DNA of 64,000 nucleotides from Chlorokybus atmophyticus (Eukaryota; Plantae; Mesostigma and Chlorokybus algae). Of the stretch, positions 1 through 64,000 are shown in pieces. The stretch's first letter is position 1, and the number at the start of each line of letters is the position of its first letter. The position numbers and the translations under genes were made by a program. Below the pieces are notes generated by a model. It did not search any database. It saw nothing but the letters and a program-made list of their open reading frames with translations, and was not told where the DNA came from. The stretch spans positions 185,064-249,063 of the forward strand of contig RHPI01000797.1 in the NCBI GenBank assembly GCA_009103225.1. Reading direction: 5' to 3'.

Positions 1-852
1 CCATTTGCACAAGGGCTGCAAGTTTGTCGCGTGCGGCCTTCACGCTCTCAACGGGAACAAATTGATGCCTGACCTCCAGTGCCAACTCTTCCATGGTGGT
101 CAATGGTAGCGCCAACCCGTTTGCAACACGCGTACATCGATGCCTCCACCACACAAGTGCTGCACCTTCAAGCAATGTCGCTGCAACCTCCACGTGCAGA
201 TGCATGGGCACCTCCGTGAGCTTCAACCAAGACGATACTTGAAAAATCCATTCATCCACTGCATCTCCATCACGTTGACCCCTAAATGGCTTGGGCTTTG
301 GCACCTTCACATGCACTCGCGAGCTTGATGCCATGGGAATTTGTACACGCGCCATCGCATGCTCATACGCCTCGCGTTGTGCTTGTGCCGCCGCTTGAGT
401 GTGATGAAGCTCTTCCCTCAGTGCCAAGATGGCAGCTTGAAGCTCTTCCATGCGAGCATCCTCCATCTCCACTAACACACTACACTCCGCTTCCGAATGA
501 AAAGTGTAAACGCCCACACACTTCCTCTCTCACCTTCGTAAACCGTGCTCCGATACCAGTTGTGACGGTGCTCGTGCCTTGTCACCTGTGAGTTGGTCCA
601 ATCCACAACCCTCTCACCAAGACACGGTATTCACACCGGAACCTTGCCCCCTCTGCCAAGCACACACGCGCGCCCCGCCACTCGCGTACGCACGCGCATG
701 CGCTCGAAGCTACACACCGACTTGTGTAGCGCCTTGGATCGTCACACAAGCAAGCACACACCGGTGGCCACACGCTAGCAACCCCTGCTAACCACCACCA
801 AGCTTGCACACAAGAAACTAGGGAGCTAAAGGTTGTATCGCAAATTGTAGAA
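1..852 (-). mobile_element. Ty3/gypsy LTR retrotransposon, 5' part (gag), running off the left edge of the window
   Basis: Minus strand translates KPFRGQRDGDAVDEWIFQVSSWLKL...LEGAALMWWRH...EELALEVRHQFVPVESVKAARDKLAALVQM, a Retrotrans_gag-like capsid segment. Confidence 0.8.
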
Positions 853-1232
853 TGTCACTTTTATACCTACCAGTCTGCACATGCTACTGTCTAGACGATT
901 CTAGCGCTAGACGGAACTAGAAGCTAAGATATTTTTGCAGAATCTTGTAGTACACTTCTAGACCTTTCCAACGCACCAAAGATCTCCTGATTTGCTGCTC
1001 ATATGGTCAAGTTATACTACTTGGCGCCAGGCCCTTCCAGAAATCTGGTCGAGCCCTTCTCGACTGGCCCTCCGTTTTCTGGCACCTTCCGGACTGGTCT
1101 TGGGGCCCCGGTCGATATCCGCGGCAGACTCATAACTCGCCGATATCCGCCACAAGTCATTAAAAACATGTACCTTACAAATAAGGCCTAAAACGGCCAT
1201 GAAAATCACAGAATTTGGCCTTGACTGTTACA
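853..1232 (-). repeat. Probable 5' LTR (~380 bp) of the left gypsy element, inserted into the CACTA transposase coding sequence
   Basis: Bounded by TGTCAC...GTTACA, the same termini as the chromovirus LTR at 34962-35488. CACTA coding sequence resumes right after 1232. The partner LTR lies outside the window and no clear PBS was seen. Confidence 0.6.
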
Positions 1233-4200
1233 GGCTATCTCACCTAAATGCTTTGTGAAAGACTGCAGTTTCGAGCCGAAAGTGCTTGAAACCCTCACGC
1301 CGGAGAGCAATTGCTCAACCAGTCCTACATCTGTGATTGTCCGTGGAGCCTGGGGTTTTACCTTGACTGCGACTTCCTTTCCATCCTTCATCTTCATCTC
1401 TGTCTGCAGCACATAGGTTCAAGTCCTTAGTTAAATCCAACTCTGGCACATGTCAACGAGGCCGACTACATACGTATCTCTAGCCAGAGTTCAGGCATGC
1501 GGACTTGCTGCTGCTGATCTTCTCGTGATTCGATGCTGTCGCGCAAGCCAGCTAGGAGATTTGCAAAGTTGGTTGCCAGGTTGGCAAAAATGTGCTATAG
1601 GGCCAACCACATGACCTTTGACAGATATTTGTAACGGTAGCCAATATGGAAGGTCGTGAAAACAGCTCAGTCCAAGGATGCCGGAGGTCTTTGAAGGATG
1701 TCTCTTTGAGTGCAGTGGACGCTTGCTGTTGCGAGATGTTATAGCATACCTGATCACATGGCATCCATTGCTGACATACCTATGTTCTGCAACCGAATGC
1801 GCAATCAACTGAGATTGCTCACCTGTACACGCTCTCTGCAGTCCGCATGGGTGGTGGAGGTCTGTGTTCTGGTTGCGGCCAACGCTCATCAACTCTGTAA
1901 GGATGGTCATCCGGTAGGTACCGGCGGTGGCCTTGATAGATCACCTTTTTGAGAAGTTCCACATGTTCTCCACTGCACTCGCACTTTGAACAGCCAAAGA
2001 TGGCTCCATGCGCCATCTGCAAGGCAGCTTTTGCCAGAGCTGCGCAACCAACATGATGTACTTCAGTAGCCACAACCATGGTTGCAAGGACAGTCTGATA
2101 TACCGATACAGTCAGACACTGATATTAGTAAGTGCAAACACTGCTGCTGCTTGCATAACTGGGTAATCATTGATTACAATCTCCAGAATAGATCTGCAAC
2201 GGAAAACTGCGTCGCGGTGGCTGTCATATATGTCTATACCTACAACAAATGCCAGCAGATTACATGCCTCAGTCATGCGCATTTGTCAAGCATGATTGCA
2301 GTAATGGGAAGCTGCTTATCCTAGCTGCGTTGAAACCATACCTTCCCAAAGATCTCCCAACTGGTCAATAATTGGCTTGAGATAAGCCTGTAGATTCTCT
2401 GGCTGTTTAGGTCCAGGGATTACAGCAGCTAGAAATGTAGTGTCTGTCTTGTGCATCTTGGCAATGGGCAGGTTCAACACCGAGATTGTGACAACCCAAA
2501 ACTCATAGTTCCCTGCAACTCAACAAACCCTTTGCTGCCATTCGTACAGTTACACTGCAACGAGCATACATGAAGAAAAATGCTCTTTTATACCTTTGTG
2601 CGGATCTTTGAACGGGCTCATCCCGTCGATGAACATCGCTAGGCGCACATTGCGTGGTTCTTTGGCAAACCGGCTGTAGCGTTGTTCAGTGTCCTTGAAC
2701 ATTGGCGAGTTTCACAGCAGCAAGTACACCAAGGGCTTACGACCAACTGCCCCAGCCCCACAACACATTCAAACATGCATACAATCGCAAGGCTGGATAC
2801 TGACGTCTTACATACCGCCCCAGCACCTCGCCGACACACAAACAAACATAGGCAAGGACACCGAGGTCTTACATGCCGCCTCAGCGCCACGCCGACACAC
2901 AAACAAACACAGGCAAGGACACCGAGGTCTTACATGCCGCCTCAGCGCCACGCACACAAAAGCACAAGGCACGGACACTCAGGGCTTGCATTGGGCTGCC
3001 CCAGCCGCTCACCAACACAATCATGCACACAGTCGTGCCTCATTTACCACTGAACTTGGCAATGTTACCGTGTATAGATCGCATAATCCCATCCTGACTT
3101 CGATTTGTGTGCGCCATCATCTCCGCAGCAACACTAGGTTTTAGGTACAGAGCCCTCAGCGCAGCAGGCACGTCAAAGTAACGCCCAATCTTCCATGCAA
3201 CTTGTCTACCTCCTATGTTGCGGTAGCGAGGGGCCTTGCAGACTGCATAAGCAAGTCGTATGCTGATGGGACATGCTAATCAAATCCCATTGTAGTGAAC
3301 ATTTGCAACAATTGCTCACCTTTGCAAAGTATCCTGTTGGCATGTCGGCCACAATACAACATGTGATCACAGCGACAGGCATCATATGTGTGGAAGCCCA
3401 TGTTGAGGCCTTCAAGGCGTTTCAATAGCTCGTGCATGCTGCCTGGCATCTTATTCTCCTTAGGCAAGAGGATGCCACGCAACAACCTGGCACACAGAAA
3501 CACATCAGTTCTGAGCAGGCTGATGTTTCAGCAGTCAGCAGTGTAATTTGCCCACCAACCTGAGCAGTTTATTCATGAAATTGAAGGGTATTCGATGTAG
3601 CTGCGCCAAAACCAATAGCAGCATGGAAATGCCTAGAGGGGTTGTACGAGAGCCGGAAACAACAGGGTTGCTTGCATTATCCAGCAACGCAGCATTCACC
3701 TTGTCAAGTAGCCTACTTGACATGGCATCATCAACGCATTTAGCCTCGTCCGGCTGCGATTCCACATCGGTGTCATACTCTTGGTCTTCGCCGGCAACAT
3801 CACCTTGCTCCGCATCACCTTGCTCCGCATCGACTTGCTCAGCAGTGGAGGTGCAGTGCACTGGCGTCTCAGGCTCTACTTGTCCATTGGTGGATTTGGT
3901 TTCGGCACCTTGATGCTCTTGCAATGTAGCATTCTCAATTCCACAAAATGCTGGGTGAGATCTGCGTTGTTCTCCATAAGCACATTGTCCTTCATGAGCA
4001 CACGGATTACAACCTGCCAGCTGCAATGAGTCTAGTGGCACATGAACAATGAGAGGCACAGCATCAGCAATGTCAACATGCCACGCAAGTCAGGTCGTAC
4101 CTGTTGGTTGCAAGTTCGCTGCAACATTGAAAGGAGATTCAACAATCGGTTGCAACGGCGTGCCTGTGTCAACATGTTCAGTAGCGTCGTTCCCAACTAG

Positions 4201-4564
4201 CAATTGTTCGGTGTCATGGAGAGCTTCACCTGGGGCAAGCCAGATCAATGATCAGACAGCCTGTTGTATAGATTCACAGCTGTAGAGAAGTTGCTCTTGT
4301 ACCTGACGACATGTGTAAGGATGCAGCAGCAACAGCAGCATCAGCTTCTTCAAGTTCATGGGGTTGTAGTCGATCACGGTATTCAGGAGCAACAGCTTCT
4401 GGAGTGCCACACCACATGTTTTTGCCAAAGTTTTCATGATATTCAGCCCTTCTAATGTGGTTGTGTGTGAACACTTTGCTCCCTTCGCAGTCGCGGCAAA
4501 AACACCTGCGAAAGTAGCTCATGCTACAAACATCAAAAGCAGTCAGCCAACATACTGCAAGCAA
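1233..4564 (-). pseudogene. CACTA/En-Spm transposase (Tnp2/Transposase_21-like), multi-exon, degraded and interrupted by gypsy
   Basis: Exons read YDACRCDHMLY (3276-3503), KIGRYFDVPAALRALY...DGIMRSIH (~3070-3200), FAKEPRNVRLAMFIDGMSPF (~2595-2675), VLNLP...VIPGPKQPENLQAYLKPIIDQLGDLWEG (~2340-2510), GCSKC...YQGHRRYLPDDHPYR...EHRPPP (1819-2079) and LLSGVRVSSTFGSK (1233-1412). A CxC-type N-terminus RRCFCRDC sits at ~4500. Confidence 0.9.
2800..2960. repeat. 61-bp tandem repeat (~2.5 copies) in a transposase intron
   Basis: cttacat(a/g)ccgcc...ccgacacacaaacaaaca(t/c)aggcaaggacaccgaggt recurs at 2807, 2868 and 2929. Confidence 0.9.
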
Positions 4565-4811
4565 CTTCTAATCAGCTTCCATACAGCCAAGCAAAGATTT
4601 GCAGGCACGCTACCGCCGCTGACACCGCCGCCGTCGCCACCGTCATGACTGCCTACCGTAAATTAAGGGTTTAGGACACATCCAATCCCGATTCAAAACA
4701 AGCCAGAAAGTCATTCCGGATATGCTCCACAATTTGCGTACATGCTCCTTTTCTTCTTCCGTCCAGTGCATTAGCTTCTAGGGTTTGTGTGCCAGATAGC
4801 GTGGCGCCAGC

Positions 4812-6682
4812 ATGCGCGGCGTCAAAGTTTGTAGCTTCCGCAAAGCATACTTGGTTAGGAATGGCAACAACAGACGTCTGCAACAGCATGAAGAGAAGTG
4901 CAAGCTGTACAGTGAGCAGTATGGCTTTTATGAAGCCTGCTGGCACCACAAGGCAAGGGGGGACAATGTGAGGCAATGCAGACTGCTGGCACAATGCATG
5001 AGGCCAGATTTCTTTTGGGAGGAGTGCACTTGCCTGCAGTGCTCGCTTTCCAAGTTTGAGTGGGACGGCAAGCCCATGAATCACCTGCCTTGGGCACGGC
5101 CTGTAGCATATCACGATGGGCAGATGTGCAATGTGGTTCGACGTCAGCTCGTGCGCAACGGTCGCGGCAAGTCCACTGTAATCGAAGACGATGTCAACAA
5201 CAGGGTGAGTTGAACTGTCCTTGCAAACAGCAAAACAGCGCTTGCATGCATGACCAACTTACTCTTGAATGCCAAAGGGGAACGCGGTTGTCGACGATGT
5301 CGCGACACTGGCTGCTTGGCGGTTGTTGAGTTGAACTGTCCTTGCAAACAGCAAAACAGCGCTTGCATGCATGACCAACTTACTCTTGAATGCCAAAGGG
5401 GAACGCGGTTGTCGACGATGTCGCGACACTGGCTGCTTGGCGGTTGTCGAGTTGAACTGTCCTTGCAAACAGCAAAACAGCGCTTGCATGCATGACCAAC
5501 TTACTCTTGAATGCCAAAGGGGAACGCGGTTGTCGACGATGTCGCGACACTGGCTGCTTGGCGGAAGGAGATTGTTGATGAGGGGCAGTCTTTGGTAGCA
5601 TGCCGCGTTGTGGTGTACTGGCCAGGAATGAGCTCCTGGTATGCAGGCCACATCATCACTTTTGATGCCAACACAGATATACTGCAGAGTATTTACATGC
5701 GCACGCTCATGCAAGCACCGGCTCAGGAAAACATGTGGCTCAGGAAAACATACCATCAAGTACGACGATTTCGTTGAGGACCCACGGCTGCACCACATCT
5801 TGATAAAGAACTGGAACATGGCAGCTGTGCGTGAGGGTTACGACGTAATGGTTCGTGTTGGTGGTCAAAGCTGTCTGAAACTGCAAGACTTGCCTGGTCG
5901 AGAGCTCGATAGATGGCCCAAGCCCCCACCCCTTCTGATCACACGCACACCAATAGACTTAAACGGAAGACGTTGCAGGCCGCGCGCACTGGATCTCTTT
6001 TGCGGCGCTGGTGGTGTAGCCATGGGTCTGTACAGGGCAGGGTTTGATGTTGAGGGCATCGACAACAAGCCACAACCGTCATACCCATTCAAGTTCTGCC
6101 AGATGGATGCAATGGACGCTGACCCGACAGCATACGCTGCGGTGTGGGCAAGTCCTCCATGTCAAGCTCTAAGTGGGGCCATTCCCACTACACAGCGCTC
6201 CGCGTACGGCAATCGATGGGAGCACGTTAACCTGATTGACCCCATAAGAGCCAAGTTGCAGTTGAGCGGCAAGCCATGGGTGATAGAGAATGTCGCAGGC
6301 GCATCAGGACACATGACAACTCACCTGAAGCTGTGTGGCACCATGTTCAAGTTGGATGTGTATCGTCATCGCATCTTCGAGACAAACCCTCCACTGCACT
6401 CAGACTTGAAATGCAACCACACTGGTTCAGCACTTGGAGAGCTGGCCACCCACCTGGAGCAGCGCCGGCAGTTGCTACCTGGGGAGAGGCAAATTTACCC
6501 GGTGGTACGGCCAAGCATCCTGCCGTGGCGCGATTGCAGGGTGGCAGTCTGCCATGCAGGTGGAGTGGATGGATGTGGAATCGGAAGTCAAGAATGCCAT
6601 TCCACCAACTTACTCTGAACATGTAGGCAGGCTGTTGCTGGAAGCAATAGGCTTCACTGTTGATTACCCTCCTTTTTACTGA
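4812..6682 (+). pseudogene. Cys-rich exon + Tudor-like domain + C5 cytosine DNA methyltransferase (phage/bacterial type); one frameshift at ~6503
   Basis: Motif I DLFCGAGG, IV SPPCQ, VI ENV and VIII RHRIF lie in ORF 5641-6618; motif X NAIPP lies in ORF 6434-6682. Tudor-like LVACRVVVYWPGMSSWYAGHIITFDANT/GKHTIKYDD spans 5585-5770. The upstream exon 4812-5204 ends at a gtgagt donor. Confidence 0.85.
5207..5563 (+). repeat. 121-bp tandem triplication spanning an intron and the start of the next MTase-gene exon
   Basis: Near-identical units start at 5207, 5328 and 5449 (gagttgaactgtccttgcaaacagc...gccaaag|gggaacgcgg...gcttggcgg). Confidence 0.95.
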
Positions 6683-6868
6683 AAGGTAGAGGTAGCTCTT
6701 GATTGCTAGCCACTTTGTTAGCCTGAACTAAAGCCAACAACAGAATGAGCGACCCATTAAAGTCAGCAAGAGGTCTTAATCATGAGGATGCCTCTGTTTG
6801 CCAGCACGGGAAAGACTGACCTGCTGGGCAGGGTCTCTTCCAGAGCACCTTCATGCCCTGTTGCGCCG

Positions 6869-7078
6869 TCCGCCCACCCGAGACTAGACCTCCTGCGGGT
6901 TCATTGCGAACGCAGGGTATGGTCCAACCAAAGCTGACTCGCGAAAGTCATGAACCAGAGGCTCTGAGCATGTGCACAAAGTCTACAGTACGTGACTTGC
7001 GCGAGACGGCTCTGCAGGACCACATCCTGCGTTCGCAGTAAACCCGCAGGAGGTTTTGTGTCAGGTGGGTGGGCGGAG
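6869..7078. repeat. Imperfect inverted repeat (~60-bp arms)
   Basis: ccgcccaccc...acctcctgcgggttcattgcgaacgcagg...tggtcc (6869-6926) matches the reverse complement of 7015-7078. Confidence 0.8.
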
Positions 7079-7877
7079 AAGGAGAACTTCTAGGTTGCTG
7101 TGCGCATGCCTTTGGTTGCGTGCAATCTTTGGACACATGCCCGGTTTCAGCACGTCACCAATTTGAGGGTGCGTGGATTCAACACGAATAACCACATTAC
7201 ATCCACACCACCCATGGATTCAATGCGGAGCGATATGCAATTCATAACAACGCAATATATATTTCATACAAAATCAATATAAATAAGTGTCAAGTAATGC
7301 TGAAACTTGCATTGCATATTGATTACATATCACATTCACATAGCATCAAATACCTACAGCATGTGTAGAATTGATATTGATCACTGTTGCTTGACACGTG
7401 CCTTGCAGTATCCGCATTGACTTGTTAAGCAATCAATGCCAATCAATGTGGTCAACTTCATTTGTTATAAGGCAACTTCTACAATTGATGACATTCGCAT
7501 TAACATCAATAATCGTAATGTTATATAAATTCTATTAGATTATGACTGGCGTTGTGCGCTGCGGGTGGTGGCCTGATCTGATCCGGAGGAGGCTACTGTA
7601 GCACTTAAACGGCATTGCCAACTAAGGCATCATGAATGTTGGTTTGAGCAATAATTTGTGCAGTGGTCACTGCCGACCTCAGGCTGTAATTACATTCAAT
7701 AATAGGCCCGTGAAGTTACATATTGGTACTCAACTAGTACATGGTTAGCATGGTAAATGACAGAGGAAGAATTGCTTGTATACAGAGGAAGCCGTCAAGC
7801 TTGTCATGTGTTTGCAAGCAATATGCTAGCAGCAAACCAAATAAAGGAATATCACTACCTTGCTCTAGCCATTGAAT

Positions 7878-10800
7878 TTAATGGCGGAAGTTGTTCACAA
7901 ACCACAATTCCTTGGAAGTGTCTGAGTAATCGCGCACCATGTGCACCTTCCTTAGAATGTTTTCCAACCCAACCACATCAAACCATGGTTGCCCAGCTCG
8001 CTCCGCCCATGTGTAGCGGCGCTGGCCGAGCAACGGTACTTGAGGGCCATATTCCTTGTACCATCTGATTAAAGCGCAAGCATGTTCCGTTTGCTGCACA
8101 TCCTTCATCAGGAACAAGAATCGCACTTGCCCAACCCATTCGACCACACGACTGTCAGTAACACCGCTGACAGCAACATCGTCAAAGTGGTCATAGCCAT
8201 AGAAGTCAGGGTTGGCTCGCAATAGCTTTGAATTGCTATTGCCTCTGCTTGCAGCTGCAGCTTGTGGAGAGAGAGTGATACTGCGCACAACATCAACCTG
8301 CATACATGCAATAATGTAATCAAATGCAAAACCCACGTGTAACGATTACTTGTGATGCATACGGTGAAGTAAAGGGGCAACCATACACCCTAACGTGTCT
8401 GTAGAACAGCTGCACAATCATGCATGTGACCAGATGTTCTGACCTTATCCCAATGTATTGCAGGCAAGTTAACCCAGAGCACGGCATCCCCGCGCTCTCC
8501 ACGACCTTCATAATCCAGTAGGTATCGCCGCGCAGCTAGGTGTAGATGTTTCAACTCTGGCTGCTCTTCCAAACACTTGATTGCATACACGGAAGTTGGT
8601 TGCTCCGTTCGCATGCCTGCCAGAAACAACGCCGTGCGCCGAGACGGCAAGCGGTGATCGCCGAGGTTTGTCACCTGTATAAAGTGTGGCAATCAAGCAA
8701 TGTAAACAATCAGTTGAGAGGTCACTTCTAACACTTGTATCACGGTGATGGAGCCATGCATTGACCTTGTGCAATAACTACGATTGTGTGGCAGCTGCAC
8801 ATACCTGACCGAGGTGTAAGTCCTTCCTACTCTTTCTTCTCCTTTTTGCAGGTATTGACGTGTTTATTGCTTTCGCGGCGCGCTTCCACGCATTGTGGAT
8901 GTGAGCTGTCTTTTGCTAAGAGCCCTTCGTACAGCGACGCGCCTCACCATCTGTTCAAGGCACAGTCAGGCAGGCAAGTAAGTGCATATATTGTAAGCGC
9001 CAAGTGTAGCTAGTCACCTGTGCAGCAACTGACTGAGCGTGCTTGTTGGTAGCACTGTATGGTTTATGAGAAACATTCTTATGGTCCTCTTCCCAAGTTT
9101 GTGCATCATATTCATCCAAGCCTCCCAATCGTCGAATGCATGCGTCGTAGTGCATTAGGCTATGGTATTTGACTGTCTTCCAGTCAGATGATTGGTAGTC
9201 CTTGAACGTTTTGTGCGCCATAGCATGGAATCTGCACAACAAGATTGGCGTACTAAGAGTGGCAAGAAGTGCTAAATGTGTGTGTAGATCACAATGCAGT
9301 GCTGCACTACCAAAGCAATGTGTTGCATGCGCTCACGTTCATATGCACGCGACGCAGCATTCGCACTCAGATTAAACACATTACATACATTGATGCAGAC
9401 AACATGATGTTTTGGCAGGCAAGCGGAGCGCGCACGCGCACGCATAGGAAGGCAACGCTCTTACACACACATGAACGCCGGCTAAGAAAAGGAGCATGCA
9501 CAGTACTTGCATGATACAGGCTTAAAGCTCGTCAACACCCACAAACAGCACCGCTTGGAACAGCAACATCACACACAGCGCGGCAAGGATGCGCGCATGG
9601 TGTTCAAGTTCACTTACTTGTTGATGGCGGCTTTCATGAGGCTCAAGGTTGTGTCTGTGTGAGGGCCAGCATGAGGGCCTTTTCGGTTCGAGATCATGTA
9701 GAGTTCGGAGAATGCCACAAAGATTGCCGTTAATGCATCGTGTTGACGCCCCCCTTGCGTTTCTGTGTACACCAAGTGTGTTGCGTATTGCATCACTTGC
9801 ATTACAGCCACGTGCTCTGCAGCAGTGACTGGCACTTCAGTTGTAAGATAGCCAGTAGGGATGCGGAGAGCGGCGCATCTCATATCATCCAAGCGCCCTT
9901 CAATGGTACGAATAAGATCTCCTGCAGCGAGCTCACCAACTGCATGTGGGCAAAGAATGGTGAGTAAGGCCATGTGCCCTACATGTGTGAAAGTGACGGA
10001 TGCAAGGTGAAGTGCGCACCTTTATCCTTCAGGTAGGCAATTGTAAGAGATGTTAATTGTTTAAACAGGCCAAGGACTGCCTGATGCATGCGTTCAACAG
10101 TTACCGCTTGATATGGACTGCCAGCAAGAGTGTCGCCAAATGGCATTCCCCACAATGAGCACTGCAAGTAAGTTAGTGTTGGGTGCAGCTTGGGACGCGA
10201 GGCACGGCCATTATTGGTTAGTCACCTTCACAATCTGACTATACGATACTGAGTACAGCTGGTTGAAAGCTTCTTCCATGGTGCCACCATCACGTAGAAC
10301 CTTCGTAGCAGAGTGATACGCTTCTTTCATCGCTGCAACCTTGCGCTTTGGCCATGGGTCATGAATGATGTTGTTTAGCTCATCACCAGGACACATGCAC
10401 CAGTGGCAAGGACTCATGGCTTTGTTGCTATCCTTGTGCAGTAGCAACTTGCAGCCTTCTGGCCAATCAGTGATCCAAGCCGCCAATACTGGAAATACAA
10501 GGTTGTCTTCATTCTTGGCGTTGACAATCACCTCACCACTGTCACATATTGCAGAATAAGTACACGTGCGCATGTGTACTGTCATAAGTGCTGGTTGATG
10601 ACAACAGAGAAAGCTTGCAGACCTTGCCATTAGCTTCAATGGTCTTAACAGAACTTCCACACATCTATGTAAAGCATCCATCTTAGCCCATTTGTATTGA
10701 GCTGAGCTTTTGGTAAAGCCTTTTTCTGGCAAAGCGCGTAGGGAAGGAAAGTACCCAACCAACCACTTTGCACCACGAGACCTAACATGTAAAGGCAAGA

Positions 10801-11830
10801 AGCATGATGTCTCAGTCGCAGCATGCATGCTACAACACGCACGTATCTGAACATACCTGTCGCGCTTCGGTATGTTAAACAAGCTCATAGATACAGGCCA
10901 GCACGAGGTGCCCTTTTCATTGACAGGGGTGCCATCACTGTAAAAGATTAACATGGCCATCACCGCACCACTCGGTACCATGTCCTATCAAATAGTGAGC
11001 ATCATTATAATGCAATTATGTATCAGCCTGACAGCGAGACTGCGTGTGCTACTTTAGGCAAGCTTACTTGCAGTTGGTTCCATAAGTTGGAGGTGTGAGG
11101 ATGGGAGTATATGCGTCCTTCAGCTCCTATTGCAATGTGCGGTGTTGTGATGAAGTCAGTCGGTGTACCGCTCATCAGACCAGATTTCGCGAAGAACTTC
11201 AGCGGTGTCGCGGTGAGTAAAAACAACCTCTTGTCGATATTCTGACCTAGTCAAGTTGGTTCGTAACCAGCCCTATGCACAACAACACAACCACTCAGAC
11301 AACGCTTGCACGAAGGCATGGTTGCACTAACAACATGGTTTCAACGGTGCTGCATCAAAGTGCACGTTGAGTGCATGGTTGCATCGCACCTCTTCAACAT
11401 GCGCAGCTGCAAACTCCTTGATCTGTTGCAGTGAGCGCACGAGTAGATGCTCCACCTTGAAGTTGGGATGGAACAAGATGGATAGTAATTGGATGCCGTC
11501 AGCATCGGATTGTCCCCGTCCTCCGCGCGACTCAATGTACCAGCTCACAAACTCTGAGGTTACGGCAAACGGTCCCAACTCGTCGTCAACTTGTGCTTGT
11601 ACTTGTTCAACGGATTGCCTTTCTCTCACACGAGTCAGCTCTGCTTGCAAGCGTGCAAAAGACCAGACCGGACGTGGTACTTGCAAGTCGATAAGATTGT
11701 GTGAGTCTTCTACCTCAATGTCATTGCTGGCATGCGGCAAATCATCAAGCAGGTCAGGTAGTAGATGACTTGTGCGGTGACGGGATGGCTGATGTGCAAG
11801 GTGTCCAGGTTGTGAAGTACTGCCTTTCAC
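7878..11830 (-). CDS. Plavaka-family transposase, multi-exon (integrity not fully resolved)
   Basis: Exons read EGRIYSHPHTSNLWNQLQ, LIFYSDGTPVNEKGTSCWPVSMSLFNIPK, LAAWITDWPEGCKL...PCHWCMCP, KTVKYHSLMHYDACIRRLGGLDEYDAQTWEEDHK, and a C-terminal WVGQVRFLF...ALIRWY...NNFRH*. Confidence 0.8.
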
Positions 11831-12153
11831 AGCTCATCGTTTGCTAAGGTAGACATTTTGGGTATCCACCGATTTGGATGCAGAGCATGCCTTGTTTTTG
11901 TGACGGTGTGAACTCCTGGCTAAGTTCGAGTCAAAGCTTCTCCCACATTCGCATGTGTAGATCTTAAATGGGAGCATTCTGCTGGCCACAATGTGGGGTG
12001 TTAACGTTTACCATCAACTACACTGTCTATGTGGCACATAGACGCAGGCAGGCAGGCGCGCACATGTGCACGCGCACACACATATATGCATGCAATCAAT
12101 GTTCTATAGAAAATGCAAGCGTGCATTCACTGAAGCATGCACAAATGTATGTG

Positions 12154-12190
<37 letters not shown>
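12154..12190. repeat. (CA)n microsatellite
   Basis: Direct read of the cacacaca run. Confidence 0.95.
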
Positions 12191-12192
<2 letters not shown>

Positions 12193-13034
12193 GGCCGTGC
12201 AGTGTGGCGGGGGGCACTTACGCCAAGAAGTAGATGCGGTGGAGTAACTCCACGTCTTCACGTCACCAACTTGGGAGTTGCACTCGCATTCCCACAGCAT
12301 ATGCGTTGTCAGGGGATGGCCTGTATTGTGTGTTCATGTGAGTACGCACCCGGGCAGCCTGCACGCACACGCACATTCGCATGCGTAAATGCACATCCGC
12401 GCAGGCATGCATGACTGTCATAGCGCACCACAAAGTGACAAAACACCCGCATACACTCGTGCATGCACGCACGCGCACGCACAGGCATTGCCTTGCAGTC
12501 AGATGTCAGTCCACACATCGGCATAAAATGAAATGCGTGCGCAAACAGGTGCACTAATGCAGGCTCCACCAGACACGGTTATGCATACACAGAGCCACAC
12601 GGAAGCGACCACATGACCAGCACACTAACTGCATGCTGAGCCACTTACTGCCTTCTATGTTTCCAGGAATAGCAGGCAGTAAGCCGCCCAGCATGCAGTG
12701 GGTGTGCTTGCCAGTCGAATGCATATCAGCATTGTGGACACAGGCAAAGTAGCACAGCAAGGCACTACAGTCGCTTACCGACTTGCACGACGGCAGAAGA
12801 CCGCCTCCAGCCGCTCAATCAAACACTACAGTGCCGCCAATAAACGCCAGCCAGTGCGTGCTAGGGTTGACAACGTACACAGAAACTTGTGTAGAATTCC
12901 TGTACAATTTGCAACTGCATTTTTAGGCAGCCGGCGGCGGTGGGGGCGGCGGCGGCGCTGGAGGAGGAGGTGGGCGTGTTGGGGGTTGTAGATTCAGGCA
13001 GTCATAGTAGAGGGAGAGCTTCTGGTCATTCGAC

Positions 13035-15160
13035 ATGGGCAAGCAGGAATTTCGCCAACCACTGCAAGTGTTGCCCAACATTGTGGCAGGCAAGCGAAAG
13101 ACCCGTCAGACTGCGCCGGGCTTGAAGCCACCAACCGATTCCAACAAGAACGATGAGTCGGCGCGGCAAGGGCGCAACAAGAAGCAACACATTGAGCTGG
13201 TGGCATGTGATGACGACAGCAGTGAAGCCAGCGACAGCGATCACAGTGACGAAGAAGAAGAAGAGGAAGACCACAACAACGCAGCTGGTAAACTTTCAGC
13301 TCTCTGTGTGTGTGTGTGTGTGTGTGCGCGTGCGCGCGCACGTGTCTGCAACTTCAGAAGCACACACACGCGCGCGTATGCGCGTGCACGCGCATACGCG
13401 CGTGTGTGTGCTTCACAAGTTGTGGCATAGTGTGCATTGCGCTGTCAATTATCACACGGTGTGTTTGTATGCTATATCTGCATGCGTGCTGCCTGCCTGT
13501 GCATGCGCACTCGTATGCGCTTCAACAAGTTGTTGCACTGTCACCTGTGCACTTGTGCTCTCTATTGGTATGTGTCTGCGCGTGCTGCGCCGGGGAGTAG
13601 GTGTGCATTGCAACCAGCTTGTGATTTCGTGGTTGTAATAGTGTGCAAAGCTCACCAACTCATTGCCTTCATCAACTGATGCAGATGTGATGCCCGTTGC
13701 CAAACACAAGCGGCAACACACAGAGCCAGTCCTAATGGTGCCCAAGCCAACCGCTATGGATATCATCAACGCGCGCAGGTCTAGTGCATCAATCGGCACG
13801 CGTCATTCTAATCAAGATACCCTGCCAGGAGAACGCTACAAATGTGCAGTTAATGACCTACCTCAAAAACGGTGGTAGCGACTCAAACATCATCAACGCC
13901 TTGCTTGGCATGCACACAGTAAGTGTACGTTTGCATTGTTGCTATGCATGCTGCAATCACGTGTTGCAGAAGTGTATGCAGAGCTGCTGTGCGTGCGCGT
14001 GCACGCATGGGCATGCGCACGCATGCGCACGCGAGCGCATGCAGGTGCATGCGCATGCACAGGCAGGCAGCGCGCATTCACACATACACACACGTGCGTG
14101 TCGACTGATCCAATGCTGCTGTTGTGCAGGAGAAAAAGTCAGCTGCTTCCGGAGGGTCCAGCTCTTTTCGTCAACACAGTGCCGCGAAGAAGGCAGGCCG
14201 CGGGCGAGGTAGCCCTGCAGGACGTGCTGCTACCCTTCTATGCCAACACGGCATGTTTTGTCCGAAGGACGACGAGTGGGTGCAAGCTTTGGCTGGCTGC
14301 ATCGCACAACGCGATGCCGACATCCCTCTCGATGCAGCTGTCAAGGCGGCAAAAGAACAAAGCATGGCAATGGTGAGTTCACATGTGCATGACACCTTGC
14401 CATGCGTGTGACACCGCTCATAGTGTGCTCAGCTGCCGCTGATACGGTAACTTGCTGCACGCATGCAGGACTTCATGAAGAAGATGCGCGAAAGACGTGG
14501 CGTGCGAAGCAAAGATGTTCGAAAGCACTTTGATAGTATCTATCAAGTGCCATCTCCCAAGCAGCCAGACTTACGCACCCAAAAGCTGGCTGACCTAAAG
14601 CAAGGTACCTTTGCATTGGTACTTTCCTATGTAGCTACCATAGATGATCACACCGCAGTGGCGCTCACTTGTGAAACATGTGTGCAGATGGTAGGTACCG
14701 TAAGGGGGAGGATGGTGCTGACTGCAGTAGCCCTTTGTTTGTGGCGTTGCTGGAGGCGATTTGGTCTACCTCTGCCACCAACAAAATCATGGCGCAGCGT
14801 AGAGACTTCACCATCACTAAGGAGAAGCTGACCTTCACCATTGCCGTGGTATGTGCTTTGCAAACGCATTGAATGCCAAGCATAGGTGTCCAGTTGCATT
14901 GTTATCTTGTAGAGCAAGCACGGCTTACTCGTGTTGTGTGCTTTGTGCAGATCATGCTGCACATGGAGGGCCGCAACCTTCAAAGTGTACCGAATCCGGA
15001 GATGTACTACAGCAAGATTCATGATCAAGTGAAGAAGTTGAGTGTTGAGCCATTGCGCGTGGTTGAAGAGCCCGCGTTGCCCGAAGTTGGTGAGGAGCTT
15101 GATGATACCTGTGAGGAGGGCGAAGCACCGTGCGAAACCGAGTTTGATTTGACTATCTAG
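13035..15160 (+). CDS. Multi-exon accessory gene of the Plavaka element, unknown function
   Basis: Spliced GT-AG exons: MGKQEFRQPLQVLPNIVAGKRK...acidic patch; LLCQHGMFCPKDDEWVQALAGC; DFMKKMRERR...; LFVALLEAIW...LTFTIAV; IMLHMEG...FDLTI*. Divergent from the transposase and inside the TIRs. Confidence 0.6.
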
Positions 15161-16661
15161 TCGAGTAGTACATATGATAGCTTTGATTGTGAGCGTTGGT
15201 GCCTTGACATTCAATACAGAATTGATGTGGTTCAACATGGCAATCGTAACATGTGTAGGGATTTAACATTGCTGATATCGACATGTGCTTGTTGTGTGAA
15301 GGCATTGACTTCATGCATTCAATGTCAATACTGTATAAACTTCATATGCGTCAACTTGTGTTGAATTTGCAATTGCATACAAATTCACTGCCCATGGATG
15401 TCCCATTGATCACTGTGGATGCATCCATGCAATGACAATTGATCTAGCATTGATCTATACAATGACGACATGGATTTTATATTAATGTGTTGTTGTCATA
15501 CAAATGTGTTGTGCTATTGATATGAAGTTGATAATCACAGTTGATTTGATATTGATTGGGTATGGAAAGGTACAGCAACCGTATTGATTTAACGGTCAGT
15601 CAAATTGGTGACGCGGTTGCCGGGGCCAGTACGAGGGCGTGCCAGTACGAGGGCGGCATGTCAACAGCAGCAAGAGGTGTTCTCTCGGGTGGGTGGGGGG
15701 AGAAGGACTGCCAGCCTGAGTTGCCATATCACAAACAGCAACCCAACCCCAGCGGCAGGTACAACCGCCGTCCATCCAAAAGCCCTGGAGCAGATCGCGA
15801 CCAACAAGTTCCATGCAGAGGCTGAAGGTGGTTGAGAAGGTGAAATGCAATCACATTTAGTATATGCACGAGAGCGATGCATACCTCATGACTTACTGCG
15901 GACTTCTGTTACCACCTCCACTCTACAAGTGCTGTCACACTTACCTGTGCGCCGTGACTGCATACAAACAGCAGCCAGCAAGGCTCCCAAGGCGGTGCGT
16001 TCGCAGTGAACCCGCGTGCAGTCGGGATGATCCTAAGCATACAAGGACAGGCAGATGTGGGTGATTGCATTTTGCTGCAATCCTTCAACACACACAGACA
16101 GGCAGCTAAAGCTAACACACTCTATCCTGTACAAAGACCACGAGATTGTCTTTCCTCTATCCTGTCATGTCAAGCTCCTGTCATGTCACCTGGAAGAACA
16201 CCTCCACTTCCTGCTGGTTAGCAGCGAAAGCAGGTGGCACAGGCAAGAAGGGGGCAAGAAAGTGAGCAAGAAGGGGGCTTAATCACAGGGTGATGCCCCT
16301 ACGCTCTGCATACAAAGACAGAATGAGCAAGCAGAGGGCTTATTCACGAGGATGCCTCTGCATTCAGCATGAGCTTAGACCCGAATCGGGAATGAGAAAA
16401 CAGAGGGCTAAATCTAGAAGATGCCTCTGTGTTCAGCTTGAATTAATATACACTTACACATGAGGTTGGCCCTACGCTGCGAGAACGATAGATTCTGCAC
16501 AGGCATGGTGAGGTAGCAGAGGCTCCTGCAAACACAACAGCAGCAGATGTTAACGAGAGCAATACTTGCAACTTTTGCTATTGTACAAGCAGTGTCCATG
16601 CGTGTTCCAACCTGCAAAGCTGGTAGTCGTGAAGTGAACAACCTCGAGGTTGCTGTTACAG

Positions 16662-19451
16662 CTACCTCTGCTGCTGCTGCTGCTGCTGCTGCTGTGTTTC
16701 CTTCTGCTCCCGCTGCTCCTTTCCCTGCTGAGCCATTCGCTTAATCTGTTGGCGCTCCTCCTCCTTCTGCCGCTTCAGCTGCTTACGCAGCTGCTCCTGC
16801 TGCTCAAGGGTCTCCTGTGCAGCTATCATCTCCTGCTCACGCTGATATGCAGCTTGATGTGCCAGCTTCTTGCCCTCCCGACGACTGCTGATTTGTTCCA
16901 GTCGTTCCAATTTCTGCAACCTGCTTGGCCTTGCTTTGCCTAACTCAAACTTTGAACGATCTAGGAGGTGTGCTTGCTGTTTAACAAGCAAGGTCCGTTC
17001 ATAAGTCTTGGCAGCCGACACAAGCAAATCGAACTGATCAGCATTCCAATCTTGGTTGCAAGGACCCTTGGGCACGCCAATGCGCACTACTTTCCTGAGT
17101 CCCTGGAGAAACAGTTGTAGTTTAAGGGCCTTAGGCACCAGCTCAACGCTTGTGTTTGCCACCCCGCACAACTGTGCAAACTGCGCGTGATATTCGTCCA
17201 CGGTGCGCTCCCCCTGTTGCACACGATGCAGCTTCTGGAAAGCACCGGAAGGCGTGTTGTCCCTTTGCAAAGCAGCTCGCTGTTGGCGGCATGACGGGCG
17301 GCGTCTGCGTTTTTTAGTGTCACTGGTGTTACTGGTTGCTGCGGTGCTGATGTCAATTGACATATCACTGATAGCATTAGCCTCCTCCTCAACAGCGGCA
17401 TCAACCTGCATAGCGCCAGCCTCCTGCAGGAGCTCCTGCCTTTGCTGGTCTTTAGCCTCATTGGCCTTAGCCTCCGCCTCCTGCCTCTGCTTGGCCTCGG
17501 CCTCCTCCTGCTTGGCCTTGGCATTGGCCTCATCCTGCTTGGCCTTGGCCTCCGCCTCCTGCCTCTGCTTGGCCTCGGCCTCCTCCTGCCGCTGCTTGGC
17601 ATTGTCCTCGTCCGGCTTGGCCTTGGCCTCCGCCTCCTGCCGCTGCTTGGCCTGCTGCTTGGCCTCCTGCTTGGCCTGCTTGGCCTCGGCATCAGCTTGC
17701 TGCTTGGGCTGGGGCTCGGCTTGCTGCTTGGGCTGGGGCTGGGGCTGCGGCTCGGGCTGGGGCTGGGCTTGCTGCTGGGGCTGGGGCTAGGGCTCGGCAT
17801 CTGCAGGGTACATGCCACGCAGGACTTCTTGTGGCATGTCGCTGCGCTGCCAAGAGAGTATACCATTTGCATCACCAACAGACATGTAATGCGCGCTGGG
17901 CTTGCTTGGATCCGTGTTGCCAATGATTATATGGCCAGCCACATCGATAACATCCTCGCCAACCACCACTACAGGTTTGACGGAATGCTTCTCTCCCTTG
18001 GCATCCACTGTGTAGTACCTCCCGTCATCGCCTTCGATGAGGCCGCCCTTGTGCTCTGCTTCCCAGCAGTACTGCTTCTCGTCGGCGACCTCAGTGAGCT
18101 GCACAGTACCGATGTGAATGCCAAGAGCGTGCGCCATGATCGCCACTTGCAGTTGATCGGCATAAACGCTCTCTTCAGCGATCACTTTCTGCAGAGCCTC
18201 TACATCGTTGTCTTCATCTTGCTTAGTCTTGAGTTGCTTTTTGTTAAGTGCCCTGGTTACGCCATATTTCCTGGCCATCTTTTTGTAATCCTGGCCCATG
18301 TCACCACAGGCCCCGTAGTTGCGATACTCCAGCAACCAATAAAGGTTGACCTGCTCAGCACAGATCTTCCGAAGCTTTTGCGCTTGCTCTCTTGTTGGCA
18401 GCTGTTTGCCATTGTCCAGCACAATGCTTCGCCAGAAAGACCCGTTGTCCGCTGCGTTCGCGCGTGTCAAGCACGCAGCGTTCACGCGAGGGCGCGACTG
18501 GGCAAGGCAGGCATAGAAGCAATTCCCATCTGCATAGGCATCGAAAAGCCGAAGCCGGTGTTTATCATGCAACAACCCAACCAGCTCTAACTCGCCCTCC
18601 GTTTCTGCTGGAGGTAGACCGTCCTCTGGTTCAACAGCAGAAGCAGAGGTACCGGCTTCAGGTCGAGGCCCTTTCTGCATTTGTGCAGTCTGGGACTTGG
18701 GTGGGGCCTCAGCTTTCTGCTGGGCCTCCGCGTCGGCTTGCTGCTTGGCCTCAGCATCCGCTTGCTGCTTGGACTCAGCATCCGCTTGCTGCTTGGCTTG
18801 GGCCTCCGCTTGCTGCTTGGCCTCCGCGTCGGCTTGCTGCTTGGGCGCCTCTGTTTCGTAGTCAAGACCGTATTCCCCGATGTCGATGCCCATAGCAGCT
18901 GCCTCTGGATCACATAGCCTTAGCTCTTCCTCCACATACTGCCGTAGCTTGAGCCTCCATTCTCGATTGAGGGAAGCCAAGACTGGTTTGCACATCGCTT
19001 TCTTGATAAAGACCACCAGCTCACCCCATGACATGAGGTTCTTGCTCTTCGCCTTCACTTTCCTCCAGTCAGAGAAATTCTTTCCCCACTTTGTCTTCGT
19101 TTCTTCATGGATGTCATTATCGGTAACAACATCTTCAAGGCCAAAATGCCCGAGGTCCATACCCCTAGCAGCTGCCTCCGGATCACAAAGCCTGAGCTAG
19201 TCCTCCACGAACTTCCGTAGGCAGATCTGCAAGTTCTTGTCGAGCTCAAGCAAGCGAGGATCTTCATTCAGATTCTTCTGCATTACTTCAACCACGACAT
19301 CCCAACTGTATTCTGTGGACATCTTCGCCTTCCCAGCCTTCTCCTCCTCCCTTAGTATCCGCCAATTATTGAACCCCTCCAGCAACTGAGCCTTTGTGGT
19401 GTCAAAAAGGTTTGCAATAGACAGTGTTATTGCAACAATGGTGGCAAACAA
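16662..19451 (-). pseudogene. OTU-like cysteine protease fused to an Ala/Gln/Glu/Lys-rich linker and a retrotransposon Gag capsid-like domain; two in-frame TAG stops
   Basis: ORFs 19197-19451, 17787-19160 and 16662-17411 are in one frame, separated only by TAGs at 19197 and 17787. OTU motifs DGNCFYACL and AHYMSV; Gag-like LHRVQQGERTVDEYHAQFAQL...LFLQGLR. Further upstream exons probable to ~20300. Confidence 0.75.
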
Positions 19452-19844
19452 CCGCAGTGAGCATGTGTTGGTATGGTCAGCTGGAACAGCGCTACATTAC
19501 TTGATTTCTTGCAGGGTTTCTGCAGGACAGCTTCCTTCTTAGCAGGTTCCTTCTTGTGCGCTGGACCCTTGTGCTTCTTGTATGTGTGCATGACCAGTGT
19601 TACCACATGTTAACGATAATCATGCTGAACAAGCATACATTACTTATTACCTGCAGACTTAAACTGGCCAAGGGGAACGAGCTTTCGCTTGGACATGATG
19701 AACGACCTGAGGAAAGCCTCACAGCCAAAAACAAGCACACATAGTTGAGCAACATGAGCATGCACACACACACACGGCTGCCTATTTGAGCATGCAGACA
19801 AGCCTGAGCATGCACACTTTAGCCTCAGCCACAATGAAAACTAT

Positions 19845-20020
19845 AAAACAGCTTGAAAACTGAGCAAGAGGTGGTCTTACGCACGAGGCCGCCCCTCTGG
19901 TTAGCATCAAGTGGTGGCTAACAAGAGTGCATGCTCAGATAAAACAGCTTAAAAACTGAGCAAGAGGTGGTCTTACGCACGAGGCCGCCCCTCTGGTTAG
20001 CATCAAGTGGTGGCTAACAA
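19845..20020. repeat. ~96-bp tandem duplication
   Basis: aaaacagctt(g/a)aaaactgagcaagaggtggtcttacgcacgaggccgcccctctggttagcatcaagtggtggctaacaa occurs at 19845 and 19941. Confidence 0.9.
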
Positions 20021-20384
20021 CATAGACAACATGCACCTTTGATAGTTAGCGAAATGATCAAACGGGCATGCATGCAAACAAAGACAAGCACGGCATGTGC
20101 TGCACCTTGTTGGAAGCAGCCAAAACCCTCCAGCAAGCCCACCCGAAGCTGCAAGAAACCACCTCGCCAGGGCTCTCGGACCCAATGAAGTGACTACAAC
20201 AACCAAGCGAAAACACAACACTTGCACTTCAGCAATGAAGCCAACGCCGCCGCCGACCTCGCCAACAACGCCGCCCAGCCTTGCCAGTTGCAAGTTGTCT
20301 GCTCGATCGCTACACCAAAACCCTAAGCAAATCAGTGATGGTCCATCAGTGATGGGCTATCACCTTTGACGCCATAGCCGGCAT

Positions 20385-21184
20385 CCCTAACCCTAACCCT
20401 AATGTTTTTGTAAGTTGTTGTAGTTTGCAAGGTTGGTGGCGGGGAGGTTGTTGTGGTCGGCGGCGAGGTTGTCTTGGTCGGCCGCGGCAGCGACTTTAGT
20501 TATAAAGGTTGTGGGCGGCGTGGTCGGCGGCGAGGTGCTTGAGGTTGGCGGCGACGGCGGCAGCCATCCTTGGTTGATGCAGAGCTACTTAGGCAGATAC
20601 GTGCAAGCCTGCCTGCCTGCATGTTTTGTTTGTGCGCGTGCGTGTGTGTATGTGTGCTGGTCATTCACTGGGGCGGCATGTAAGCCCTCAGTGTCCTGCC
20701 TTGTGGTTTCCGTTATTTGCATGTGTTGGTGAGTCGCTGGGGCGGTCTGTAAGACCTCCGTGTCCTGCCTTGTGGTTTTGTTTTTCTGTGAATGTGTTGG
20801 TGAGGAGCTGGGGCGGTCTGTAAGACCTCAGACCGGCCCTGTGGTGTGGACTGGGTGAATGTTTTTGTGACTCTGTTTCGCCATATGTCATAACCCTAAC
20901 CCTAACCGCCCGGACATGTTGTTGTAGGTTGTGGCCGGGAGGCGGCGAGGTTGCCGTGGTTGGCGGCGAAGTCTTTGAGGTCGGTGGCGACGGCGCCAGC
21001 GATCTTGAGTTCCTCGCAAGAAACTCAGGCAGATACGTCGCATGCAGATTTTAGTCAAGGTCGGCGGCGGCGGCGCCGGCGCAGGCAAGGTCATCGTCGT
21101 CGTCGTCGGCGGCGGCGGCGATGCTGGAGCGCTAGCGGCTACACAGCAGATACGTGCATGCCGTGCTTCCTTGCGCATTCCATG

Positions 21185-21220
<36 letters not shown>

Positions 21221-21830
21221 CTGTGCGTGCTGTGTTTGCTGCAAGCCGCTGGGGCAGCCTTGTGCATAACCCCTCAGTGGCCTTACCTGTGCTGCGGCAC
21301 AAAAGGTGTTTGCTGCAAGCCGCTGGGGCAGCCTTGGGCATAACCCCTCAGTGGCCTTGCGGCAAAAGGGTGTTCTTTCTGTGTGTGCTTGCGCTAGCAT
21401 TGTGTCTTTCAAAAGTTATTTCCCTGCTCTATTTCTGACTCTACTGTTGGTTAACTACGGTGTGTGATCCACAGGTAAACAGCTACCATTCAGCGATGGC
21501 CGGTCGCTTTAGGTCCAGTGTAGTTGATCTCGTCGAACATGAGGTAGGTATTTGGTCTTGACTCAGATGCTTGCATGCATTCAACAGAGGGTATGATGAT
21601 TCAGCCGGCTGCTTCCAAGACAGCAGGTAAACCAGAGCTCGCATGCCAGGCATGGTGTGTTTGTGGATGAGACTCAGGTCAGAGTATTTGGCTCTGTGTT
21701 TTGGGTGTCTTGGCATTCTTACAGCTGCTATCAACAGGTTGAGCATTGCCTGCAGCATGTTTGCAGGACACCGCCAGTCACGGTGCCCAAGAAGTTGGCA
21801 AGAGCTCCAGCGACGACAGGGACAGATAAA
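20385..21830 (+). other. Putative small-exon gene with duplicated 5' modules and (CCCTAA)n tracts; product unknown
   Basis: ccctaaccctaaccctaa at ~20387 and taaccctaaccctaacc at ~20891 are each followed by a similar GGC-rich segment. A series of short AG...GT bounded segments lies at 21475-21830. Confidence 0.35.
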
Positions 21831-22506
21831 TGCATCCTTGCATGCGTATCACATGAATGTGCATGTGTGTGTATGGTGTCCAGTCAGCTGGGGCTGTTGA
21901 TTGTAAGCCCTCATGTGTGTGTATGCGCGCGTGTGTCGCAAAAGTCCGTGTTCACTTCTTCTGATGCGCAAACATACCTTGTATTTGTGCATATGTGAGT
22001 GCAGTTGTGAGGGGGTTTTCCAACAGCATGTTTGGGCAATTCTACTGCCAGTGTTAGGCGCTTGCATGCCTGATTTGTGTCCAACAGTTTTGAGCGCAAC
22101 CCGCTTTGCCTTGCAGGCTGTGCTACGGCCATGAGGTAATACAAAGTACAAGGTCAGATCTTTGCGTCATCCTTGCACAAGGCCTATAGTTTGGTGGTAG
22201 TTTGGTAGTTGTATAGTTGTTGTGTAGTTGTTGTTGTTGTGTAGTTGTATAGTTTGGTGGTAGTTTGGTAGTTGTTGTGTAGTATAGTTGTAATGTAACT
22301 AATCTGCTAGTCACTATGTTGTTGTGAACACAATTGTGGCGGTTGTGCCTGAGCTGATCTGCTGCTAGATCTCCAAGTTGCACAAAGGCACACACCCCAC
22401 TGTTATCAGTAATTGCACATGCAACAGCCACACTTGGAGAATTACCAGCAGAGCAGCTCAGCGGTAACCAGAGTGAACGGCAAACAAAGTGTGTGTAGAG
22501 CAATGG

Positions 22507-23891
22507 TCATTGCGACGAGTCACTAGAGTCATTAGGTTCACTATGAGGGTCGCGAGTGGGGAAAATTCCATTACAAGTTGGTGTGAGACTGGTACCGGGC
22601 GTTGCACCAGGTGCAGGGACTTCGGAGCCAGTAAACACACTCCAGCGTGCAGCAATATTGTTGTCGCACTCGATCACAACGCGCAGGCCAGCAGCGCCAT
22701 AGGTGCCCGAGTCAATGATAGTGCGAGCAGGAAGAGGCGCATCAGGAGGCGAGGGAGTGTTCTCATGCACGGAGACTGCCACATACACACCGGTTTGTAC
22801 AGTAGCTGCAATCGCAATGGGTGCCTGATGAACAATTCCACGAGTTGAAAGCTCCCAATTGCATAATTGGACCTGACAAACAAGTTTACAGGTTAACTCG
22901 CATGTTGCATCGCATTCATTCATAAACGTGCGCCAGAAGTTGATGCAAATGCATAGGCAGCGCCTCCATTGTTATGGACATGAACTGGACACGCATTCAG
23001 GCAGTAGCATGGCATGACATGCACGGCATGTAACGCAAAAGGGTGTTGCATGGTAGGAATCAGAGCTGTGCATATATATAGGCGTTCCTATCATAGCAGG
23101 ACAAACATATGCACACTACACAGGCAAACTCAACCCAAATCGCACACAAGGCATACGCATGTACAAACAATGCGCAACAGTATGGCACATGCATAGTGGC
23201 ATGCATAGTCAGCAGCATGCAGAGTGACATAGCGCACGCAACTCACACCATGAATAGCGAGAAAGATACCTGATGATAGCGAGCATCGCCAGAGTCCACA
23301 TAGCCGTTCCACGGTTGTGTCAAGACCTGACCTAGTCCCACTAATCGCCGCCCGACTGCGAGGAGCGCCTGCGTTAGAGCCTCATTCATGGTGCGCATGG
23401 GTACAGGGGGGTCCATTGTTGCAGCACACAGCACTTCACATATCCTATACAACTACCAGCATGCATTGGATGTTTGGGTTAGGGTTACTTATAGTTTGGG
23501 GTAAGCCACACAGACACCGTCCTCGGACATGGAAGATTTCATCGGAAATAGAGAATGTAATTTCGCTTGGTTTGTATGGACCAATAAACATAGAGTTCAT
23601 TTTGGCAATCAAAGTTTCGACAAAAGGCAATTTCCACGGCAATTGCTCGTGCGGCCTATTGCGGTCGGAGCAAGCGGAGACGCGACTGGTGTCCGACCAG
23701 CACAATTGCTGATGTGGATTTTCCGAACGATCACTGCATTCCATTGATTGCAGGGATTTCCGCACCGGGAATTGCACTGATTGTCCCACAGCACCGGCGT
23801 ACTTGCTGGTTGTGTTGGCGGCGGCGGCGCTGTGGCGAGGTGAGCGAGCGTTGTCAGCTGTCTTGTCGCACTGCCTTTCTAGTGGTTGCAT
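22507..23891 (-). CDS. Putative multi-exon gene with a TNP1/TnpA-like (Transposase_23-like) segment
   Basis: Protein-like ORFs 23445-23891, 23243-23452 and 22507-22923. The last reads STRGIVHQ...GVYVAVSVHENTPSPPDAPLPARTIIDSGTYGAAG, resembling the DAPLP-containing TNP1 domain. Confidence 0.45.
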
Positions 23892-24279
23892 GCTGGGTCA
23901 CTTCGTTGCAATTAGCAAATACAGCATGGTGTTGTGCCGCTAGCATTCTGGACTGCCATTTGCCTGCTAGCTTGCTGTTAGGCTTACCTTTGTCGTGTTC
24001 AGCTGGCAAGAAGCTGAAGCAGCTTCTACTCTACAAGGTACTGGGTGTTTGGCTTGCAGTGTGCCTGTTTGACAAGTTCACAAGCACGCCTTTGTGCAAG
24101 CAGCTTAGAGACACTTCTTTTGCAAGGTACATGGTTTGCTTGCTGTGACAAGTCAACAAGCAAGTCCACATGGCTTACAACCTGCAGTCACTTGAGTCAA
24201 CCAAGACTTGAGGTTGATTAGGGTTGCGGTTGCAACTGACTTGTAAAGCAAGCTTGATCTATCTACAGGAGGGCATCAT

Positions 24280-26817
24280 CATGTCAGGCACCACGTCGGG
24301 TGGGCGGTCCAGCAACTGCAGCGAAGGATGGGAGAATTTGGACGAAGAGATATGGGGGAAGAATGCTGGTGGTCCTTCTGATGAGCAGCTGCAGCATGAG
24401 TGGGAAACCAGTGAGGCGACTGTTCACCTGCGTGATCTTGAGACCACAGCAATGGTCTGCTTAAAAGTGAGCTTATGCATCAAGCATCCGCAATCAATGT
24501 CAGACCTTGCTGCCGAAGTCTGTTTCGTCCCATGTTGTACTAGTGCACCAATGTAAACTATGCAGGCACTGAAGGTCCTACATTGGCGTGGGAAGCATCA
24601 TGCCCGTGATCGTCGCAAGGTCACCAAGCTGGCCGACAAAGGCCGGATTTGCTACGAGTACTGTCGCATGATGCCGGGGAAGACTCAAACGAAGCAGGAC
24701 CCATTCAAGTTCGCTCTTGCAACCAAATGCTGGCATCTGCTGAATCCAGAGCTCTCCTATCAAATGGTTGGCAATTTCCCACAGTTACATGAGCCGTCAT
24801 GCAATATGGCAGCATTGTCTGAGCTGGGAGGAGTTTGCTTTGCATGTGTTGGCCTTCACAACTTCTTCATTGGTGGGTAGGCGCGTTTGAAGATTCAACA
24901 GTATCTGGGCAACAAAAAGGGATACAGCAACCCCAAGCACAAAGAGAAGCAGAAAGAAAAGAGTCGGAAGCGTTACAAGGAGATGATGGAGAAGGCTTTC
25001 GCGGGGGGCTTTGTGCCAAGGCGCAGGGGAGGGCCTAGCGACAAGAACAACAAGGTGTGTGTCATGTAGTGACTAAGGTGTTCGTGCGATGTGCATGTCT
25101 TGAGTGCCTTTGCCATGTGCTTGATAGAAAGCCAACAAGAAGAAGCCCAAGAAGTAAAAAGAAGTGCAACTTGCCAGCGACGACGAGGATGCCACTCCAG
25201 AGGGTGACCTACAGTTTGCACAAAGTTGGCTTTATCAATGTCGTGTTGAGAACGATGCTTTGTGTGTGATGGTGTCTTATGTATGCAGGTTGTGTGGTGT
25301 GTATGATGACCCCTTGTAATTGCACGGTGCCCACGCGTTCACATCCCGCCAGCGACGCCAGCGACGACAGAAATGGCACCTCGCAGCGTGAGCCGCGTCT
25401 TGCGCGCGCAGGCAGCTGCTGGAGTACTGTGTGTATATGCAGGCTTTTGTGATCGGTGCCTTGTGTATGCGATATGTAACAAGGAAGGCACTGCACCACA
25501 ACCCTCAAGTTCTCCTGCTACTGGTTCACAGGTCAGATGCCGCTCCTGCTTGTATTTTGCTAAACATGTGTTCATGATCGGTCATGACTGTTGTGTTCAG
25601 GCACGTGCCAAGCAGGGTGCTGATGTGCGTGACAGCAGCTCAGGGAAGCGCAAAGTGTCTGGTGAGGTACGCAGCATTGGACTTGATAGAGCGGCAATGC
25701 ACTGAGTTGTGGCTCACCATCTGACTTCATGCTGTTGGCAGGAGGATGAGGTGTCAAGCCCCCCCAAATAGAAAACAAACAAAACGGTTCGCTCGATACC
25801 GGCTCCCTACAAGTCTCAGGAGGCAGGTCACTCGACTGGCAAGCAGGAGACGGTGTTGGAGAAGAAGAGCGGCAAGCAAAAGGAGGTATGAAAGCACCAT
25901 GTACTTGATCTTATGGGCTTCTTGCGTTCTTCTGGCTGCACACAAACTGTCACCTGCGGCAGGCACGCATTCGTTGCGTGACGGTTGTAAGCTTGTTAAC
26001 ACGTCGTGTCACCTTGTCGCGCAGGATGAGCCAACGTATTCAGAAATGCCTGAGACAGATAGAAGCGAGAACAGCGGTGAAGATGGCGCCAAGGACAGCG
26101 CCCCGGACAGCGAGGGGGACAGCCCCAACAACAGCGACAACGACTCGCAGAAGGCAGGTCGCTTCGCAAGCGCTGTATGAGAGATCACATCTGTGTATGT
26201 GTGTACCTCTTGATGTGTTTGTCACTTGCATGCGCAGGAAGAGCTGAGCGACAAGGACGACACCGCACCGACGATGAAGGTTGGCAGTGAAGTCCAACTG
26301 TTCATTAACGGGCGCAAAGAACCAGTAGGGGAGGCGCACGTAAGCGACATCAATCCTGTCAACAAGTTTCATGGCAAGAAGATTGGAGAGGGCAACATGG
26401 TGGTCCAGTTCAGCCGCAGTCTTCCCATCACTAGGACCAGACGTCCCGGACCAGGGGAAGAAGAGGTTGTGCCTCTGCCAATCAGCTTCAAGCGTGATGG
26501 GGTTGGAGTGCAAGTGACCCACTTGAAAGGTGAACGCGTTTGTGTGCATGCGATTGCATGAACAGTTTTAACATTGTGCAAGTCAGCTGTGTTCATGTGT
26601 GGTTGATGTATGCGCAGAGTGCGAGCCGGGTTTGTTGCTACTTTGGCCTGTTGGGTTGCTGAAGAGTATCAAGGTGAGGGAGCCAGCAAAGGAAGGCACA
26701 ACCACACAGTGCGGGAGGGGCCGTGGGAAGGGCAGTCGGGGTGGGCGGGGTGGGCGCGGTGGGCGTGGTCGAGGCAGCAAGAAGTACGTAGCAGAGATAC
26801 ATTGTAGACATCAGTGA
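24280..26817 (+). CDS. CACTA ORF2 / TnpA (TNP1)-like multi-exon gene
   Basis: Exons from MSGTTSGGRSS (~24280) through KVGSEVQLFINGRKEPVGEAHVSDINPVNKFHGKKIGEGNMVVQF...VVPLP (26226-26530), a TNP1/En-Spm-like fold, ending in an RGRG tail. Followed by subterminal repeats. Confidence 0.6.
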
Positions 26818-26929
26818 ATTTGTTGTTCGAGTCAGCTGCCATTCAGCTGACATTGCTGTCCAAATTCACCGGCCGGACTGATTGCTATGTGCTATGTCAA
26901 AGCTATGCTATGTCACAGCTATTGACGAT

Positions 26930-27617
26930 AGCAAGATGCAGTGATTATTCAACCAAACAATGAGTGAATACCCACTTATATGTAGGACTGTGTGTGTGAG
27001 CAGAAGTGCTGTATTATTCAATTATAATTCGCGTGAAAAATCAACCAAAGGCAGCAGTGATTGTTCAACCATACTATGGGTGAATAACCACTTTAATATA
27101 GGACTATGTGTGAGAGCAGATATATAGTATTATTCAATCACAAATCGTATGAATAATCACTCGCTAGTATGGTACATGTGCTATTGAAACAGCTTTAGTG
27201 TGTGTGAACATTAAGCCAATATGCGTGTAAATAATTACGTATAAGCAGGACCTAGTGTGAGAAAAGGCGCTGCAAATATTCACGCACACAAAGTATGAAT
27301 AATCACTTGGTGCCATGGTACAAGTCTAGGACCATGCATACCTAAGAAGACTGAATATGCAGTTCTGTTGCGAGTGAATAACTACTCACATGTAAGAGGT
27401 TGTGTGCGAGATGGACAACTACAATTATTCATGACCAAAATGTGTGAATATCCATTGCTTGTATTCAGGGCATTTGGCCTGAATAATCAGCAATCGTAAC
27501 AGCGACCTCTGCAGCCACGCAAGTGGCGAGTTCACACATAAAACAGATGAGTATTCAGGGCAAATGCGCTGATTTTTCAGAAATTCGGGGGGTCCAGAAT
27601 TACCGGTGCCACAGGTG
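26930..27617. repeat. CACTA-type subterminal repeat array and candidate right terminus
   Basis: About ten copies of a TGAATAAYCAC-like motif in both orientations (e.g. 26941, 26964, 27058, 27080, 27150, 27297, 27375, 27480). The array ends in ...taccggtgccacaggtg, whose reverse complement starts CAC. Confidence 0.6.
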
Positions 27618-29200
27618 AAAGTGTATGCATGATAAAGTGTTCATGCTCTGCTGCCTGTCTCGATACCACTACCACTCACCACACTAGTGCTTGTGTGTGC
27701 ACTATGTAATGACAGTGATAACGAATGCATAAAGATGTGTCCTCAAATACAGACTGCACTATCTGATGCAGAATGCGACGCACTCATTTGAGCAAAGAGG
27801 GTGCCACTGTAAGTCAACAAGCCACTACTATAGGTAGTGCTAATTACACAGTTCTTTGCATGAGCGGAAAATGTGTTACATTGTTAAGTGTGAGGTGAAT
27901 GAGCAAGCAACACGTGGATACTATGCCCTGACTGATGCCAACAAACACATTGCAACCAAGCACACCAAGCTCACAGCAATGACAAGCACGATGCACACCA
28001 GCATGCACAGGCTCTCACACAGTGAGGGGTTCCTTGGTAAGCGGGATGGCGTGTTCGCAGTTCAAGTCGCTTCACAAGCTCTTAGCTTTCTCACTCGCAG
28101 TGTCCAGCTGATCTGGCGAACACCGTGACTACTTATACAAGTTGAATCACGACTGTTTAGAACATAAGCTAACGGTCATATCGAGGCTATTTCCACAGCA
28201 ATCCCCCCTCGATATAGAACACAGCTTATAAGTGAACTCACAACTGAACAGCTGTTGATTAGAGATGTTGCTTGCAACCATACACCGCCAATGAAGTGAC
28301 CAGAGAAGTGAACTAACTTAACAACCTGTGGCCTGTCGGCTCCGGGCCCTCAGTCTGGGTCCTACCAAAGAGCAGACCAGACTGCACCAGTCGTAGCTGC
28401 CTGCAGCCTATACATACAACTGCAGTCTATGAGTAGCTTATCAAGTACCAGCTTAATAAGCTACAATAGGGCTAGCTAAGCTGACTGGACAATAGCACAT
28501 AAGTGTCAAATGCTATACATGTAGAAAACACTGCATAACATGCTATATTTTCCACACTTGCACGCAGGCAGCTTGGCCAGCTCTGAATCTTCAGAACTTG
28601 GTCTTCTTTATCTTCATCTTCACTGTCCCGATGCCCAGTCCTTCACAACATGCCTTGAACTTCTTCACAGGCGGTGCCTTCGTCATGAAGTCAGCCAGCA
28701 TCTCTTCAATGCCATAGAAAATAAACTCAATCTCATTCCTCGCCACTCTGTCCCGCACAAAGTGGTGGTGCACATCAATGTGCTTGCTCTTTGCCGAGAG
28801 AATGGGATTCTTCAGTAGCTTGACTGCTCCTTGGTTTTCACATCGCATCTCCACGCTTCCACATGGATGACCAAGGTCTCCTAGCAATTTCCTAAGCCAC
28901 AATGCCTCCTTTGTCGCTGCTGCAGAGGCCATGTACTCTGCTTCTGTAGTGGAAGCTGCCACTGTCGGTTGCAGCTTGTTGTTCCACCTAACCACTCTAC
29001 CATTCAGCTTGAAAACATATCCAGTGGTTGACCTTGTGGTATCTAGGTCACCAGCATAATCTGCATCACAGTAGCCTTGCAACTCCTGGTTGCCCCGCCC
29101 ATACTGGATGCCAACTGTTGCTGTCCTTGAAGTAGCGCAGTATTCCTTTTGCTGCCAACCAATGCTGCATTGTTGGAGCAAACATGTACTTTGCCAATTG

Positions 29201-32200
29201 TGTAACAGCACCACCGTCGCCGGTGATGCCCCTTCAATCCTCTACCCCAACACCCACACCGCCTATGACAAGCCTTTCAACGGCGTGGCCGCCACTGAGC
29301 AGAGAACTGAAAAGTCCCCACATCAGATTGATGTGACCTTTTATATCAAGAGTATATCAACTATATACCTCTCGATAATTAACTCACAACTAGACATCGA
29401 CCCTACAGATAGGGTAGTTAGGAAATCTAGCGTGAGCCAATCACAGCTCAGATAAGGTACATATCGATAAGGTACCTATCCAAAGATACATATCGTAAGG
29501 TACCCAACGAGATAGTGATCGCATTATATCAAATGTGACACTAAATAGGCTTGAATAAGCGTATCTACACCCATTGGGACTTATTTAAGCTATGATAAAG
29601 CATCATAGCCTTTAATAAGCGAGGAACCGTAGAAAAGAGGTATAAACAAGCATATTTAAATACTTATTTATACAAAATGTGTTATTTAGGTAGAAATAAT
29701 ACCCCTATTATTATTTCTCCCGTTACATTCCCCCCCACTTAGGTTTTCAACGTCCTCGTTGAACTCAAGTTGATCCGGCTTGATTTCGAGTAATTGTAAC
29801 CAGTGAGATAGCAGGAAATGACCGGGTGGTAATGAAACTGCACTGCCAGTCTGTCATAAAACCAAGCCCACAGTTTATGGGACAGGACATGAATCCCAAT
29901 AAGCTCGAAGCAACTCGCGGCAGTACGTAAGATGCCTGTCGGGCTCCCAACTGTTATGTTCCGGGCCATACCCTTTCCATTTCACCAAATAGCGAGTTGC
30001 GCGTCCTCGACTATTTAGCTTATGGTTCAATATAGCTTCCACCTCATATTCGAGCTCGCTGTCCACCTCAACTGGCGGTGGTGGAGGCTGTGTTCTACCA
30101 ACTGAGCGGTAAGGTTTCAACAAGTTTACATGGAACACGTTGTGTATACGCACACTTGGGGGCAATTGCAGTCGATAAGCGTGCGTACCAACTCTATCAG
30201 TGATAGAGAAAGGACCTAACCATCGGGGCAGCAACTTGCGAGCACCCGTACCTTTGATGGTTATGTTTTTTGCATTAAGCAAAACTTTATCGCCGACATC
30301 GAAAGTGGCCATTTTTCGATGTGTATCAGCATAAGCTTTTTGCATGTCCTGTGCTTTTGACAGACACAGCTTGGCTCGAGCCGAATGTTCTTAAATATTA
30401 GTGGCAAATTCCTTTGCCGCTGGTACAGTCAGGGCATTGCGAGGTACACGCAATGACGCTGGTGTGTTCGGGCGAATCCCATACTTCAAGAAAAATGGGG
30501 TTTCCTTTACACTTTCCTGCCACGCGTTGTTCACAGCGAACTCTGCCATTGGCAAGTACCTGTCCCAATCAGCATGATTAGGAGCCACATAGTGGCGAAG
30601 CATTTCTTCCAGTATTTGATTTGCTCGCTCAGTTTGATCGTCCGTTTGCGGGTAGAAAGCAGTCGACATGCTTTGTTTTACCCCCAACAATTCACAGACT
30701 TCTCGCCAAAACTTGGAGACAAACCGAGGATCACGATCTGTGACAAGTTCACGCGGTACACCATGAACGCGAAAGACCGTGGACACAAATAAGTGTGCCA
30801 AGTCCCGTGCACTTACAGTTGTGCAACACGGGGCAAAATGCACCATTTTAGTCAAACGGTCGACAAAAACCACAATAGCAGTGTATTTAGCTGCTGTTTC
30901 AGGTAGGTCAGTAATCAAATCCATACTGACACTATCCCACTTTTGTTCTGGAATTGCCAATGGTTTAAACAATCCCGCTTGTTTTTGTCGTAGTGGCTTA
31001 TTACGTTGACACACGTCACATGTGCGAACATATCGATTCACGTCAGCTGACATTGACGGCCACCAGTATAATTGTTGCGCAGATTTGAGTGTTTTGTGTT
31101 TCCCCAAATGCCCAGCATACGGCGGGTCATGCATTAAATGTAAGCATTGCTTACGCAAGTCTTCCGAGTTGGGAATTGCCAACTGCTCCCCTTTATACCA
31201 CAGATTGCTAACAGCAGTAAGCTGTTGCAAGTTGGTTTGACTGCTAAACCAATCATCTGAGTTATAACATGTGGACACTTCCTTTAAGAAAGGATCTTCA
31301 GGCTGTTGTACATTACGCGTACTTCGAGAGCGCGTAAGTGCTAAAAGAGCAGTGCTGCGACTTAGTGGATCCGCCACATTGGTGCGACCCGGACGGTATT
31401 GCCAAGTGAAAGTGAAACGAGAAATGAATTCATTCCACCTAGCTTGCCGCCTCGACAGATTTTGTTGCGTATGAAAGAATGTGAGCGGGTTGTGATCAGT
31501 AATCACTGAAAACTCCACCCCTTCCAAGTAGCAACGCCATGTGCGCAGCGCGTGCACCACCCCGAGCAATTCCTGCTCAGTGGTTGTGTAATTACGTTCA
31601 GCAGGAATGAACTTTCTGCTTTCATATGCACATGGTCTGTCATCCTGTAGAAGGACTGCCCCACACCCAATGGTGGAAGCATCACTGATCACCACAAAAG
31701 GCTTGGTGTGGTCGGGGAAGGCTAACACAGGGGCTTGTGTTAATGCATCTTTAATGCGTGTAAAAGCAACCTCGTGTGCCTCCGTCCATACAAATTTAAC
31801 ATCTTTTTTTAGTAAAGATGTTAAAGGATTTTCCATGCCAGAATATGCTCGCATGAACTTGCGGAAATAATTGGCTAGCCCCAAGAAAGCACGTAACTGA
31901 TGTACATCCTTGGGTGGTGGCCAATCCTTTACCGCACACACCTTTTGAGGATCTGGTTTCAATCCTTCTTTACCAATCTCATGCCCTAAAAAGGGTAGTT
32001 CATCCTTTGCAAAGTTGCATTTGGACAGGTTGGCATAGAATTTGTGTTCGCGTAACTTAGCTAGATTCAATTCCACATGCCTGTGGTGGTCCTCCCGGGT
32101 TTTGCTGAACACAATAATGTCGTTTAGATATACCAGTACAAACTTGTACAATTCATCAGCAAATACTGCGTTCATTGCTGTCTGAAATGTAGCCGGTGCA

Positions 32201-35200
32201 TTTGTTAACCCAAATGATAACACTTTATACTCAAAGTGTCCGAGTGGGGTGCGAAATGCAGTTTTTTGTATATCCGACGGGTGGATTTTGATTTGATGAT
32301 AACCACTGGTCAAATCCAGCGTGCTGAACACTGTTGCACCTGACAGCTTATCAAACAAATCATCAATCCGAGGCAAAGGGTATCTGTTTTTCACAGTTAC
32401 CTTGTTCAACGCACGGTAATCAATACACATGCGTAGCTTGCCATTCTTTTTGGGCACAAACAAAATTGGTGCACAAAAAGGAGATATGCTCTTTGATATT
32501 AAACCCTTGTCTAATAACTCTTTGAGCTGTTTTTCCATCTCCGCGTGTTCCAAGGGACTTAGCCTGTATATAGGCCGCCAAGGTGGCTTTGCCCCCTCCT
32601 CTAACGGAATGGTATGATGTATGTATCGATCGGGAGGCAACTCTGGGAGTTCATCCTGAAATACATCTGCGTATTGTTCCGTAAGTGATTGCACCACAGG
32701 GTCACTGATAGCCTGTTCAGCAGGTGTTTCCACCTGTCGTAAGTGCAGTAAGTATACTTCCTCACGTTTACGCATGCAACGTTTCAATTGCATAGCAGAG
32801 AGGAGCGGAACATTATCGCGAGGTATACGTGCGAGTACAGATCCTGTTAAAGTCATCATACGTTTCCCTTTACGAAGGGTGCACGTATTGGCTCGAGAGT
32901 CTAATTGTAAACCTGCTTCAGTGTGCCACTGTTCCCCTAAAACAACATCCACCCCGGGGATACCAATATCCACCACGATGAAGGCTAGTCGGGTTTTATG
33001 GCCATTGATAACAAAATGCCCTTTTACCTCTCCCATTGCATTGAGAGTGGAACCAGCAGCACGTACATATGACGTGACTGGTGTGAAAGGAATGTTATTA
33101 CGTTTCACCCAAGCATGTTCAACAAAGTTATGGTTTGCACCAGTATCAATCAATGCTGTACATGGTGTACCCATAAGTTGACTCTCAAATCTCCATTTGA
33201 GTGGCACTGAGTGACCATCAAATGTAGCTAATGTCGGAGTGCCGTGATTGGTAGCAGACTTGATAAAGATCACTTGCAACGGTGAAGCTCCTGTATCTTT
33301 GCGTGAGAGTTGCATGATTAATTCTCCCCTTTTCAACAATCGCGACCACGGGCCATGATATCGAGGGATAACTACACAAGCAGTGACAGCATGTTGTAAT
33401 TGCAACTCGTGTAAGTGCTTAACAGCAGTTACTAATTCAGAGAATGGAACATTGATTAACACACAACCGTTTGCATTTCTCAACACAGGTGGTGTGCTCA
33501 TATCAGTCCATACATCTGATACATCACAAAGAGAGGAAACTCTATCAAGAAGTACAGAGTTTTTAAAGTCGTTCTGCTCGACTAAGCTACCAACCACGGA
33601 CAATTCCTATTTCTTATCTCTTTGCTGCTTGGCCTTCTGTGCATTCTGTTTTGCATAGCACTTAGCCTCCCCATGACATGTCTTCTTGCAGACACTGCAA
33701 GTGATGATGGATTTGGCCGCGTTGTAGGGGCTAGCAGGATGAGATGTTTTCGCCTTTTTCAACAAAAGGTTTGTTGTCATAGGCCGGGCGCTTTGCAGCT
33801 GAAACCGGGGCTGCCTCTTTTGCGGTGGTTTGCGTGAGAGCGTTTTACACTGTCCACAGCAGCAACCATCTGCATCAGCATTGGTAAATCCGTCGAGGCC
33901 CACTCTTGCAAACTTGCGGGGTTGACGGCCACATGCTGCACGAGATCTGTGTCCAAGCGACGCCTGAACATATCCAGCTGATCAGCATCACTGATAGGTA
34001 GTTTGCCAGCATTGATCTTGCTGACAAATGACTGAAAATCCTGGATATACTGCTGAACCGGACGCCCGTTCTGACGCAGGTTGTGCAGCTGGTTGCGAGC
34101 AACCTGGGCAGGATCTGCACCACCGTAGCGCTGTTCCATGAAAGAGCACAACTGATTTACTTCCCGCCCGAGGTTCACATCACGTTGCTTACGGCGATAC
34201 CACTCTGCAAGGGCATCGTTCGGAATCAGCAACTCAGCTATACGCAACTTCCCCTCCTCAAAAATGTGAAGGGAGTTGACATAGTGTCGCAACTTCATAA
34301 GCCAGTCGAAGATGGCCGCTTGCTTGTTGGGAACAAACTCGGCAGGACGAGCAAGTCCTTGAACAGGTGGACCACCGTCAGCACGTTGAAGACGCTCGAT
34401 CATGTTCAGAACACGTTTGCCTTCACCCATCTGCCCCTCCCAATCTCGCCCCATAAAGGTGGTGAGCTTTGAAACTTTTTCTGCCAAATGGAAGAGAAAG
34501 TTCACGAATGAGAATTGCCTCACGAGGGTCCTGATCATAGGTGCTAAGGAAATGCTGCATCAAGTCCTGCTGTGTCATGCGAATAGATAACTCAGGGAAT
34601 ATAGAAGGTGATCTATCATCCACTGAAGCTTCCGCAGCTTTGGCAGCTTGAGACTCATCAGGTGCATCATCCGGATTCGGAATATCTTCCATGGATGGAA
34701 ATTCCTCCTCACGGGAAGGTTGCTCTTTTTCCGAGCTCTCCCCTTTTTAGGTGGGCACCGAGTTTTCTTCCATTTGTCTCACACGTGGAGAGGCCGCCTC
34801 TTTGGTAGGTGGCTTCAACGTGGAGGTAGCGCAGGGAAGTGAACTTGAAGCTTGGGCTGCGTGGACGAATAGGAGGCCGCCGCCGACGCCTTCTGATTGG
34901 CCGAAAGCAGGTCGCCGCCCCCTATAAGTACCCACGTCACCCCCCAGCTCCTGGATACCAATGTCACAGCACCACCGTCGCCGGTGATGCCCCTTCAATC
35001 CTCTACCCCAACACCCACACCGCCTATGACAAGCCTTTCAACGGCGTGGCCGCCACTGAGCAGAGAACTGAAAAGTCCCCACATCAGATTGATGTGACCT
35101 TTTATATCAAGAGTATATCAACTATATACCTCTCGGTAATTAACTCACAACTAGACATCGACCCTACAGATAGGGTAGTTAGGACATTTAGCGTGAGCCA

Positions 35201-35488
35201 ATCACAGCTCAGATAAGGTACATATCGATAAGGTACCTATTCAAAGATACCTATCGTAAGGTACCTAACGAGATAGTGATCACATTATATAAAATGTGAC
35301 ACTAATCAGGCTTGAATAAGCGGTTCTACACCCATTGGGACTTATTTAAGCTATGATAAAGCATCATAGCCTTTAATAAGCGAGGAACCGTAGAAAAGAG
35401 GTATAAACAAGCATATTTAAATACTTATTTATACAAAATGTGTTATTTAGGTAGCAATAATACCCCTATTATTATTGCTCCCGTTACA
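29201..35488 (-). mobile_element. Full-length Ty3/gypsy chromovirus inserted in the copia RT/RNase H junction
   Basis: 527-bp LTRs 29201-29727 and 34962-35488 (15 substitutions counted by eye). TSD AATTG at 29196-29200 and 35489-35493. PBS TGGTATCCAGGAG (tRNA-Met type) and a polypurine tract next to 29728. Confidence 0.97.
29875..34538 (-). pseudogene. Chromovirus gag-pol (gag, zinc knuckle, PR, RT, RH, IN, chromodomain), inactivated
   Basis: Gag 33777-34538; knuckle CSVCKKTCHGEAKC; ALIDTGANHNF; RT YLND instead of YxDD; in-frame TAA at 30391 before the chromodomain YEVEAILNHK...YLVKWKGYGPEHNSWEP. Confidence 0.92.
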
Positions 35489-37444
35489 AATTGTCCCACA
35501 GCATGTGCAATGTCAGGCCGCGACGCTATGGACAGGTAGACAAGGCTCCCCACAAGCTCGCAGTAGGGATACTTTGCCTTCGCCAGCTCTTCATCACTGT
35601 CCAGTGCTCTCACCAACTGAAATCCCACGCTCAGTGGCACCTCTCTAACAATTGCGTTGTCGAGACCAAACTTTGTCACCAGCTGCTTCACCGCTTGTTC
35701 TTGCGAAATGGTGGTGGTTCCAGCAGCTCTGTCTCTAATGACAACCATACTCAAGTAGTATGTTGTCTCGCCCAAACCTCTGCACTCAATCACAGCCTGC
35801 AGTTGAGTCTTCACTCGCTGCACCCCTGACATTTTTGACGCTGCAATTAAAATGTCGTTCACGTACACCAACAGCCACACTTGCTTGCTCTCGTGGTAGA
35901 ACAAGCTTGGATCTGCTAAACTTGCAGTAAACCCCTGCTTCTGGAGCTCCTTGCACAGTTTTGCATGCCATACCCGTGGAGCCTGCTTAAAGCCATATAA
36001 TGCCTTCACCAATTTGCATGCTGTACCAGGTGGCCCCTCCTGATACCCTCTCGGTTGCTGAATGTAGATTCTCTCTTCCAGCTCCCCATACAGAAACGCT
36101 GTCTTCACATCCAAGTGATGGAACTCCAGGTTGTCTGCTGACACAACTGCCACAATAGCTGTAAAGGTTGCCAACTTCCCCGCCGGTGCCAACACCTCAT
36201 TGAAGTCAATTCCTTCTTGCTGCAGAAACCCTTTGACAACCAATCTGGCCTTGTACCTTTCAATGTTGCCATTGCCGTCCCTCTTCACCTTGAAAACCCA
36301 CTTGACAGGAGTAGGCTTGATAGCCCTGCAGGTGGAACTTCAAGTTTCCATGTTGCATTGGCATGCAGCGAGGCTATCTCTTCATCCATTGCCTAACGCC
36401 AGCTGTCTGCATCAGTCCTTAAGAGTGCTTCTTCATATGTCGCTGGCTCCACACTCTGTGAGCCCGCCGTATAGCCAAACTCTTTATAAAAACGAACAAG
36501 ACCCTTCCTGTCGCGCTCAGAATAATGCCCCCTGCCTTGCTGTTGGTTTTGCTGCTGCTGATGACTCCTCTAATCTCTGCGCGCAGCGCTGCTCACTTTC
36601 TTAGGGCTGAGCTCCCTTTCTGAACCAGAATTACTGTCCACCAAATATGAAACAGTAGTTGCTGTGCTGGACTCAAGCTGTTGTTATCATCATCAGTGCC
36701 TTCATCTTCTGATGAATCGTTGTCACTGATCTCCTGCAGCTGCTGTGCTCCCACGGCTTCATGGAATACAACTTCTCTGCCGATCACAGTCTGAGTATCC
36801 TCCAGCAGCACCCTATAAGCCTTGGAGTCAGGCTCATAGCCAAGGAAAACACCTTTCTTGCTGACTGAGTCCAGCTTCGTCCTTTGCTGCTTGGGTGTTA
36901 ACACATATGCAGTGCAGCCAAACCCTCGCATGTTGCTGACGTCTTGAGCCTTCACGAAGAACAGCTCCCATGGAGTCTTTGCTTGAGCACGCTTTGACGA
37001 TTTATTCCTGATGTAGTTGGCTGTCAAGACCGCTTCTGCCCACCAGCAATACTCCAACTTTGCATTACTCAGCATGGCTCTCACTCTTTCCAACAAAGTC
37101 AGATTTAGCCTCTCTGCTGCACCACTCTGCTGCGGAGTGTACGGGGCTGTTGTCTGATGCACAATGCCTTGTGAAGACCAGAATGCAGACAGCTTCTCTT
37201 GTTCAGGTACTCCCCTCCTCTGTCACTTCTGACTGTCTTCACAAAATTACCAGACACATTCTTCAACCACAATACCACCTCTTTCACCACAGCTGGGACA
37301 TCTGACTGGAGCTTCACAAGACACACCAATGACAGCTTGGAGAAGTCATTAAGGAAGGTGACAATGTAGGATGCTCCCTCCTTCGATGGCTCTGGTAACG
37401 GACCACACACATCTATGTGCACCAACTGTCCAACGTGCTCGCTG

Positions 37445-37901
37445 TGTTGACATACACGCGTGCAAGTGACACGCCAACAACATCAACACAAGAGCATGAC
37501 CGCTACTGCCGCCATAGCATCCGCACACATGCTACATCGTGACCTCTCATCTTCATTGCAACAAGTATGGGCTTTATGCCCCGCCAGTCTCTACACACGT
37601 CTACATTGGCAAGCACCGCGTGCGCTATACTCAGCCGATTGCTGTTTTGTAAGCTACGATGTCTAGCTCACAACCAGAGCTGTCCAACAAGCTAAGCCAC
37701 ATCTGCTAAGCTTACGTATCCACGAAGCTACGCAATTTCTCCCAAGGCTCTACCAAGCAGCCTGGTCCGGAGTCCGTCATGACTCGACCGTCTTGCTAGG
37801 TCTGATGTCCACGCGCTTCTTCCTGGTACCTTCGACCCTCGACTCCTGTATAAAGGGCAAGCTGACCGGATACAAGCATCACCCCTGTAATACCTTCAAC
37901 A
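37445..37901. mobile_element. Solo LTR (457 bp) inserted in the copia integrase region
   Basis: TGTTG...CAACA termini with TSD CGCTG at 37440-37444 and 37902-37906. Removing it restores SQSVSEHVGQLVHIDVCGP. Confidence 0.92.
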
Positions 37902-39787
37902 CGCTGACGCTCTGAGACTTTTTGAAAGGTTGCCTATGCATTTTGGTCAGCACACATGGCTCACACACCACACCTCTAGACTGCTTGATCTGCGCCTTGC
38001 TTACATTGATGCCTCCAACTAGATCTTCAGCCACCAGACAATAAAGGTTGTCATACACAAGGTGTCCAAACCTTCGATGCCAAAGTTCAGCTGACTCATG
38101 GACTGTCGCCACCAGTGCCTTGTCAGTCTCAGCTTCTTCTATCAGGTCAAGCCCGTCATGCTATTCCCTCGCGATGAGACACACCTTGCCATCAACACGC
38201 AGACAGACCTCTACTCCTTTTCCTGACAGATCAGCTCCAGCCTTCAACGCAACCTTCATGGAGAACAGGCTAGCCTGTGCACGTGGGACATGAAGCACAC
38301 CTTCTCCCACGTTGCATTGCAGCACTGCCTGGCCTGTACCCGCTACCTCCAGGCTCCCACTCAACACCTCAACAGTGCGGGGACTTGTCTTAACCTGGTA
38401 GTTCTGTAGCAGCGCAACATCCGGAATAAGATGTTGCGTACAACCAGAATCGAACACCCACCAAGACATCTGTTTTTCTGTGGATGCAACCGCTCCACCC
38501 ACTCCTCTCTGTCCACCCTGTGAATTGCCCTTTGCTGATCTCAGCTGCTAACAATCACCCTTCCTGTGCCCAACTTGGTCGCAATGGAAGCACTTTCCCT
38601 TGAAAGGCTTGTTCTAATCTCCAATCCTGTTGCCATTGTTGTTGTTGCTTGTACCAGCTCCTCCTGATGACTGCGCTCGAGCAGCGAACGCACTGGACTC
38701 TCCATTAGCCTCGTTGCCCTTAATCCTTAATTCTGCCTTCAACAGGATTGGTAAAATCTCTTTGAGGGACAACTTTTGTACTGATACCCTCCAACATTGT
38801 CACAACAATCTCGAACTCTCGTGGCAACCCAGACAACACATTCAAGCACAGATCATCCTCTGAGACTGAATCTCCTATAGAGGTCATTTATGAGCTTTTG
38901 TGCACGTCCTAAATACTCTGTAACTGTCTCACTAGCAAGCTTCCTCAAGTTGTTGAACGCTTGCTTGAGCTCAATCTTACGACCAACAGAGCGTGTAAAG
39001 AACATATTTTCGAAAGCTTCCCATGCATGCTTGGCATCAGATTGCATCTGTAGCAGTGGCCTATGAAATGGCTCAACGTGCATACTCATCAAAGCCAAAG
39101 CACGCAAAGTGCTTCGCATCCATGCAGACTCGTTACCAATGGGCGCACTCCCCTTTGGGTCAACGTAGTCCCACAGCTCTTTGTGGGTGAGCTTCATCTT
39201 CATCTGAAAGCTCCAGCTGGCATAGTTGTCATCGCTCAAAGGTTTGATGGTGAACTTCTCCTTCTCTGGTGCAGTGGTTGTCATCCTATCGTCTCCTGCT
39301 GGCTGAACTTCACAGTTGAACCCCACAGTCCTCCTGCTTGCTCGCTGTACCTCTTAGACTCTCAGCTAACAGCTCCAACAACCTCACACACAGAGGAGAA
39401 CACTCTCTCACAGTAGCTAGCTCTACACACATAGATGTGGGCCCATAACCTGTTGACTAGAGATGCTGCATGCAACCATGCACAACAAGCATACACAGCA
39501 CAGGGGTAAGAGCAAAGCTACACCGCCAACGAAGTGACCAGAGAAGTGAGTTAACTCAATAACCCGCGGCCTGTCGGCTCTGGGCCCTCAGTTTGGGTCC
39601 TACCAAAGAGCAGACCAGACTGTACCAGTCCTAATTGCCTGCAGTCTATACATACAACTTCAATCTATGAGTAGCTTATCAGTACTAGCTTAATAAGCTA
39701 CAATAGGGCTAGTTAAGCTGACTGGACAATAGCACATGTGCTATACATGTAGAGAACACTGCATAACATGCTGTATTCTCCACAACA

Positions 39788-40590
39788 TCTACGCGCGGTG
39801 CCTATGTGAGCTATGGTTGTGAGCTACGTTGGAGTCATGACCTAGCTACTGGTCAGTGACGCGCGCGCGCTGGTACGCCGGGCGATGGTTTCAATGTAGG
39901 CATGCTCGATGAAGGCTTGTATTCGCGGGCAAGAGGCATGACAATATTATGTGAAAAGCATCACGTTTAATAGTAACCCTGATTATTACATATTATTGGT
40001 GGATCGAACATTGTATGATGATGCATTTTGATGTACAATGAGTTGCCCATCACTTGTTAGCACACATATCGCATCACTAACAGTATTAACATTTATTAAT
40101 ATTACGCACAATCAGTATACCGTGACTACTTATACAAGTGAAATCACGACTGTTCCGAACATAAGCTAACGGTCATATGGAGGCTATTTCCACAGCAATC
40201 ACCACTCGATATAGAACACAACTTATAACTGAACTCACAACTGAGCAGCTACGCGCGGTGCTTAAGTAGGCTATGGTCGTGAGCTACTCTGGAGTCATGA
40301 CCTAGCTACTGGTCAGTGACGCGCGCGCGTTGGTATGCTGGTACGCCGGGCGATGGTTTCGATGTAGGCATGCTCGATGAAGGCTGGTATGCGCGGGCAA
40401 GAGGTATGCTAATGTTATGTGAAAAGCATCACCTTTAATATTAACTCTGACTATAACATATCAGTGGTGGATTAAACACTGTATGATGATGCATTTTGAT
40501 GTACAATGAGTTGCTCATCACTTGTTAGCACACATATTGCATCACTAACAGTATTAATATTTATTGATATTACACATGATCAATATATAA
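39788..40590. repeat. ~460-bp tandem duplication; copy 1 is split by the copia insertion (its left part is 28123-28252)
   Basis: 28123-28252 matches 40119-40250, and 39788-40118 matches 40250-40590. Confidence 0.9.
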
Positions 40591-40879
40591 AATACGTAAT
40601 GACCGACATATTGTGACAAAAGTACGAAAAAAAAAGCGTACTTTGCATACCACAAATTAGTACGCTTGATGCGTACTTTGTATCTATGCTACCAAACTGC
40701 AACTACCCCTACCAAATATAATCCGCATTTGTGAGAACATTATTCAAGTAGCTGCACATTGGACAATTGCACAATCACAACATCATCAACGCTTACAGAT
40801 TACCTGCTAATTAAAACTGCGGCTGCTAATCCAATCCCAATGCAAGCATGGTTGGCAGATGGCGAACTACAAGGATTGC

Positions 40880-42200
40880 TGCCGCAGGTGGCGCGGCAAG
40901 CGTGAAAGGAGCCTTTAGTGGTGTGGAAGTACAATATGAGCGTAGGGAGGAGCAGCTTCAACAAATCAGGTGTAGTCGTGTCAAGCACAATACAACAACA
41001 TCACACCGTGGTGACCATCATGAACACGGCGTGTGCATGCATCATGCGGATTATGTACACCACATGATTAGACATGTAGTCACATGCGACTGTTTCATCA
41101 CACAGTCCGCACGTGTGGCCAATCTTTTAAGTTGCGGTACTAGCTTTCGTATCCCAACGCAACCACATTTGGGTGATACAGTCGATGGCTAAAGTCAGCA
41201 TTGGTGCGTCATGCCCGACGTCTAAAAAGACACTATGATGTGACAGATGGTGTGACAGCGTGGGTAAATTGGTTATATGCACGCATTGATAACCACGTGG
41301 CACCGATGACGCTGGATGCGCACGAGTCTCGTCCACCGTTTCTTTGAACAACAGCGATCATGCAGCGCTACTGGCATAGAAGTTGGATACGGATGCGGCA
41401 TCAGATATGCGAGTATCAATGCGCCTGAGAATCTATCGAATACGGGTGATGCGGCAAATTTGCATGCGTAACTCGAGTTTTTACGGCACAAACGTTGACC
41501 AATCAATTGAACTACACTATAATCTATACATGTTGGGTGCTAAGGATGAGTTATACAAACAAGTGATAGGTATCCTGATGGGCAATAGTGCCGGTGTATT
41601 TAAGGCCAACATTTTCTTCTTTATGTATGAGTATGAGTTCATGCAGCATTTGTGCAGAGCAGCACCAGCGTTGGTACCTACGTATGCACACAACATTGTC
41701 TGTTACGTTGATGATTTAATCGTGTATGATATCCCAAATTTTAAAACAGATATGTATCAAGGCCCGCATGTGTTAGCCAATGGCATATACCCCCAGGATA
41801 TGTTGCAGTTGAACAAGTCCGCTGAGGGTGTCACCGTGCCATTCTTGGACCTACACGTCTTTCAAGTGCCGTTCGTTGGTCTCTGTATAGCGATAAAAAA
41901 GAAACACAAAAAGAAAGCATTTGCGTTTCATGTTCTCCCGTGAGACGAGCTCCACACCCACAGTTTAGCTTGCACAAGCAATGCATGTTTGGTGTTATCA
42001 TTCGCCATTGCATCAGGTTCATGCGGTTGTGTACGTTCAAGTCAGATTTCAAGCAAGCAACCATTGACCTACTCATGGACAAGATGCATGAAGATTTTAC
42101 CAAGCGTAGATTGTTGATAAAGTTGATTCTAAGCTATTCACCATGCACGGCGTGCTGTATGGCATCACCCCACACAGAATGTATGTATTATGATGTTGCA
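40880..42200 (+). mobile_element. Degraded Penelope-like retroelement (Naiad/Chlamys-like), copy 1
   Basis: KEPLVVWKYNMSVGRSSFN, HVVTCD...NLLSCGTSFRIP, then RT YKQVIGILMGNSAG, CYVDD and VPFLD, with many stops and frameshifts. Confidence 0.8.
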
Positions 42201-43411
42201 CAATTGCAGCATGTGTAATAGTTACGGGAAGCACGATGACGGTGCTCATTCTATCGGTGTTGTCACAAACACCACCCACAACATGACCTTCATCACCTGC
42301 AAGTGCACATTGACACAAATGAATGACATGCAATGCGGACATGCAATGCGGATTCTAACTGTTGGTAGCCATTTTGTGACTTTTGAGTTGGCAGGCATTG
42401 TGCGCGGGGGGACCAAACCCTACATAACTTGAGCGGCCTGCAGTGACCAGTTGCCCGCAAAGCAACTGGCGCACTGTGGGTTTGCGTGTTCAGGTGGGTG
42501 GCTGACTGACGGTGGTGAGCTGCAGCAAGCTCGCCAATGAATGGTGATGTTGTTTATGCTGTGTTACTACTGTTAGGGGCTTGGGCCAGCCCGTTTGTGT
42601 TGTACTCTGCTGAACTTGTTACCTACGCACATGTTGCTACTGTTTCTGTTCTGTTATACCCTTTACATTATATTTCAAGGTAGCGCAAATGCTACCGATC
42701 AACCACTCCTAGTACTAACACGCAATGTACTATCATTGCTTATCATATGCGCTTTTACGCTGCATGGCATGATACCAATAACTTTGTATAGGCTTGTCTG
42801 TAGCCCAGCTGCACAAGCAAGAGCAATAGCCAACCACAAGCAAGACACCGCTAGATTTGTATAAAATCGCTCGTATGGGCCACTACGCCCTGGCAGCATA
42901 CGCCTAGAGTACAACTGATGGCAGCAGGTATGAGGCAGCTTGCATCACCTGTTACCACGACACAACCACACAACAAGGCAACCACAACATAAGGCAACAA
43001 CGCTGGGTGGGGGGGGCCACTAGCTAAGACTAAGTGCACTAGACCAGAGGGAGTAGGGGAGGGGAGGGGCAGGCACAAGCAAGAGCAAGAGCAGCGGCTT
43101 CACCTGCCAAGCACCATGCCTCCGCTGTTTGTAAACGAGTGAGGTTTGGTGTTTGTACGGTAAGCAAAGATAGATAGTAGCACGACTTGACTTAATGACA
43201 CCAACACAACACACAAGACACATAGGTACAATACCCACAGGGCATAAGGCAGTCATGCTGGGTTGAACCTACGACTGCATGTGCACATGCGACAAGGCAG
43301 TGGACGTGTGCAGGATTTAATATCATACACACACCATCTAATACAGCTGTCAATCTGACAGCGTCAACCAATAATCTACCTGCGGTCGACAACTTGCACT
43401 ACTGGCTACCT

Positions 43412-45245
<1,834 letters not shown>

Positions 45246-45458
45246 TGTGTGCCGCTGAAAGCCACTGCGCAGCTATGCGCCGCCTGTAGTCAGCAAGGCG
45301 GCGGCGGCGGTCGCGGCGGCGGCGACAGGGATGGTGTGGCTGTCGGTGCAAGTGTGGGCGTGGGTGTCAATTGCAACGTTGGAGTCTCTGTAGTTGTCGG
45401 CGTTGTCCGCCGCATGCTTCGGTTGGTGCTCGTAGCTCAGTGCGCCAGCAGGACCACC

Positions 45459-48326
45459 ATGATGATGGCAGCCAGGGTGTCGGCGCAGAGAAGCGCCTGG
45501 CTGTCCGCTGCGAGCTCTGCGCTGCTTTCTCCTCCAGCAGCAGCGCGGCAGCTCCCTCCACCTCCACCTCCGCAAGCAGCAGCTGGTCGCCCGCCGCCTG
45601 CTCTCTCAGCAGTGCGGCCCTCGCCGCAGGCTGCTGGTTCTGCGAGGTGCTTGCGGACGTCGGCGACTTCCACCGCCGCCGCCGCAGCTGGGCGGCAGCG
45701 CAGCAGCAGCCAGCCAGGTTTGCACGGGAAGGGCAAGGGGGCGCAGGTAGGTGGCGACGTGAATGAGCATGAGGACGAGGACGAGGAGGACCAGGGCGAG
45801 GGGTTCTGGGAGTATGACCAGGATGAGGACGGCGACGAGGAGCGAAGAAGCAGAAAGCGGGGCATTCCCGCTGAGATGCGCTACTTTGACCGCGCTAAGA
45901 TATATGTCAAGGCTGGAGACGGAGGGGATGGCGTGGTTGCCTTCCGCAGAGAAAAGGTTGGTCACGTACATCAATTTCAAGAGTACCTTGCATTGTCACT
46001 TACAGTGTGTGCACCTCTCACTTCTCCCTTTTAAGTAAGGCAGTTCGACAACAGGATATCTGGCATGGGTACTTAGCAATTTGGTTGTGTAAGAACAGTA
46101 TGTCGCTGTGTGCTTGCCATGCAAGTGCTCAAGTTATTGACAAACACTTCCAGCATTGCTGATAGTCATATACCTTGCTGCCTTGAGTGTTATGAAGAAA
46201 AGTGCAAACCATAACACTTCTCTTCAAACAGTTCTCTTATGTAGAAGCAAGCAGCGCAAGAAGCCTGCAGGTTGTCTTGCATAGGTGCAGCCACCTGCGT
46301 GTAGTTCCGGCTGAGCTCATGTTCGCATTGGTGATGACGTTTGTGGTGTTCAGCGGTCTTAGAAGGTCTCGGTCGGCTGAGCTTGAATTATGCACTGGGA
46401 AATCACAAACCACATAGATGATGCAAGGCTGCTGAGCTCATAGTCATGATATGGCAAAAAATGGGATGCGATTTGCCTATTTTTTGCGGGGGAGGGGGGG
46501 GGGGCGCTTCACCAGGTGTCAAGGGGACAGTTGATTGCTATTGTCATGCTGCTATGTTAATATAAGAGCCATGCAACCACGGATGCTTCACTTGTGTTGC
46601 TGTGAGTGCACAATATGCACTCTATGCACATGATGGTACAGCCTTTGGAAACAGTTGGTTGGCCCGCAACCCCATGAAAGCAGTTATAACAATTAGCATG
46701 TGCTCAGTTTGTGGCTCACGGCGGGCCAAGCGGCGGCAGTGGTGGGCGTGGTGGCGACGTCGTGCTGGAAGTTGACCCGTCCTTGAACTCCTTGCACTCG
46801 GTAAGCAGTCCGCCAACCTGAGAGGGGTCAATAACAACATGTGCTGCAGGTTGATGAGGCCACTAGTCACGATTGTAACATCCTGGCAGTTTCGGCGCAA
46901 GGTTCACTTTCGCGCAGGGCGGGGATCCCACGGTGGAGGCAAGAACAAGGAGGGTGCAGCCGGGACGGACATCACCATCGCCGTGCCTCCCGGGACCATC
47001 GTGAGGGCCGCCCCGACAGACATTGACACAGACTCTAATGATGAGGACGAGCAGGAGGAGAGCCGCGTGCTGGCCGAGCTCATGCATCCGCACGAGCGCA
47101 TGGTCCTGATTGGAGGAGGCCGTGGCGGACGTGGCAACGCATCCTTCAAGACTTCACGCAATAAGGCCCCGCAGCTGGCCGAGCACGGCGAGAAGGGCCG
47201 GGAGGTGTGGCTCGAATTGGAGCTGAAGCTTGTGGCGGACGTGGGCATCGTTGGTGCTCCCAATGCCGGCAAGTCCACACTTTTATCTGCCATAAGCGCC
47301 GCCCGCCCCAAGATAGCAGCCTACCCGTTCACCACCCTCGTGCCCAACCTCGGCGTATGCGCCATCCCCGAAGACGACTTTGAGACCGTCGTTTATGCGG
47401 ACATCCCTGGCCTGCTTGAGGGCGCCCACGCAGGCGTGGGCCTCGGCCTGGAGTTCCTGCGCCATTGCGAGCGCTGCCGAGTGCTCGTGCATATGGTGGA
47501 TGGCACAAGCCCCGACCCCATGGGAGACTATGACGCCATCATGCAAGAGCTCCGCCTCTTCAACCCCTCCCTTGTAGAGAAGCCGCATGTCGTTGGCTTC
47601 AACAAGATGGACATACCCGAGGCGCAGGAGTTGTGGCCTGAGTTCAAGCGTGCAATGGAGGAGAAGGGAGTTGAATCCTTTGCTATCAGTGCTGTTGCAA
47701 GGGAAGGCGTGCGCCAGCTGGCAATTCGCGCAAAGCAGCTGCTCAAAGAGCTGCCAGCGCCCTCATTGGAAAAGATAGAAAGCATCGATGACACGCTCAC
47801 TCTCACTACCCCTGGCAAGTACGGCCGACCAATTGATGATTTTCACATAGAGTGCGATGCAGGGACGCGCACGTGGTTCGTGCATGGCGAGGGCATTGAG
47901 CGCTTCACTCAAATGACCAACTGGGAGTAAGTACCTTAAATGCTTCAGCAGCCTTTGTTCACCAACAACCAGATCAATACCAACCTTTCGCGTTTAACAG
48001 GTATTATGAGGCTGCCAAGCGCTTTCAGAAGGTTCTGGAGGCGTCCGGCATATCTACAGCGCTAAGGCGTGCCGGCGTGAGGGAGAAGGATATTATTGTC
48101 ATTGGCGAGGTCAGCAAGCTAATGGTTGTCTTGCATGAGCATTGCTGTGCGTGTACTGCACCTTTGCCTTTGCCTTTGCCTGTACAAACCATTTGCTAAC
48201 TCTGTTTTGCTGCCTGCTTTGCTTTGTCAGCTGCAATTTGACTGGTCGAATGAAGAGGATTGGACAGGCTTCTTTGAGGAAGCCAGCAATAAGCCCAGGA
48301 GAGGCAGCGCGCATTGGCCACATTAG
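45459..48326 (+). CDS. OBG: Plastid Obg/CgtA GTPase with transit peptide, 5 exons
   Basis: [17 protein letters not shown]; [11 protein letters not shown]; [17 protein letters not shown]; [11 protein letters not shown]; [10 protein letters not shown]; NKMD; C-terminal DUF1967-like segment, ending AHWPH*. Confidence 0.95.
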
Positions 48327-49383
48327 TAAGCAGCAGAGTCTGTTGCAAACGGCACATTGAACGATCACAGACATCGTTAGTACTACAACTTGCGTAGTTG
48401 TAGCTCAGCAATTGCAACAGCAACATTTCCGTGGCTGCGGGTGGGTTTTATTGCTCATACACCATCATTTGCAGCAGTAGTTTACGCAGTGTTAAGGATT
48501 ATCATTGTGCGATCAAAGGAGTTCAACCAATGACTCGCACGCAATGCTGTTGAACCATGGGCATGGCTGAAACTCAGGTTGATGATGAAGCCAGGCAACT
48601 GGAAGGGGCTGTTCAAGCATTGGGCAAACACAATGCGCCACACATGCTGAAACATGCTGATGCATTTCAACACCCAAACAAGGCAACAAGCAACAAATAC
48701 ATTACTATTTACAACGAAGGGTTGGCTAGTGGCTTAATGCAAAATAAGTGCAAGCAGTGGAAGGGGGCCGGCGTTGACTAGCTGACCATGATGACGACGA
48801 AACAGCAGTAGGACACGCAGGTGTTGACGATGGGCATTGTTTGTACACACGAAGTTTACTAGCAGTAAAAACATCCAATTGACACAATCTCATAGCTTGT
48901 CCACTGTGGGTTCTTGATTGCCTTCATGACTGACATGGCAACATGGTGACAGCAAGCGGACAGCGCCCTGCTTGTTTTTCCCAATCAGATTTGTTGAAGT
49001 TATTACTGCAGCAGAGCTGTTACAGTCTATTGGCTGACACTCGTATGGGCTACAAGCAAAGAAGACAAGGGGATAGTGCGAAAGGTACAAGCAAAGATGG
49101 CACAAGCGCTTCCAAGAAAGCCACCAGAGAACAAGAGCACAGACAAGCGTAATATTGAAGTACTGTGCAGCGCGCAAATGACAACGGTCCCTCTGTCTTG
49201 CAAAGACTCCTCCCTCTACCAGGTAGAGCAGTCAAGGAAAATCCTCTGCACGCACCAATGCATGCGTGCTTTGCTCTGCCCCCCTCTCGCACTCTGTACT
49301 ACCCCTAGTTGTAGTAAGCCGCTAGCAAGCAAAACTAAAACGGGAAAAAGGATGGGTGAATGTCAGGCTGGGTCGCGAGCAGT

Positions 49384-51886
49384 TTAGTAACCATAGCCGG
49401 AGTTGTCCATTCCAGGCATAGCCGCAGCAGGTTCGGCCTCCTTCTTCTCCACGACAACAACATCCGAGAGCATGAAGGTCTTGGCGACCGAAGCGGCATG
49501 CTCGATGCAGCAGCGCACCACCTTGGTAGGGTCGATGATGCCCGCGGCCATGAGGTCCTCATACTTGTCAGTGGCGGCGTTGTAACCGAAGTTGGTGTTG
49601 CTGTTTTGGCGGACCTTCTCAACGACCACGCTGCCATTGACGCCGGCGTTCTTGGCGATGAGCTTGAGTGGGTACGAGAGGGAGCGCTTGAGGATATCAG
49701 CACCAACACGCTGCTCATCGTTTTCAAGGCCCGCCTTGATGCTGTCAATCTTGTCGGCGAGGCGGAGCAGCGTGCAGCCACCACCAACAACAATGCCCTC
49801 CTCCACAGCAGCCTTGGTGGCGTTGAGGGCGTCCTCAACGCGCAGCTTCTTCTCCTTCAGCTCCGTCTCAGTCTGCGCGCCAACCTGGATGATGGCCACG
49901 CCGCCTGACAACCGCGCAATGCGCTCCATCAGCTTCTCCTTCTCATAGTCCTGGTCGGCATCCTCCACCTGACGCCTGATCTGGTTCACGCGCGCCGCCA
50001 CCTCTGCCTGTGTGGACCCGTCACCCACAATCGTGCAGCTGTCCTTGCTTAGCTCCACCTTCGCGGCGAGACCCAATACGTCCGATGTGGCCTTGTCGAG
50101 CGCAAGGCCAATCTCCTCGCGCACAACCGTCGCACCCGTGAGCACAGCAATATCATCAAGGTACTGGCTCTTGCGTTCGCCAAAGCCGGGAGCCTTCAAC
50201 GCAGCCACCTTCAGCGAGCCACGCAACTTGTTCACCACGAGGGTGGCGAGCGCCTCCTGCTCGATGTCCTCGGCGACAATGATGAGCGGGTACCCGCCTC
50301 GAATGGCGTCCTCGAGGATGCCAATGATGTCACGGGCAGTGGAGATCTTCTTATCGACCAGCAGCAGGCGTGCACTGGTGTACTCGGCGACCATTCGCTC
50401 AGTATCAGTGACAAAGTAGGGGGAGATGTACCCACGGTCAAACTGCATGCCCTCAACAACCTTAAGATTGTTGTCGACAGACTTGGCCTCCTCGAGTGTG
50501 ATCACGCCCGCACGGCCAACACGGGCCATAGCGTCCGCAATCATCGCCCCCACCTCGGGGTTGTTGCCCGCCGACACCGCCGCCACGTCCGCCAGCTCGC
50601 TGTCCTCCACCTCCTTCGCCATCGCTTTCAACTCCTTCACCAGCGCTGTAACAGTCTTCTCAATGCCGCGCACGATCTGTGTGGGGTTGGCGCCCGCAGC
50701 CACAACCTGCATGCAAACACACATTGAGTTGAGCTTAGTGCTGCTGCATAATTCTGCACCGTCAAGGATGAAACAACATGCAACAACAAACAATGATGTA
50801 TGTGCATTGTAAGCACAAGAGTGCGCTATCTTACAACCACAGACGAATCATACACACACAATGCCATGCATGCATAGGACCTAAGTAAATCTACCTTACA
50901 GCACCTAACAGCTTGTGCACATGAAACACACACTACGACATTACTAGCATTCACAACTTGGACAACACATATCTACTGCATGCAAAAGGAGAAGTTTAAC
51001 AGTTTAACAGAGATGTTTAGAGCTGGGAATGCATTGTCATTGATCGCTTTGTTGCAGCTTACAAAGAACATCAAACGCAACGGCGATCAGCACTGGTGCA
51101 CGCATTGCCTCCAAACTACTGTCTAGTAGCTGTCTTATCGACCACATAACGTTGAGCATGCAATGACTGGTACATACTGTGATGCCAGTCAGTATATATA
51201 TTGTCATGAATGTCCAAGACCAGGAGACAAGTTCCGAACTTATCTAACAGCTTGTAGTCAACAAACATAGCGCATGACAGTACTATCTGCCAACAACAAC
51301 GCGGTACAACACAGATGGCAGTTGCAACCAGCTTAAGCTGTCAATGCACAATGCGACATCAGATATGTAATCGCCAGTACTGCATGAGCGCAGAACTGAC
51401 CTTCATGCCCTCAGCGATGATGCCCTGAGCGAGGACGACGGAGGTGGTAGTGCCGTCACCAGCGAGGTCATTGGTCTTGGAGGCGGCCTGGCGGACGAGG
51501 CGGGCGCCAACGTTCTCCACAGGGTCCTCCAGCTCCACCTCCTTGGCGACCGTGACACCATCGTTAACAATCTTGGGCGAGCCGTACTTGCTCTCCAGCA
51601 CCACATTGCGCCCCTTGGGTCCCAGTGTGACTCCAACCAGGTTAGCCAACTTGTCCACTCCGGCCTTCATCTTCTTCAAGGCCGCACCGTCCGTGTTGAA
51701 ATGCAGCTCCTTCGCCATGCACACCGTGGATGACCTCCTCCCGGACGACGACGCCCTGAAGGACCTCGCCGGCGCCAGGGCCTTCTCAGCCCGCCGCCTG
51801 TTTGGCAGGCGAAGGGGAGCGCCCAGCCCGACCACCTCACGTGGCACGGTTGTAGCGGAGGAGGATGTCGCCATGCTGGACGCCAT
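49384..51886 (-). CDS. CPN60B: Plastid chaperonin 60 beta subunit; exons 51886-51401 and 50706-49384
   Basis: Transit peptide, then AKELHFN...[15 protein letters not shown] and [13 protein letters not shown]; ends MDNSGYGY*, the beta-type tail. Single GT-AG intron. Confidence 0.96.
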
Positions 51887-52229
51887 GGTTGAAGCCCACC
51901 ACCACCTCCTGCTGCTCCTGCTCTGCCGCCGCCGCCGCCGCCGCCACGCTGGTCTTCCGCTGCACTTTACAACTTGGCAGGGTAACGTTAGTACATGGGC
52001 CACGCGAGCTGCTCACGCTCACCACACTGGACTCCGTAGTATACCAAGTAAGTTAGCAAATGACTTAATATCAAACTCATAACGTTATTACATTGATCGA
52101 CGCGGCGAGCGAGACGAGCTTCTGGACTGGATAAGAAAGAAAAAGATTGCTTCTAGAAACATGCGCTCATGTGACCGCGGGTGCGAATTACACCCTGCAA
52201 TTTGCATGCTGCCATGCCTGCATAAGGTT

Positions 52230-53100
52230 TGAGTCGTAGGGCAAAGAAGCAATCCAAATGCACAACAAGCAGCACCACGAGCAGCAAACTAGACACCAAG
52301 ACAGGCAAAAGCAATAATTACCACAGGGGCTTTACAATTATGTGCACTACATGCACTATGCTCTCGAGGCGGGGCGCGGCAGTCATGCTGCATACGTTGC
52401 TAACGTATGTTGTGAACAACCTCTATGTCCGCACTACTGCTAACAGGCTTCATAACAAGGCATAGACATCCCAATGGGAAATGCTGCAGGGGTCTACCTA
52501 GCCAATAAGTTGCTACGATTGTTGGAGCTGGATTGGTTGCGCTTGCTGAAGCCATTGGTGCCCAGGCCGGTATTCTTACAATACGCTGCCCGCATTGTGC
52601 GCTATGTTGATGGTTTGCTTGTGTCCGCTCTACCTGAGTTTGCTACGGTCATGTATGAGAGTGAGGGCGCCGTTGCAGGTGAAATTTACCGTCGGGACCT
52701 GCTCACGCCAACATGCACAGCACAGGGTACTGAAGTAGCGTATTTAGATATGCGCATTTTTCAGATAGTAGACGTGGGCCTGTGTACGACGATCTGAAGC
52801 AAGCTGCGTGAGCCACAATTCGAGGGCATCCCGGTGCTGACGGCACCACACCCGAGTGCTAATGTTGCGCGTAGCTGTAAAATGAATGTGGTTCACAATG
52901 TTTTCGCTTTATGCGTTCGTCCACATACCGTGGGCATTTTCTACAGGAGATGCAACTGCTACTGCAGAACATGCCTGCTATGGGCTACAACAAGCGAGAC
53001 ATTCTCTGGATGGTCCGAGCGGTCATGTGGTGCAAGCCGAGGTACCATTGTGACTGTCTTAACCGCCACTTGTTTACCCTGATTGCTAAGGGTGCTGTGC
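52230..53100 (+). mobile_element. 5'-truncated Penelope-like RT fragment, copy 2
   Basis: NNLYVRT...IPMGNAAGVYLAN, RYVDG and VAYLDMRIF, frameshifted. Confidence 0.75.
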
Positions 53101-53368
53101 AAGATGTGAGGTGAGGTAAGTGGAATAGATTAATAAACGGGGAGCATTGCAGTTGAATGCCCGCTATGCGTTTCTTATGGCATGACACTGTTCTGAGTTA
53201 AAACCAACCGTAATCAGCGTATGCAGTGGCTGCAGCCTATGCTGCGGCCCTCAATTGCCTGTTGCTTGCAGGGGTAAAAGAGCAGCGGCTGTGGCGGCGG
53301 CGGCATCAGTGGGGCTGTGGAGCACGGTTAACATGAAGTTCGCGCCTGCTTGCAGCTGTCGTCTTCTT

Positions 53369-53588
53369 ACCTCTCCTCCCCCATGCGGCCCTCTTGCTTT
53401 GCCCAGGTACCACTTGGCGCAACTCCAGCCCTCCCTCACCTTCCCCTGCCTAATCTTGTCTGATTGTTCTGCGTGCACACCTCTCCTCCCCCTTGCGCCC
53501 CTCCTGCTTTGCCCAGGTACCACTTGGCGCAACTCCACCCCTCCCTCACCTTCCCCTGCCTGGTCTTGCCTAGTTGTTCTCGCATGCA
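53369..53588. repeat. ~110-bp pyrimidine-rich tandem duplication
   Basis: gcccaggtaccacttggcgcaactcca...ctccctcaccttcccctgcct occurs at 53401 and 53511. Confidence 0.85.
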
Positions 53589-54012
53589 TATAGGAACCCA
53601 GCCCCTTAGCTAGTTGTCTTGCTTGCTTGCGCTGTTCAAAACTGCTGTATAATTAGCCTTGTCTTGTTTGCTCTGCCACTGGTTGGTTACCTCATAACTA
53701 TACCCTCTGCAGTGGCAAGCAACAAGCGAGTAGCAATCAACCAACCAACCTAAGCACACATGCACATGCACAGGCGCAAGGTAAGAACCCAGGAGAGCGG
53801 CGTTTGAGCAACAGCAACAGCAACAACAAGGCGTGAGGGTGCAGGGTGGGGGGTATGAGGGTGCAAGGTCCTCCGTCTTTGGGTGGTGTCCATGCTGGGC
53901 ATGGACACCACCCAAAGAAGTGCGAAAACTAAGCTGATGGTTACAAAGATAAGGAGTGGCTTAAACTCAATAAATGATACAACATGTTGGCTGGTTGTTA
54001 CTAAGGGACACC

Positions 54013-54521
54013 TGTAACAATTGGGGCCCGACCACTAGGCCATGGTAGTAAAAGACACTACCATGAGTGAAGTCTGTCACAATTTATCCCAATTCGTGAC
54101 ATTCCTTCCCAATTTAACCCATGAGTTCCTCATAATCCAATAAGGCACTAGCCCACGTCGCCGTGTTCGCGACCGTACCACGATCGGTATGCCCGCGGCC
54201 TGTTGGATCCGGCCCGCGAACGGTCCTGGCCAACCGAACGGCCATCCTCTCCGCGCGACCTGCCATCGCAGCGGGACCGCTCACGCGGCCTTAGCTTAAA
54301 CTGGCTCGGCGCGCAGGTCGTGATCCCGCGCCCAGCCTAGGGCAAGACGCCCCAAATGTTGTTGGTTTTTGCCTTGGATCTGCCTCAGTCCCCTACGGGA
54401 AGTGAACCTGAGACGTCAAGCTCCGTTACCATTGTAACAATTGGGGCCCGACCACTAGGCCATGGTAGTAAAAGACACTACCATGAGTGAAGTCTGTCAC
54501 AACTTATCCCAGTTCGTAACA
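54013..54521 (-). mobile_element. TRIM (terminal-repeat retrotransposon in miniature), 509 bp
   Basis: 89-bp LTRs 54013-54101 and 54433-54521 (TG...CA, 3 mismatches); TSD ACACC; PBS-like TGGTAACGGAGC; polypurine tract; non-coding interior. Confidence 0.93.
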
Positions 54522-54949
54522 ACACCAGTGATGACATCATATTATATCAAATTGTTGTTAACAATTCCATGGCATTTAACAGAATTCTACAACATGCCAC
54601 AAGCACATTAATGCGAGACATACAAGACGGTGAACAAAGCAAAATACTGGTGCAACTACATTAACTCGGTCCAATCACAAAGTTTCTTTGTTTCTTGATG
54701 TTACAAGCATACCTTTACAATTTTAACTAAATGGTGGCCCTTAGCAACACTGCCAAGAAAAGTGTGAATGGGATGGGAAAATGCATGTTAACTGAACAAC
54801 AAAATCATGCAAGTCTTGCAAATATTCCTGCAAACAAGGTAGGTAGGGCTTTGCGACTCATATTGCAATTCAGGTACTGTATGGAGGTTGATGACTGATA
54901 TATTGGCTATTCTAGCTTAGTAGATGATATGCAATTGGTTTAGCTTTCA

Positions 54950-56010
54950 ACAAGAACATCCATAACATGAAGGGCAACACAGCAGCTGGATCCTCAAGGA
55001 TTCAATGGGCGTGTTCGACGTGGTGCAACACTGCAACACAACATGTACTACGCAAGATAAGCAAACCCTCATGTCTTTGCGCACTTTCGACTTTGCTACT
55101 TTGTATACTAATATCCGCCATGATGACTTGATCACGGGGATGCATGCACTTGTGGAGGAACTGTTTGCTTGCGCACGTCGTACGCACAGAGCTGATATTT
55201 TGTACATGACATTTCACAATGGCATCACTACACACGTGTGGGGATGTCCGCAGAACGGAGCACTCCTCAGAGAAGGACAAACAAGACTGTTCGCCAAGGA
55301 CATGCTGCACACTATGCTGGCATATCTCGTGTTCAACCTGTACGTGCAAACTACAGCTGATGAGCTACACAAGCGCACCATACGCATCCCTATGGGCAAC
55401 AACGCCGGAGTATATGTGGCTAACTACCACTTGGGCTATTGGGAGCTCAAGTTCCTACACAGGCTCAAGAACTGCCGCAGCCGGACTTGCTAGCAACATT
55501 GGCTTGCAGGGTGGTGAGATATGTCGCTGACTTGCTTGTTGTTAACACCTCAGAGTTTGCAAGTTTTATGTATTAGTCCGCGGATGCCGTAGCTAGTGGT
55601 ATCTATCCTGAGCAGAGCCTAACTTTAACAGAGTCAGCATTAGGTGTATTGGTGCCCTTCTTGGATGTTACTCTTTTTCAGACAGTGGATGGTGGCCTCC
55701 GCAGACGGGGGTATAGTAAACCAACATTGCCACAGTTTGCTGCTATCCCTCGCAGACGGGCGCCCCACAATAGAAGCGATATTGTTGCTTCAGCAAAGAT
55801 GGGGGTTGTGATCTCTCGATGCATTCGCTTGCGATTGTCGATACACAGATAGCACTTCCTGCATGACATGTTCGCGCTGTTGACGTCCATGACAGAAGAG
55901 GGATATAACAGTCAAGCATTGTTGGGAGTGTTGTGCAGGTGGATGGCAAGACAGGAGGGCATCATCTACTGTGCAACATACAACTTCTTGTATCATACGA
56001 TACATAGAAG
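54950..56010 (+). mobile_element. Degraded Penelope-like RT, copy 3
   Basis: TFDFATLYTNIRHDDL, IPMGNNAGVYVAN, VPFLDV and a thumb region, with stops. Confidence 0.8.
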
Positions 56011-57051
56011 ATTCAAGCACCAGCAGCAGCGACTGGGTTGAGGTAAGTGCCAGGTGCGTACATGCGGGGAGCAGGATTCCAGCCCGCATGTGGGTCCTAA
56101 GCCCCAGTACCTGCACTGCTGATGCTCTTGCTGTGCGGTGCTATGTTCTAGTTGATGGTCTGTGCTGCGTGCTCAGGTCTATGGTCTATGCTACATGGCT
56201 GCTAGGTTGCACATAAAGTGGTTGCTCTCGGACACTAACGGACACTTCACAGCCACTAAATTGGCTGCAGTCGTTTTGTGTCGTGTTAGGTACAAGACCA
56301 GCAGCACAGCGCAGTGGCGACGGGGCCGAGTCAGTCGTCAGCATCAGCGTCAGCGTCAGCGTCCAAGTCGTGCGTGTGGATGATGCTGGACACGGCCTGA
56401 CACCCACGCCTCTGCTGCGCAGGTGCTTCCCGCTGTACCTCTCTACCTTGCCCTGCCCTGCCTACTGTCCAAGCTGCGTTGCACTGCATGTTGGTTATCG
56501 TATGGTATAGCTTAGCTACTGTAGCAAGCGCTGGTCTGGGCCCCCCAAATCTGTAATGCAATTGCTGCTGCTGTGTGTGTGTGCTAGCACGTTATTGTGC
56601 ACACTTGTTGCATCTATTTGCTTTATGAAATAACACGACATACCACCGTCTTAAGAACACAAACCGTGATAACTGCTCTTCCTTTCGGGGCATCGTCGCG
56701 CTGCACTTGTTACCTAATCGTTTCTCATACACTCATCGCCCCGCACAACAACACTATTGTACTTTCAAGAGCGTCCGAATTGCTTGTAAAACAAGTAGTA
56801 CTACTGATTTTGCTAGCAGTACTAGTACTACCAGCAAAAACGTGCAATAAATCCTACCGCAGGCCACAAAGAGACCAGGTATAGGCAATACAGTATGACG
56901 ATGCAACTGCTCATTAGTGACAACCACATCATGAATTCGCCGTCAAATGTCAAGATATAGCATGCCTATTAAACTGAAAAATGCAAAATGTCATCGTAGC
57001 GTTTTCCTACCATATGCATCAATACGATGAGAGGGAGCAAAGCACCGGTGG

Positions 57052-60000
57052 TCATCCAATGCCAGCTTTTTCGCTCTCATTCTCTTTACTGGGCGTCCAT
57101 GGCTCCGTAAAGTGTTGCAAAACCTGCATGCATGTCTACCATCATACATCCATCACAAACCTTAACAGGAAAGACACTTGATGAAGACTGGGGAACAATA
57201 CTTCATGCACAATCATTGAAGTACTTAGAGCACCTGTCTCAGCATGCCGCGCGATGCATGTGCATGTGGCGCGTGCGACGTAACAACCGCGAGGCGCTGT
57301 TTAAGTGCGGCTTTGTCTATGGACTCCGGCTGGACACCAAACGGCAACAACCGCCCTGCATATGCACACAAGACTTACGGTGAAAGCCCATGGACCAATA
57401 AACAGATCATGTTATCACAGGCAGAGTTGCTTGCTTTGCAAACAGGAGGGAACACATCAGTTAAGTACCCAAGTGCTACCTGATCCGTCAAAAAAGGACA
57501 GAAGAATGGCTGTACCTATGCAGGCACTTGCATCGCATCCTGCAAACACCACACGTAAGCATCCTATTGTCACAACTTGTTAACCATACCCACACACAGT
57601 TCAATCAATCTCACCGTCATCACTGACAACAAGCAGTCTATGCCTGCTGTCCAGAACAGAGCGCACAAAGTTGAGTGCGGCTGGCAAGTGCGCTTGCAAT
57701 GAGAACTTGTCTACTTTGACTCCCTGTTGATCAAACAGATAAGCACCCAAGTCACCACTTCAAACCCATTACAGACTTGACTACACCAATAACAACGGGT
57801 GATAAAGACAATTGTCTTACCACAACGTTCAAATGCAGCCGGTTGGCTATGCCACTTCGCGCTGCCGAAGCGGCCAACTTAGCACTCCCCGCCGTTAACA
57901 GCGCATCAAACTGCGCTGCAACACTCCTCAACTCACCTGCAACTGGTATGTTAGATGTAAACGAAACCCAACGAAAGCCTTGAAGCCAAAAAACTTCAAT
58001 GTCACCGCTTGAGTTGGCTTACCAGTGCCTATTGCCAGGCCGGTGTCTGCAATGAGCCCATAACTAGGGCGCCCGTCCTCATTGGTATCATACACACTAT
58101 CGCTGTGGTTGTGATCGTTGAGTGACGCAGAAAGTGACACTCCTCCTGACTGGTGATACGTGCCATTGACCAGGCTGTTGGCCACTTTGACACAACCCTC
58201 CGGCCCGGCCGCAAGTATCACATCGCAATGCTGCCAAAACAACTCTGGAGAAAGGCCCTGCCAGGGACAGAGACTCTATGTGACAGCATGTCCACGCTGT
58301 GGCACTGATCTTACGCATCTGTAAATAAATACACATGCACATGCTAACATGACTTACCCTGGCCCAACTCTCTTCATCATCGGCTGCACCCGGCACATAA
58401 GTCCAACTATGAGTCTCATCTGTGCTGTTTCCATTTGAATTGGTCATCTTAATAGTGTGGCGGCGCGGGACCGATGAGGGCTGTGAGACGGATAGCAGTA
58501 TCAACGGCGTGAAGGGCCAGTCTTGTGGGTCGGGCATCTCATTGAGCCACATGACCTGTTGATGATACAGCAACATGTTGGTTTACCGTTTCACTGCAAG
58601 GAAGGAGGTATAGACACACAGATTACCGTGCGTTGAGAAACCCACAACGGTCGCAGCGGCTTTCTCAACACACCCGTCAGCTCCGTGTGCTCGCTCGTGA
58701 CACTCTGCGCATTGACAAAGACACCACAGTGCGGATCACACTCTGATAAAGTCCTAATGCATGCAAGTTCTCATGAATGCAACACGATGCTCTCACAACA
58801 ACCGCATTGTACTGTGAAGCATAACATGAGCTTGAAGTTGGGTAGACACGTGCAACTGCTAAAAGCGCTGAAGCAGCTCATGGATTTCAAGTACGCAGTT
58901 GGATGTGGCGCATGTAACGGATGCAAGATACTTATATAAAAACATGCAACCCAACAAATGTCAATACGCAAAGTGTTGAACTGGTTTTTAAGTACATACC
59001 TTGAGGGTTTCCACCCATTGCGGGATGCGTTTTGCCACTTCAGCCTGTTCTGATTTTGGTACAAACAGCGGGAAGTGCAGCTCGCAGTCCCACTGCGATA
59101 TCGAGCTGAAATCGCTGGCGTTCTCAATAATATCGCCTTCATCCGTCGACATCAGCTCCGCGAAGTCGCCGCGCGCTTTGGCTGCCGATATCGCACCCTC
59201 ACGCATGCACTGGTAACTCGCGTCGCGTGCGTCACCGATCGCGCGATTGAGCACGCAAGCCCATGACGGCAACGTCTTGGAAAAGCTGCCAGCGGGGAAC
59301 TGCGCGTGAATGGGCGCGGCTTAACATCCCAATAATGCAACAAGCACTTGATGGGTTGATTATGTCACCAACTATGAATGTATTCAGTACAGGCCATGCA
59401 CAGTGGTGTATGTGTTTGCATGGTCTGTACGGCAAATATGATCAACGACAGAGATAGATGTGTACAGTCTGTGAGACACGCGTTCACAGTTATGCAGTGC
59501 GCGTGACGTGATCCGTGTCAACTGAACACACAATACACACATAATACGTTGAATGCACTACCTTTGTGCTCTAAGCAATACGTGTGCACGACACACACTA
59601 TGCTAACTGTACGCATATGTGATTATGTGTTAGTCCCACCTGTCAGGGAATCGTTTGCCTTTGCGTGTTGCGTCCACTATGATGCAGCCGCCAGCTTTGG
59701 CAGCCAGCTTCACAACATGCTGTAGCACACAACATGATCTCATGCTTGCTTGTGCAGCACATGTGCGTTGCAATGGTTCAACTTGTAGTTGATGCTCTCA
59801 CCATATTGAGGCGTGTTGCGCTGAAAGACCAGTTCCCAGTGTGGCCATCAACAGACTGCGATGCATAACACTCTCAGCAGCAGAAAGGAACAACCAACAT
59901 GGTGCACAACGTATGGACCAGCACATCCAACCTTGAAGTAGCAGGAGTCATCGAAGGCCGGGGCGTACCATCGGCCGCAGCGCAGGTTGGCAACGAGAGG

Positions 60001-60415
60001 GAAAGAGGGATACAACCTGCAAGCAAATGTGAGTGCGTAGATGGGTGCGCACGCGCGTGTGTGCATGCAATCATGCACGAGTGTCATATGCATGCGGAAA
60101 TGCGTGTGTATGTACATGAGTGTGTGGTCCTGACCAAAGTTGCAATCCACAACACAGTGATTGACACATGCACATATGTTGTTTGTTTACTGAGCAAGCA
60201 TACGCGCGTGTGCATGTGTGCGGGCATGCAGGTGTCTGCACACAGCCACGACACGTCCTCACTCACTCGCGTATCTCCTTGACAAACTGCGCATCCTCAT
60301 GAATGCTCCTGAGGATGTTGTACAGCTGCAGCTCAGTGCGCTTGATCTGCCGACTCACGCGATAGATTGATGGCCGGAACTCGTCTGCTTCCCAACTCAC
60401 ATTGCTTGTATCTTC
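57052..60415 (-). CDS. RIT1: tRNA A64-2'-O-ribosylphosphate transferase, multi-exon; start codon upstream and unresolved (possibly to ~61400)
   Basis: SIYRVSRQIKR...LYNILRSIHEDA; LYPSFPLVANLRCGRWY...CYFK; DGHTGNWSFSATRLN; GGCIIVDATRKGKRFPD; KTLPSWACVLNRA; LRKPLRPLWVS; YVPGAADDEESWARGL. Confidence 0.9.
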
Positions 60416-61712
60416 CTGTAACCAAACATGACGTTGCATGCATGCAGGGTGGTATGCTATAGACAGAGTTTCTTTTTAAAAGTACATGCACACACTCTCA
60501 TATCTTGCATGTCTGACACTCATCAGCATACCTCTTCCGCATGTAAACGACACCCAATTCATGTCATGCATGCACAACCACATATGCATACAACGTGTGC
60601 CCCGCCCCACAATCAAGTTTGAGGCTTGCTGAGGCTGTTCGCCAGAGCTACTGAGAGGCCAGCGCATGCAATGAAGTCTACACGCACACAAACTTTGATC
60701 ACTGAAATCCACTGCGCACGCATGCTGCAGCTGTTACTGGCGCAACCACAACACAACACCCTGCAAGTGACGGATTGTGTAGTGCTGCTGCAAGTAACTG
60801 ATTGGCTAGCTGCAAACCTCCATCGCCTCAAACACAGAATGCCTTTGCAGGTGTGCTTGTGCAAGGTTGTACGAGCGCACAACTAAACACAATGTTTCTG
60901 CTTGTGCCAGCGCATAAGTAGAACACATGTGTGCTTGTTGGCGCACACGAAGAACACAGCGTTTCTGCAAAAGGCGGGTTTGTGCGCTCACAAGCATGAT
61001 TGCACAACACAACTGTACACTATATACCACTGCTTACAGCATCCCAGCATACACGGCGCAAACAGAGAATGCGTGGTGCACTGCTTGTGTGTCAAAGTTG
61101 CTGAAGCTGCCTGTGTACACGTGAAAGCACACTACCTTTGGGAACCTAAAGTAGAAATTTTGGCGCCAGCTGCATGATAACGAAAATGGTTTGACAGCAT
61201 GACCAGAAGTGTGTGATCTGCTGTTTCCTGAGACACATCACAGCACAGCAGCATGTGCTTGCGTACAACAGCACACAGGCCTAACCCACCATGCTGAATG
61301 CTGCAGCACCGTCCGCTGGCAAGGCCACCCAGAAGTGACCTTACCAGGCCGACAGGGCCACTTACATGCTACCGTCACCACGTCCACCTCCACCACCTCC
61401 GCCTTCGCCTCCACCGCCGCCTAAGGCAACATCCAAGTTAGTTACACTGTGAATAGTTTGCTCTTGACTGCGATCCCAAACACGGACACTAGTCCCAACT
61501 CCGGACAAAATTCTTGCCGTAGCCAGAGCGTAATCAGAAGCGTGTTTAAGTTCGACTCGGGACACGCCAAGCTTCCTCACGTGTTTTTTGGTTGATTGTT
61601 GGGGTTAGTTAGCCCATCAGCAGCTATTTCTGTGCGCTGTGTGGCGTTAGTTGCGGCGGGCGGCGGCGGTGTGGGTGCGGGCGTTGGTGTCGTCGGACAC
61701 AGGACGTTCGTC

Positions 61713-64000
61713 ATGGCTTCGTCGGCGGACGACAAGACCTTTACCGTGGTGGTGGCGGCCCTCGCCGCCGCCGGTGCCGCTGCAGCCGCCTACTACTGCG
61801 CCACCTGCGGATCTGCCAGGTAGGCGTTTGTAATCTGAGCAGAGTCATATTTACGACTACAGTTTCCTTTGTGTTTGGGATAGTTTTATTATAGCGAAGC
61901 TGATACATCAGTCTCACCTCAAAGACAAGCTGTCCTCAAACTATCAAACAACCGTTCTGCATGTGTTCTATGTTGAACGCTCGGTGCACTACATGCAATT
62001 GATTGAACACGTGTTTTCTTGCATGCACTCATTTGTAGGACACCCTGGTCTTAGCGCCTATTTGAGGTCAAACACATAAAAAGTAGCAAGTACACTACGC
62101 GTGCATGCACGTACACGCACACACGCCTATGCACACACCTATGCATCTTACCCACCCACCCACCCACCTACTCTTTGCCTCTCAGAGTGGCCCACTGCAG
62201 CAGCAACACCCACAGCAACACCAACACCCACAGTGGTAGCAATCGGCGGCAGCGCGTTGTGGGAGTGATCCCCGCTCGCTACGACTCCTCGCGCTTCCCC
62301 GGCAAGCCCCTTGTCCCCATCCTTGGCAAACCCATGATACAGGTTTGATTGAATCAGTGCCATGCTTGTTGGCTCATGAAGAGTCTGTCGTTGAGTGTGT
62401 CCTTTCGTGCTGAGGGTGTTGTGTGTTGCTGCAGCGCACTTGGGAGCAGGCCAAGCAAGCAAAAACCCTCAACGCTGTTGGTAAGACTGCACTTGCACTT
62501 CATGAGATGCATGAAGTACGAGAGACTTGCTTGCTTCCTGCTTATGCTTGCAATGCCTTGCATGCAACAAACACATATTGCATTATCATCCCACCAACTC
62601 TTCCCGATTTCTTACCCACGTTGCGCGCTCAACATGTTGTTCTGCTGCTCCATAGTTGTGGCAACGGACGACGAGCGCATTGCCGAATGCTGCCGGAAGT
62701 TTGGCGCCGATGTGGTCATGACGTCTTACGACTGTCCCAACGGTAAACTTACCTCTCTGAGGAGTGTTGTTTTGTTAATAATTGATGTACACCCATAGCC
62801 ACAACACACAGTGTACCCGGTGCACACACTGCTGCACGTTTGTTACACAGCCACCACAGTATGTACCAACTGGTTACACAGTTACAGCGATATGCAACAT
62901 CATGTGTGCATCACCAGCACAATCTGCATGTCTTCCACAGGAGTGTGTTTATCCAACTTGCACCGAAGTTGTTATAGTGTGTGTGCAAGTTGGGTAAACA
63001 CACCAGCGGCAGTGCAGTAGCAGATTACGAAGGTCATGTTGGCTTGCATGTGCAGGCACAGAGCGCTGCAACGAGGCCCTGATGAAGCTTCCAGAACATT
63101 ACGACATTGCAGTCAACATTCAGGTCAGCCAACATTGCAATTACCTTCTACCATATTGTACCCCATATCGTCACATGGACGAGACTCACATTTCATATGC
63201 TGTTGAAGGGTGATGAGCCTCTGATTGAGCCTGAAATCATAGACGAGGTGGTGAAAGCCCTGCAGGTGAGGACATAATGATGTTTCTCAGTGCATGTCCA
63301 TGCTCCTTATGCCCTTCATATGTTGATGATATCAGAAAGGTGCATTGATGCCACATGGTTTGCGTGTGCGTGCATGTTAATGCGTTTGTGTGTGCAGGAG
63401 AGTCCGGATGCGATATACAGCACGGCGTGCACGTCACTCAAGGCGTCAGAGGTTGCAGACCGCAACCGCGTCAAGTGCATCCTTGACAACAACGGCTACG
63501 CCATCTACTTCTCGCGCGGCATGCTCCCCCACAACAAGTGCGCTTCCCTCTCACACTCCCACTCATAATCAATAATTGTTACTTGCCCACAACAAGTGTC
63601 AACGATTGAATGCTCTGGTTTGCTACATCTGCGCATGCGAGTCCACTTGTCACAAGGGTTATTCGTGATACATGTCAAGCCTGAGTCCAATTCAAATACA
63701 GGCACACTGCATGTTATGAACGCTTACATATGACTTGGCCACCATGGCTTGCTCCCCCCCATGTTCAACGTTGTATCCTCTCTGCATCTGAGCAAGTCTC
63801 ACAGTTATGTATGACATTGACATCAGTCGACTGACTCGTAGGAATGGCGTACCGGACAAGAAGTTCCCTTACCTGCTGCATTTGGGTCTGCAAGTGAGTG
63901 CATGTCTTCTTTCACCAACATGTATGATTCGCTTGCAGAGTGCTTCTTGCTGATGCCAACCTTCGCGCAGTGTTATGACACCTCCTTCCTGGCAAAGTAT
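61713..64000 (+). CDS. kdsB: CMP-Kdo synthetase (3-deoxy-manno-octulosonate cytidylyltransferase), multi-exon, runs off the window
   Basis: [18 protein letters not shown]; VVATDDERI; GTERCNEA; VNIQ|GDEPLI; [11 protein letters not shown]; HLGLQ|CYD. Hydrophobic N-terminal segment. Confidence 0.93.

Follow-up and report, generated by a model that had tools for sequence, protein, structure and literature searches.

Genes and features of the window

The window, that is the whole stretch of 64,000 nucleotides of Chlorokybus atmophyticus DNA that was analysed, has a GC content of about 50%, is eukaryotic and contains spliced genes together with many transposons. On its plus strand, at 4812-6682, lies a DNA methylase gene of three exons (4812-5204, 5520-5676 and 5744-6682), with a 495-residue model that holds one break. 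The gene sits within a CACTA/EnSpm element which runs from before 1233 to 27608, is at least 18 kb long and has an intron-containing transposase gene (Tnp2; 1233-4522, minus strand) that is broken in the window copy. In the 28590-39400 region, a Ty3/gypsy element with 300-bp LTRs at 29201-29500 and 34962-35261 (98% alike) is nested in a copia element, both family names being by-eye readings. A gene at 49-52 kb has as its closest match chaperonin 60B1 (E 2e-184, ranked above GroEL entries), the Chlamydomonas plastid subunit, so that a green-algal host is likely. Contigs of three runs, X1 from one study and X2 and X3 from a second, were compared with the window.

The CACTA/EnSpm element and the insertions within it

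The transposase gene matches Transposase_21 (PF02992) in two minus-strand exons, 2319-2519 (E 1.5e-10) and 1822-2124 (E 7.4e-7), neither of which falls short of the cut-off, and contains an extra base at 1596 which is missing from X1, X2 and X3. Read by eye, its likely start is at 4522, or at 4646 given an upstream exon, which leaves 170-290 bp to the methylase ATG. The two genes are thus head-to-head with no element terminus between them, as had been noticed in the preliminary description. An X2 contig matching 2924-4907 links the transposase gene with the start of the methylase gene, and a second variant, about 89% alike, covers both genes at a depth of 10-15 as compared to 21-33, depth not being equivalent to copy number.

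Contig cover at similar depth continues to 27608 in both runs, and a 502-nt X1 contig stops exactly at this position. The right terminus with its subterminal repeats occupies 26880-27608, where GAATAATCA is present in four copies as compared to none in the rest of the window and ATTATTCA in seven copies as compared to one. Read from outside, the right end at 27608 is CACCGG, but CACTAGTG is also found about 80 bp further right; the left end lies outside the window. Repeat motifs internal to the window tie the left and right parts of the element together. The 22-bp core of the 61-bp tandem repeats in the transposase intron (2773-3031, minus strand) occurs three times there and three times at 20.7-20.8 kb (20668-20829), scoring 28-33 bits against 11.8 for the next best site of the window, and the 20-bp motif of an imperfect palindrome (6847-7095; copies at 6895 and 7028) is found again at 15996, on the other side of an inserted Plavaka transposon. 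With the bridging contigs, the cover to 27608 and the terminus with its subterminal repeats, the earlier proposal that the methylase is carried by a CACTA transposon is supported.

Between the methylase gene and the terminus, two further gene regions were delineated. The second cargo gene (16662-19496, minus strand), covered by the contigs of the element, consists of a tandem N-terminal domain, an OTU-like cysteine protease motif (OTU PF02338, E 0.039), Q/A/E repeats and a gag-like piece (PF03732, E 1.2e-4); a stop at 19197-19199 splits the repeated N-terminal domain, and the GDG-C-F motif gave weak PDB matches (E ~0.9). A spliced ORF2 region (20400-26560, plus strand), under continuous contig cover, is TnpA-like by its position only and had no Pfam match in the pieces scanned between 20.4 and 26.6 kb.

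The element was itself invaded later, the Plavaka and LTR insertions both postdating it. At 1-1232 (minus strand) lies the end of an LTR retrotransposon inserted in the transposase gene, with a gag-like piece, identified by eye, and an LTR ending CA at 1232; a depth step and loose ends are seen at 1232/1233, and contigs carry the transposase beyond 1233 with other sequence. At 7153-15613 (minus strand), a complete-looking Plavaka element of 8.5 kb is bounded by terminal inverted repeats of 14 bp that match perfectly, flanked by what is likely a 2-bp target duplication, and contains a Plavaka transposase (PF18759, E 1.9e-12) and a second spliced gene on the plus strand at about 13.0-15.2 kb. 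A 2254-nt X2 contig joins 6616-7151 to 15613-17312 and represents the empty site, while an X1 loose end at 7151 continues, with letters unique in the window, at 15615. Since the skipped stretch 7153-15613 has perfect inverted ends, Plavaka is a nested insertion. As the carrier of the methylase it was rejected, for its inverted repeats lie at 7153 and 15613, the methylase gene ends at 6682 and the empty site is present in the contig.

A bacterial contaminant or a chimeric join, which the preliminary description had named as a possible artefact, was also rejected. The gene has introns, the composition is host-like, and the chaperonin 60B1 gene lies in the same window. Moreover, contigs from two studies bridge the transposase and the methylase, join 7151 to 15613 and do so without the frameshift of the window copy, which excludes both contamination and a chimeric join.

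Structure of the methylase gene and state of the window copy

Exon 1 (4812-5204) encodes 131 Cys/His-rich residues in an open frame from the ATG to a GTGAGT donor; no match was found in Pfam, PHROG or PDB, and its single-sequence fold (pLDDT 38.5) was unusable. An assignment as a C-type lectin (Atlas clusters, 0.90) was not accepted, only 110 of 256 features being shared. Intron 1 (5205-5519) is 315 nt long, up from 73 nt through a 121-bp triplication (5206-5568). Exon 2 (5520-5676) provides the first half of the Tudor domain, and intron 2 (5677-5743) has, in the window copy, AT..AG ends and an acceptor segment that is duplicated. Its donor is therefore non-GT, a canonical GT being available in the same phase at 5689, the use of which would make the Tudor four residues longer. 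Exon 3 (5744-6682) encodes the end of the Tudor, a linker and the short C5-methyltransferase, and contains one extra base near 6504 that shifts the frame upstream of motif X.

The lower-depth variant (X1, X2) aligns to 5221 and picks up again at 5535, and in each of the two variants contigs start at the intron 2 acceptor, at 5741. This matches the pattern expected of kept exons and drifting introns. The extra base near 6504 is missing from the X1, X2 and X3 contigs, hence from both studies. Consequently, the frameshift is private to the window copy or to its assembly, and an in-frame allele of the methylase exists in two studies. The window copy itself, with its frameshift, AT donor, duplicated acceptor and broken transposase, is probably dead.

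These lesions are in line with a rather unlikely, though not negligible, alternative in which an algal orphan methylase gene was caught by chance and rides along as passive cargo without benefit to the element. The element also holds other odd pieces, such as the gag-like segment, and two of the four listed exon differences between X1 and X2 change the protein, a number too small for a test. On the other hand, the variant diverged by about 11% has kept the gene, in frame over 5741-6252 in spite of 18 extra bases in this interval, it agrees with the main variant in the exons while differing in intron 1, and the main X1/X2 allele is free of the frameshift.

The catalytic domain belongs to a short phage-type family

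The core motifs DLFCGAGG, SPPCQ, ENV, RHRIF and NAIPP, all of which had been recognised in the preliminary description, are located in the 495-residue model at residues 267, 320, 365, 391 and 467, NAIPP being placed in the other frame by the single extra base. They represent C5 motifs I, IV (PC), VI (ENV), VIII (R-x-R) and X. Enzymes of the C5 class flip the cytosine out and use the PC cysteine and the ENV glutamate. In the profile (HMM) searches suggested beforehand, Pfam DNA_methylase matched the window protein at E 2.4e-4, slightly below the cut-off, and the Tudor was seen by way of a PDB entry.

PHROG 363 was matched at E 2e-23. Homologues account for 3245 of the 3377 scored candidates, with 46-57% identity for the best 120, and the family counts 3834 representatives at E 0.001, typical enzymes being of 200-260 residues. 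Matches were obtained in 310 GenBank phage records, mostly of actinophages, the identity being 43-49% along the greater part of the catalytic portion. The target-recognition region of the window protein is of 71 residues as compared to a median of 62 in the short phage family, in agreement with the near-minimal region first described. Tailed-phage enzymes of this family (PHROG 363; those of mycobacteriophage and Streptomyces phage) share this short region, and the window gene differs from them by its introns, its N-terminal Tudor, its Cys-rich exon and the clade signatures described below. Kinship with MET1, DNMT1, CMT or DRM was not observed: DNMT1-type PDB chains align at motif I only (E 0.0026 or worse), which upholds the phage-type reading, and no BAH or chromo match was obtained with Pfam in the window protein; rows of these four families were not included in the trees. 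When the fold was examined on the relative P0414 rather than on the window protein itself (pLDDT 92.6), Foldseek retrieved DNMT3A, MET1 and M.HaeIII at E ~1e-8 to 1e-7.

Two minor observations concern the phage-type proteins. P0152, P0153, P0161 and P0194 contain tandem, partly permuted copies of the short methylase. No TET/JBP partner was present among the 85 of 133 neighbouring ORFs scanned at 24 phage loci.

A Tudor domain is joined to the methylase by splicing

The only PDB match of the Tudor exon up to E 10 is 7DE9, the Tudor of Arabidopsis RDM15, at E 0.0045. This structure is described as the RDM15 Tudor bound to H3K4me1, with a cage formed by W616, Y623 and Y641 plus D643 and D645 (PMC8184781). 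In the spliced model, W165 and Y172 of exon 2 and Y190 and D192 of exon 3 stand at the exact RDM15 spacing, in accordance with the upstream, plant-like spliced Tudor of the preliminary description. D192 is the counterpart of D643 and the position of D645 is occupied by Val, so that the D643 and D645 pair associated with monomethyl specificity in RDM15 is incomplete in the window Tudor. Atlas matches, all below 0.9, were mostly of Tudor type and serve as a lead only. Because the cage spacing is exact, the junction at the AT site is favoured over the GT at 5689 and its four additional residues.

A highly improbable alternative is that the Tudor and the methylase are separate, translation of the enzyme beginning at a linker Met, with the exons upstream of it forming a separate or dead fragment. 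The non-canonical donor at 5677 and the Met codons that lie in frame near 5818 and 5848 would fit such an arrangement, as would the absence of any relative combining a Tudor with this methylase among the 31 longer matches and the top matches scanned with Pfam. Against it, the second half of the Tudor, with Y190 and D192, opens the same exon 3 frame as the methylase, and any transcript that completes the Tudor therefore reads on into the enzyme. The sequence evidence thus supports a real Tudor domain, joined to the methylase by splicing.

Relatives with an inserted MBD and origin of the enzyme

The best overall match of the window protein is P0121 (55% identity, 95% cover, E 7e-53), in which an MBD is inserted in the target-recognition region, and a profile search added further insert-bearing relatives. 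Closest to the window protein are 15 methylases that carry an insert, in most cases an MBD (P0121, P0154, P0156, P0158, P0159, P0187, P0313-P0318, P0321, P0409 and P0414). These are compact C5-methylases of 280-390 residues, most of them scoring below the Pfam DNA_methylase cut-off. Two are named, Chromochloris UNPLg00428 and Klebsormidium nitens GAQ92615 (in the cluster of P0314), and a eukaryotic origin of the others is presumed. Among the matches listed, none of the clade members was found in a viral contig. The Klebsormidium-type gene, of which there are several near-identical copies, adjoins a HIT-like ORF of 145 residues.

In a 63-row tree made of the window protein, the 15 insert-bearing relatives and 47 selected short homologues, the first 16 fall on one side of a branch with support 87/92, the branch being unstarred and its bootstrap unsettled. 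A 208-row FastTree splits this group: one clade member is placed elsewhere, while ten short enzymes are taken into a starred set of 25. The nearest non-MBD loci checked in the 208-row FastTree (L195-L197) are tailed-phage contigs. Two motif signatures are shared by the window protein and 12 of 13 clade members and are found in 0 of 234 other homologues. The target-recognition segment, of 71 residues in the window protein, measures 98-167 in 13 of 14 clade members, one not being measurable. No MBD match was obtained with Pfam in the window protein, which retains the flanks of the insert without the MBD. Loss of the MBD in the window lineage would be a simpler reading of these sequences than early branching.

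Since the closest relatives form a eukaryote-linked MBD-insert clade and are not phage enzymes, the horizontal step would be older and upstream of the transposon. The horizontal acquisition put forward in the preliminary description consequently holds as to a phage-type ancestry but not as to a transfer straight from a phage. In the history that we propose, a short phage methylase would have entered green algae, acquired an MBD in its target-recognition region and spread as an intron-poor gene, after which the window lineage may have lost the MBD, gained introns and the Tudor exon and become transposon cargo. Among viral structures, the methylase of Pithovirus LCPAC201 (BFVD A0A481Z4Z4, E 3e-18, 31% identity) matches P0414 better than any other by a wide margin. 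A giant-virus route for the enzyme is possible, this match speaking for it and the tailed-phage loci L195-L197 against.

Proposed function and comparison with known systems

The reading that we favour, with modest confidence and on the basis of domain content and gene arrangement, is that of a Tudor-guided writer which would mark the element's own active copies, either to limit or to disguise them. Intact copies would be expected to write 5-methylcytosine on chromatin recognised by the Tudor, most likely that of the transcribed copies of the element, the Tudor tethering the enzyme by binding methyl-lysine on histone H3. With its phage-sized target-recognition region the enzyme may have little sequence choice, in which case the Tudor would supply the targeting, and a shared bidirectional promoter would ensure that enzyme and transposase are always produced together, with the marks so laid dampening or disguising active copies. 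Both self-marking and anti-silencing had been suggested at first; a methyl writer would suit self-marking or self-limitation better than anti-silencing. No dinucleotide footprint of self-methylation is visible over the methylase gene, CpG depletion there (0.70) showing no difference from host-like regions (0.74-0.78).

A wider and more tentative version, which we consider possible but doubtful, would see here a toolkit built by a transposon, with a phage-born methylase whose MBD was swapped for a Tudor, coupled to the transposase, accompanied by an OTU deubiquitinase and laying a private 5mC on active copies, as the mobile outpost of a family of read-write MBD methylases in green algae that has gone unrecognised.

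A similar design among known systems is that of N4CMT of bdelloid rotifers (PMC8885841), likewise described as a prokaryote-derived methylase joined to a histone reader in a histone-read-DNA-write arrangement. N4CMT, however, is a 4mC enzyme with a chromodomain encoded by a host gene, whereas the window gene combines a C5 enzyme with a Tudor in a transposon. An improbable alternative can be modelled on it, in which the window gene would be a host weapon or domesticated silencer, later enclosed by CACTA or present in a single immobile copy. N4CMT, as reported, unites a bacterial methylase and a chromatin reader that marks transposons, the best Tudor match, RDM15, is a protein of a silencing pathway, and a small number of copies would agree with contigs that are long and unbranched. 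The gene nevertheless stands between the transposase and the right terminus in two sequence variants, and some 37 kb separate it from the closest host-like genes, both of which speak against a host silencer.

C5-methyltransferases as algal transposon cargo are also reported in DNMT retrotransposons (SymbioLINE-Dnmt, SymbioDIRS-Dnmt3 and KnitGypsy-Dnmt3; PMC5890265) and in EpiLTRs (bioRxiv 10.64898/2026.05.21.726589), the latter pairing the methylase with a chromatin reader as well, a chromodomain. The retrotransposon enzymes are reported to methylate CG de novo, and DNMT cargo in DNA transposons of marine viruses is cited in the same paper (PMC5890265). As described, the DNMT retroelements carry intronless DNMT3, DNMT4-sister or Symbiodinium-specific enzymes; the window element, on the other hand, is of the cut-and-paste type, its methylase gene is spliced, and the encoded enzyme, short and of phage type, is itself fused to a Tudor. 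Fungal TET/JBP DNA transposons, including EnSpm and Plavaka (PMC12730594), resemble it by their CMCT clade, CAC-type terminus and DNA-modifying cargo, but their cargo is an eraser proposed to serve escape from silencing, whereas the window element carries a writer. Eukaryotic orphan DNMTs and ChloroDNMTs (PMC12344493) are likewise laterally acquired, lineage-limited algal DNMTs, the orphans mostly described without companion domains and ChloroDNMTs often with PWWP. Section 5 of that paper does not name a short family with an inserted MBD or a fused Tudor, and its supplements may list such enzymes as orphans.

In the literature searched, mostly non-subscription and in main texts, no report was found of a CACTA-borne C5-methylase or of an MBD-inserted phage-type methylase. 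The cargo of this kind published so far for DNA transposons consists mostly of erasers or anti-silencers, writers coming from retrotransposons and virus-borne elements. If the proposed reading is true, a histone-guided writer on a CACTA element would represent transposons that add methylation and do not merely evade it, with a traceable route from a phage enzyme to a eukaryotic chromatin regulator. The MBD-inserted enzymes, of 300-350 residues, would be compact read-write methylases, easy to express and assay, and because they often score below the Pfam cut-off DNMT surveys may overlook them.

Two further observations concern the regions near the gene starts of the element. Tandem arrays are found there at 2773-3031 (61 bp), 5206-5568 (121 bp), 19843-20020 (96 bp), 20642-20870 (69 bp) and 26938-27159 (116 bp), which may recall the noncoding VANC target regions described for VANDAL elements. 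Telomere-like CCCTAA / AAACCCTA stretches are also present, at 20385-20402, 20894-20905 and 4779-4786.
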